Shown here piece by piece: positions 1 through 64,000 of a DNA stretch of 64,000 bases. The notes under the pieces are model-generated. The model ran no database searches and was not told the DNA's origin. It was given only the letters and a program-made list of their open reading frames with translations. A program made the position numbers and the translations under genes. Positions within the stretch are counted from its first letter, which is position 1. The number at the start of each line of letters is the position of its first letter. Source of the stretch: Balamuthia mandrillaris (lineage: Eukaryota); NCBI GenBank assembly GCA_031835245.2, contig JAVKOQ020000055.1:1-64000 (forward strand). Direction: 5' to 3'.

Positions 1-536
1 ATGCCTTTGTCTTCCAGACTAACGGTATCGAAGTCTTTTGTTGTTATTGTTGTTGTAAGCCACTAAAAAAAAGAACTGTGAAGGAAAAGGACAAAACCAG
101 AAAACGGAGAGTGGATTTGGGTCCAGTTTTCTGCTTTCGGTGGTTCCTCCGGTCTTGTGGGCGTCAATGACCGGTCGAGGGTCTGCTGAAAGAGCGTGTC
201 ACTGCTGTTGCCGCGTTGTTGTTGTTGTTCTGCCATGGAGGTCTAGCGGTGGGTATGTTTGTCTCTCTCTCGGAGAAGAGGAAGAAAGAGTAGTGGAGAT
301 GTTTTATTGCTAATACCTTTGGCTGCTCGTGTTCGATGCCGGCATCTCCCGCTACGCCGAGAAAAAAAAAGAAACGGGGTTGGTATAAAAGAGGCTCCGT
401 GAGTGCGTGGTGGTCGACCACTTTTCGCTCCCCGGCCACTCGGTGTGTATGTGTGGAATCATTCAAACAAACTGCAGAGGGAAGCAATTTTTCTGTTTGA
501 AATAATAATAAATAATACATATCATACAACAAGGCA

Positions 537-1004
537 TTACTCCTTTGACAGCAACTCTGCAAGAGGTGGTAACAGCGCTTCATAGCAGCTCAGTTTGGTC
601 CTCGCAAGGAGGAGCTCTTGTTTCAACCTGTTGATCTCTTTGTCTCTTTCATGAATGCCTCTTTGGTATTCATGAAACCGTTCGGTCAGCCCATTCACCA
701 GCCCCTGGTCGTCCCTGTGTAACTCGCGAGGCCGTTCCCCCTCCCTGTTCCCGTGCTGTTCTGCTGCTTGCGCGAGTTCCCCTTGGCGTGAGCCGGTCAA
801 CTCTCTCACCCTGCCTTGAGGTGCCTGGTGTTGGGAGCTTGTACCTCGCTGGCGGGGACTGGAATGGTTCCGTAGCGCTCCTCTTGGAGACCCGTGTTGT
901 GCTCCTGCATGGCTGCCTCCAAAAGGGTGCGTCTCCCTTTCATGGGAACGCGGCCGCTTTCTGCATTGTCGTTGGAGTGTGCGGCTCGTGCTTCGTGAGG
1001 CCAT
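537..1004 (-). CDS. Hypothetical protein with basic N-terminus and C-terminal coiled coil (paralog A)
   Basis: ORF from ATG 1004 (MASRSTSRTLQRQCRKRPRSH...LARTKLSCYEALLPPLAELLSKE*); resembles 1966-2559 at both ends. Confidence 0.5.
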   Translation of the reverse strand: MASRSTSRTLQRQCRKRPRSHERETHPFGGSHAGAQHGSPRGALRNHSSPRQRGTSSQHQAPQGRVRELTGSRQGELAQAAEQHGNREGERPRELHRDDQGLVNGLTERFHEYQRGIHERDKEINRLKQELLLARTKLSCYEALLPPLAELLSKE

Positions 1005-1336
1005 GTCGTCGAAGTGCTGAAAATAAAAACAAAATACCAACCTAGTTTGAAAAACCCAAAATGGACCTGCCACCAAAGGAGGTGAAAGAGCTCGTATCCT
1101 CCCACCGTCTTTCAAAATGGAAACGCTTTGCTCTGGGTTGCCACTTTGGCATCCGGTGAAGCCACAAATGCAAGCGGTTGCCCAGTTGCTTGACCAATCC
1201 TTGGCCAGAAGTGCGGTAATGAACCAGCAGGTCGCCCATGAGGAATCACATTGGTCTCAGATAGTCCACCTAGTTTTGCTGCTAATATTAAACCACACGA
1301 AGAAGAGCTCACTACCCCGCCGCTCCCATCTTAGCC

Positions 1337-1753
1337 ATGGCGACCACGCGCTTGGAAGCCAAACAGCCTCCTCGTCAGCTCATCGCGATACCAGAGACGC
1401 AGCTTGCCCTGAACAAGGACTGGCGAACCGTCTACCAGGGCTACATGGAGAACGAGATGAAAAAAGAAAAGGACAGAGAGCGGTGCAAAGTCTACCGCCA
1501 GAATAAAAAAAGCCAAACGGAGGAACTGAAGAAACAGAACAGCGAGCTGGTTGCAGAAAACCGGCAGCTGAAGGCAGAGAGGCAGCACATCCAGGAAGAG
1601 AAGCTGCAGCTGCAGGCGGAGAACGAAGAGCTGTGCGAGCAACTGAGGGCTTTGGAAGAGAAGCTTTCCCAGTGGAACCGGTTTGGCAACTCCTTCCTCG
1701 AGGTTTGGTGCTCAGGCACCCGCGGGGAAGAGTCTCCATCTAACGCCTATTGA
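1337..1753 (+). CDS. bZIP-like transcription factor
   Basis: Basic region KEKDRERCKVYRQNKK followed by a long heptad leucine zipper (ELKKQNSELVAENRQL...LQAENEELCEQLRALEEKL). Confidence 0.7.
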   Translation: MATTRLEAKQPPRQLIAIPETQLALNKDWRTVYQGYMENEMKKEKDRERCKVYRQNKKSQTEELKKQNSELVAENRQLKAERQHIQEEKLQLQAENEELCEQLRALEEKLSQWNRFGNSFLEVWCSGTRGEESPSNAY

Positions 1754-1965
1754 TTCTTTGTACAAATATTATTAATGCTGCTGCCTTGACATTACGATGA
1801 AGAGCCCTTTTTCTTTCATGAGTTCGACCAGCTGCTGAGACGAAGCAGAGACAATGAAGATAAGAAAAGACACCGCATGAAAGAATGAACCGACAAGAAA
1901 TGACAAGAAAGAATGAAAGAACAACAATGCAATGTACTGTTCTTTATACATAACTGTGGCGAGCG

Positions 1966-2559
1966 TTACTCCTTCGGCATTAGGTTTTGAAGACGTTGAG
2001 CAAGTTGCTCATACCTTTGCACTTTGGCAGCTAGTTCGGCAAGCTGTCGCTGCAAGACCTTTTTCCCTTGCCGTAGTACCATGTTATCTTCCGTACAGAA
2101 CCCTAGGTGCTTCCGCCAACCAACAAGCCGTTTCGTCAGCTCTCCGATGGGCACCCCGTCTTCCTTTGCGAGACCTTCTCTTTGGGGACCTCCAGTCGAC
2201 GGCCTGCCGGTAGGCGGGAGGACGAATTGTTCATCGGCAACTCGGCTTGAATCGCTCTGCATTTTGTTTGACTGCTTTGCCTGAAGGTCTCATCCCGTTT
2301 CCCTTGGCCTCCAGAACGCTGTCATTTAAATCTATTTCCTTGTTGTTGGTCATTAGGTGAGCGACTCGCTCTTCGTTGTTGTTCCCAGAGCTTGTTTCTC
2401 GCTGGTGGGAACTGGAGGCTGGAACTGCTCTACTTGCAAGTGGTTTGGGCCACTGTACCTTCGGTCAGAGCTCTCTTGCCGTTCTTCATGGCTTTGGGAA
2501 CGCTGTCGCTTTCTGCCATTTTGTTCGGCTGGTGTTCGGGCAGTGTCGGGTGTTGCCAT
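1966..2559 (-). pseudogene. Interrupted paralog B of the 537-1004 gene (pseudogene or unresolved intron)
   Basis: N-terminus MATPDTARTPAEQNGRKRQRSQSH (2353-2559) and C-terminus ELAAKVQRYEQLAQRLQNLMPKE* (1966-2262) lie in separate ORFs with stops between them. Confidence 0.4.
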
Positions 2560-2980
2560 GTTGCTCCGTTAGCACAAGATCCAAAAGTTAACAATGGCCA
2601 AAACGCAGTAACCAACGAGGACCCCGGAATGAATGTTCAATGAAAGCGACTGAAAGCTTGTTTCCCACCCCTTCAAAAAAGGAAAGGCAAAAACAACATG
2701 GATTCATTAGCATGGATTCGCCTTTGGTGATACATTCAGCGGCTGTGCTAAAGAACAAACCAAGACGCAAAAATCCGATCCAGAGGACGGCTCGGCGTCT
2801 CTCGGGACGTCCCGAATAAACATCTAATATTTGTAGACGCTATGTTGACGTCATGTCGTCGACAAGTTATGGAAATTTCAGAGAATGACACTTGTCTACC
2901 AAATCGTCGACAATATAAATAATCCGCGAAAAATTTGAATAATCCGAGAAAAAAAAGAGCGAAGAAGAAGAAGAGCGGAA

Positions 2981-3761
2981 ATGGAAGGGTTCAGCAGCGG
3001 ACTACGACTCACGGGGCTGGACGACCACATCACCCCTTCCCAAGGCTGCGTGAACCCGTTGTTCGTCGATGGTAAGAAGCAGACCGCGGCCATTGATGAG
3101 GATGACGCCAAGCTAGCGGCGGTGGATACCACCAAACGAGCCAAGATCTCCCTGGAGGATGATGGCAGCTACGTGGAGCTCTCCGGCGATGGGCGCAAGG
3201 AAGTGCTGGAGACCGCCACCATCACGTTGAATGACTGCTTGGCGTGCAGGTCTGGTTTTTCTCTCACTCTATCACTCTCTCACTTGCTTCCCTTCGCCCG
3301 CTTCACTATCCTCTCTCGCTGACTTTTTTTTTCCTACTCTTCAGTGGCTGCATCACTTCGGCAGAAAGCGTTTTGATCTCGCAGCAAAGCTCGACCGAGT
3401 TTCTCAGCAAGCTCGCCGAGAAAAAGAGCGCAGGGCTGGTCGTCGTGCTCTCCATCTCCCCGCAAGCAAGAGCTTCCATCGCTGCCTACTACCGTCTCTC
3501 CCTATTGGAGGCATGTGTTTTTTTTGTTTCGCTCTTATGTTTGGTTTGTTGCTTTCGGTCTGACTTTTTCGTTTGTTTGTTTCGCTTTTTGATCGTTCAG
3601 ACGCACCAAAAGTTGATCACTTTTTGCAAAAGCCTTGGCGCTGACTACGTGTTTGACACTTCGTAAGTCACTCTCTTCTTTCTTCTCTCTCCTTTGTTGC
3701 TTTCGTTTCTACTTTCTCTTGTTCTCCTTCTACTCTTCTTCTTTCCATCTCCTTCTTTTTC

Positions 3762-3795
<34 letters not shown>

Positions 3796-5170
3796 CTTCT
3801 TCTTCTTCTTCTTCTTCTTCTTCTTCTTCTTCTTCTTCTTCTTCTTCTTCTTCTTCTTCTTCTTCTTCTTCGTAAGTATTGACAACAAGCAAACGAACAG
3901 ATTTTCACGAGACTTTGCATTGTTGGAATCCATGTTTGAGTTTGTAAGCAAATACAAACAACAGCAACAACTCAACCAAACAGAAAGTGCTTCTTCAGAA
4001 GAAACAACTGCAAGAACGAGAGCAACAAGACGAGACAGAAATGCGTCTAATGTCAACGCAGTACTTCCTGTCTTAGCGTCAGCATGCCCCGGATGGGTTT
4101 GTTATGCTGAAAAGAAGCATCACGAGGTGTTGCCTCATATCAGCACCGCAAAGTCTCCTCAACAAGTGATGGGCTCTCTTGTCAAATACTTTTTCAGCCA
4201 GCAGATTAACCATCGGTACTTATCGTTTCTCTTTTCATGCCATCTCTTTTTAACATATTTTATTCAATAAAGCCCAGAAAAGATATATCACACGTCGGTC
4301 ATGCCCTGTTTCGACAAAAAGCTGGAAGCTAGCCGAAACGACTTTTACAACGAATCTTTGCAAACCAGAGAGGTCGATTGTGTTTTATCCTCTGCTGAAC
4401 TGTTGGACCTCATCAAAGAGAAAGGCGTTGATTTCCCTTCGTTGGAACCATCTCCTCTCGACCCATTGTACTATTCCTCTCTTCTATTCTCTGCGTTCTC
4501 TCTGCTTACCTGTTTACCGCTCGTCTTTCATTTTCTCACTTCTAACTGTTACAACAGATTCACAAACACTGATCCAAAAGAGTTATTCGGAGTAAGAGGA
4601 GGTTCTGGGGGTTATGCCGAATGTGTCTTTCGTTACGCCGCCAAGGAGCTCTTTGGAGTGGACATACCAGAGGATCGTCCTTTGGAATGGAAGCAAGGCA
4701 GAAACCCTAACTTTCAAACGGTGAGCCTGGAGGTGGATGGAGAGACCAAACTTACCTTTGCCAAGGCGTATGGCTTTAGCAACATCCAGAGCTTTCTTCG
4801 TCGGATTCGCTCGAAACGAGAGAAAAGTCCTTATGACTTTATCGAGGTTCGTTTGCTGCTATTTTTTCCTCAGGCCATTTTACTCAACTAACAAACAAAA
4901 AAGGTGATGGCATGTCCATCGGGATGCTTGAACGGGGGAGGACAAGTTCGTCCACAGGAAGGAGAAACGCCAAAGCAACTCGTGGAACGGCTAGAAGATA
5001 TTTATCACCAACAGACAGTCCTAAGACCTCCCCAGCAGAACGCTGCTGTGCAACAGCTCTATGGAGAGTGGCTGCAAGGAGAGCCTTACTCGGATGCTGC
5101 TAGAAAAGTGCTTCACACTCAGTATCATCCTGTCCCCAAACTCACCAATGCTCTTGCGATCCAGTGGTGA
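2981..5170 (+). CDS. NAR1: Cytosolic Fe-S assembly factor Nar1/NARFL/CIAO3 (hydrogenase-like), multi-exon
   Basis: [84 protein letters not shown], conserved C-terminal Trp (AIQW*). Confidence 0.95.
3764..3870. repeat. Compound (CTG)n-(TTC)n microsatellite in a NAR1 intron
   Basis: Directly visible tandem trinucleotide repeats. Confidence 0.95.
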
Positions 5171-5271
5171 TCATATCTTCCTCTTCTCACACTTTTCTGT
5201 TTGCTTTTGTAAAAACAAAGAAAGTAAGTTATTTTATTCTCCTCTTTCCCTATTTCCTCAGTTTCTCTCTG

Positions 5272-5302
<31 letters not shown>

Positions 5303-5357
5303 CATTTTTACATGGGAGAAATAGAGTTGTCTTTCAACAAACAGAACGATACAGACG

Positions 5358-6203
5358 TTAGAACAAGAATGAGCGCAAAGAAGGAGCCGAGCTGCCTTCC
5401 CCTTCCACGCTGAATTGAGGGTCATATCTCACCCAGCTGTCGAACCTGCCAAAGGTGAGCGCAATCTCCGCGTTGCTGCCTCTGATCACAACGTCCACGC
5501 CGACCTCTCCCCAGTTGCCATCCTCGTCGTACTCTGCCTCCTCGGCGAACTGCGCGCGCAAGTTACCGGTACTCAGCGTGCGTGTCTCAGCATCCCAACT
5601 AGGACGTCCCGATGGCACCAAGAGGTTCATGCGGAAGGTTACGCTCGCATCCGGATTGGCAGAGGCGAAGGTCCAGTTGGAGAGAAGCACGGTGAACTTC
5701 ATGCTGTTCACGTCGACGTCAAAGCGTTGCTCGTGGACGGAATAGTTGCCAGCCTCCAGGAAGAGGTAGTACCAAACGTCCAGAGAGGCCGAGGGGGAGG
5801 GAGCAGGCAGCGGCAAGTCGCTGTGAAAGTCCACGCGGAGGGTTTGGAGGCCGTGGAAGGAATGGTTGCGGTCCACGTCGCCGAAATAGGAGTCCAGGCT
5901 GGCAAAGTTGTTGAAGGAAGGGCCGCCGTTGTTCTCCTGGATGCCGAGGAAGCTAAGGAGGAACATCTTGCTGTCGCCCACGTGAGAGAACTTGACTTTG
6001 GCGGAGTTCATCAGATGAACGGAGAGCTCCTCGTTTTCCAGTGCCTCCTCGGGCTCGTCATTGTCTTCTCCTTCATCTTCTTCATGGTGGTCTCTTGCGA
6101 GGCTGAGCCTACTGTGAGGCTTCCAAGAGGCCTCTACGAACGAAAGGCAGAGAGCCACGAGGAAGAGGGCAGAAAGCAAGGCGAGAGTAATGCGAGAGTT
6201 CAT
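5358..6203 (-). CDS. Secreted or cell-surface hypothetical protein
   Basis: 281-aa ORF with signal peptide (MNSRITLALLSALFLVALCLSFVEA), an acidic stretch and a beta-rich-looking domain ending YDP. Confidence 0.7.
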   Translation of the reverse strand: MNSRITLALLSALFLVALCLSFVEASWKPHSRLSLARDHHEEDEGEDNDEPEEALENEELSVHLMNSAKVKFSHVGDSKMFLLSFLGIQENNGGPSFNNFASLDSYFGDVDRNHSFHGLQTLRVDFHSDLPLPAPSPSASLDVWYYLFLEAGNYSVHEQRFDVDVNSMKFTVLLSNWTFASANPDASVTFRMNLLVPSGRPSWDAETRTLSTGNLRAQFAEEAEYDEDGNWGEVGVDVVIRGSNAEIALTFGRFDSWVRYDPQFSVEGEGSSAPSLRSFLF

Positions 6204-6499
6204 GCTTGTTTGTGTGTGGAAAATGTGTTTGTTTCAAAGAAGAAAAAAAGTCCCCTCTTTTATCAGAAATTATTATGAATTGTAATACATGGTTCAAGAA
6301 AAACGATTGGATATTCAAAGAAACTATGCCAAATATGTTAAAAACTCCCGAAAATTATAACCAACACGATTGGTTGTTGCTATGATACGTCCTGTTTCCA
6401 TGGTTACCGTCTAATTTAATTCATTTATCCTCCGGACCAATCATAACAATTCATCCTTTTAATTTATTTTTATTTTATTTTTTATTTTATTTTATTTTT

Positions 6500-7807
6500 T
6501 TAGTGGCGATAAGAAGAGGTGGAATAGAGCGTGTCGTCCTTGGCTCGGCTGAGCTGTCCCAAAAAGTCACCCAAGCCGTCGTCATCGTTGCCACCGAACC
6601 CAAACCCTGCCCTGCCGTCCAAGGTGATGACCTCGGGCGGCGGCGGCGGGGCGGTGGAGAAGAGGGACGGGGAGGAGGGAGAGAACGCCTGGCGAGGGCT
6701 GAGAGCGGTCGCCAAGGTCTTTCTTCGGTCCTTTTGCTCTTCTCTTCTTCTCTGTTGGTATTGCAGCGGAGAGAGGTGTTGTTGTGGTTGTGGTTGTTGT
6801 TGAGGCGGTTCATCGTCCAGGTTGCCTCCCACTAACATTTTGAGAATGGATCCGCTTCGTGCTCGCGAGAGGGAAGAGCTTCGCCCGACGTTTGAAGAGG
6901 AGGAAGCAGAAGAAGCGGTAAACGCTTCGCTCTTTCTTCTGGAAAAGAAAGAGGAAGAGGAACTGCGTTGAGGTTGAGGTTGAGGTTGAGGTTGTTGAGA
7001 TGGTGAGAAAGATGGAGAAGAAGAAGAGGAAGAGGAAGATGAGGAAGAATAAGAGGGAGAAGAACTTCGACGGACAGGAAATGAATCTAAACTGTGAACT
7101 CCGATTGTGGAATGAAGCGAAGCGCTGGTAGAGAGAGGGTCGTGAAAAGGTGAAGCAGGGGATGTTGGTGTTTTAGGAGACGAAACGTTGGAGGAAGAGG
7201 AAGAGGAAGAGGAAGGAGAAGAGGATTTGAATGCGGATGGTTCCTGTGCTAATAGAGCTGGTTGCTCTGAGCTCATTATCTCGAAACTTTGAGAAGCTGT
7301 TTTAACGTTGAGAGAATGGATGAGTATTGAAGCGAAAGAAAAAGAGAAAGAAAGAGAGAGAGAGAGAGAGAGAGATACAAGAATTGAGAAAAATGGAGAT
7401 GAAGAAGAAAGCTTACGACGAAAGGAGAAAGGCAGAGAATGGCTGTGCTTAGAGGTAGGTGGAGAGGATGCAACGATGGAGAACTTTTCGCTTTTGAGGT
7501 ATTGTACAGCAGCTTGGAAAGAAACGAGATTGAAACTGTTTTACCAAGTAACGAACGAGTTAAAAAAAAAGAAAAGGAAGAAGGAAGAAGAAAGTACCCG
7601 AGTTCTGATTTAAGAGAACTAAATGTAAAGTTCTCCATGTAGAAAAGTTGGCTTTGAAGGTGTTTACATTTGGAGAGAACAATGATATAGGCTAAGAATG
7701 GTATAAGGTCGTCCGTTGTAACGATTTCATCTATCAAAGATTGAAAACAAGGAAAAAATAGATAAGAATAAAAAAATATACAGAGATTATGTTGTTTGTT
7801 TCTAAGA

Positions 7808-7842
<35 letters not shown>

Positions 7843-8033
7843 AGTAGACAGAAGAAGGGAACGGGAGGAGCTGATGTGCGATGCTTGAACTGATGGAAAC
7901 TTTCGTGGGTAAAAGGAAAGAACCATCGATAGAGAGAGGAGCATAGCCTTATAAGTTGCTTTCGCACAAGAGCAATTGACCACATGCCCAATGGCAATTA
8001 AATAATGCAAGACATTTGGCCAAAGCTTGTGCT

Positions 8034-8067
<34 letters not shown>

Positions 8068-8654
8068 CAAAGAAACCTGAATTGGGAGAAACTGCAGCTT
8101 GAACGGTTTTCATGATGAGATCGTTGGTTTTCTTAAGGCAGTAGAGTTTTTCAAGTGGGGTTGTCAATGCTTCCAGTTGTTTGAATTGGCGAGTAGGTTC
8201 CACCATTGAACATTGCAACTCCTCTCTCACTCCTTTTCAATAGCAAACAAATAGTTTACGTGTTACTTCCAATACTGCTCAATAGAGAGGAAAGAACAGA
8301 AAAAAGAGACTAACCGAGATCGCTCTGTCGTATTTTCTCGAGCGGGCCAATGATGCCATAAAGTTCGCTGTCCTCTTGCTTGAAGTTATTTCGTATGTTC
8401 TTCCACAGCTTTGCATGAAGTCCATTGCTTACAAAACTAATGCGAAAAAGTAAGAATACAAAATGAAAGGGAGAGACAGAAGAGAGAGAGAGAGAGAGAG
8501 ATTCGTACATTTCAATCATTTCTTTGAGTTCGTTTAAGCATTGTTCGTTGTTCATGTTGTGAAATCGCCGAAAAGTGCCATTAGCACATAACAATGCTTC
8601 AAGGGCATAGTCGAATATTCCTTGAATCTATTTGTATCAAAGCAATAACTCAGA

Positions 8655-8686
<32 letters not shown>

Positions 8687-8924
8687 CAAAAAAGAAGAGT
8701 GAGGGAATATACCTTTTTAACGGCGTGTTGTTCGTAGTTTTTGACCAAGACGTAGGTTTTGTTGAACTGTTCAATATGTTCTTCTATCTTGTTTAAAACA
8801 ATCTCATTCTCGGGGAAAGAGCGCAAAAAGAGAATCGATCTATTGGCCAAGCAGCCGTTACAACAGAAGTGGTGAATAGAGAAAGCGAAAGGTAGAAAGA
8901 GAATAAAGTGAGTTTCTGATCAAT

Positions 8925-8963
<39 letters not shown>

Positions 8964-9753
8964 AACGGACTCGCTTAACGTGCGTTCTTTGGGAAATGGC
9001 ACCTCGCAAAAAGAAGCCACCGAAGCATACTGCTCATTTGTTTCTTGTTAGTTGCAGAGTTACACCGTGCTTGAACAGAGAGAGAGAGAGAGAGAGAGAG
9101 AGCAGAGAAGCAGAGAACGGTAGAGAAGGGAGAGTGAGAGACGTTGGTATGTTTGTTGGTTTCTTGTGTTTCGGCGCAAACAAAAAAGCAACGAGAGAGA
9201 GAGAAAGGGAGAGAGAAAAGGAGCAGAAAAGAGCAGAGCACGAAAGCAAGGAAGAAGAGCGATAAGAAAAGGGGCAGAAAAAAGCCAACCAAAGGGCCAA
9301 TAAGTGGAGACTCCAGACATAGCACTTGGAAGCTTTGCGACTGGTTATTGTAGAACATTTCCTCAAAAAGTATACGCACGGTTCGTTGGTCTTCGAAACC
9401 TTTTTTTTTAACAAAACAAAAAAGAGAGAAAAGTAAATAACAAATAATAGAGAACGAGAGAAGAGAGAACGAGAGAGTGAGAGAACGAGAGCACGAGAGA
9501 ACAGAGAAGAGAGAAGGTAGCAGAAAGGAGAGAGAGAGAGAGAGAGAGAGAGAAGGGAGACGAACCAGATTTGGTTGAGAGAGAGTTGTTCTCCAGAGAG
9601 ATCTCTTTGCCGTTCAACGTGACGTACTGCTCTTTGAACAGCGGAGAGGGTTTCAGTATGTGCGTTTCTACATACAGGAAAAAACGAGTTTTTTTTAACA
9701 CAAGAGCAGCGAGTCAAGTGAAGAGGAAGGGACGAGAAGAGAGAGAGTGTGTG

Positions 9754-9791
<38 letters not shown>

Positions 9792-9988
9792 AATGATGGG
9801 ATTGAAACGTAACTGACAAACTCCTCATCCAAGTTGTTGAGCCCACGCAAGGAGACTTGTTGGGGGACGCACAGGAGGTAGCAGTTCCTCTCCACCAAGG
9901 CGTAGTACCTGGCGTACTTTCGTTTGAGAAACCTGAAAAAGGGGTTCGCCGTCAGGTCCTCCTCCTCCTGTGCGTTCTGGTGATGCAT
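6500..9988 (-). CDS. VPS9-domain Rab GEF with VARP/ANKRD27-like N-terminus, multi-exon
   Basis: EEDLTANPFFRFL...LLCVPQQVSL and RILFEEMFYN resemble the VARP N-terminus; TTPLEKLYCLKKT, TTDDLIPFLAYIIV and ELGY are VPS9 motifs; Ser-rich tail; no ankyrin repeats seen. Confidence 0.8.
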
Positions 9989-10097
9989 CTCTTTTTTTTC
10001 TTCCTTCTTTCTTTGGATGATTTTTTTTGGGTGATTATTGACGATATTTCCGTGAATTATGGGGCATAATCTATCTTTATTCACCCCAAGCAATAAT

Positions 10098-10330
10098 AGT
10101 TGCAACGGCGGGCGACTAAGGCGGCGCCAAGATCAAGCCGATTCATGGGACAACGAAAATAAAGCAAAATTAGTAAAAGGAAAACAAAAAAGGCCAGACA
10201 CAAAAAATAACCCACCACCTCCGGCGTGCCTAATCACGGCTTGTCTTGCGACTCGCTATAAGCAACGGTGCCGGCACCAAAGCAACCTTACCGCCTACCG
10301 CCCCCTCACAGAGGAGGAGGAGGAGGTGGT
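10098..10330 (-). ncRNA. Putative Fanzor omegaRNA (scaffold at the element end plus flank-derived guide)
   Basis: Lies between the Fanzor stop and the TIR; stems GUC-GCAA-GAC (10243-10252) and UUGCU-UAU-AGCGA (10253-10265), long-range AAGCCG/CGGCUU (10237-10242 / 10135-10140); boundaries inferred. Confidence 0.55.
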
Positions 10331-12635
10331 AAGTGCTTGCAACGTAAAAAAGCGGATCAAGATGTTTCGGGCGGCGTTGGCATCTCGATCCGCCTGGTAG
10401 CCACACTCGGGTTGGGGGCACCGAAAGGTCTTGTTTCCCCCAACTGGTGGTGGACTTGGCCGCACTTGCCGCAGGTTTTGGAGGTGTATTCCTCATCGCA
10501 GAGGCAGACCGTACAGGACGGAAATTGCTGGGCCTTGTTGAGGAGCCTCTGCCTGAAGCGATAGTGGGACCAGGTGAGCATGGCTCTGGCCGTTCGCGAG
10601 CCAATGCGGCGGTGGCCTCGCCGCACCATCTGCTGGCTCCTGAACTCTGGCAGAAGGATGAGGGAGAAGTTCCTGACCAACCAAGACACGAGCTTCTTGT
10701 GGAGGTCATCCACCAGGTTGCGGATCCTCTGGCGAAGCCGAGCAGCGGCCCTTCGGAGACGGCGCCGTTGCCTGTGGTTGCCCTTGGTGCCCTTACTCTG
10801 CATGCGATCCAGGCGGTGGCACAGCTTGCCTATCTCGTTGATGTCCGCTTTGCCCCACTCGGTGACCTCCCCGCAGCCGTTGTAGGTGGTCATGAATGTG
10901 CGCACTCCTGGATCCAAGGCGATGATGCCTGCCTCTCTCCTTCGGTGCTCACGGGCTTGGCTCTCGCCCATGAGCTTCAAAGGCTGAGGCACGCAGAGGT
11001 AGTAATGGCCCAGTCGAGTGTCCTTCACCAGACGAACGGCATAGAGCACCTCTGACGGAACTTTGTAGTTCTTGTCCCTCGCTTTGATTCGCGCCTCCCC
11101 GAAGAAGAGTTGGCGGATAGAGCTGTTGTGGTTCCACTCCCTGGCTTGGATGCTGAGAGACTGGCTCTTGTCCTTCCTACCACGGAACTTCATCTGGAAT
11201 CCAGTCGTGCCTCTGCCCGCCGCCAAGCTGGTTTTCACGCCGTTGAAGAAATCATCGACAGCGTCACTCCGAATGAATCGAGGAGTTTCCAACACCCACG
11301 CAAGGCTCTTGTTCTCTCCCTTGAAATTGCTGTTATTTAGGAATTTCTTCCTGACTTGTTCCTTCATCTCATCACGAGGCATTCCTTGATGTTCACGATG
11401 GAACTCCACGGCCTTGTTGTAGGTCCATCGTACTGTGCCGAACCACTTGGCCAGCGTCTTCTTTTGTTCTGAGCGCGGATAAAGGCGGATCTTCTCCACT
11501 CGCCCCACTACCGGTTTCTCCTCTCCGTTCTTGCCTTTTTTGGTGAGCTGTACGGCTGGGCGAGACGGAACGAGTCCCTCGATGAGGCCTAACAAGCCTT
11601 TCTGGTTTTTCTCCTCTTCTTCCTTCTCCTTCTCCTTCTCCTTCTCCTCTTCCTCTTCCTCCTCCTCCTCCTCCCTCTCCTTCTTCTCCTCCTCCTCCTC
11701 CAACACCTTTTCTCCGTTAGGAATGTGCTTGCAGGCGGTGAACCATCCTGAACCACAGGCAAAGGGTTCTTCCAAGCACAAGGCTTCCGGGCGTATTAAT
11801 CTTCTCCCGATTAAGCTGGAAAACTGGTTCCAAAAGGGCTGGGCAGGTGCAGCCTGCGGCCTACCACGCTTCTGTGCCCTTGCCTGAGGTGCCGCTGGGG
11901 CGTTTTCCGCTCTTCTTTTCCGAGTAGCAGTGGAAGTAGCAGAAGTAGTGGCGCGACCCCCTTCCTTGTGAACCCGACCGAAGTGGATGGCCAACCCGTG
12001 AGAGGTAGGTAGCAAACTTTTTTCCGCACTGTGGGCAACTTGCCATTCAGGCCAGCTTCCAGCAGCGTTGTGGAAGAGGCGCACAGAGGTTCGTGATGCT
12101 GTTCTTTTTTAAACAAAAGAAATCATTAGTGAGTGGTTGGTAACAAATTTTTTTTTCCATCATCAAAAAATGTAGTGAGCGAGCAGAGAAAAAAGAACGC
12201 TACCTTTTCAATCGGAGCAGTGCCCCTGCCTGCGGCTGAACCGCTTCGGTTTCCACCTCTGCCTCCTTCCGCTGGTTTCCTCCTTGTGTAGTAGAAGCGT
12301 AGCAATGAGAAATACGGTGGTGCGTGGAGCTTCGTGGATGTGAGTGTCTGTGTGTTTACTTTTGAAAAGAAAGAAAAGAAGAGAAGAAAAGAAAACGAGT
12401 AGCAGAAAAGTGTCAAGGCGAATGACGAGTACCAAAAGTTTATTGGCGGCAGCAGCAGCATGAGCATCCATTCCGTACACCCCCCACCCCACACCCCAAC
12501 CCACCACTTTGCCTTCAAAGACGTGGGAGAAGGAAGGGTTGTTTTGGCGGGAAACATGCTCATTGGCCCAAAAGACTAATGTCGTGATTTCTTTTTTCGT
12601 TGTCCTTAGATCTTATGATCTTTGCGCCGCCTTAG
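10116..12635 (-). mobile_element. Non-autonomous TIR DNA transposon carrying a Fanzor gene
   Basis: TIRs CTAAGGCGGCGCCAAGATCA (10116-10135) and TGATCTTTGCGCCGCCTTAG (12616-12635) match 19/20; second inverted block GGACAACGAAAA (10148-10159 / 12594-12605); flanking direct repeat GGCGGGCGACT at 10107-10117 and 12635-12645. Confidence 0.9.
10295..12084 (-). CDS. Fanzor2-type (TnpB/IS605-IS607 OrfB-like) RNA-guided nuclease, frameshifted near the 3' end; true start probably upstream via introns
   Basis: KIRLYPRSEQKKTLAKWFGTVRWTYN (HTH_OrfB), IIALDPGVRTF (RuvC-I), ILLPEF, WSHYRFRQRL, DEEYTSKTCGKCG; adding one G at the C5 run 10437-10441 restores LGGNKTFRCPQPECGYQADRDANAARNI (Zn finger plus RuvC-III), stop at 10295-10297. 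Confidence 0.92.
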
Positions 12636-12968
12636 GCGGGCGACTGGTGTCGACGCAAAGTCGAGTCGACGCAAAGCGCGAGGACCTCAGGTGGGGGAAG
12701 TGGTGCGTGGAGCATCTGTACGTGGTGGCAACGGAGGAGCTACTTGAGGTTCGTGCAGGTTGTGATAACATGTACAATGGTTACACACAACCAAACAAGA
12801 CGCGTCAGAAAAACTTCAAGCAACAAGAAAAGGCAATAAACGGAATTCGGAAACGAAGAACTAACAAGAAGCGAAACAGCATCATAGCGAACAAAAAAAA
12901 CAACAATGGATTGCCCCGAGGCTATCTCAGGCCCGAGAAGAAAGGATATAACACACCAGCGGAGGAGT

Positions 12969-13695
12969 TCATACATGTATCTCTTCAAAGCTAAGGCCTT
13001 GTTCACGGCACAGTTTCGCCATGAACTCTACATCAATCCCAGCTCCATAAGGGATAGGAATACAATCCGCCTTCATCTGGTGAATCTGCTGGCATAGGTT
13101 CCTCCATGTAGGACCCAAGAGGGGGCGTGGGCTTTGTATGCGATGGTGGCAGATCGCTTGGTGGGAAGCGTAGCTTGAAAAGTGCACACGTCCTTCGTGG
13201 AGCTCTTCCTGGGAGGGCCAGTTGCAAAATTCGTTGTTTTCATCCTTGTTAGCTTGTTGGTGCTGTATCATAAAGCTTTGTTGGAGGTCCTCCATCACCT
13301 TTCTGCAGAAGGCAGCTGCGGTCTTAAACTTCAGAGATTGTAGGTCGCGCCTCTGCAACTCTATGTCCCGCTCGCGCCGTTCAAGTATGATTTGAAGGTC
13401 GCGCTTCTCCAACTCTGCGTCGCGCTTCTGTAGTTCAAGTTTGGTTTGAAGGTTTGCCACCCGAACTCCCAGCGCCAGGACTTCAAAGTTTACCTCGGTG
13501 GGGGCTCCCTTGCAGCGATCCAACAAGCGCAAAACGTCGATGTGGTTCTCCACGGAGTTCGCCTGCAGCAGGTGGGCAAGTTTCTGTTGGGTTTCAGCCA
13601 GTTCTTTCTGTAGTGCCGTTGTTTCTAATGCCTCCGACGCGTCTTGTATGTCTCCTCCTCCTTCCTCTTCCTCCTCCTCTTCTCCAGCGTGTCCC
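12969..13695 (-). CDS. Hypothetical coiled-coil protein (start uncertain)
   Basis: Open frame ...ALQKELAETQQKL...LELQKRDAELEKRDLQIILERRERDIELQRRDLQ...GLSFEEIHV*. Confidence 0.45.
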
Positions 13696-13941
13696 TAACG
13701 GCAAACCATACCCCTCAAGCAGCTGTCCGCAACAATGCGAGGGAGCATCAGATATCTGCCAACCTATTATATCAAACCCTCAACCTCGCAGTCGACAAAA
13801 AAGGAACAGATTTCCGATAAAATTGCGAAATATTTATAACTATTGCACGATCGTTGTCGACATAATCAAATAAAATGAGCATAAACTGAGTACCTATGCT
13901 GCACGATTGTCTACAAAAATAAAAAAACCCAACAGAAGAAG

Positions 13942-16900
13942 ATGGACGTAGGAGAAGCGGACGTGGTGATCAACGCCGCTCTGAGCTTTCTTCTTCGCGC
14001 CCCCTTCTCGCTGGCCGCCAGCGAAACGGCCCTGGTCGATAAAAAGCTGCACGCGCTGGAGCGAGACACGCACCTCAACAACCTCTGCGCCTTCGCCTTC
14101 CAATTCGGCCTCGGCGCCGACCAGCTCCACTCCGTCGTCCTCCACCTCATCTGCTCCGACGAGGAGGAGCTCCAACTCCTGCTCGAGAAGCAGCTGCTGG
14201 AAAGCCACGAAAACGCCACCGTTGCCGCCGCCACTGAAGGAGGAGAGAGGCAGAAGCAGACGAAGAAGCAGACGACGAGGAAGAGATTGTCGTTGGATGA
14301 AAGGGCCAAACGACGACTGCTGAAAAGCCTGTTGCCGCGAGGGCAGGTGCGAGAGGACACCCTGATCCAGCTGTTGGGGGCCTTTGGGCAGGCGGACTTT
14401 GGGGCGACCCTCCAGCGCCTCGCCCTGCGGTGGATGGTGCTCGTGTGGGAGCTGCTGGACTCGACGGAGCGGCTGCACGCCCTCTATGGTGTGTTCTTTC
14501 ACTACCTGGAGGTGGACGCCCTGCGCCCCTTTGTGTGCAACCTGTTGTTTCGGCTGACCCGGCGGGAGCATGTCCTTCCCTTTCGCGTGAGGAAGCTGTA
14601 CGCTCGCTGCTCTTCTCTTCTCTCTACCCTGCTCTCTTGCTCTCTTGCTCTCTTGCTCTCTTGCTCTCTTGCTCTCTCTCTCTCTCTCTCTCTCTTGCTC
14701 TCTTCTCACTTTTGTTCTGTAACAAAGACAACAATTGCAAGAAAAGTTAGGCCACGACGTTGGAGTGCAAGCCTTGTTGATGATTTATTGTCAGTACTTC
14801 CCTGATTCGGTCGTTGTAAACGATCAACACAAGTCCATCTCATCTTTGTTTAAGGTATAATACTCTGTTCTTTTTCTTCCTCCTTTCATCTTTCGGTAAG
14901 ATAGCGAGAGTGAGAGACTTTTGTACTAACAGCTTGATTATTCTTTTTTTAAAAAAAAACAAACAGTTGGTTCCACGAAAGTTGGAAGAACAACTAATCC
15001 TCATTCAAGAACAGTTTAATGCTGATGTCTCTTCCGACGAAGAGAAAGGTGAGGAAGAAGAAAACGAAACAGAAAACACCCAAGCTGTAAATGTAGGCGA
15101 AAAGAGAAGAAAAAACGAGTCTGCTACTGAAGAAAGAAGAACGCCAGAAACGAAAAAGCGGAGAACACAATCTCTTGATGCTTCTTCTTCTAGTACTATT
15201 GATCCCTCTCGTCCTCTTGCATTAGATGCACAGCGGACACCCAACTTGTATGCAAACCGTCTTCGTAGTCGTGGGCGTCACTCTGCCTCTTCGTCTTCCT
15301 CGGATTCGTTGGGTCATGGTTCTTCTCTTAGCTTACTACCTGCACTTACCACAACTTCTCGCTTGGTACTTCGTTATTCTTTGCCCTTTGCTCTTTCTTT
15401 CTTGCTCTCTCGTTCTCGTGCTTTCACTCTCTTCCCTGCTTCTCTCTTCTTGTATTTATTATTTATTTATTTCCTTCTATTTCTTCCAACAGGAGGCTAT
15501 AGCAAGCAAAACAACAAAAGTGGCGATGGAGCAAATATCATCTATAGATGAATTCTCCAAAAACGTTGAGCTGATAGCTTTACCTGACCAAATGGCAGCC
15601 ACTATTTCGCATCGTTATCTGCAACATTTTATTTTACTACACCCCCAACGTACTTTCTTATTCTTTTTCGTCTTCTCCTTCCTCTTCTTCTTACATACTT
15701 CTTTTGTGGCATAACAGCATCTTCGATTCAACGAATTAGTTATTGGCTATCTTTCGTGTTGGAGGAACTGTTTCATTGGAAGAACAGAAGCACTGCCGAC
15801 AACCACTTCCATCCTACTGATCATCTTTTATTGCAATTGGCCAATTTTGCTGAGTTTATTCAAGTATTTCTTTCCTGCTGCTTTCTTCATTCTTCATTTT
15901 CTATCTTCTTGCTTATTATCTTTGTCTCTTTTTCTTTAAAATTTTGAACAGGAAACCATTCCTTGTTTCGAAAGATTCTTGCACGACTTTTTGCGAAGAT
16001 GGGATGGCATTCACCACTTTGACGCCATACTCCGTCTCATTACTTTCATCCATCCTTGTCCCTATCAAAAACTCTACGACTACATTCTTCAACCCATTCG
16101 GAAGCTATTTTTCACTTCTTCTGTTCAAACTAAGGTAACCTCTTGCTATTCTCTCTGTTCTTTTAACACTTGTTCCTTACTATTATTTTATGTTTATTGC
16201 TTTAAAAATCAGGCGAGATATTTGGAATGTTTTACAGACTTGGTTGAGAATTGGGCTTCTATCAACTGGACAGACTTTTACAAATCCTCTTCCTCATCAT
16301 CATCATCTTCTTCTTCTTCTTCTTCTTCTACTTCTTCCAGATACATTTTCCACAAACTCTCTAAAGATGTGGATTATATGAGTACGTTGCGACTGCTTAT
16401 CCGCTATGTGGATAAACTGTGCGTTTTGGCTTTGGAGCTGGACAACAATCACAGTCTTCTTCTTCACGCCGTTCTGTCTTTTTATGAAGTCGTACGTCGT
16501 TCTCAATCTCTTTTCTTCTTCGTATATCTCTTTCTCACCTCTCTTTTTGAAAAAAAACAGGTTTCAAAACTATGTTCGAACTACGGACTCCCGTTTAGTA
16601 TACCTCCCTCTCCTGGGGTGGTCTATCGTTGCTTGCTGTCCTCAACGCCAATGGCCGTCTCTAGACTTTGCGGCATTATCGTTCAGTACAAAACAGATTT
16701 CGAGAGAGCAGCCTCGATAACAACTTCGACATCGATGGTGATGATGAGAGGCGGCAAAAACATTCACGACAACAACGCGGAGAATGTTAAAGTGCTGAAC
16801 AAGTATATATCGGACTTGGGAGTTGCGTTCTGGAGGAACAACGCTTTCGATCGGCCTGCCAGCTCCTTTGACTTATCTGAGTACGTTTTGGTCTTTCTCT

Positions 16901-17390
16901 GTGCCATGACTTTCTGTTCTTGTTGCTTTGCTTTTTCTAAGTTGGTAACATCCGCATTTTTTTTTCAAAAACAAAAGAGCAACCGTGCAGAACATGAAAT
17001 ATCCAGGAATGCAATACAGCCTCTCCATCACGCACTCCATTCCCTTCAGTTCTTTGGCGTGGGAATATATCAAACGTTTGGAGAGCAAAGGCCTCGTCCC
17101 CGCTAACACGTCCCCTAATCCAGGCGTTATCTTGCGGGTTTGTTTCTCATCTTTCCGCTCTGCGTCTCTCTTCTTCTCCTCTTCAATCTTCTCTCTCTTT
17201 CTTTTTCACTTATCGTCTCTTCGCTTTGAAACAACAGAATGAAGATTTACGGTATGGTTATGTAAAGTATCTAGCGGAGCGGGAGTTCACAGGGGTCTCA
17301 GAGTTTCTATTCACGTTCGTAAACCGCCTATCCACTCGAAGAGCCAAAGAAAAAGAAGAAGAGAAGCAAAAAGCATCACCAGGAAAATGA
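13942..17390 (+). CDS. CENPI: Centromere protein I (CENP-I/Mis6/Ctf3), multi-exon
   Basis: LQRLALRWMVLVWELLD, LYGVFFHYL, LRPFVCNLLFRLTRREHVLPFRVRKL, IALPDQMAA, FLRRWDGIHH; last exon ends KASPGK* at 17390. Confidence 0.85.
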
Positions 17391-17409
17391 AAAAGCACTT
17401 CGCCTTTGT

Positions 17410-17713
17410 TTAACAACCAAGTTCTTTTTGTAGCGCGAGATGAGTTTGTTGTCTCATCATCTCGCGGAAGCACATCGTTGCATAAGTTGAGGATGGCAGC
17501 ATAAAACTTGCTCTCACTCCTTTAAACTTTTTCTCTCCTATTTTTAAAGTACGCCAGAATGAGAAGAAATAAACAAGAAAGAGAGGAAAAAAACAAACCC
17601 GAAGAAGCGGGCAAAGAAACGCCTGTTAAAAGATCCAAATCTGTTAGTAACAGATTCTCATCTGGGTCCGCGTAATGCACTATCTCCCTATGTTTTTCCT
17701 TTGTCAGAGCGAG

Positions 17714-17753
<40 letters not shown>

Positions 17754-19007
17754 GAAATAGACAAGGAGCGAACAAAAAAAACTAACCATTTCAAATCATG
17801 AGGACGTTCGATGAGCTTACGATAGCCGCCAGGCAAGCGATAATCACGCACCGGCTGATCCCTGAACGTCTCCACTGAAATAGAGTCAAGTGCCATGGCC
17901 TCGTGATACGCTTTTCCGATCTCATTCTGTGGGAAGAGAACGTTGTGGCCTGGTAAAGGTAACACCACGTCATCAATCGTATAATGCTTCAACTCTTCTT
18001 CCGTTTCCAAAACTTTGACACTTCGTTTGTTATTGCTGTCCATCGCTACGCTATCTTCGCCTTCTGCTTCTTCGTTGAGTTCTTGTTCTTCTTCCTCTTC
18101 CTCTTGTACTTTTGCTTTTTCATTTTCTTCGGTGGGAGTGGAGACAAACACTAAATCGCCGAGGATTGGATGGAGAGCGCCGTAGCGTTGTATGCGTTCG
18201 CTTGCCATCAAGTTCCAGATGTAGCTCTGATAGCTGTGCCCATACATCGTTCGCATGTTTCTTGGTAGCTATTTGATTTTTAAAATCGTTCGATAAGGAT
18301 AGAGTGATAGCGGATAAGAAAGAAGATAGAAGAAAGAGTTGAGAGGGATAAGAGTACTGTTGCAAAGGCGTTACAAAACTGAGTGGGTCCCTGTCGTCGG
18401 AGAGCCTCGAGAAGCAAACGTTCCACCACCAAATGCTTTGGAAGTTGTTTGAGTGTGCCATTGATGTCGCCCGTCTCTGCATAGTACTTCCGTGCGTTTT
18501 CCACTGATTCTAGTTCTTTTAAAAAGTACGGGTGGAATTATATTTAGAACTAAAATAACAAGCAGAGAAAAAAAAAAGGAATGGATACCTCCAGCACGAG
18601 GTTGCAGCACAAGAGAGGCAGCCTCCTTCCAATTGCCTTTAATGAGCACAACACCAACCCGATGAGTAGGAACGGAGGACGTGCCAAACCGCTGAAGCCC
18701 AAAGTAATTGATGAAGCCATGTTTTTGCAAGTGTTGCAAAGAATTGTTGATTTGTTCATCTGGTGCAGTCACATTCCTATTATTGTAAGAGGGTTTTTTT
18801 AAAAATAAATAAACGAGAAAGGAAAGTAGGGAGTAATGAGGGAAACAAAAAGCGGAACGAGGAAAAGGAGGAAGAAGTAGGGGAAGAGTGATATAAATAC
18901 CTCAAAACGATTTCAAAATGGTTGCCAGCGAGATCGCCTAACCGCAATGGTTTTGTCACATATCTGCAGATTCATATGTTAAAACAACACTAACAGAAGC
19001 GAGGAGA

Positions 19008-19043
<36 letters not shown>

Positions 19044-20677
19044 GAGAGAATGTAGCAGCAAAAAATTATGAACAGAAGAGCAGTGACGCAGCTGCATCAT
19101 CTGCGATAGGAACATGCTGCTTTCTCAAAATGTTTTCGCTGTCATCCGATTTGTAACAAGAGCTTCATTGAAATAACACAATAACACTTGTGTTAAGTGT
19201 TATTTGATGTGTTTCTCATTAACTCCTGCTATTAGAACGGATTTCACAAAGAAGCAAGTGGGGAAGAGGAAGGAGCAAGAAAAAAAGAAGAAGAAAAGGG
19301 TTGGAACGAAGAGAAAGAAAGAGGTAACGTACGAATAGTTGCCAACGCGTAAACCGCGCAGCCGAGCGTTCAATCCGGAGAGCTTGCGTACATCAAGTTT
19401 AAAACCAGTGATGTGTTGAGTGGTAACTCCTCTCTTATCTTTTGTGCCAGAAAATGAGAATATCTTCCCTCCTCTTACGCTATTCACCATGTTAAACAAA
19501 GCAAACAAGAGGAAAAGAAATAAGTAATGACTGATAAATACACACTTAAACGTTTCAAAGATGAAGGAGAGAGGGAGAAAGAAGAACAAAAAGAACAAAA
19601 AGAAGAAAGAAGAGTACAAGACTGAAAGAATAGAAAGGCAAAAGCCAAAACACAAAAGAGAAATGAGGACGAACCCAAGCATCTTTCCCAACAAGTTCAA
19701 CGCAAAGGTTGTATCCTTGTTCTCCTTGTACAGCACGAAACGAAGGTAGGTCCCTCTATCCGCTGGCCATTCCCTCCTCTTCTGTCTTCTCTGCTGCGAG
19801 CCGCTATTTCCTCCCGTGAACTTCACCACTATTCTCTGGCTATTCTCCGACGACGAAGAAGAACAGCTTTCAGACTGCGTCATCAAGACACTGCCAAAGA
19901 AGCGTTTGAAGAGCTGATGGACGGCCGTGCGGTGGTCCTTGTCGTCGTCCGCCGCCAAGCGAAAGCAGGGCAGGGCCTTCTTCTCCCGCTGGGAGAGCAG
20001 CGCGAAGCGCTCGTTCCAGTAGTGCTGGTGGAGCCACTCAAAGAGCCGTTCGCTCTCCTCTTTGCCCAAGAGGTTGGCAAAGTGAGTCCTGGCCTCTTCT
20101 CTCTCCGCTTCGCTCCCCGGCAGAGCATTTGAAGTCGGTTGTTGTGGTTGTGGGGCATCGGTTGAGGAAGCTGCTTCGCTTTGGGTTTCGGTTGTTTCTT
20201 CTTCCGCTTCTTCGGGAGGAAGAGAAGAAGTGTCAGTGAGACGAACGATGGTTCCGTCGGAAGCTACTTCTCGAACGATGAAATCAGTGTATCTTTTTTT
20301 TAAAATGTTGTGAGTTTGATTGGGGTATTGGAGAAAGAAAAGAAGAGGAAAAGAAAGGGGGAAGGGTGGTTTTTCGTTTACCTGTGTTTAAAGACGCCGG
20401 ACCAACCCTGTGTCTCGTTGTTGAGAAAGATTCGAATGCCAACATCCCCCTCCAGCACTGACACTTGTTGGCGTTGCGGTTTTTTCTGTGGCGGTTGCTG
20501 CTGGCTATTGTTGCCCACCTCGTCATCATCATCCCTTCTCACTTTTTTGGTTGGCCCTTCTTCGCCCTCTCCTGTGTTGTCTTTGTGCTTCTCTGGCCCG
20601 TTGTTAGCTTCACCGTGCTGCGGCGCTTCTGTGGTCCGAGTGTCGTCGAGCTCTCTCTTCCTGCTCTTTCCTTCCAT
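17410..20677 (-). CDS. PUS7: Pseudouridine synthase TruD/PUS7, multi-exon
   Basis: YLRFVLYKENKDT, FSFSGTKDKRGVTTQ, LRLGDLAGNHFEIVLR, GFINYFGLQRFG, MYGHSYQSYIWN, VVLPLPG, LPGGYRKLI, FMLPSSTYATMCFRE. Confidence 0.95.
19064..19250 (-). ncRNA. Candidate intronic H/ACA-like structured RNA
   Basis: Hairpin (19144-19242), ANANNA box AAAACA (19131-19136), hairpin (19074-19125), AUA tail (19067-19069), inside a 369-nt intron (18964-19332). Confidence 0.5.
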
Positions 20678-20839
20678 TCCCCTTCGTTCTTTTTTTTTAC
20701 TATCGTGACGACACGGAAAATTTTCATGTCGTCATGGAAGCATGTTCAGGACGACACGATAAATTGGAGATCCTCGGGACGACCTGAAATACGACACCCA
20801 ACAAAAAAAAAACAGGGAAAGGAAGGAAACGAACAGGAG

Positions 20840-21043
20840 ATGTTATTGTCGACGGTGTGTCTGCTGGGGCTTGCGGCGTCGGTGGGCTGTCTCTTCTGGA
20901 CCTGCTTCTCCTTCAACCGCATCCCGGAGCAGGACAAGGAGATGGAGCACCACCTCTCCTTCGGCGCCTGCCTGGTGTGGCTCTTCCTCGCCTCCTTTCT
21001 CTCCGGTCTCTCCGCCTTGCTTTTCCTGTGGTTCGGTCTCTAA
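20840..21043 (+). CDS. Small two-TM protein, possibly OST5/TMEM258-like
   Basis: 67-aa GC-rich ORF with two hydrophobic helices; C-terminus FLASFLSGLSALLFLWFGL resembles the TMEM258/Ost5 ending as I recall it. Confidence 0.45.
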   Translation: MLLSTVCLLGLAASVGCLFWTCFSFNRIPEQDKEMEHHLSFGACLVWLFLASFLSGLSALLFLWFGL

Positions 21044-21260
21044 CAAAAAAACTGTCCAAAAAAAAAAAATAATACACTTGGCAATCATCATCGGCCAGAG
21101 AGAGATGCATTATTTTTCACCTTGCTTTTCTTGCATCACATACATCTTCGACACATCAAAAAAAAAAAAAATCCAAACTAGAGAAGGGAAAAAAATTGGG
21201 AGAGTTGATTGGATTTTTGAAAAATAAAAAAATTCACAAAAAAAAATAAAAAAAATAGAT

Positions 21261-21533
21261 TTAGTCGAGGTTGAGGGCCTCCGAGTTGTGTCCCAGGGAC
21301 TGCATTCTCTCCTTGAAGCCGTCGAGGTCGTGGACGGCGGCGGAGGGGTTCTCGGCCAGCCTCTTCTTCCAGTTGTTGTGGACGAGGCGGAGGCGCTGCT
21401 CCTGGCCCCTCTCGTAGCTGGACAAGGCCCACTTGGAGAGCACGCCGGTCACCACGCAGACGACCGTCATCTGCACAAACATGCGGCCAAAGAGAGCGCG
21501 GACTACGCCGGTGGGTTCGTGGTGGAAGGTCAT
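21261..21533 (-). CDS. Small single-TM protein (possible mitochondrial complex subunit)
   Basis: 90-aa intronless ORF with strong GC3 bias and one hydrophobic segment (MFVQMTVVCVVTGVLSKWAL). Confidence 0.6.
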   Translation of the reverse strand: MTFHHEPTGVVRALFGRMFVQMTVVCVVTGVLSKWALSSYERGQEQRLRLVHNNWKKRLAENPSAAVHDLDGFKERMQSLGHNSEALNLD

Positions 21534-22007
21534 TCTCTCTTGCTTTTCGCCCCTTTTTGTTTCTTTCTTTACGTAGTGGGTAGTGTGCGTGAGCGGAGCG
21601 TGTGGCACTGCGGAGCACAAAAGTTTTTTTTTGTAGTTTTGGATTTTTTTTTTGCGACTCCAAAAAAAAAAAAGAAAAATTAAAAAATATATCAAAAATA
21701 TCAAACAATGTTGATAATTTTGACGGGATTATTGATTGATAAGTTGTCGGCAAAAACTGTGATTTATTACGTCAGTATGTGTCGACGAAAATTTTGCATA
21801 ATTGTCGACGTAAATTCCCGCCTTTTTTTTGTTCTTGCAACCGTTAGATTCCTACCGTTACAAGTATCGTCCCATTCAGCTCATCAAACACACGAGACAA
21901 GAAGAATCGTTTCTTTCTTCTATTGCTTGAGGCATAAAGATAACGCACAATTCAAAGTCTTGTTATTCTTTTAAAGACAGAAACGACAACAAAAACAACG
22001 ATTCATC

Positions 22008-23735
22008 ATGACCTCTGTTGAAGACTCTCCTAGCGGCTCCAAGAGGCAAAAGACCAGTTCCTCCAAGAAACGAAAGAGGAGCTTGGCCGTTCCCATTCAT
22101 CGCAGCTGGACTCCCACCAGCGACAAGAGGAGCAGAACGGCCGCCACCAAACGCTTCTTGCCCGAGCTGACCACCCCAAGAAAGATCAAAATGCTCCCTC
22201 TGGTATTTCTCTCTCTCCTGCCTCTCTCTCTTTATTCCATTCTTTATTTACTTTTCGTATTTCTCCACAAAGGGCAAAGGAAAGAAGCTTGGAGATATTG
22301 CTGCCGTGGTGGAGAACATTCAGGCCATCTCTCGCAACGATGACTTTTTGACCCAACTCCATTTCATTCTTTACGGCCGCAACTGCAAGGTTCTTATCCT
22401 TCTTTTTCTTTGAATAGTTTTCTTTTTCCGTTGGTAACAGCTCTTCTCTGCTTCTCTTCTCTCTTGCCTTTATTTTGTATTGTAAAGCGAATGGAGATCA
22501 AAGATAGCATTCTCCAATACCGCGGAAGAGACCTCACCGAGGATGAGGCCTACAAAGAGAAGCTCGAGGGCAAGTTGGAGGCCAAGCCGCTCTCTTTCCT
22601 CAAGGAGGTCCTTGCCTTTTTCAACATGCCCATCTACAGCTCCAAGTCCAAAGTGGTGGATGCTTTGCTGGAGTTTTTGGAGTCTCCCACTGACAACGGG
22701 GTATGTTTTCTTTTTTCTTATCTTTATTTTATAGAAGTTTTGTTAAACTCTTTATAAAATAAACAGAAGAATAAGAAGGTGGTGATAGAGAAGAGTTCTT
22801 CTGGAAGCTCCAAATATCAGAGCAAGAAGAATGCAAAGAAGAAGACGGCTTCAACGGCTTCGAAGACGAGGAAGAAGAAGGCTACCAAGTCGGAAGAGCT
22901 GGAATGTTATACGGACACTTCGGATAGTAGTGATGACGATGAAGAGGAGGAAGAGAAGGACTCTTCCTCCGCTGACGAAGACGAAAAAGAAGGAAGGCGT
23001 GTAGAGCAAGCAGAACAAGAAGAGGAAGAGGAGGAAGAGGAGGAAGAAGAGGAGGCAGAGGAGGAAGATGACGACGATTATGAAGAGGAAGAAAAAGAGA
23101 CGAAGAAAAAGCACAGAAAGGTTCGTAAGAACAAGAAGGCGACTTTCGTCGCTAAGGATGAAATGGAAGAACAAGAAGCGGAAGACAAGGACGAAGAAGG
23201 TAACGAAAAGGAGGTGGAGGAAGAGGACGAAGCCAAAGAAGAGGAAAAGGTCGACGTAAGACCAACGAAACGAAGAAGGCTTGTTCGAAAGAAGGCAAAA
23301 GAAAGCGAGAAGAAGAAAGGTGCAGAGGAAGACGAACCTATTGAACTCATGAAGCAAGCAACAAACGAAGATTCCAAAGAAGAAAACGACAAAACTGCTG
23401 GGAAGAGAAAGAAGAAAGTAAAGACGATCAGTTCAAGCGACGCCGAAGGAGACGACGAATCAAAAGAACAAGAAGCGAAACAGGACAAACAACCAGAAGA
23501 ACAAGAAGAGATGGACGAAGAACAAGAAGAAACTTCAGTGGAACAAAAGATCGAAACGGAGCTCAAGAACATCATCCAAAAGCTTCGAGAGCAGAACGAT
23601 GCCAAAGAGTTGATGGCCGGAATGACTCTGAAGACCATTCGCAAGGTCCTCGAAGCGAAACTGGAGATGAACCTAAAGTCCTATTCGAAGACGATAAGAG
23701 AAAGCTTTGCTTCCATCGCGAAACAACAACAGTAA
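22008..23735 (+). CDS. DEK: DEK-like chromatin protein
   Basis: GKGKKLGDI, LHFILYG, IKDSILQYRG, SAP-like LKEVLAFFNMPIYSSKSKVVDALLEFLESP, long acidic region, DEK_C-like MTLKTIRKVLEAKLEMNL. Confidence 0.85.
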
Positions 23736-23801
23736 CTTTGTGTGCGCTTGTTAAAATAATAAATACAGAAGAAGAAGAAACAAACGTAAAAGTTTGTTTC
23801 G

Positions 23802-24560
23802 TTATTTGTTTTGGAGAAGAGCATTCACTTTACGTTCCAATTCTTTGCGAGCGGTTCGTTCTTCTTCGAGAGCAGCTTCCAGCTCTTCTCGTTTTTTGAC
23901 TTCCTGATCTAGTTTGTCTTTGAGTTGTTTGTAGTCTTTGTCTAATGTTTCAGTTTTCTCCACTAACTCCATTTTGATAGATAATCCTACACGAAAACAA
24001 ACCAAAGATAAGAAAGAGAGAATGTCAAAGAGAAGCAGAGAAGAGAAGAGAAAAAAGTTATAACAGGAGAAGTAAGAGAAGCAGAGAAGACATAAAAGTT
24101 TCAATTACCATCCTCGACCTGCGCTTTGAGTTCCTTGAATCTGCGCAATGCATCCGACGTCCCTTTCTCCGAGGATTTTTCATCCACAGCCGAGTTTCCT
24201 GTTGTTGTAAACGTTCCACCTTTCGTAGTACTGAACGAAGCAGCCATCAACACACTGTCATCAAAGCTCAACATCTCTTTCATCTCCTCCAGTTCTTTCT
24301 CCAAATCTTCCATCGCGCTTAACACTTGTTGTGGTCGTTGGTTTGGTGATGATGAGGCAGAGACTTCTTCTTCTTGCTTTTCAACAGACGGAGAATTAGA
24401 GGAGGAAGTGGCTTGGGTGGCTGTTTTTCTAGTCCAGCTTGGTGTACTACTTGCATTGGTAACACTGCCGAATAAAGCGGCTGTTGTTTTTACTTTAGAT
24501 TCCTATTGTTGACAATATTTAAACTTAAGTTAAAACAAAGTAGGCAGGAGCTACGTGCAC

Positions 24561-24599
<39 letters not shown>

Positions 24600-25606
24600 G
24601 GAAAGACCTCAAGATGCTCAATCTTGTCCTTTAACCAAGAGATGTCGGAGAGGACATGGCTTCGAACCATAAGAGCGTGTTTCAACATGACTTTGAACTC
24701 TTCTCTTGCCTTTGCTTCGAGGGATAACCGTCTGCTGAGTTCGTTGATCTCCATATTCATAATCCTTGTGTTTGCAATACCAATTGAGCAAAGAAAGAAG
24801 ATAGAAGAAAAGAAAGGAGAGAAGAAATAACAGGTGGAGAAGAGGAGAAACAGTAAAGTAAATCACAATGTACCATTCTAATTGTTCTCGCGATTGTATC
24901 TCTTCTGAGAAGCGCTCCTTCAAAGTTGCCAGTTCCGTTTCAATTTGAAGTATCACATTTTCGATGTCCGCTTTCGTTTTGAGCTTTCTGTTGAGCTTTT
25001 GCTTCTTCTTCTCCAGTTGAGTTGCGATGCTATTTTTCTTGATAGACTTTTGCTTCAACTCGTTTTTGAGCAACTCCAAATCATTGCTGAGACGTTCAAC
25101 GATGTCTTTCATGATCATTTTGTCTTCCTGAAACTTAGTGGAGGAATCGCTGATATGATCCACTCGTTTCTCCATTGTTGATGTCATGTTGTTTGCTTTT
25201 CCTAGTTCTTCTGCTTGTCTATTTGTTGTTTAATGGATGTCTGAGAAAAACAGAGAAAGTGAAAGAGGAGAACGAGAAAAAAAAAAGAGAAAGAAGAGAA
25301 AAGAGCATAGAGAAGGAAAAAAAACCGTTTGAGAAAGAAAATCTCTTTCTCGAGTTTCATGATCTGCTCCTCGAGCTCCGTTTTGCCCCAAGCTTCCATC
25401 TGATATTTCTCCTTTAGCTCTCTGAACCGTCGTTCTACCTCCTCTTTTTCTTGTTGCTGAAGGGTAAAAAACCACGCGAATACACCGCCAAGGCAGAAAG
25501 CGAAACGACGTAAAGAAGAAATACAGTGGGCCATAAGATAAGGTGAGACTAAGAAAAAAAACGAGAGAATAGCAGTAAAAGAGAGAAACGACAAGAAAGA
25601 AGCGAC

Positions 25607-25694
<88 letters not shown>

Positions 25695-26096
25695 AGAAAG
25701 CACAAAGAACGATAACCAAGAAGAGCAGCGAAAAAATAAATAAATAACAACCTCTTTCTCACGAATGGCCTTCTCCTTGATGAGCCCCTGCCGTAGCTCT
25801 GTGATCTGGTCCAGCAGCTCCCTCTTCTTCCGCAGGTAGGCCTCCTGCTCGCTCTCCTCCTTGGTGATAGCCTGCAACATCTCCATCTCCTTTGGAGTGA
25901 GCTCCACTCCCCCTGCACCACTCGCTCCGCCACCAACAGTGGTTGAGGAGGATGAAGAAGAAGCAAGAGAAGAAGAAGAATTTGGGGTTGAGGAAGAAGA
26001 AGCAGAGGAAGAACGGGAGGAGGTTCCGCTGTGATTGGCAAAGGGAGAGGAGGTTCCAGCAGAAACGGCACCGTGGCGAGGACGTGGGGTATCCAT
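23802..26096 (-). CDS. Coiled-coil protein with Ser-rich N-terminus, multi-exon
   Basis: Successive exons with repeated E.K.REELE-type heptads; ends LERKVNALLQNK*. Confidence 0.65.
25607..25693. repeat. (AAAG)n microsatellite in an intron
   Basis: Visible tetranucleotide repeat. Confidence 0.95.
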
Positions 26097-26645
26097 TTGC
26101 CCTCAGCAAGTTAGGTTCTATGGAGAGAAATGAGAGAGGAGAGAGCAGAGAGAGGAGAGAGCAGAGAGAAAGAGAGAGAAATGAGAGAGGAGAGAGAGAG
26201 AGAACGGAGACGAACGAATGAGCGATTAGAAGAAATGTGTGCGGTTTTTCAACCCAAAACGGAACAAACCATTCACTGCCTCAAATTTAGGCACTGTTTT
26301 TTTTGTTGCAAAGAAAAAAAAAGTGAATAACCGAAAAATGCCTTTTTGTTCAAAACACAACAAACAGGATAAAAAGAGAGTTTCGTTTCGTAACGCCGCG
26401 TCCCCCTTCCACCACCACCACCACCCTTCCTTTTCTTTCTTTTCTTTTATTTTTTTTTCCTTTCCTTTTAATTTACTTTATTATTGTCGACTTTCTCCGG
26501 TGTTTTATCGATTATCGACTAATTTAGAAACCTTATCGATAAGATCAAATATTCAGATCGATCACAAGGATTTTTGATTGGTGATTGGTTAGAGACGTCT
26601 TTCGCTACATAAATGTTTGCACCCTTTCCCGCAGTAAGGAGCGAC

Positions 26646-27793
26646 ATGTTCCGATGGTTGGCCCTCCTCTGCGGGGCTTGGGTGTTGGTCATGCTCTTCT
26701 TTCTGTACAGCCTGCATGGTGGGGACCCGCCTTCCGCCTTTCCTCCCTCTACTCCCCCGCCCTCCTCCTCCCTTCCATCTTCCCCCAAGCCAAACCGCAA
26801 CGACCAACTTTGGGACGGGCAGCCCGCCTCGAAGCTGTTCGTGGCGGTGCTGACCAGCCCAAGAAACCTTCAGCGGCGGATGCACATTCGTGAGACCTGG
26901 ATGGGCAGCCAGGAGGTTAAGCGGGGAGACGTCCAAGTCAGGTTCTTCATTGGCACCAAAGCGATGGACCAACAAATGTATCAAACGGTCTCCAGCGAGG
27001 CCGAAAAGTTTGGCGACGTTGTGTTCCTGGAAGACCTGGAGGAGAACTACTATCACCTTCTTCTCAAGCTTCGGTCGGCGCTGCGGAAGGCTGCCCACTT
27101 AGGGGAGTTTTTCCTCCGCGCCAACGACGACGCGCTCATCCTCCCCGACAGGATGCTTAAGTTCATCGACGAGAAGCTTCTTCCCTCTTCTACAAAGTAC
27201 ATCTACGCTGGCTTCGTCCATCAAAACTCAGCACTAGAGGGATTCTTCCGCGACCCAACGCACGAGTGGTACATCCCTGTTGAGGATTTTCCCGGCTCCC
27301 ACCTCCCGGACTACGTGGATGGGGCTGCCTGTCTCATGTCCAGAGGGCTTGCCATGTACTTTGCTGAGAACGTCGACCTGAATGTCAAGGCCGGAAGCCT
27401 GGAGGACATTCAGGTGGGAATAGAGATGAACAGGTTCAGGACAGAGCATGGCCTGGATATCCGCTACGTGCACGAACCTGGTTTTACTTTTAACAGTTGC
27501 CAGAAGCACAGCATCATCGTTCACCCCATCTTTGAGGAAAACCTCAAGTGCTCCTGGAAGAGGTACCTCCTGAAGAAAAAGGCGTTCTGCTGTGAACCGG
27601 TTCGGTCGGAACACCGGGACCAGATAGCAAGGTAACGTGTACACTCTGCCCGTTGTCGTCTTTGCTATGCTTCTCTATTCCCTGTCTGCAAATGCTATAC
27701 GCGTTGCTCATCCCTCTCTCTTCTCTTGAAAACGGTTTCAACAGCAAAACATGGGCGGATGAGAACAACATTCGCAAACCGAGAGGCGGATAA
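26646..27793 (+). CDS. GT31 beta-1,3-galactosyltransferase-like, copy 1
   Basis: Type II TM anchor, KLFVAVLT, RRMHIRETW, GDVVFLEDLEENYYHLLLK, LRANDD, LEDIQVG; probable short terminal exon KTWADE...GG* ending 27793. Confidence 0.88.
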
Positions 27794-27873
27794 AGCGTTA
27801 AGCCCCCACTACCCCCATTGTTGTTCCATAGTACTTCCCAAAGAAAGCGTTTGTTTTCTTGTATTTCGAACTG

Positions 27874-27924
<51 letters not shown>

Positions 27925-28043
27925 AGAAGACTCCTCCGAGAGTGGGACGTGTTTGAATCTGTATTGGTTGGTTCAGGAGTACCCGCTCCTTAAAGTGTGT
28001 CGCGTGACGCAACAAGTGCAGAGGAGCAAGGCAAAAGGCAGAG

Positions 28044-29101
28044 ATGCGACTGGTGCGGCCGTTGCTGGCCTGCTTGATCTTGGGGTGGTCGCTGATTTCT
28101 TTGCGTTACTTTTTGACTTTTGGGGAGGACCCGGGACACCCTGCTCCTTCCTCGTTCTCCTCTGCTGGCCCACGAACGTTGCAGAGGGAGCTTCTTCCTG
28201 CAAACCACCAGCCAACGAACGCCATCGAGCCAAAACTGTTCGTTGCGGTGTTGACCGCCCCTAAAAACGTGGAGCGAAGGATGAGCTGTCGTGAGTCCTG
28301 GATGACAAGCCCGGAGGTCCAACGAGGGGACGTCAAGGTGCGGTTCTTCGTCGGGACCAAGGCGATGGACGAGGACATGAGGCGAAAGGTGGAGAGCGAG
28401 GCAAAGCAGTTCGGGGACGTGGTGCTGTTGGAAGACTTGGCAGAAGGCTACTACAAGCTCCTGCTCAAGACCGTTGCCACGCTCCGGCATAGTGCGCATG
28501 AGGCTCCCTTCCTTTTGCGTTCCAACGACGACACCCTCGTGCTTCCTGCCAGGCTGTTGGCCTTTGTTCAAAAGCTCCCCCCAGAGCACTACATCTACTC
28601 TGGTTTCATTCAAACCCAAGAGCCTTGCATCCGGGACCCAACCCACGAGTTCTACATCTCCACGGAAGACTTTCCTGGCGCACACCTCCCGGACTTTGCC
28701 AACGGAGCGGGGTACCTGATGTCCAGGGGGCTGGCCACGTACTTTGCCGAGCAGGTGGACTTGAACGTGAAGGCCGGTAACCTGGAGGACGTGTCAGTGG
28801 GAATGGAGTTGAGCAGGTTCCGTAGGGAGCTTGGCGTGAACATTACCTATGTGCACAGCCCCCAGTTTACCTTTGAATGGTGTGACTATAGGAGCATCAT
28901 CGTTCACCCGATTATTGAGGAGACCATGAAGTGCTCGTGGTTTCGGCTCGTGGCTGGGGTGAAGCAGTTTTGTTGTGCAAAGATACAGTCCCAACATAAG
29001 AAAAAAGCAGCTCGGTACGGCAAGAGTTTCTTCTCCATCTCCTTCTCCGCTTCGGCTTTTGAAATAACGTTTCACAAAGGGAGGCCTGGGCACAAATGTA
29101 A
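28044..29101 (+). CDS. GT31 beta-1,3-galactosyltransferase-like, copy 2
   Basis: Tandem paralog with KLFVAVLTAP, RRMSCRESW, LRSNDD, LEDVSVG; probable terminal exon EAWAQM* ending 29101. Confidence 0.88.
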
Positions 29102-29177
29102 GACGCTCCCAACCAAAGCAACGTCCAAGGCAAGAGATAAAAAGTATACTTCAAATTTTGTACTTGGCTTGCACACA

Positions 29178-29223
<46 letters not shown>

Positions 29224-29574
29224 GGAGAGTTATGCACGAGGTGAAAGTCAAGAAGGCGCATGTTTGCCATCGATAAATCACAGCTGGATAATTGTAAAAA
29301 CTATCGATAATGTCCGCATAAATACTTTTCTCACGGACTTTGATGTGGGCTTGCTCCGTTTCATCCCAAATAATTATTGTAAGAGGTCAAAAAATAACGA
29401 AAAAAACTTTTTTCCTTGAGGAAACAAAGAGACACACGTGTGGCCTTTCTCTCTTTGTCGTGTGTCGTTGGATCGGATTGGAGTGGATTGATTTTTTATT
29501 TCACTTTGGCCTTCTGAAGGAAGCTCGCGAGAGAGAAGAAACAACAAAAGACAGTGCCTGTCCTCTTCCAGAGG

Positions 29575-32445
29575 ATGACTTCCTATAATACCTTCAAAGC
29601 GAGCATCCCTTCTTTTTCTACTTCTCGCGATGAGAAGAAGCCGTTCACGGTACTGTATTTTTGTTTTTTGTGGTTCTCTCTCTCTTTCTCATCTCTCTCT
29701 CAAAAAAAAAAAAACAGTTGTATAATCTCGTCTTCCAACTGGGAGAACAAACATGGAACACGAGCGTCCGCTACTCCACCATTCGTGCTCTTCATGAAGC
29801 GGTACTTTCAGATCTTCAAGCTGCTACTCTTTCCCTTCATTGAATCTTGAGAGATGATTATTTTTTGCTTGCTACTCTTTTGTCCGTTTGTTTGTTTGTT
29901 TGTTTGTCATCTTTGTCCACTTTTTTCTCATTTCTTCTTCATCAACTTTCTCTGTTATGTTTTTTTTCCTTCGTTCTTTTTTTTCTTCTCCCCACGAGTC
30001 TAATCCATCCATCATCTATCAAACAAACGCTCAGGTAAAACTGAAGTACCCGAGCATCAAAGTGCCAAAGCTGCCCGGCAAGAAGCTGGTCGGCAACGAC
30101 AATGCCGAGTTCATAGAGAAGCGCCGGGCCAAGCTGGAGCAGTACCTGCAGGAGCTCCTCTCCTTTCCGCTGGTGAGGGGCAGCCCGGAGGTCATGCAGT
30201 ACTTCAACCTCAACTCTCGCATCGGGTTGGTGCCTCGCGCTTTCACCATGTACTCTCCATCCTCTCCCATCGCGCCGGGCAGTGGCAGCGGCATTCAGTC
30301 ACCGCAGTCACGCCAACCTTCGTCACAACAACGCGGCATGAACAGAGGAGGAGCTAGTTCAAGCAAGTCTATTCGAGCTATTGCTCTTTATGATTATAGC
30401 ACAGAGGAGGAAGACCCAACGGCCGACTTGTTGCCATTCTCTGCAAATGACACCATAAAGGATATTATCTTGGATGATGATGGCAGTGGATGGTACTATG
30501 GCACTTTGGAGATGAATGGTACCAAAGGCTTCTTTCCTGGTAACTACGTAAAGATACTGCAGGATGGAGCGGAAGAGGAAGAAGTGCCCGCTACTGCCAC
30601 TGCCGCTTCTTCTTCTGCGGTGGCTGCTGCTTCCTCTTCTGCGACTTTTGCTGCTACAGGCGCTGTCGGCGCTGCAGGTACAGCTGTTGCAGCTTCGGCG
30701 GCTGCTCAAGCTGCGCAGAGAAACGCTTCGGCTGTGAGTCGTCAGCAACAGCCGCAACAACCACAAATAACAACTATGGTACGTCTCTTCTCATCCTCTC
30801 AATTGATATTGTTAATCGGCCTCGTGTATGCCAACCAGCAGGCTCGAGGAGGAACGATGATAGGTAGCAGAGAACTTGGTGTTGGTTCACCAGGCCGAGC
30901 ATCAGCAGCGCAAAACAAGCAACCATTCGGGCCAAAGATAGCTGGCGTTGACCGCGCTGGTAAAACCTCTTGCTTTCTTGTCTCCTCCTTGCCCCTCTCC
31001 TTATAATCTTATTTCTTTCTTTGATATTGTTCATTTCTAACTCACTCCTGAGAAGCTCTTGGAGGTAATAGACCAAGCGCAAAAACCGTGGTTTCTCCTA
31101 CAAGTCCTCGCGCTGTGCTCGAGTCCGGTTCAGGAATACTTGCTGCTCCTACCGCGCCCGCTACCACCGCTACTGCAAGCAGCAACAAAGGTGGTTCTGC
31201 AATATTTGGGAGAGAGGCTCCTTCTGCATCATCTGATATCAAAGTGTCTCCTGCATCCCCTTCTGGGTCTGCCATTCATGCTAAAGGTTTCCGTCTCTCT
31301 CTCTCTCTCTCTCTCTCTTCCCATTGCGTTGTCCTTCACGTGTGGCCGTTTAGTCTCTGCAATAATAATTGTTGTGATGTATTTATAATAGCATGGGCTG
31401 AGGGTAATCCAAACGAAAGCAAGAGGACCAACATCGCAATGGAGATAGTTGCCACCGAAGAGAAATATGTGGAAAACTTAAGTTGGCTGTGTAAGGACTA
31501 CTATGAAGCCCTGGAAAAGCTGATGAAAGAAGGACACTCCGCTTTGAATCCTGAGGTTTTGAAAGCTGTATTTTGCAACAGTTTGACCATCTTGAATCTC
31601 AATCAAGGCCTTTTGGCTGACTTACAAGCCATTCGCAAGACCTGGAGTGATGAGACAACGTTGTTGGGCCAAGCCTTCCGAAAATGGGTACTAATTTGAG
31701 TCTTTGATTTTCGCACCCATTGAATTTTGCTCTTCTCACCTTATACATAAACGGTAGATTCCATTCATGAAAATGTATAAAGAATATGGCAACAACTTTG
31801 ACAGAGCAAATGAAATGTGCAACAAATTGAGAGAGCATGGTCAAATCGTAGCCGTACTGGACGTGCGTTATTCCTTCCTTATCTTATATCTCGTTTTTTC
31901 CGTATTCTCACAAAACGTTCTACACTAACAACAGGCAACTAAAAATAGATGCCAACAACTTACGCTTGACGCTCTTCTAATTACTCCCATTCAAAGACTT
32001 CCTCGCTACAATTTGTTGCTAACGGTATCCCATTCCCTTTCTTCCTTCTATTCTTCTTTTTTAACACCCCCTCTTGTTCAGGATTTATTACGAAACACGC
32101 CAGAAAGTCATCCTGACTACCAAAACATAAAAGCAGCGCTCGAAGAAATGAGCGCTGTGGCCGATTCCATCAATGAAAGTATTAAAGAGGCAGAGCAGAG
32201 CAGAAAGTTTGGACATCTGGCACAAAGAGGCGCTGGCTTTGGCGTTCTCCTTGAGGCTCACAGAAGATTGGTGATGGAGGCCAAGTTTGCGACGAAACAA
32301 GGGGTCAAATCCAAGACTATCCAGCTTCATCTCTTCAATGATGTTTTGGTGCCTGCCAGAATTACGCGTAATGAAGCTAATCCTGTAATCGTCATTCCTT
32401 TGAATCTTACTTGGCTTGCTGAAGACGAAGGTAAAAGGACACAAT

Positions 32446-32485
<40 letters not shown>

Positions 32486-33895
32486 AAAAGTATACTCAAC
32501 GTTTTGTTTCCACAAAAAGATCCGGCTTCAACGTCATTTACAGTAATATCGCCTGATCAACCGTTCACGTTCTTTGCAGAGAGCGTTGTAGAAAAGAACA
32601 AGTGGCGAGCCGCCATTCTGGAAGGCATCAAAAACAACTTGCAACCTCTGCAAGGACTTCTTGAATCTGGTAAATATTCCTATTCTCTTGTCTCTCTCCT
32701 CCTCCTCCTCCTCTCATTTCACCTTGTCGTTTTAATATCGAATACACAGATGCCAAGACAACCAACGATAACTTGGCTTTTCGTTTTGGAGACTACGAGT
32801 ATATGGATGGGGGAGCCTACCAAGGAGCATGGAACGTAGGAATGCGCCATGGTATTGGAAGGTTGACCTATTTCAGTGGAAATGTCTACGATGGAGCTTG
32901 GCATTCGAACCTACGTCACGGAGTCGGTACCTTAACTTACATTACTGGAGAAGTCTACGAGGGACAATGGGAAAAGGACAGACCAAGTAAGTCTTTCCTT
33001 GATGTTCTAATCCTCCTACTGAACATCTTTTTCTTCCTTCTTATCTTCTCTGGTTGTTGTTCTCTCTGCTCGCTTCGCTTATTTACTATTATTTATTGAA
33101 AAAAAGATGGCACAGGCAAGTTATTGTACAATAACAAAGGCGACGTCTACGAGGGCGCTTTCAAGGACGGAAGACGTCACGGCAAAGGCGTTATAACCTT
33201 TGCCAATGGGGATGTCTTCGAGGGAGTCTGGCAGAACGACAAGGCCCACGGAAAGTGTACCTTGAAGTATGCCCATGGAGCTATCTTTGATGGCATGTAT
33301 GATAATGACAAGGTGCGAGCTGCTACTCTTCTCTTTGTCTTTCTCTTTCGCTTTCATCGTTTCTCTATTCTTTTCATCTTTCCAATTTGTTTTAGCAAAT
33401 ACTGAATTCTTCAAATTTAAAAAAAAACAATAGCAAAATGGAATTGGCATGTTCAAGACCAAAGACGGTAGACAATACCAAGGCAACTATATGGACCACA
33501 AGCGGCACGGCAGTGGTGTGCAGACCTACAACAACGGTTGTGTCTACACTGGCCACTGGTACGAGGACCAACGCCACGGCACAGGCGAGCTCAAAGAGGC
33601 CGACGGAGCCGTCTATCAAGGAGAGTGGAACAAAGATAAAAAAGAAGGACAAGGAAAGCTGATATATAGCAACGGAGATATGTATGAGGGGTGGTGGAAG
33701 GAGGACAAGCCGAATGGGCATGGGCTACTGAAGACCAAAGCGGGGCACACCTATGAGGGAGAGTGGCTGGCAGGGAAGAGGCATGGCAAGGGAGTTATAA
33801 TCTATGCCAATGGTGATAAGTATGAGGGCACTTGGCATATGGATCAGGTAAATACCTTATTTTCCTTTTCGTCGTTCTCTTCTCTCTGCTCTCTC

Positions 33896-33944
<49 letters not shown>

Positions 33945-34218
33945 CTCTCTGGCTTGTTCTTTCATTTAAATCAAACAAAAAAAATAGTATCACAACACAG
34001 GAACGTTTACGAGTGTAGATGGAACAAAGTTGGAGGGCAAATGGGCGAACGGAAGGTTGGAAGGAAAGTGCTCTCTTGCTCCCCATATGTGGGGCGGTAA
34101 GAGCTTCACCGGCACCATCAAAGACAACTCTGGCATTCAGTCAGCCCATCCAGGGGGTGGCGTCTTTGAAATTGCTCCCTCGCTTCCAGACTATAACTTC
34201 GCCAACAACCCGTGCTAA
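29575..34218 (+). CDS. PX-SH3-RhoGEF(DH)-PH-MORN repeat protein, multi-exon
   Basis: PX (VRYSTIRALH, PKLPGKK, FIEKRRAKLEQYL), SH3 (AIALYDY, GWYYG, GFFPGNYV), DH (EIVATEEKYV, LITPIQRLPRYNLL, TPESHPDY), PH (LHLFNDVL), many YEGxW..GKRHGxG MORN repeats. Confidence 0.9.
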
Positions 34219-34296
34219 GAGAAAGAGCGAAGCGAGAAAGGTAGAAGTTCTTTTTTTTCGTTTGTTTGTTTATTTTTATTATGGATATATTATCGT

Positions 34297-34846
34297 CTAT
34301 TCTGGTAGTCCTTTTTCTTGCAGCAGCACTTGCTTTGTGGGCGTAGTGTGTGTCGCGAGGGCACGAAGGACAGCCATTCTCTCTGGCCCATTGCAGCACC
34401 TCCAAGTGACCGGCGGCTGCAGCCCACTTGCAGGTCCACTCGTTCCAAGGGCATCCGTTCCCTCTGGCCCATTGCAGAGCCTCCAGCTGGCCGTGCATGG
34501 CAGCAAAGCGGCAGGTCTCCTCGTCCCAAGGGCATCCGTTGGCTCTGCCCCATTTCAAAGCATCCAGGGAACTGCATGCCCACTTTAGGGAGAGGCGATG
34601 GCGGAGGAGAGGAGGGCTGCAACGGTACGACCGGCGGCAAGCCCTTGCGGCTGGTGCCACGCTGTCCTCGGGCAGCTTGGCCAACACGTGGCTCAGCATT
34701 TCCTCCGGCAATATGTCCTCTATCATGACGCAGCAAACGTCCTGCTCTTCGCTTTCTTTGGAAGCCATCATCTCCGTCGTGGTGGTGGTAGAAGAGGGAA
34801 GCGAAGCAGTCGCTAGCAGTGTTTCCTCCTCCAGTGTTTCCTCCAT
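34297..34846 (-). CDS. F-box-like plus giant-virus-type ankyrin repeat protein, short or possibly degenerate
   Basis: ILPEEMLSHVL F-box-like segment; repeats LKWGRANGCPWDEETCRFAAMHGQLEAL / LQWARGNGCPWNEWTCKWAAAAGHLEVL; 3' end uncertain. Confidence 0.75.
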
Positions 34847-34887
34847 CTTGCTGTCTGCTTGCTGCGCTTAGCGTTGGATTCTTTTGT

Positions 34888-35058
34888 GTCGACGCACTGA
34901 AGCGACACACAATGATTTTTCTGTCGACAACATTTATCGTGTCGACATTGCTTATTCTGACCAAAATATTGTCGCACACATTTGAGCTGACGTCATCAAT
35001 GTCGACAGTGTAGTTGTTTTCGTCGACAGTTGCCTGTTGTCGACAAATTAACGTCGAC
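34888..35058. promoter_or_regulatory. Cluster of seven GTCGAC palindromes in a divergent intergenic region
   Basis: Sites at 34888, 34923, 34941, 35001, 35022, 35039 and 35053. Confidence 0.55.
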
Positions 35059-35082
35059 AGAAAAGAAAGCAAGCCAACACAG

Positions 35083-38000
35083 ATGAGAGCCGGCGAGCAG
35101 GCAGCGCCGCCACCACAGGGTCAGAAGGAGGAGCCCCGCACGTACTATTCGGTGGCGGAAGTGCTGGCCGATCCCTCTTGGGATTATTTTTTGCGCGTAT
35201 GGGAGGCAGACCGGTTGCAAGAACAGCAAAACTCCCTCAGGGAGCCGAAGCAGAAAGAGGGTAAGGGCGACGAGGACGATAGAGCCAAGGGAAAGAGGAA
35301 GGAGAAAAGGACAAAGAGAAAGGAGCAGAGGAAGGGGAAGGAGAAGGAGCAGAACAAGAACAACAAGCATCGCAGTGACGAAGAAGAAGAAAAAGAAGAA
35401 AATCAGAAGAAGAAAAAGAAGAAAAGAAAACGAAGAATTGACATAGCTGATGAGGAGGAGGGAGGAGAACTGGCCAAAACAGACTCGAGCTCAGCAGCGA
35501 AGCGGCGGAAGCGCTCAGCAACATTGAGCTCAAGAACAATAACAGCAGCTGCGACTGAGGAAGCCAATCCAAAAACAGCACCGAGCCATGAGCAACCAGG
35601 AAGAAGAAGACGAAGACGAGGAGGAGGACGTAGTACCATTGTCGTTGATTTATCCCAAGAAGAAGATGAAGAAGCGGACCCGCTTTTACACAAACAAGAC
35701 AGAGACGGAGAAGAAGGGGAAGGAGAAGAAGAGACAAAGGAACAGCCAGAAGAAGAAGAAGAAGAAGAAGAAGAAGAAGAAGAAGACGATGACTACCATC
35801 CGACAGACGGAGAAATAGAGGCAACCCAAACAACAAAACCGAGAACGAGAGCAAAAACGACGACTAACATAAAAACCAGACCACCACCACCAACAACCAC
35901 GAGAAGAGAGAGAAGCAGAAGAAGAAAAGTTTTTTATGAAGAAGAAGAGGTGGTTGTGATTGAGGGTAGAACACCGCAGGGAAGGATGAGTCGGATTCGA
36001 AGCAGAGAGGCTGCGATAGAAGCGAGAAGACAAAGGCAGAGGAAGTGCTACAGTGTGGTTGAGATACTGGAGGATGATTCTTGGCAACCGTTTCTGGACC
36101 TCATGCGTGAGGAGGAAGAGAAAGCAAAAGAAAAACAAGAAAAACAAACAGCACAAGAAACAGCAGAAAGAGAAGAAAGAGAAGAAAAAGAAGGAAGAGA
36201 AGAAAGTGAAGATGAAGGACGGGGAGGGAGCGAAGGAGAAGAAAAGGAGAAAGAGAGAGAAGAGGAAAAGGAACAAGGAGCAAACGAAAGAGAAAAAGAG
36301 GAGGAAAAACAAGAAGGCGAGGAACAAGAGGAGAAGAACGAAGAACTGAAGGAGAAAGAGGAGCCAAGGCTGGAACTAGAAGACATAATAGAACAAACAC
36401 AGGAACAAGAAGAAGATATTGAACAAGAACAAGTAGACCAACAGGAGCAATACGAACAAGAAAAACGAGAGGAGGTGGACATGGAAGTAACAGAACAAAA
36501 AGAAGAGAATGAACTGGAACACGAGCGAGAACGAGAACAACCAGAGAATAGTGAGATGAAAACCGCTGAGCAAATAGAAGAAGCGAAGAAACAGGGAGCA
36601 GAAATTGAAGTGGTAGCACAAGCGGACAAACAAGGCCAAGAAGAACAGGTAGAGGAGAAAGAACGAGAGCAAGAGACAGGACGGGAACCAGAAGACGAGA
36701 AAGAACAAGGGCAACCGCAAGGGCAAGGGCCGGAGTCAGTACCAGAACAAGCACAAGACCAAGAGAAAGAGCAAGAGCAAGAGCCAGGACCGGAACCAGA
36801 AGAAGAGAAAGAACAAGCGCAAGAGCTGGAACCGGAGCAAGAACAAGAACAAGCTCAAGCTCAAGAAGAAGAAGGACAACAAGAAGAAGAAGAAGAACAA
36901 GAACAACAAAAGGAATACACAACAAAGACGCTGAAAGGAAGAAGAAAGAAACAGGTACAAGAACCAACACGAAGAAGCAGCAGAATTAAAAGAAATAGCA
37001 ACAATGAACGGGAAAAAGCAAGACGGCACAAAGAGAAACTGGAAAGAAGAAGAAGAGAAAGAAGAATAAGCAGAAGAAATAGTCAGAATGCAGAAAAGAT
37101 TGTTCTTGAGATCTCAGAAAACGAAGAAGAAGTAGCAGAAGACAAAGGAGAAAAAGAGGAAGCAACAAAGCAAAAAGAAGACGATGAAACCATGCCATGG
37201 AAGGCCACAAAGAAGAATGAGAGAAGTCTAACTGGAAGAAGAAAGAGCAGAGAGTATGGAAAGAAGATAGTTTTGGATATATCAAATGAAGAAGAGGAGG
37301 ACGCGAAAAGAAAGACGCGAAATCACGCGACAAAGAAAAAGAAGAAGAGAAAAGAGGATAAGGAAAGAAAACGAAGAAGGAGAAAGGAAGAACAGAAAAC
37401 TGGTACTCTCGACATTATAGGAGAGGGGGAAGGAGATGAAGAAAACAATAATGGCGATGAAGCTGATGAGGATTTTGTGTTGAATGCATCGAAAAACCAA
37501 AAGAATCAAAAGAAGCAGACGATGGAGAAAAAGGTGACGACGAATGAGAGGAGGAAGAAGCCTACGGCGGCGGCGAAAGAAGGAAGGAGAGGTGGGAACA
37601 AAAAGAACAAGGGTACAACGGATGTCTTTGAGTTCGTGGAGGAAGTAGAGGAAGCGGAAGGCATTGTGATACGTCTCTTTGCCAAGAGAGAAAAAAGAAA
37701 AAAGAGCAGTAATGAACACAAAGAGGAAGAAGAAGAAGAAGAAGAAGAAGAAGAAGAAGAAGAAGAAGAAACAAATAGGCGGACGAAAAGGAGAAGAAAA
37801 GGAAAGAATGACGAGAAAGAAGCGGAAGATAGGAAAGAAGCTAAAGAAACGGAAAACAAAGAGAAAGAGAAAGAAAGAGAAGAAGAGAAGGAAACAAATA
37901 GATGGAATAACAACACTAGGAGAAAAGAAGAGGAAGAGACAAAAGCGGAAGAGAATGAGGCAAACAGGCGGAAGAACAAACGAAGCCCAACGGGCGCGAC

Positions 38001-38121
38001 AGCAGAGGAAGAGGAAGAGGAGGAAGAAGAGCAGAAAACATACAGCCGAAAGAACAAAAGGGACCGAACGGAAAAGAAGAAGAACCTGGGCTCGAAAAAG
38101 GAGGCGAGTGGTCATCGATGA
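35083..38121 (+). CDS. Large intronless low-complexity E/K/R-rich, probably nuclear protein
   Basis: ~1012-aa ORF with NLS-like basic runs, a duplicated YSV.E.L.D.SW..FL motif and several SIM-like motifs. Confidence 0.7.
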   Translation: MRAGEQAAPPPQGQKEEPRTYYSVAEVLADPSWDYFLRVWEADRLQEQQNSLREPKQKEGKGDEDDRAKGKRKEKRTKRKEQRKGKEKEQNKNNKHRSDEEEEKEENQKKKKKKRKRRIDIADEEEGGELAKTDSSSAAKRRKRSATLSSRTITAAATEEANPKTAPSHEQPGRRRRRRGGGRSTIVVDLSQEEDEEADPLLHKQDRDGEEGEGEEETKEQPEEEEEEEEEEEEDDDYHPTDGEIEATQTTKPRTRAKTTTNIKTRPPPPTTTRRERSRRRKVFYEEEEVVVIEGRTPQGRMSRIRSREAAIEARRQRQRKCYSVVEILEDDSWQPFLDLMREEEEKAKEKQEKQTAQETAEREEREEKEGREESEDEGRGGSEGEEKEKEREEEKEQGANEREKEEEKQEGEEQEEKNEELKEKEEPRLELEDIIEQTQEQEEDIEQEQVDQQEQYEQEKREEVDMEVTEQKEENELEHEREREQPENSEMKTAEQIEEAKKQGAEIEVVAQADKQGQEEQVEEKEREQETGREPEDEKEQGQPQGQGPESVPEQAQDQEKEQEQEPGPEPEEEKEQAQELEPEQEQEQAQAQEEEGQQEEEEEQEQQKEYTTKTLKGRRKKQVQEPTRRSSRIKRNSNNEREKARRHKEKLERRRRERRISRRNSQNAEKIVLEISENEEEVAEDKGEKEEATKQKEDDETMPWKATKKNERSLTGRRKSREYGKKIVLDISNEEEEDAKRKTRNHATKKKKKRKEDKERKRRRRKEEQKTGTLDIIGEGEGDEENNNGDEADEDFVLNASKNQKNQKKQTMEKKVTTNERRKKPTAAAKEGRRGGNKKNKGTTDVFEFVEEVEEAEGIVIRLFAKREKRKKSSNEHKEEEEEEEEEEEEEEEETNRRTKRRRKGKNDEKEAEDRKEAKETENKEKEKEREEEKETNRWNNNTRRKEEEETKAEENEANRRKNKRSPTGATAEEEEEEEEEQKTYSRKNKRDRTEKKKNLGSKKEASGHR

Positions 38122-38398
38122 CCACCACGACGATTCCAACATTGTTTTTTTTATTTTTATCTTTGGATTATCAAAAAATAAATATATTTGGATTATCAAA
38201 AAAAATATATTTAGATTAAAAAAATCGATTAAAATATTTAAATAATTGACAGAGTGCGATCGTTAGATCAGATTAAAATATTTCATGTCGTCGTGATTCC
38301 AATTTCCTGCAACAAAAGAAAGCAAAGTTTAGATTCTGCGAAATGTGAGATTGATTTGGCAACAACCAAGCGAACAAACAAGCAAGCAACAAAGGGGG

Positions 38399-39904
38399 AT
38401 GGAGTGCGGCACAACGAGTGAGACGGCTGTCGTGGACGGAGATGTGCAGTACTGCCCGCCAGCCTACGACGTGCCCCGCGATTCGAACGATGGGGCCTAC
38501 GTCCAATCCTTCTCCCTCGATCAGGTCGAAGAGTACAAGCAAGTAAAACATTCTTATTTTTCTTCTGCTTCTTCCTCTTCTTCTCCTTCATTTAACTCCT
38601 TTCTAATCTGATCAACGAAAACGAATCTACTACTCTTTTTTTTTTTTTCGTGATGATACAATTCGCTTTCAGTTCTTTGAGCGATTCGGCTTTGTGGTGA
38701 TCGATGGAGTGCTCAACGAAGAGGAATGCGCCGCCACGCTCGACGACATTTGGGACTACTTGGCCCGCCGCGGTTGGCTCCGCGCAAACGCCGCCAAAGG
38801 CGACAAAGCGCAAGCCAAGCAGCAACAAATCCAACGCGACGACCCCGCCACTTGGAACGAGGGCTGGCCCTCCCTGGGCGGCTCTGGCATCTTGGGCGGC
38901 GCTGTTGTTTGGACCCGCAGAGCCATGCTCAACCGTCAAAACCCTAACATCTATCAGGTTAGCCGGCCGTCCTCCTTTCACGTCCTCTCTAAGCTCTGCT
39001 TTCTCTGTTTCCGTCCTCTTCTCTCCTCTCCACTCGGCTTGTCGCTTCTCTTTCTCGCTTTGCCTCTGTACCTCTCTTTCTCATTTGTGCCTTTCTCGCT
39101 TCCATCACAACGAACCGAACACACAGGTATGGTCTCAGCTTTTAGGAAAGCAGGAGTTGATGATAAACCAGGACCGCTACGGCCTCTTTCGCCCCAGCAG
39201 GGACCACCCTGAATGGCAAACCGGGTTCAACCTTCACCTTGACATGAACCCTTGGACCTACCTGTCGTCTTCATCCTCCTCCTCCTCCTCCGCTTCTTTA
39301 ACATATCGTCGCGACATTGACTTTTTCAAGGAGAACAATGCTTGCTTCAACCAAGAAGACGAGATCCATTGCCAAGGACTGCTCAACCTGATCGACAATC
39401 GAGAGGAGGACGGCGGCTTCATCATCGTTCCGGGCTTCAAGCATCACTTTGCGGAGTGGGCAGAGAGCCATCGCCTCACTCTGGCGCCGCGCTACACGGA
39501 GCGACAGACCTTCATCCAACTGCCGCGCGGGGGAGAGATCGAGAAACGAGCGCTGCGAGTGACGTGTCGAGCGGGCAGCATGGTCGTTTGGGACCAACGC
39601 ACCCTTCACGGCAGTGCCCCTAACAGCAGCGACCGTTTTCGGTACTGTCAGTCGTACAGCTTCGCTTCCCTCTCTTTGTTCGCTCTCTCCATCTAAATCC
39701 AATCACGCTCACCTTTTTTTTTTTGATTCGATCCGGAACAGAGGGGCACAGTTTATCAAGTTGTTTCCCGCAAAGCAGTTGGACGCGACCGCCAAGGAAG
39801 CGAGAGCCAAAGTGGTCGGGCGCAAGGTCGAAGAGGCCAACGCGCTCGACGACTTGTCCGAACTTGGCCAAAAGCTTTTCGGACTGGCTGCTTGGGACGA
39901 GTGA
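38399..39904 (+). CDS. Phytanoyl-CoA dioxygenase (PhyH)-like Fe(II)/2OG oxygenase, multi-exon
   Basis: FGFVVIDGVL, LHLDMNPW (HxD), QGLLNL, GGFIIVPGF, AGSMVVWDQRTLHGSAPN. Confidence 0.85.
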
Positions 39905-40161
39905 AGAAGGAAGAAAGAGGGACACAAGCAAGTATGTTTGTAAATAGAAGGGAAAAAGCCCAGATGAGCTTTTGTCCCGTTTTCTTATTTTTTTTTCTTT
40001 TAAGTTAGAAACAAAAATTATACACAAAAATAAACTCTTCTTCTTCTTCTTCTTCTTCTTCTTCTTCTTCTCCCTCGTCTTTCTTCTTCCTTTTCCACCT
40101 TGCTTTTTGCTCCTTCCTCTCCACGCTCGCCTCGTTTCGTTGATCGGTTTGGTTGCTTTGC

Positions 40162-40644
40162 TTACTTGGCCTCGGGTTCGGCGGCGGTGCTGCCCATGCT
40201 GGACTGGTACTTGGTGACGGCCTTGGTGCCCTCAGAGACGGCGTGCTTGGCCAACTCACCGGGGAGCAACAGTCGGACGGCGGTCTGGATCTCGCGGGAG
40301 CTGATCGTGTTCTTCTTGTTGTAGCGAGCCAGGCGGCCGGCCTCCAGGGCGATCCTCTCGAAAATGTCGTTGACAAACGAGTTCATGATGGACATGGCCT
40401 TGTTGGAGATACCAGTGTCGGGGTGGACCTGCTTGAGGACCTTGTAGATGAAGGTGGCGTAGGATGTGTAGTTCTTCTTGCTGGACTTGGAGACTCCGCC
40501 CTTGGGCTTGGTGGAACCGGCCTCTCCGGCAGCTCCTCCCTTCTTGGAAGCTCCTCCCTTCTTGGCTCCGCCCTCCGCGGTGGCGGGCTTCTTGCCAGCT
40601 CCACGGCCGGTGGTCTTCTTGGTGGCAGCGCCTTCAGTGGACAT
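40162..40644 (-). CDS. H2B: Histone H2B
   Basis: [33 protein letters not shown]...[31 protein letters not shown]. Confidence 0.98.
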
Positions 40645-41176
40645 TGTGTGTGTAGTGTGTGGTAAAAAAAAGGGGGGGAAAAAAAAAGTAGCGAGGAACA
40701 AACAAAAAAAAAGTTTGCTGTTTTTTTTTTGGTGTTTGAAGTGTTTTGCTTCGAGTTGATGGAGGATGAGAAGAGGGATAAAAGTTTTTTTTTGTATTTA
40801 TAATCCACAGGGGGAAAAGTTTTGGAGGGAAGTGTTGGTAACGGTCGGAATTTTCCTTTCCGGATCGCCACGTCACTCAAAATCCATCCTTCCCGTTTCC
40901 TATTGGCTCCCAGAACCCACGTCATCCAAAATCTGAGGTAGGAGTTGTCATTGGCCCTAGGTTGTTTCCTTTTATGAATGCCACGTCACCCAACATCCTT
41001 CCGCTAATCCCTCATTGGCTCTCCTGGCTCTGTTAACCGTTGGTGGTTTCCCGCCTTTCCCACCAAAAATATAAAGTTAAAAAACTTCCCCACTTTTTTT
41101 TGTTAATCACTTCAACTCTCAAATCGAAGCAAGAAACACTCCCCTTATTTTTTTTTTGGTCTCTGCCAACAACAAG
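40645..41176. promoter_or_regulatory. Bidirectional H2A/H2B promoter
   Basis: TATA-like elements on each side (~40797 minus, ~41070 plus); three CCACGTCA and three ATTGG (CCAAT) motifs. Confidence 0.7.
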
Positions 41177-41653
41177 ATGTCTTCTACTGCTGGAGCTACC
41201 GCTGGAAAGAAGCCCAAGGCCGGACGCGGAGGAGCCGCTCGCCCCGCTGGAGGTGCCGGAAAGAAGGCCGCTGGCGCTGCCGGTGGCGCTGAGGTCTCGC
41301 AGACTCGTTCCTACCGGGCAGGCCTCCAGTTCCCCGTTGGAAGGATCCACAGACAGCTCCGTGAGGGCCGCTACGCCGCTCGCGTCGGTGCCGGTGCCCC
41401 CGTCTACCTGGCTGCCGTCTTGGAGTACTTGGTGGCAGAGATTTTGGAGTTGGCTGGCAATGCCTCTCGTGACAACAAGCGTGTGAGGATCATCCCCAGG
41501 CATATTCAGTTGGCCGTCAGGAACGACGAAGAGCTCAACAAGCTCTTGCAGGACGTGACCATTGCCTCTGGTGGTGTCATCCCCAACATTCACTCTGTGC
41601 TCATCCCCAAGAAGTCCAAGAAGTTCGGCGAGACCATGTCCCAGGAGTACTAA
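41177..41653 (+). CDS. H2A: Histone H2A with H2A.X-type SQEY C-terminus
   Basis: [47 protein letters not shown], ends SQEY*. Confidence 0.98.
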
Positions 41654-42332
41654 GCTGCCTTTCTTTGCTTTTTTGTTTGCCAAAAATTTTCCCCTTCTAC
41701 TTGGCGAACGGTATTCGTCCTCGCCACTCTCTTCTCTTCTTCCTCTCTGCGACAACCAACCAACCAACAACGAACGACCGACCGACCGACTGCCTCCTCA
41801 ACGACCGCTGGAACGACTTGTACAGTACCTCTCGACGTCTTTTGCCACTTATTTTATTATGCTTAAACATAAAACTGAAAAAATAAAATACACTAAAATT
41901 TTAAAAAATATATCGGCCTCTCTCACTCCCTCTCTACCACACTCTCTCTCTCTTCCTCACTACGAAGAAAATTTATGAGTGCTTTGTGCTTCTTCCTTTC
42001 TATTCTTTCAGCTTTCTTAATCATGTCGTCATGACCACGAAATTCAAACAGCCAATCGTAAATCAAACGTGGTCTGTTTTAACCCCTCAGTCATATTATT
42101 TTAAGGTGGCAAAATAGAACGATTGAAAAAAAATAGAAAGAGATCTTTTTTTTTTTCTTTTCTATCGCTGCTGGCCCCCTTTTCGGATAACCTCCCACCA
42201 CCCCCCCTCCCTTTTTGTCTTTACATGCAACACAACCACCCTGCAAAGACCTGTCTTTGGCGTCTTCACAACTCTTGCGTAATCCACACGGCTGACTCTC
42301 CATCATCTCCATCGATCGCTGCTGCTATTCAG

Positions 42333-44334
<2,002 letters not shown>

Positions 44335-44407
44335 AACAATGGAGTCGAAGAAGAGGAAGAAGATGAAGAAAGTAAGCTTTGCACTATCATTTTTTCCTCC
44401 TATTCGT

Positions 44408-44456
<49 letters not shown>

Positions 44457-44585
44457 TCCTCTCCTCTTTGAATATGGAACAGAAGAAAAAGAACAGAGAT
44501 AGAGGAAAATAATTTACAGATATGAAGAAGAAGCAACAAAAAAAACGTCTTCTTCTCCAAGTGCTACTATTACAAATAAAACCAA

Positions 44586-45299
44586 TCACCTGGCGGAGAG
44601 CTCAAAGGCATATCCGCTAGGCAGAAAGGCATTGAAGCCCAACAACAGGTTTGGTTGTTCCTCGAACAGCTCCCATACTTCTCCCATCAGTTCTACAATG
44701 CTTAACCTTTTTGTTTAAAGCATAGAAAAGTGAGTCAGGAGTGTTTTGTATGCTTTGGTGTTTCTTTCTTTTTCACTTTTTTCTTTTATTTTTCGTTTCT
44801 CTTTCTTTTCTTTTCTTTCCACTTTCTCCCTGCCCTCCACTTCTTGCTTTCTCTCTCCTCTCTGCTCCATGCTCTCTTCAACTGAAAAAGAGAGAGAGGA
44901 TTTTACCTTCCACGTCGATACTGGTGCATCACATCCAGAAACGTTCGATAGATGAAGGGATCGGTGGCGTAGGTCCGTTTGACCAGTCGGAGGTATCGCT
45001 CCGCTCTGCATCGGGTCCATGCCGGATCCTCTCTCCACGGAATGCCCCTCGAAATGGTTGTGGAAGTATTGTTGTTGCTGTTGTTTTGTGTTGGAGGTTG
45101 TTGGTTGGGTCGCGTTTTGGGTTCACCGATTCGGCCGTCTTCCTTGTCGTCCAAGGGTTCTTCTTGCGAGTTTGTCGTCTGTGAAGCGGTCCATCTGGGT
45201 TGTGGTGTTCTAGTATTTGTTTTTTTAAAAAAATAAAAAATTCGTCAGTCCATGCAGAAGAAGAAAACGAAAGAGTGAGAGAGACAAAACAAACCTCAT
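44586..45299 (-). CDS. Small stand-alone PAH (Sin3-type paired amphipathic helix) protein
   Basis: AERYLRLVKRTYATDPFIYRTFLDVMHQY spliced to LSIVELMGEVWELFEEQPNLLLGFNAFLPSGY...AR*; 5' exon uncertain. Confidence 0.75.
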
Positions 45300-46029
45300 C
45301 CTTGCCCCCCCAAAAAAAAAATACTCAAAAAAACAAAATCTGAACGGAGTGGGAGAAAGAGGCAAGTGGAGCAACAAAGTTGCCAAGAAGGTTTGTTGTT
45401 GTTGTTTTTTTGTGTTTTGTTTGCACTACGTTTTTTTTTTTGGGTCTCCCTCTCCCCTCTCCCTCTCTCTCTCTCGTGTTTTTTGTGTTGTGTGTTGTGT
45501 GTGTGTTTTCGTTGCCTTTTTTTTTTGCCCAAAACAAAAAAGACAACAACGACAGGCTCAGCTCAGCTTTCAGGAGGGTACGTGCAATCAACCCCCCCTT
45601 TTTGTTTGTGTTGTCATTCTCGTCCCCATTGATTTTTGGTGGTTGTCTCCATTGGGAGAAGGACGTGTTAATTCATTTGAGACAGATTTTGATTGACAAT
45701 CAATGATTGATTTACCATTGGTCGAACAATTTTACCTATTTTGGATTTGTGTGGAAGTCGACAAAAATAAGGAAATAAAACATTGGGCCAAAAAAAAAAT
45801 AAGAAGAAAAACGCCGAGGATAGGAAAGGCGAGGTACCTCGTGCCCTTCCTTAGGGATGCAGCGTAAACCCGCGGTCATTGTCGGTATCGGTTGTTCACA
45901 AAAAAATAACAATGCATGCATATGTGCGTGTTCCACAAGTCATTATGTGGAGCTCTCGTTGTCTCTTCTCCATCTCTCTCTTCCCTCTTCTTGTTTCCTT
46001 TGTTCTTATTCTCTCTACGCTTTCTTGCA

Positions 46030-46080
<51 letters not shown>

Positions 46081-46549
46081 TGCAGCCTGTCCGTCGCTGT
46101 TCTTGCTCCTTTGGTTGAGCTTTTCTGCACTCCACAAAGTGTCCGTTGGCGTAACTACCCCTCAAACAAAAACGCCCTCCTCTCAAATTATCCAAATAAG
46201 GAAAAATTTAATCCAAACAAAAAAATCGACAACCCGTCTTTTTGTGGCTCTCTCTTCTCCTCTCTCTCTCTCTTTCTCTCCCGCTGCCGCTGCTGTCATT
46301 CAACGTGTCGTGGTGATCGTCGACGGCCCAACGCTCTGCTACTGGACACGCCCGCACGCGCGCTTTACTTGACAAAAACAGACAGCCACATACGCATACA
46401 CGCACAAACAGTCTGTCTCTCTCTCTCTCTCTCTCTCTCGCTTGGTCTGTGAGGGAGGCAAGTGAAGGTCTTGACGTAGTGCGTTATTTTTTGCACCCGT
46501 TCGTTCACTTTCTCCTCTCTCTCCGCTTCTTCTTTTCTCATTTTCTTGT

Positions 46550-46580
<31 letters not shown>

Positions 46581-46618
46581 GTTCTTCTTGTGCTTCTCGT
46601 TCTTCTTCTTGCTCTTGT

Positions 46619-46656
<38 letters not shown>

Positions 46657-46721
46657 TCTTTCAATCCTCTCATTAAAATAAAAAATAATAGGAAAGTAAA
46701 GAAACCAGAAGAAGAAGCAAC

Positions 46722-49700
46722 ATGTCATGGTTTGGAGAGAAGTACAGACCTTCACAGGCGGAGATTTTGGGGGTTAACGTCCAGCAGCGAAAAGAACGCT
46801 TCGAGAAGCTCTCCACCAAGAACGCCAGCGGCGATGGTCAAAATCCGCTTTCTCCGCAACCCTCCGTATGCATGAGAAGGAACGCAGCGAAAAGGGAGGA
46901 AAGAAGAAGCGCCAACGAACCAAGTGAAGCAAGTCGACAACAAAACTCTCCTCTTCGACGCTCTCAGTCTTGTCGTGAAGTTTACGTTCCCTCTCCTTCC
47001 GCTTCTTCTTCGGCTACTGCTTCTTCGTCTTCTTCAGCCACATCGTTTCTGTGTGCCGCTTCATCACATTCTTCTTCATCTCATTGTTCGTCACCCCCAG
47101 TCGCCTCCTCCCAGCCGAGACGAAGACGCAGCAGTCTCAACGACAAAGACAAGCTGGAACCAAACGCGACTCCGACTCCGCAACGTGTTGTTCCTCCAAC
47201 CATGGCCAAAAAAGTTCTTCCTCCGCTTCCTCGTCCACTTCCTCCTCCTCGCTCTCATCGAAGTAATCGTCCGCTGTCGCCTCCTCCTCTTCCCCCTTCT
47301 ACAAGCTCTAAACCGAGTACCTCCAAACCAACAACGCGAAGCGTTAAACCAGCACCTCCTCGTCCGCCCCGGTTAAACAAAGGAAACAACTCCGTGGTGA
47401 TGTCTTTCAACCCTACGTCCATAAGGTCGATGGAAGATCACACTAAAGCGGCCAATTTGAAGAAACCACATGTGCCTCCTCTCCATTGCTCGTTTATTTC
47501 TGCATCTTCTTCTCTTGCTTCGGCTAGTGTCGCTTCAATTTCTTCTTCTGCTCCTTCTCTTTCTGCTCATCCTCTTGCTTCCAAAAGTGTAACTGCTATT
47601 TCTTCGTCTACTTCTGCAGTTTCCAATCCTCTTGTTTCATCTTCTTTGTCACGGCAGAATAGAAAAGGAGGTCCTCCAGCACCCTCCTCTCCACCTCCGC
47701 TTGATTCACCTTCCCAACGAACTCCTCCCGCACGGCCTCCAAGAGCCTTATCTCCACCTCCCTCCCCTTCTCCTCTCTCCCCCCTCTCTCCCAAACGCCA
47801 TTCGCTTTCTCCTTCAACTTCTCCTTCTACTTCTCCTTCTGTACCTCTTATAACAAGTGCTATGGTACAGCCTACTCACTACTCTCAATCACGGCATAGC
47901 AAAATGTATCCAACAGCACCCCCAAAGCCGCCTGCTCCTTTATCTCATCCATCCTCGGAAGTCCCTCCACCAACGGCAACCTCTGTTGCCCCTGTTACGC
48001 TTCCTCCTCATCTGCGCAATTCTCAAAACAGCAGCAGTAAACGCTCACCAGCTCTTCGTCTCTCGCAACGCCTTTTAAACTTAAACTTTTCGAGTAATAA
48101 CAACAGCAACAAAAGCAACAGCAACAAACAGAACCATTCTGTTGACAACCAAAATGCCCACAACGCACACGAATGTTACGACAATGAAAGCAGCACCAAT
48201 GAAGACATTTACTATGCTGATAACAGCGACTACGGTGTTGGAGATGCCAACGAATTAGTCTTTGTTATGGAAGATTCACCCAACAGCAAAGAAGCAGTGG
48301 AGGAGGAACAGGCAGCCACCAGGAAAAAGAATAGTTGGAGAGCTGGTTCCCTTGCCTCAAGTCAACGTTCCTCACGAAAAGCTTTTCTCTCGCAACGCAC
48401 TAGTTCTGAGTTGGGTAACCTAGCGAGTAATAACGAGGATAAAGGAGGAACGGATAGTAATGACGATGAAGAAGACGAGGAAGGAGGGGGCAGCTTTAGT
48501 TATGTCAATAGTCCACCCCCCTCATCTTCTGGTCTTTTGGAAGTGAGACTGTGGAAGAGGAATTGTTGCGTCGAAGAGTTTGTTTGTACAGAACGAGATT
48601 ACCTAAATGACTTGACAGTCATTGTCAATGTGCGTATCTCTCTTCTTTTATCTCGTTCTTGCTTTCCTCACTCTCTTTCTAATCTCGCTTCAACTGCTTT
48701 ATCTAACTTATTTTTCCTCGCAGATTTATTTGGAACCACTAAGAGCGAAAGAGTTATTGCCGATGGAAGACGTGGTGGCTATTTTTGGTGATATTGAGGA
48801 CGTTCTTTCTGTCTCTCAACGCTTACTGAGCGCTCTTCAATCGGCACCAGTCGATCAACTGCCGTTAGGAAGCATCCTTCTTGAACATGTAACTTTCTAC
48901 CATTTTTTTTGTGGATGGAGCACTCCACTAAACACCGTGCCTTTTGTTTTAAAATCAGATGTCCGAGTTTGAAATATATGGCCAGTATCTAGCAAACCAT
49001 TGGAAAGCCATTAACTTGTTGAAAGAACGGCAGCAAAAAAATGCTGCATTTCGCGACTTTATGAATGTACACCAATCCCTCTCTTTCACTCTCCCCAAAT
49101 GAAAGTTGACGTGATGTTATCTATGTATGGGTTTAGGAAATGGAAGACAAAGCGGAGTGCCGAAGCCTAGATCTTGCTGCTTTCTTGATTAAGCCATGTC
49201 AACGGGTCATGAAGTATCCACTTCTCCTAGAGGTACCTCTTTTATCTTCTTCTCCTTCATACTTTTCCTTGTTCCGTTCTTCTTCTTCTTCTTCTTCTTC
49301 TTCTTCTTCTTCTTCTTCTTCTTGTTCTTCTTCTTCTTCTTCTTCTCCACATTTAAACCGCATGGATTTCTTAAACAATCCTTAGAACATAGTGGAGTTA
49401 ACGGATCAGAGCCATAATGATAAGGATGCCCTACAAGAGGCAACCAAAAGACTAAGGGGTCTCGTCTTTGCCACCAACGAGAAAAAACGAGAGGAAGACA
49501 ATTATCTAAAAATGTTGGAGATCCAAAGTTGCTTCGATTGGTCCTCCGATGAAGACGTAAATTATTCTCTTTCACTCTCATTCTCTCAGTCTCTCTTCGT
49601 TCTCGTTCTCATTCCTTATCGAATTCTAATATTCTCTATTTTGTATTACAAATAAACAGTTTGCCCAGTTTATAAGTCGCAACCGAGAATATTTAGCGGA

Positions 49701-50037
49701 GAGCACCTTCAAAGTATCTCAAGACGGGGCCGCCCTCGCCAACCGCAAAGTCTTCCTCTTCAGCGACATGCTCGTCATCACTCAGCATCACAAACGCTCC
49801 CACCGATATGTCCCAAAGCTTTGCATCTCCCTCGAGAAATGTATCGTATGGAACATGAACGACGGGGTGTCGATCAACGGAAAGAGCGTGGAGAACGCTT
49901 TCTCCGTTTTGCAGACGGACAATACCATGAAGCTGGTCTTTGTGGCGGATAGCGGAGGGAGGAAAGAGGCCTGGATCATTCGGATCAACGAATGCATTGC
50001 CAACACTCTGCACAATACCATCAGTGCATTAACGTAA
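46722..50037 (+). CDS. RhoGEF (DH-PH) with long Pro/Ser-rich N-terminus
   Basis: EEFVCTERDYLNDL, IFGDIEDVL, LDLAAFLIKPCQRVMKYPLLL, PH RKVFLFSDMLVI...KEAWIIRINECI. Confidence 0.9.
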
Positions 50038-50143
50038 AGGGTTCTCTCTTTATTGCTCAAAGAGATGAGAGAATAGGAGCAGGGCTTAACTATGAGATGG
50101 GCATAACTACGTGGAGAGGTCTTCTTTAATCCTTTTTCGCGGG

Positions 50144-51504
50144 TTAGAGTAAGTGAATGGAGCGAAGAAAGCGGATGTGAGAAGCGGTGGGAAGAAGTGT
50201 GGTCCTATCCTGAGCAAAGCGAAGAATGCAAGAGACCATCGCTGCGCTTAGAGAGTACCTCGTGTTCTCTTCTTCCTCGTCGTAGTCATCTTCGTTTCCT
50301 TCTTCATCCTGCTCTTCTTCTGGCGCCGCTTCCACTTTTTCGTTATGTTCCTCCTCCCCCTCTTCGTCTTCCTTCTTTTCTTGTCGTTGCTTCCTTTGCA
50401 GCTCTTTACTACGACGACCCCCACAATCCGCAGCAACATGCATGAATATCCTCTCCACCAGTTCCCAAGGTAGCTCTTTTTTCATCAAGGAGGACGACGA
50501 GCCATTCCCACAACACAACAAATGTCTCGCTGCTCTCAACAACTCGAAAGCTGTTCCTATCTTTGGCGATGCTGCTGCACTGTTCCTCTTTTCTTCCCCT
50601 TCTGTTTCTTGTTCCTCTTCTTCTGCTTCTTCTAACACGCAGGGTGACCCATCGCCACGTTTTGTTCCGACCCGGAGAGAAGATCATCTTGATTGCGCTG
50701 TCGTCCGCTCGAATGCAACCCCAGAGCTCATCAAACACCGTCTCCAACGAATCGCTCCAATCCACTATCTCATAATAGCACCCAAGAATGTAGTCCCTCG
50801 CTTGCTCTCGGCCGATCTCCTCGTGGAATACTTTGACATACTGCTTCAGCAACAACTTGGAGTGAACGTCATTGGAGAGGAAGTAAGGGTTCTCCTTCAC
50901 AACCTTCCTACCTGGCTGAGTTGTGGTTGAAGATGAAGAGGACCAGCCAACGTCCCACCGTGAGCCAGCACTCGTTAGGTGCAAAGAGAAGATGTCGTCG
51001 GCGGTGAGAAAGTGGTAATGATATTCGGTGTGCTGGAACCTGTTTTTGGTTTCGTTTAGAAAGAGAAGAAGAGAAGAGAACAGAGAAGCAAAGAGAAGAC
51101 CTTTTCTTGAAGTAAGTGCGAACGCGCTGTTTGTATTTCTCGAGAGGACAGTCCAGCAAGGAGGCAGGCTCTTGCCCCTTCTCTAGAAACCTCTCCAATT
51201 TGCTCAACCTCCTCTGGTGGAGTTCTTCAAGAGAGACATCTTCCTCCGGTGTTCGCGTCGCAAAGTCAAAGAAGGAGGCCCTCAAGTAGGGAAGACGCCA
51301 CTTTTGAGGAAACGGACGGGAGTAATGCTTGTGCTCATACCGCGAACACTCCCTAGCGATTTCGTGTTGAGCCTCTGAAAGTTTTGGCGAGCGGCGGGGC
51401 AGCGGGAGTCGTTCCGCCGGTGCCACAGCAGCGCCTTTGTCGGTTGTCCTCGGCCGTTTGGGTTGGCGAGGCGCTTCGTCTTCCTTTTCTCCTTCTCGTT
51501 GCAT
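50144..51504 (-). CDS. Hypothetical protein (spliced)
   Basis: Three consecutive minus-strand open frames (50908-51504, 50409-50984, 50144-50638) with short intron-like gaps; LPWELVERIF motif. Confidence 0.5.
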
Positions 51505-51650
51505 AGGGTTCTTATTAGGGACATGAGAGAGAGTAGTGTTTTAATGTAGACAGACAGAAGACAGGACAGGAGATATTGGTACGCTCTCGCGTCCTTGCTC
51601 GCGTCCTTGCTCATGTCCTTGAACGGCATTACAAGCCAAAAAACAGGTCT

Positions 51651-54059
51651 TTATTCGCTGCTGGTGGATGCTGTTGGTGAAGTGGGAGCATCAGATGCAG
51701 AAGAAGCAGAAGCACTGGTTGGAGAAAGCGGAGGAGAGACAGCATTGTTGTTGCTATTAGAGGCACCTTGCAGCTTGGCAGTTTTGTCTTTGATGCTCCA
51801 AGTATGGACCATGTTCTTCATTCCCGTTCTAACGGAAGTGACTCCATGCTCTATTTCTTTGTGAATGAGCTCTCTTGCTTGGGCCTCTGTTCGTTGAAGG
51901 AAGAAAGACTCGATGAAGCATCTCTCTATCTCATCGTTGTGGAAGAGCGTGCTAAAGAGGAGTTGGGCCAAATGGATGAGCATTCCGTTGTTGCGGCGGA
52001 GGATGATGAAGCCGTCGGCACAGCGATGCTTGAAGTTGTCCCATTGACCTTTCTCCTCCAACTTTGCTTTGAGGAACTTGGGAATAGCGAAATGGCTATT
52101 TAATCTGAATGAGTTGAAAAGAACAAAAGCAAAAACAAGGAGAAAGAAGAAAGATATACCAAGCATCGATGCCACGCGTTTTGCGATTAAAAGCATGCTT
52201 AAAGTCAAGATGGAAGAACGTGGTGTCGTTTTGGATCATCATGTTGTCCTGATGCCTATCTCTTATACCCAGCAAATAACCTGCCACAAACCCTCCTGTG
52301 TTTGCGTTTTGTGAGAACGAAAGAGTGTAAACAAAATAAACGAAGAGGAGGAAAGAAACCAGCTGCGGTTGTAATGAACTGCTCCATGTCGGCTGCTGAA
52401 AAGCTGTCTATGACGTCCCACTTCCATTCACGCAGAGGAACAGAGTTCTCCATGAATTGCATGAAACCAGCGCCTGGTGCTATCGGACAGACGTGAAACG
52501 TGACGGCGTGGAGCTTCTTCTCGAGCCCAGAAGACTGCCACAAAAGGTTAAATACTCCCAACATTAGTTCCACCTATATATTGGTTTTGTATATTAGATC
52601 ACATCAAGCTGAAGAGAAGTGAAGAAGGAAGAAGGAAGAAGAACAACAAGAGAAGAGAACAAGGAAGGAAATAGAAACCATCATGTCAGAACGAATGTCA
52701 TCATTCTTGAACACAATCTTCTGCACAGCACCAATCAAGTCCTCCGCTTTCTCCACGACGAGCTTATTGTTGGTTCTTAGTTCAACGGAAGGAGATGAAG
52801 ATGATGGGGAAGACATCTTTTTCTCTTCTGCTCTCCTCGGGCTTTGCGGTTGTTGTTGCTGTTTCGTGCTATGTTCTTTGACCCAAGTGAAGCGTTCTTT
52901 CGTGGCGAAGAGGCGTGTTAGAATGCCGTCCTTGTTGTTATTGTTACTGCTATTGCTGTTGTTGATAGTGTCCATCTCTGTTGATGCGTTTCGAGAGAAA
53001 CTGTTGGAGGGATATGAATAAGAACAAAACAGAAAGAAAAGAACAAAAAGAACGAAGACAGGAGTTGAAGAGCACGCACAATGAAGCAATACGTTTACGA
53101 CGAGAAGCAACAACGCCATCTCCAACAACTTCTGACGAATTCCTCGGTGTTATCCCTCCTTCTCCTCCCACTTCTTCTGCTTCTTCTCCTTCGCTCTCCT
53201 CTTGCTCTTGTTCTTCTTCTTCGCGCTGTGGTGTCTCTTCTTGTTGTGGCGCAGAAGACAGAAGAGCAGCTCTCTCTTTCTCCAACAACCGCTGAGAACC
53301 AACTGCCATTGCTTTGTAGAGCATGGCGCTGCCTCGTATGTCTTCCGCTTGTGCCTGCGCACGTGCTGCATCCCCATAACGAAGCGATAAGAGACAGGGT
53401 CTGTGTCCCGATGCGAAGACTTTGGTCTTTTTGAAAAAGATATGAGGATGAGAGAACGGAAAAAAGAGCAGTCTAATAATACATACCACTTGAACATGCA
53501 CCACAGGGACATCGCTTCCAAAGAGAGGGTCAGCGAGGTCCAGCCCAGCCCAGGCCTGTCCCTCGACAGCCGTGCCAGGTCCGCTTCCTTCGCTGGCCAA
53601 ACACTTTGCAAAAAATTCGGCCGTGTTCCTCAACGGCTGGTCGTCTTCCCATAGCCATTCTTCTCCTTCCTCTCCCTCGTCTTCTCCCTCATCATCCTCC
53701 TTTGTTGCTTTGTCTTGAGAGGAAGAAGAAGACCAAGAAAAGAAGTTTGGCGGAGCGCAATCCGCTCTGCGAAGCCAAAAGCAGAGACGCTGCAATAAAG
53801 GGCTCGTCTCCACGCGACCCAGCAGAGCAAAACGAAGACGCGAAGCAAAGGGGATCCTCACGAGCAAAGGAAGGTAGTCGTAGAGCTGTTTGTCGGAGCA
53901 GTACTGCAGGTCGGCCTCTTCGAAGCTCTCGTTGACGATCTTGTGGAGAAGAACAAAGTCGGGAAGCTGGTATTGGTGCTGCAGCCGCTGCGCCACCACG
54001 TAATTGCTGTCACGTTTTCTGTTGGGCGGTGATGTTTGTTGCTGCTGTTTCTTTTGCAT
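51651..54059 (-). CDS. Atypical phosphatidylinositol 3/4-kinase family protein, multi-exon
   Basis: VFASGHRPCLL, FKNDDIRSDMM, GFMQFM, GYLLGIRDRHQDNMMI, FFHLDFKHAF. Confidence 0.8.
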
Positions 54060-54315
54060 GCTTGTTGTTTGTTGCTTATGGTCTTGCTAAGCAAGAAGAA
54101 GAAGCAGAAGAAGGAAGGGATGGCTGCGTTACTGCCTTTTCTTTGGTCGTTAAATTTTGTTATGCGAAACCATAACGTTATCCAAATAAAGTAAAACTAT
54201 AGATCAAACTATTAGTATGATCTAATTTGTACACATGCATTGCACAGATTGTTCACCTTTTGTCCTCTCTTCTTATTTTATTTTTTATTTTATTTTATTA
54301 TTTTATTATTTTTCG

Positions 54316-56200
54316 TTAAAACGATGGAAGGAAGAAGTCTTGCTGCCGGATGCCCTTGTCCTTCGTCGCCACCGCATCGTCCTTTCGTGGGAAGGGAAAA
54401 GGAATGCCTTTCTTGAGAAGCGCTGCTTTCACCTCATCCGCAAAAGCGTTGGCAAAACGCTCCTTTTCGATGTAGGGCTTCGCGTTGAAGACTGGAATCA
54501 CGCGTTGCTCTATTGCGTCCCGTTCTTTCTTCATTCGCCTCATGTCTTCTTGTTGTTTCCTCCTATGCTCTTTTTCAGCGGCAGCGCCTTCTTCTGCTTC
54601 GTTTGCTTTCTTCTCTTTTGTTTCTTTTTCCGCTTCTGTTTCTTCTTTTGCTTCATTCATCTTTTCTTCTTCTAGTTCTTTTTCTTGTTCTTCATCTTCT
54701 TCATCATCATCATCATCATCATCATTTTCTTCTTCTTCTTCTTCTTCTTCTTCTTCTTCTTCTTTGAGTTCTTCTTTCGCTTCTTTCCTTTTATGTTCTT
54801 CAGTTGAGCTCTTCTCATTTAACCATTTTTGCTTAGTAACCCCAATTAAGAGCTTCTCACTTTCACCATTCTCCTGCCCTTCACCTTCCTTTTCTTTTTC
54901 CTTTTGCTTCTTTGTTTCTTCATCATCTTCTTCGTCCTCTCCTCTAGGCTGCATTTTCTTTGCTGCCGCTGTGGATGCTTTTTTGTGCTGAGCTGCCAAA
55001 TCTGAGAGAGAGAGAGAGAGAGAGAGAAGAAAATATGATCAATACACTCATTACGTTTGTCTAAGAGTGAATGCACTTACAGTTCTTTCGTTCCTCCTCA
55101 TAAAAGCTGCAATAGTCAACGTAATGACCGATTTCATGTGGTATGGAAAAGAGTTGAGTCGCTCTATAGGCATTAAAATTGGGTTCAAAAGTTATAGCTC
55201 GTTTGCCTAGAGGGTTACGTTAAAATAGAACAAGCATAATGTAAGCGCAAAGTTACAATACAAAAAAGTAATACCGTATGTAATGATATGTCCATCTTCC
55301 GTCAATCTTTTCAACTGTTCTTTCGAGTAACTGTCCATGCTCGTGCCCCACTAATGTATATCAAAATATCATCATTCTTTAGAAGAAGAAGAAGAAGAAG
55401 AAGAAGAAGAAGAAGAAGAAGAAGAAGAACAAGAAGAACAAGAACAAGAAGAAGAAGAAGAACAAGAAGAAGAAGAATGAAGAAGCAGAAGAAAGACGAA
55501 GAGGAAGAAGAAGAACAAGAACAAGAACAAGAACAAGAAGAAGAAGAATGAAGAGTGAAGAATGAAGAAAGAAGAACAAGACGAAACGGACAGCAAAAGA
55601 AGACGAAGATAAAGAAGAGCAAGAAGAAGAACAAAAAGAACAAAAAATCAAAATAACAACAAGAGGAATGGATACTGACTTTAATAGGTTTGTCGAATGG
55701 TTGGGCAGCCACCCACATAACAGGTCCATCATGATTGACGCTCGGAGGGCCAGCACACTCTATCTCCTCCCTGGCCATCATGGAAGCCCACGTGTCGCCA
55801 CGGTGCATGCTCGGGTGCTTGTTATAGCTTTTACGTTTCGGCTGTACCAACATATACAAGAAAGGCTCAACTAAAATGAATACCATTAATAAGCTAGAAG
55901 AAGGAAGAGAGAAAGCAGAAAGAAACAAAAAAGAAGAAGACAAAAGCCAGATAAAAGAAGCAAGAAAAAAACAGAGGAGGGTCGTACCATAGTGGGCAGG
56001 ACAACACTGAAGCATAGTGCAAATGTCGTCAATGGTGCATACGTGCACGTGGTCGTGAAGAGTGTGCTCCACCACAAAAGTGACTTCCACCTCCTTTCGC
56101 TTTGCTTCTCCTTCTTCCTCCCATTCGCACTCTATCTTTCGTTTAACAACAGCATGAGGACCTTTTCATTTTTTGTTTTTAAGGGTGTAATGTAAGCAAA
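54316..56200 (-). CDS. Hypothetical multi-exon protein with acidic C-terminal region (5' end uncertain)
   Basis: Exon-like segments separated by pyrimidine-rich introns; terminal ORF 54316-54999. Confidence 0.45.
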
Positions 56201-57025
56201 CAACATTGGGAAAAAAAAAAGGGGGCAAGAGCAACAACGTACGAACGCGCTCCGATTGCCATCTAGGTTTGTTGGAAGGTCCTCCGTACCGGCTACTTGC
56301 CCGAGGCTTTGCTCTTCTAACGGGAGAGTACCCTTGGGCCAGTTTGCCTTTCATCTCTCTTCCGGTTCGTTTGCCAGCATTTGACTAACGCGCAATGGTA
56401 GGGTTTGACAGTGGTCCTTGTCGACGCTAATTTTCCCCTGCTGAAAGTAGCGGGGAAGCGGAGGGACTTTTTTGCTGCCCTTTTTTCCCTCGCCATTTCT
56501 TTTCAGTCATTTCCCTAATTTCATTATTGTCGAAAATTGATCAATGCATCTAACCTTTTATGGTAACCTGATGTCATCATTTACTTTAATGGAAAAGCTG
56601 AGATGATTGCCGATTGGCGGTCCGAAAGGAAAAACGACTCTTATGGTGAAGGCGTGATAATGGATGATGGAGAAGGACCAAGATAAAGGGACGAAGAGAG
56701 AAGCGACGATGAGCCTCAACCATCAAGCAGTGGTTTGCCGAGAAGCACAGCTGCTGTGGCAACCAAAAAAGTCCGACGATCGCATAGCTGCTGCGTTCAG
56801 CAGCTTTGCTTCCCGCTAGCTTTTTCAAGACGACATGAGGAAACTTTGGTGAATTATGTCGACCAATATCGACATTAGGCCAAAAACTTTGGGAGTTGTA
56901 TCGAAAAATCGCAGAATATTCATAAATATTGGGGAATATACAAAAAGATCGATTTGAGACCAAAAAATTTATTCGGTTTTTTTAACGTTTTTTTCACAAC
57001 AAAACGGCAACTTGGAAGCAAAGGA

Positions 57026-58546
57026 ATGTCGGCCGATACCTTCCAGGCCATCTCGAAGCGGCTGGGAGAGCTCGAAGCAGACCTGGCTCGATACAAGCAG
57101 GACCTGGCAGACCTGGAAAAAAAGATCGCCGCCGCCTCTCTGAAAAGAAAACGTGAAGCCTTGAAGGCCGCCCCTGGCGCCACCAGCAACATGTTGGAAG
57201 ATGAGAAGAACCGCGCCACAAAAGAACTCCCTCCTGCTTCTCCGCCTCCCGCCAAACGAGCAAAAAGAACAACCTCTCGCATCGACGACAAAACCAGAGA
57301 GGCGGTCGTCAAGCAAGTGCACAATGACTTCATGACCTGGGAGGAGGTCGCTGCCGCGCACAACATCTCCCAAGCCTCCGTTGCACGAATAATGGCTGAG
57401 CACCGCTCCAACAAAAAGACGGAGCGCAAGAGAAGAGGAAGAAAGCAAAAGCTGAGTGAAGAGGACCTGATGCAAGTCTTGGAGTGGATAGAGGAAGGTG
57501 AGAACGGCAATGATGCATGGTTGAGCAGCAAGGCCATTGTGGCTCGCCTGAAGGCAACACGTGGCAAGGAAGTGTCGGCCAGCACGTTGGAAGCATGCTT
57601 GGAGGAGCTAGGAATCGCCGCCAGAGAGGCCTTGCCCATCCCCAAGGAACGATGGAACACTCCTGAGGTGCTCGAGAAGCGAAAACTCTTCACATATCAG
57701 CTGATGGTCGTATGTGGCCAAAGAGCAAAAGTGTACGTGGGCGTCTGTCCTTTTCACCTGAAGCTGCATCAAAAGAAGAAAGCCAAAGTCAGAAGTGAAG
57801 ACGAAGCGTCGGACGTGCTGCAAGAACAGCAGCAACAACAAGAACAAGAACCACAGAAACAAGAACACGCACAACAGCAAGAAAAGGAGGGCACCACGCA
57901 ATTGACACTCACCCCTTTGCCCAAGCGAAGAACTCTGTCCTTGATCGCTGCCCTCTCCGATGACGGCCTCTGCCACTCGCAGTTTGTCCCGTTCGTTGCC
58001 AAACACAAGCGCCACGATGCAAACAGCGACACCCACAAGGAGCAGCAGAGGAGGAGAGGAGTCACCGCTTCTGACTTGGAACTGTTCCTCGAGGAGCTCG
58101 CAAAGAGAGTACCGCGGGAGAGCGTGGTGGTCATCGATGAGCGCTACGCGGATTGGCTGGGCGGCAGCTTCGTCACGAGGCTGCACGAGACCTACCACAT
58201 CTCTGTGTTGCTGCTGCCTTCTTGCTCTCCCTTTCTCAACCCGATGGAGTACTGCTTTGCCAAGCTCAAAGAAGGCGTGGGAGGAAGCAGCTACAAGAGC
58301 GTGGAGGAACTGAGAGCAAAGATTGAGGAGGCGCTGGGGCGGCTCACCAGGAGCGACGTGGCAGAGTTCACGAAACAAAGAATGATACCCTGCCTCGGAC
58401 AGAGCGTCCTGGGCAAGCCCTTCACCCAAGGGAGGCCCCTAGCGCCGGTACTGGACGAGCAGGCAGCCGGCACCGGTGCCGGCATGTGGAGCTTCTTCTG
58501 CGACAGCAACCACCCCCTCCAGCAGCAGCTTGCCACCCAAAAATAA
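57026..58546 (+). CDS. IS630/Tc1-mariner transposase-derived protein, probably catalytically altered
   Basis: HTH (EEVAAAHNISQASVARI), RGRKQKLSEE, VSASTL, LSLIAALSDDG, VVVIDE, LLLPSCSPFLNPMEYCFAKLK; first DDE Asp replaced (KVYVGVCPF). Confidence 0.85.
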   Translation: MSADTFQAISKRLGELEADLARYKQDLADLEKKIAAASLKRKREALKAAPGATSNMLEDEKNRATKELPPASPPPAKRAKRTTSRIDDKTREAVVKQVHNDFMTWEEVAAAHNISQASVARIMAEHRSNKKTERKRRGRKQKLSEEDLMQVLEWIEEGENGNDAWLSSKAIVARLKATRGKEVSASTLEACLEELGIAAREALPIPKERWNTPEVLEKRKLFTYQLMVVCGQRAKVYVGVCPFHLKLHQKKKAKVRSEDEASDVLQEQQQQQEQEPQKQEHAQQQEKEGTTQLTLTPLPKRRTLSLIAALSDDGLCHSQFVPFVAKHKRHDANSDTHKEQQRRRGVTASDLELFLEELAKRVPRESVVVIDERYADWLGGSFVTRLHETYHISVLLLPSCSPFLNPMEYCFAKLKEGVGGSSYKSVEELRAKIEEALGRLTRSDVAEFTKQRMIPCLGQSVLGKPFTQGRPLAPVLDEQAAGTGAGMWSFFCDSNHPLQQQLATQK

Positions 58547-58630
58547 TCGTTGTTGTATAGCAAAATAATTGTAAAAAGCACCAATAAAATTTTTAGTTTC
58601 TTATTTATTAACACATTATAGAAGCCAATA

Positions 58631-58696
58631 TTTGATCTGTTGATTAAAAGTTTCAAACCACCAATCAAAAATCAAAACGCTTAAACACCATAAAAA
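58631..58696 (+). repeat. Dispersed direct repeat, copy 1
   Basis: 33-bp identical core AAAAGTTTCAAACCACCAATCAAAAATCAAAAC (58646-58678) shared with 61714-61746, with similar flanks. Confidence 0.85.
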
Positions 58697-59405
58697 AATC
58701 TTTAAAGCCGAAAGCACCTTCATCTAAGGAGTGAAAAGGATACCTCCCACATCGAAAACCAAACAACAATACTTATTGCTTCACCCAGCTCGAGTGCACT
58801 CGGCATGCTAGTGCGCTTCCTACACCGCGACTGGAAAAGATGATTCGTAAGCTGGAGGCATGATGTTTGAATGTGACAACCAAGGAAAGAGACAGACAAT
58901 TACAAGAAAGTTTTGCCTCAAGGAGCAGTTCAAGCTGTTCCATAGCCATGCCACTTATCAGCTCAAACTGTCTTCGTCTTTCTCTTTCCTTGGTTGTCGT
59001 GTCCAAACATGCCTCCAGCTTATGAATTATCTTTTCCAGTTGTGCAAGCTTTTCTCTTTCCTCATCTCCGCTCTCTCTCACCATTTTATCTAACCGAGAA
59101 AGAGGGAAGGAGAAAAAGAAGGTGTTGTTGTTTCTTGCTCGTTTATTAACGCCAATAAATGTGCCGTTCAGTACTCAACGCAACTGCTTTCTGTTGTTTT
59201 GCTTAGCCAAAGAGATCCGCTTACCAGATCGTTGTGTTTTTTTCGAAGAAAGATAGATAGAAAGAGAAGAGAGAATGAACCGAGGTACAGAGTCACACAG
59301 TCTTCTATTGTTGGCCCGTCTAAAAAAAAAGGAGTGGAGGATAAAGGAAGGAGATGTCAATGCTAAGGGCTTGATTTAGGTACAAGAAGAACAAGGGGAA
59401 GAAGC

Positions 59406-61437
59406 TCATACGCCGAGCGGTTTATCGCCAAGAAGACCACCAGCGCCACCAGAGCTAGGTGCACCGTTGGAACCGGGGGCACCGTTAGAGCTAGGAGAAG
59501 AGACGCCACCGGAACCTGGAGCAGAGGGATATCCCATCTGTGCTGTCTGTTTATCCCAAAATTGCGCAGTAGAAGATAAGAAGACAAAGTGAGAGAAAGA
59601 AGAGAGAAGAAAGTGAAAAGAAGGAGAGGAAGATTAAAGAGAAGCAGGAGAAGGCTTGAGATGAGCAATAAAAGTAGGGGTTACACGTACCTGTTGCCAA
59701 GCTGCTCAAAGTGATCGTGAATAAGAAGAGATGGTGAGAGAAATGATAAAAAAATGTGCGATATAATTCGAAGATTCGACAGGGGACAAGGAAGAAACAC
59801 CCAAAAGAAGAAAAGAAAACCAAAAAATAGAAATAAAAAAGGGAAGGGAAAACACGAAGGAAAAGAACAAGCGAAGAGACAAGGTTCAAAGTAATTTTAA
59901 ATAAGTACGCATAACAAGAGGATGATCCAGAAAAATACGAAACTCAAACAATAACAAAAAAAGCAATAACAAAACAAAATTATCTCTCACCAACCTTGGT
60001 ACTGCTGCTGATACTGCTGTTGCTGCTGTGTGCCCTGCTGTTGGGGTTGTTGTTGGTACTGTTGTTGTGTTTGTTGCGGCGATCCTGGTTGCTGTTGTTG
60101 TTGCTGTTGCTGTTGTGGATAAGCATATTGCCCTTGTTGCGCGCCATAGTTGTAGTGAGAGTAGTATTGGTTGTAATATGCCTGATAGGGATCATAGTAG
60201 CCAGCATACATCTGTTGAGCAGCAGCGTCCGTGGCGGTGCTGCCGGCAGCGGCGGTAGTAGAAGAGATTGCACCAGTGGTGGCGGTGCCGGCAGCTCCAA
60301 CTGCGCCAGTGGCAGCGGTGGGATAGGACAAGTAGGATTGAGGGGGTTGTTGCATAAAGCCAGCTTGGGCGTAGCCGGGCATGGCGGCGTAGTGTTGGTG
60401 CATGGCGGCGGTGGTTGTTGCTCCGGAGGGGGAGACCTCAGGAGCCTTCCGGTAGGCTGGTCCTACATTCATCTGTTGGAGTTGATTGTGTTAAAAAGGA
60501 GAAAAGGATAGAACCAAGGACAGCATAAGAAGAGAGAGAGAGAGAGGGGGGAAAAAGAGAAGAAAGAACGAGATGAGAGCAGATAAAAAGGAGAGAAAAG
60601 AATGAAAGGATAGAAGTAAGAACCATTTTGCCGAGAAAGTACAGGTTATTTTGACCCTTAACATGCTCTGCTGTTTCAGCATCTGCAAACGTCACAAAGC
60701 CGTAACTATGGCCAAGAGAAGAAAAAAAAAAAGAGAGAAAAAAATGAAGAGGGGAGAACGAGTGAGACACAGTTAGCATTGGCAACAAAGAAGCAAAGTG
60801 AAGAGCGTAAGTTTGTTTTTAATAAAGCGCATACCCTTTAGAGAAACCGGTGGCACGGTCCATTATGATTTTGCATTCGACCACTGGACCAAATGTTTCA
60901 AAAAAAGTTCTTAGCTGAGCTTCATCGGCCTTCGAAGGAAAACAAACGGGAAACCAAAATGCGAAAACCGAAAGAAGACAGCGAAAAAAAAATGAAAAAG
61001 GACAGAGAGAAAAAAATAGAAACATAATTCGGAGAGCGGAAATCGATGAAAGAGAAAGAAAGAGAGAAAGAAAAAAAAAGGAGGGTTGTAAGAAAAAAAA
61101 GTTTTTTTGGGGGGGATGAAGGGAAGGGGGAAGGAGAAGGGGGGAGAGAGGGAGAGGGAGAGGAGCGTGTGAATTGCAAGAGAGAAGTTCAAAAATTTTA
61201 TAAACTTTTGGGGGGAGGTGAGAAAGATGAAAAATTTTGGGTTTCGTGAAACAGCGTGTGTTGTTGTTGTTGTTGGTGCTGAATAAAGTTATTCACCACG
61301 CAGGAGATGACAAAAAAACCGTGAACAGAGACAAACGAAAGCACACAAACAAACAAATAAACACAAACAATTTTTGTTTCCAGGCGTACCTTCCAGCTGA
61401 TGCCTCCAACGAAAACTTTGAGCGTGGTGTCGGTCAT
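59406..61437 (-). CDS. Single-RRM RNA-binding protein, Boule/DAZ-like, with Q/Y-rich tail, multi-exon
   Basis: KVFVGGISWK-ADEAQLRTFFETFGPVVECKIIMDRATGFSKG-YGFVTF...MNVGPAYRK; prion-like Q/Y region; last exon MGYPSAPG...KPLGV*. Confidence 0.85.
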
Positions 61438-61699
61438 TCTTTGCTCTCTACAGGAAAGAAAAATGAAGAATGAAGGTGGAAGTTGAAAAGGGATTGTTGT
61501 GCGTCGGAAAAAAAATAAAAATAAAGGAGCAGAGAAACAGAGAGAGAAAGAGAGAGACAAGGAAAGAAAAAAAAAATGGTTTGTTTGTTTGCTGCGAGAG
61601 AAAATCGTGAAAAAAAAAAAAATAGTCAACGGAAGAAATCGACTCCTCAAACGTCGACATGTATGCTTTTTGGGTGCACACTTTATAGCGGCTCAATTC

Positions 61700-61770
61700 T
61701 TTGATCTGTTACCAAAAGTTTCAAACCACCAATCAAAAATCAAAACAAAGGCTTAAACTTACCATAAAAA
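61700..61770 (+). repeat. Dispersed direct repeat, copy 2, in the RRM/ELMOD divergent promoter
   Basis: Matches 58631-58696; contains CCAAT. Confidence 0.85.
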
Positions 61771-62106
61771 GGCCTTTTCCGTTGTCTTTTTCTTTGTCTC
61801 ATCTCTGGCAGAGATCTTTCACGTCGACAAAAATTCATTGCTCCACTTTATGCACACTTCCTGCAACTTTTCTGCTGCCATTGCCGTATTGCTGGCTGGT
61901 CAAATGCAGCAGCACCCGAGCAGCTTTTGTGGATCCAGTTTCGGCGAAGAGGGCGACGTCGACACGAACATCAACGTAGCGGAACTGGCAGCAGATTTTC
62001 AAGAAGAAGAGAAAGAGCAGAGAGAGTCCGAAGAAGAAGAAGAAGAAGAAGAAGGAGAACAAGAAGAAGAAAAATAGAAAGACCAAGGAGAGGAGATCAG
62101 TACTGA

Positions 62107-63017
62107 ATGGAGATTCGTCGCAGAAAGGGAACGGGGGCGAGTGGCAGCAGAGCGAGCGTCTCGCCAGCCATCTACGAGGAGCAGCCAGAACGAGAGGCCT
62201 TGCTCTCCTCTCACCCCTCTTTCGCAGAAGAAGAGGGAGGCGAGCCTGCCTCCTCTTCTTCTCTCGCTCGAGCGTCCTCCTCTCGCCACCAGCAACAACA
62301 ACAGCAGGCCCTTCTGAACGAGGCCAGGTCGGTGGCTCTGGCGGGTTGCTCCTCCTCCTCCGTCGCTCTGGCCAATGTGGTGGCCTACCTTTGGAGGCAG
62401 GTCGTGGAGTGCCTGCAGTCATGGGTCTTCTCCTCGATGCCAGGCCTTCCTAGCCAAGCCCCTGAGCTCGATGCTCATCTCCTGTACGCCTCACCTCTTC
62501 TCCTTACTCTTCTCTCTCTCTCTCTCTCTCTCTTGTCCTCTGTGTCGTTCTATTTCTCATCTCAACTCAGCTCTCTCCTCGTTTTTTCTTCTTTTACGCG
62601 TCTGTACATCTGTGCTTCTCTCTCTTCTCTCTTCTCTGCTCCTATGCTTCTTGATTTCGGCCTTCTTATTCGCTCACGCTGAAACTGTTCTCTTTTTCCT
62701 TTGTTCTCCGGACAGTGAATATTTGGACGAGTTCAAAACGAAGATAAAAACGCCATACGATCGTGAGAACGAACAACACGAGGCGCAACTGCTCCTCTTG
62801 TGGAAGCACTCCTTTCCCTCCGAAGAATTGGATGACAGGGTGACGCCCCAATGGAAAAAGTTGGGCTTTCAAGGTATTTTATCTTCTGAGCACTTCAAAA
62901 GAAAGAATAGAGAGAAATGGAGAACAAAGAAGAAAAGAAGGAGTAAAACTTGAGCATAAAAACGACTCGAGAAGGAGATTGGAGAGGAAGAAAACACAGC
63001 TGCAAACTAAAGCTCGT

Positions 63018-63065
<48 letters not shown>

Positions 63066-63747
63066 CTCTCTCGCAACAGGCAAAGATCCAGCGACAGACT
63101 TCAGAGGAAGTGGTGTCTTTGGTCTCAATAACTTGTTGTACTTTGCAGCAACTTATCCTCCAAGCTTTCGTCGACTGTTGCACGGTCGACACCAAAAAGA
63201 AAAGTACCCATTCGCCATCACTGGAATGAACCTCACCAACCTCCTCTTTGCCATTTTGGGGTTTGGTTTCTTGCCAACTTCCATTCGAACAGACTCTTCT
63301 TCAACTTCCACTTCCTCTTTGAAAGCCCGACGAGCATTTGCTAAATTGTTGCATCAAGCCGCTGCAAGCCAGAACACAGAACAAAACACAGTTGAAGAAG
63401 AACGAGAAAAAGGAAGAGAAAAAAACGTTGGCTGGAGTTTTGATGATGAAGAAAACGAGGAATCTTTCATGAATGATGAGAAAGAAAAAGAGGAGCTACA
63501 AGAACAAGAGAGAATGACTGAAACAAATCAAGCCTTTGAGGAAGTCTACTGCTTGACGTTTTATTGGTTCGATGAACTATGGCAAGCCATGGATGCTCAT
63601 TATATGAGCTTTCCTGCCGTCCTGGAAAGAACGAAACAAAAGGTGGAATGCGAGTTGCCGAAGTACGAAAGGTTGGAGCAGCTCGTTCAACACAACACCC
63701 AGCTGATGATGAATTTCCAGTCTTCCTCAGAGAAGACGAATGAATAA
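62107..63747 (+). CDS. ELMO/CED-12 domain protein (ELMOD family), multi-exon
   Basis: PYDRENEQHEAQLLLLW, WKKLGFQG-KDPATDFRGSGVFGLNNLLYF, YPFAITGMNLT, FDELWQAMDAHYMSFPAVL. Confidence 0.9.
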
Positions 63748-63755
63748 ATGTACGT

Positions 63756-63793
<38 letters not shown>

Positions 63794-64000
63794 CTCTATC
63801 GTTCTTCTTTTCTAGATGTCTTCTGCTTCAGAATTTCATCACTCTTCTCCTTTCAGCTTTGTCTTTGTTCTCTTTTTCTCACTTATTTCTTCTCATTTTA
63901 CGCTATGTTTCGTCAAGTATTTTATTTGTTATTTGTACTCTCTTTTTTCTTTCTTTCTTCCTCTGTTTGTGTTGCTTTTAGTTGCTTTCTCCTTCTTGAG

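What the first reader, a model, noticed from the sequence alone, without database searches (positions are those of the whole stretch)
10107..12645. Complete TIR- and TSD-bounded transposon carrying a Fanzor2-type RNA-guided nuclease and no transposase
Seen: 20-bp TIRs (19/20), a second 12-bp inverted block, and the direct repeat GGCGGGCGACT at both junctions. This gives an 8-bp TSD (ends CTAAGG...CCTTAG, 10116-12635) or a 10-bp TSD (ends TAAGG...CCTTA, 10117-12634). The only cargo is a TnpB-like gene with DPG, LLPEF (Pro at the canonical RuvC-II Glu position), the alternative Glu in DEEYTSK, a Zn finger and DRD. Known: Fanzor2 proteins are typically tied to IS607-like serine-recombinase elements, which lack TIRs and long TSDs. 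Inference: a Fanzor2-like nuclease has been captured by a cut-and-paste element with a hAT/MuDR-like TSD length and is mobilised in trans; the intact TSD suggests a recent insertion. This may be an undescribed Fanzor-transposon pairing.
Basis: partly seen in the sequence, partly recalled or inferred. Interest (0 to 1): 0.93.

Follow-up and report, generated by a model that had tools for sequence, protein, structure and literature searches.

The report
Amoeba transposon carrying captured Fanzor2 nuclease
A 2.5-kb repeated element with inverted ends and a 9-10-base flanking duplication, likely from the amoeba Balamuthia, carries only a Fanzor2 nuclease gene (frameshifted in this copy) whose close relatives mostly sit in IS607 elements, so it is likely one more independent capture of this predicted RNA-guided enzyme by a cut-and-paste transposon, a kind already described in molluscs and one alga.

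Summary
The element is real. TIRs (19/20), the 12-bp inner block and the junction repeat are as described. Other copies in four public runs stop at the same ends, and internally deleted derivatives exist. Corrections: the 8-bp TSD reading fails (15 of 17 other right ends lack the G); the TSD is 10 bp with a fixed base, or 9 bp. This copy is broken twice, with DRD out of frame. The protein is a Fanzor2 (best structure match mimivirus Fanzor2). 93 of 139 related loci carry an IS607 recombinase motif, none a convincing TIR plus TSD, and no tnpA remnant is left here. Fanzor2 inside TIR/TSD transposons is published ('Fanzor2*', Yoon 2023: Chloropicon, molluscs); Balamuthia appears in none of my searches. 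So this is a new, probably independent, amoebozoan member, not a new kind. Weak evidence (shuffle p 0.01-0.12) suggests the guide-RNA pseudoknot now pairs with the TIR tip, leaving the TSD as the first 9 guide bases. Partner transposase, empty allele, small RNA and nuclease activity remain untested. The scan's earlier notes held nothing on this family.

The parts
10107..10116 (+). Left copy of the target-site duplication, GGCGGGCGAC (10 bp; or 9 bp, 10107-10115, if C10116 belongs to the element)
   Evidence: C10116 shared by 6 of 6 other left ends visible
10117..10135 (+). TIR at the gene's 3' end, begins TAAGG (19 nt; 20 with C10116)
   Evidence: depth of four runs jumps here
10148..10159 (+). 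Inner inverted block GGACAACGAAAA, candidate transposase-binding site (inferred)
10116..10299 (-). Putative omega-RNA scaffold region from the stop codon to the element end (inferred by position; not matched by the model of relatives' RNAs)
   Evidence: position and length like relatives; CM R1 gives no hit; fold z +0.89
10280..10296 (-). Hairpin AGGCGG-[TAAGG]-TTGCTT whose loop (10286-10290) is complementary to the terminal CCTTA: candidate rewired pseudoknot
   Evidence: shuffle p 0.12, 0.06, 0.024, 0.010 for stem of 3, 4, 5, 6 or more
10295..12046 (-). Fanzor2 gene: C2H2-like finger at the likely start (MASCPQC), basic NLS-like patches, acidic tract, HTH, DPG (D 10912-10914), LLPEF (P 10648-10650), alternative Glu (10492-10494), zinc finger, DRD (10382-10390). 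Broken in this copy at 12004-12011 (4 extra bases) and 10437-10441 (one base short)
12099..12203 (-). Intron upstream of the likely ATG (GT..AG on the gene strand)
   Evidence: joint 12098->12204 with CT..AC ends in run X4, depth 153, flagged 'between: not known'
12594..12605 (+). Inner inverted block, partner of 10148-10159
12616..12634 (+). TIR at the gene's 5' end, ends CCTTA
   Evidence: 15 contigs in three runs leave the element after 12634
12635..12644 (+). Right copy of the target-site duplication, GGCGGGCGAC

Best explanation
This is one copy of a multi-copy element with terminal inverted repeats whose only gene is a Fanzor2 nuclease gene, likely captured from an IS607 element and likely moved by a DDE transposase supplied from elsewhere in the genome. 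Shown: the ends, the repeat at both junctions, many copies sharing the ends, internal-deletion derivatives, absence of any transposase or tnpA remnant, Fanzor2 identity, RNA contigs along the whole element, two frameshifts in this copy. Inferred: a cut-and-paste transposase (9-10-bp duplications point to a Mutator-like or IS4-like enzyme, from recalled TSD lengths) excises and inserts it; intact copies make Fanzor2 plus an RNA that runs from the stop codon through the 3' TIR into the flank; the scaffold ends at CCTTA-G and the next bases (the rest of the TSD, then unique flank) are the guide; the enzyme cuts the empty site left by excision or on the homologous chromosome, where a G-ending TAM (CAG here) precedes the guide match, and repair from the filled allele restores the element. 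This copy cannot encode an active nuclease as assembled but could still donate a guide RNA to enzyme from intact copies.
For: Ends shared by other copies, summed contig depth 3,900-15,900 inside versus mostly 15-80 outside in X1, single contigs at depth 126-148 versus 12-20 in X12, deletion joints 10173->12528, 10226->12557, 10425->12568. 13 B. mandrillaris gene models of the family. Fanzor2: Pfam HTH_OrfB_IS605, OrfB_IS605, TNB; best PDB sequence hit 9b0l E 2.6e-18; best Foldseek hit 9b0l E 2.5e-14 versus Fanzor1 8gkh 6.7e-05; D, P, P, E, D columns in 154, 153, 149, 152, 151 of 154 aligned proteins. IS607 origin: recombinase motif beside 93 of 139 loci with 600 nt or more upstream, 98 of all 159; the window protein falls among them in the tree. 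No TIR plus TSD of 7 or more in those loci except two AT-rich chance-like pairs. Runs X4 and X6 hold spliced RNA, cover the element and carry neither frameshift (C present 508/522 and 313/313; 4 bases absent 1088/1088 and 376/376). The kind is documented: Fanzor2*; restorative homing reviewed.
Against: No partner transposase identified; the one DDE-like gene in the window has no TIRs. 0 of 13 gene models hold DPG, DEExTSK and DRD together; P0122 shares this copy's frameshift. The 3' region is not matched by the model built from relatives' RNAs and folds no better than shuffles (z +0.89, -0.06, +0.02). The TSD is seen as a pair in one copy only. Tree support near the window protein is modest (0.73) and its branch long (0.82), and the published Fanzor2* proteins were not in the tree. 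5 contigs of X12 leave the right end 3 bases early. Only 24 of 442 loose-end rows and 15 of 58 joints were shown.
Confidence: 0.7

Rival explanations
1. Same transposon, but the nuclease is a decaying passenger: the guide RNA scaffold was lost at capture and the family amplifies purely through its TIRs.
For: Two frameshifts in this copy; 0 of 13 gene models complete; deletion derivatives; no match to relatives' RNA model; unremarkable fold.
Against: Expressed haplotypes in X4 and X6 lack both frameshifts and X12 mostly does; the breaks in gene models fall at different homopolymer runs, as long-read errors would; catalytic residues are kept; the base after CCTTA is fixed; a loop complementary to the tip sits where relatives have theirs.
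Confidence: 0.2
2. Still an IS607-type element moved in trans by a serine recombinase at a G-containing core; the inverted ends and the 10-bp repeat are secondary (for example a repair duplication at this one site).
For: Fixed G at the 3' end as in IS607; consensus flanks in X1 and X6 read GG before the 5' end in gene sense; most relatives are IS607.
Against: The base before the 5' end varies (C, C, T, G consensus on the + strand) and is not G in this copy; 19-20-bp TIRs plus a second block; relatives' multi-copy elements have sharp ends with no TIR or TSD; no tnpA remnant; IS607 makes no TSD.
Confidence: 0.06
3. Not an independent capture: the element descends from the same capture as the Chloropicon Fanzor2* element.
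For: The Chloropicon protein shown in the supplement has the same DPGVRTF and LLPEF motifs (read by eye); the mollusc protein does not.
Against: Those motifs mark the whole subclade, including IS607-linked members (149 of 154 have the Pro); IS607-linked relatives at 42-46% identity surround the window protein.
Confidence: 0.12

Closest known systems
Fanzor2* elements of Chloropicon primus and molluscs (Yoon et al. 2023, PMC10711439)
   Same: Fanzor2 inside a non-IS607 cut-and-paste element with TIRs and TSD; captured independently more than once; pseudoknot predicted to be kept.
   Different: Different host supergroup (Amoebozoa); long variable TSD of 9-10 bp that cannot lie wholly in the scaffold as proposed there; C2H2-like finger at the likely N-terminus. 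The published TSD lengths are in figures I could not read, so 'longer TSD' is not established.
IS607-type Fanzor2 (ISvMimi/ApmFz2 9b0l; ACa-1/2 of Acanthamoeba; loci L002-L005 etc.)
   Same: Protein architecture, DPG, alternative Glu, N-terminal PFW motif region, fixed G at the 3' end.
   Different: No serine recombinase, TIRs and TSD present, 3' RNA not recognisable by the relatives' model.
Fanzor1 in MuDR-like non-autonomous elements ROr-4, PBl-3, MCi-4 (9-bp TSD) and Spu-1 with ghost copies (Bao and Jurka 2013; Saito 2023)
   Same: Nuclease-only cargo between TIRs, long TSD (MuDR cases), deletion derivatives that keep the ends.
   Different: Cargo is Fanzor2, not Fanzor1; no matching autonomous MuDR found here.

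Membership tests
Fanzor2 | DPG in RuvC-I and alternative Glu six residues before the zinc finger, no canonical Glu | tested here: met
Fanzor2 | TnpB-like compact fold with HTH, closer to ApmFz2 than to Fanzor1 | tested here: met
   (model lacks the N-terminal 175 or so residues and the DRD segment)
Fanzor2 | Complete catalytic triad in one reading frame | tested here: not met
   not in this copy nor in 13 gene models; both breaks are absent from the main contigs of X4 and X6, so likely met by some copies
Fanzor2 | 3' omega-RNA with pseudoknot | tested here: inconclusive
   relatives 22 of 24; window: candidate loop p 0.01-0.12, no CM hit
Fanzor2 | RNA-guided, TAM-dependent DNA cleavage | not testable with these tools
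   needs biochemistry
IS607 | Serine recombinase TnpA upstream of tnpB | tested here: not met
   (profile from 90 relatives, no hit in element or window)
IS607 | No TIRs and no TSD | tested here: not met
Fanzor2* (Fanzor2 in a eukaryotic cut-and-paste element) | Fanzor2 bounded by TIRs shared among copies | tested here: met
Fanzor2* (Fanzor2 in a eukaryotic cut-and-paste element) | TSDs around multiple copies | tested here: inconclusive
   one paired TSD; other flanks seen only unpaired as consensus; no genome held
hAT | 8-bp TSD | tested here: not met
   needs G at 12635 in all copies; 2 of 17 contigs that reach 12634 have it
MuDR/MULE | 9-10-bp TSD (recalled; 9 bp) | tested here: met
   for the one copy with both flanks
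MuDR/MULE | Autonomous MULE transposase with the same TIR | not testable with these tools
   no genome held; none in window; TIR pattern absent from viral contigs

The most novel reading that the evidence does not exclude
A third independent Fanzor2 capture caught with its adaptation visible: the omega-RNA pseudoknot has been rewired so that a TAAGG loop pairs with the TIR tip CCTTA, the transposase picks targets with a G at one fixed position so that the 5' copy of that G ends the TAM and the 3' copy ends the scaffold, and the other 9 bases of the TSD become the start of the guide. Every new insertion would write its own guide with a matching TAM, in a family of tens to hundreds of copies, and broken copies would act as a guide library for intact ones.
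Probability: 0.3. Interest if true: 0.75.

Novelty: new member of a known kind. Interest (0 to 1): 0.5.

Why it matters
Fanzor2 captured by eukaryotic transposons is the proposed intermediate between IS607 nucleases and Fanzor1, and rests on an alga and molluscs. An amoebozoan case with many copies adds a likely independent replicate and lets one read target preference, TSD, TAM and guide boundary from a single genome. A long variable TSD poses a question the short-TSD model (TSD absorbed into TAM and scaffold) does not answer: how the guide and TAM are placed when 9-10 target bases are duplicated. It may also supply another compact Fanzor2 for tool surveys.

Tried and rejected
No genome was held, so copies could not be collected with both flanks. 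The empty allele was not among the 15 of 58 joints shown; that is no evidence either way, and the junction was not examined further in reads, so raw RNA reads, strand and RNA ends are unseen. No RNA holder was listed as such. 8-bp TSD and hAT: rejected. tnpA remnant (a 'KKVCY..RV' look-alike near 12010): rejected, no profile hit. DDE_3/HTH_32 gene at 57026-58546 as partner: rejected, no TIRs, degenerate catalytic motifs. TIR pattern in viral contigs: 0. Fusions with a DDE transposase among 78 longer homologues: none (weak evidence). Rfam on 9900-12900: nothing real. CM R1 from 19 relatives found unseen relatives (for example L031, L037, L004, L008, L081) but not the window's 3' region; the model has only 3 pairs. 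An internal, fixed-guide reading (scaffold ending at TATAGCG or GTAAGAC inside the element) was considered; the first has no matching loop and the second is also a plain GNRA hairpin, so it was set aside, not excluded. My first TIR script missed its own positive control because GA repeats outranked it and was redone. The C2H2 regular expression was faulty; one search found the motif in P0001 only. A bacterial promoter scan was uninformative for a eukaryote. Earlier notes of the scan: four look-ups, nothing relevant.

Full report
Observation. The TIRs (10116-10135 / 12616-12635, 19 of 20), the inner 12-bp block (10148-10159 / 12594-12605) and the 11-nt direct repeat at both junctions are present. 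A scan for a TIR of 13 in 15 with an adjacent exact repeat of 7 or more finds only this element in the window and 1 hit in 12 Markov simulations of the window. There is no second copy in the window. The long minus-strand ORF holds DPG, LLPEF, DEEYTSK and the first half of the zinc finger, but DRD lies in another frame. No whole genome was held.

Host and context. The best protein hits are named Balamuthia mandrillaris (83-99% identity). The element lies between a VPS9-domain gene on the left (its ATG near 9987 is my reading of the sequence) and a transcribed gene without Pfam match on the right. A Balamuthia genome preprint calls the genome replete with unannotated transposable elements and does not mention TnpB or IS605 in its main text.

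It is a family. Four runs from four samples were laid on 9000-14000 (4 of 23 listed). Summed contig depth rises at the ends from mostly 15-80 to 3,900-15,900 in X1, and single contigs reach depth 126-148 against 12-20 for flanks in X12; the tool warns that this is no copy number, so I say only tens to hundreds. Joints 10173->12528, 10226->12557 and 10425->12568 are internal deletions that keep both ends; one joint puts two copies head to tail. Thirteen B. mandrillaris gene models belong to the family; P0124 appears to be this copy's own.

Ends and TSD. Of 442 loose-end rows 24 were shown. At the right end 15 contigs leave after 12634 (X1 6, X6 3, X12 6), 2 after 12635 (X4) and 5 after 12631 (X12). 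The 8-bp reading needs G at 12635 in every copy and fails. At the left end the C at 10116 is present in 6 of 6 records visible (2 loose ends at 10116, 1 at 10118 whose loose letters end in CA, 2 joints, 1 piece from 10115). So in gene sense the element runs TAAGG...CCTTA and is followed by a fixed G. Either the TSD is 9 bp and G is the element's last base, or it is 10 bp with a target-derived first G. Counting by hand, the tenth flank base after 12634 is C in all four run consensuses and in the window, and G in the head-to-tail joint (5 of 6); those consensuses are about 44% C and agree only 0.5-0.7, so this is modest support for a target-derived base. Only the window copy shows a TSD as a pair.

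The gene. P0001 and P0128 start MASCPQC, a C2H2-like finger, at ATG 12046; among 120 homologues and 159 loci the motif was found only in P0001, and residues 1-110 found only two Balamuthia proteins. The window copy has 4 extra bases at 12004-12011 and one base too few in the C run 10437-10441. Both are absent from the main contigs of X4 and X6 and mostly of X12; in X1 the 4 bases are absent in 4497 of 8192 and the C present in 1159 of 9473 depth units. P0122 shares the second break, others break at other homopolymers, and 0 of 13 models hold all three catalytic motifs. Whether these are real or long-read errors is open. X4 and X6 skip an intron of the neighbouring gene and so hold RNA; both cover the whole element, and X4 shows a CT..AC skip at 12099-12203, an intron on the gene strand. 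Both also skip 12089-12175 with GT..AG on the opposite strand, not seen in X1 or X12, which I cannot explain.

What the protein is. Pfam gives HTH_OrfB_IS605, OrfB_IS605 and Cas12f1-like_TNB. Mimivirus Fanzor2 (9b0l) is the best hit by sequence (E 2.6e-18) and by fold (E 2.5e-14, TM 0.66; Fanzor1 8gkh 6.7e-05, TM 0.35; model pLDDT 85). Of 159 related loci (80 metagenomic of 539 confirmed, 79 viral from 97), 98 carry the IS607 recombinase motif, 93 of the 139 with 600 nt or more upstream; only two AT-rich loci pass a relaxed TIR plus TSD test. Many contigs are short and may lack ends. Multi-copy relatives have sharp ends without TIR or TSD. In a FastTree tree of 154 proteins (203 before removing near-duplicates; the window gene read with X at the break; P0061-P0120 and the Balamuthia models left out) the window protein sits on a long branch (0.82) among recombinase-linked proteins, local support 0.73. 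A profile of 90 relatives' TnpA finds no remnant.

The RNA. Relatives have a clear scaffold: a small hairpin just after the stop codon whose loop pairs with the terminal bases, followed by a G; 22 of 24 show 4 or more Watson-Crick pairs, with loop and tip changing together. A weak covariance model of them does not hit the window, and the window's 3' region folds no better than shuffles. But a hairpin at the equivalent place has the loop TAAGG, complementary to the terminal CCTTA, which is followed by the fixed G. Shuffles give this in 12%, 6%, 2.4% and 1% for stems of at least 3, 4, 5 and 6 pairs; the thresholds were chosen after seeing the case. PMC11832414 notes that the Fanzor2 pseudoknot escapes secondary-structure prediction. 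I treat the rewired pseudoknot as plausible and unproven.

Mechanism. Most likely a DDE transposase in trans moves the element; intact copies make Fanzor2 and an RNA reading through the 3' TIR; the guide begins after CCTTA-G, so its first 9 bases are the TSD; the empty site offers CAG before the match, in line with 3-nt G-rich Fanzor2 TAMs (ApmFz2 GGG); cleavage and repair from the filled allele restore the element. At the filled locus the 5' junction matches only 9 guide bases and the 3' junction has TAG in the TAM position, so self-protection would depend on TAM specificity, a testable point. All of this paragraph is inference.

Comparison and novelty. Bao and Jurka 2013 tied Fanzor2 to IS607 without TIR or TSD and reported Fanzor1 in MuDR-like elements with 9-bp TSD (PMC3627910, parts 1-4 of 7 read). 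Yoon 2023 described Fanzor2* in TIR/TSD elements of Chloropicon and molluscs as independent captures (PMC10711439, passages and part 4 of 7; supplement searched). Jiang 2023 lists Fanzor2 with Helitron, hAT and IS607 (PMC10530073, passages). A 2026 review repeats this (PMC13565253, passages). Saito 2023 (PMC10432273) and Schargel 2024 (PMC11832414) were seen as passages; the Balamuthia preprint as two passages. Balamuthia with Fanzor gave 0 papers, Fanzor with 10-bp TSD 0, and Balamuthia had 0 hits in the supplements of Yoon, Jiang and Saito (one Saito file unreadable). Figures (with the published TSD lengths), Repbase, subscription papers and bioRxiv supplements were not seen and may bear on novelty. 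TSD lengths for MULE up to 10 bp and IS4-like elements are recalled.

Verdict. A real, probably independent amoebozoan Fanzor2* family; new member of a known kind. Interest 0.5; 0.75 if the rewired pseudoknot and TSD-as-guide logic are confirmed (probability about 0.3).

Noticed in passing
window 12089-12175: The main contigs of RNA-holding runs X4 and X6 skip this stretch with GT..AG ends on the + strand (antisense to Fanzor); not seen in X1 or X12. Antisense intron or a deletion in an expressed subfamily.
   Followed up: no
window 57026-58546 (+): IS630/Tc1-like gene (HTH_32, DDE_3) with degenerate catalytic motifs and no TIRs; possibly a domesticated or dead transposase.
   Followed up: partly
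window 58830-59040: Long foldback: arms of 33 nt (94%) plus 42 nt (81%) around a 64-nt loop, just downstream of that gene; possible MITE or hairpin RNA.
   Followed up: no
window 9451-9491: Short stretch with high depth and many loose ends in X1 and X12, a different genome-wide repeat.
   Followed up: no
window 12649-12676 and 12760-12829: 12-nt direct repeat GTCGACGCAAAG beside the right junction and a second haplotype with 9 differences in X1, X4, X6, which could belong to an empty allele.
   Followed up: no
L034:2590-4806, L035:1626-3845, L036:872-3054: A 2.2-kb multi-copy Fanzor2 element at three different sites with neither the recombinase motif nor TIR or TSD.
   Followed up: partly
L005:2287-2409, L024:2012-2109 and 22 more loci: Compact (98-155 nt) omega-RNA family of this Fanzor2 subclade with a pseudoknot whose loop and terminal bases change together.
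   Followed up: partly
window 3617-4888, 13942-17103, 17525-20387, 40165-41650: Ordinary host genes: Fe-hydrogenase-like, CENP-I, TruD/PUS7, and a divergent histone pair.
   Followed up: no
P0163, P0197: Long homologues joined to a helicase (Naegleria lovaniensis) or to resolvase plus DNA polymerase domains; probably gene-model chimeras.
   Followed up: no
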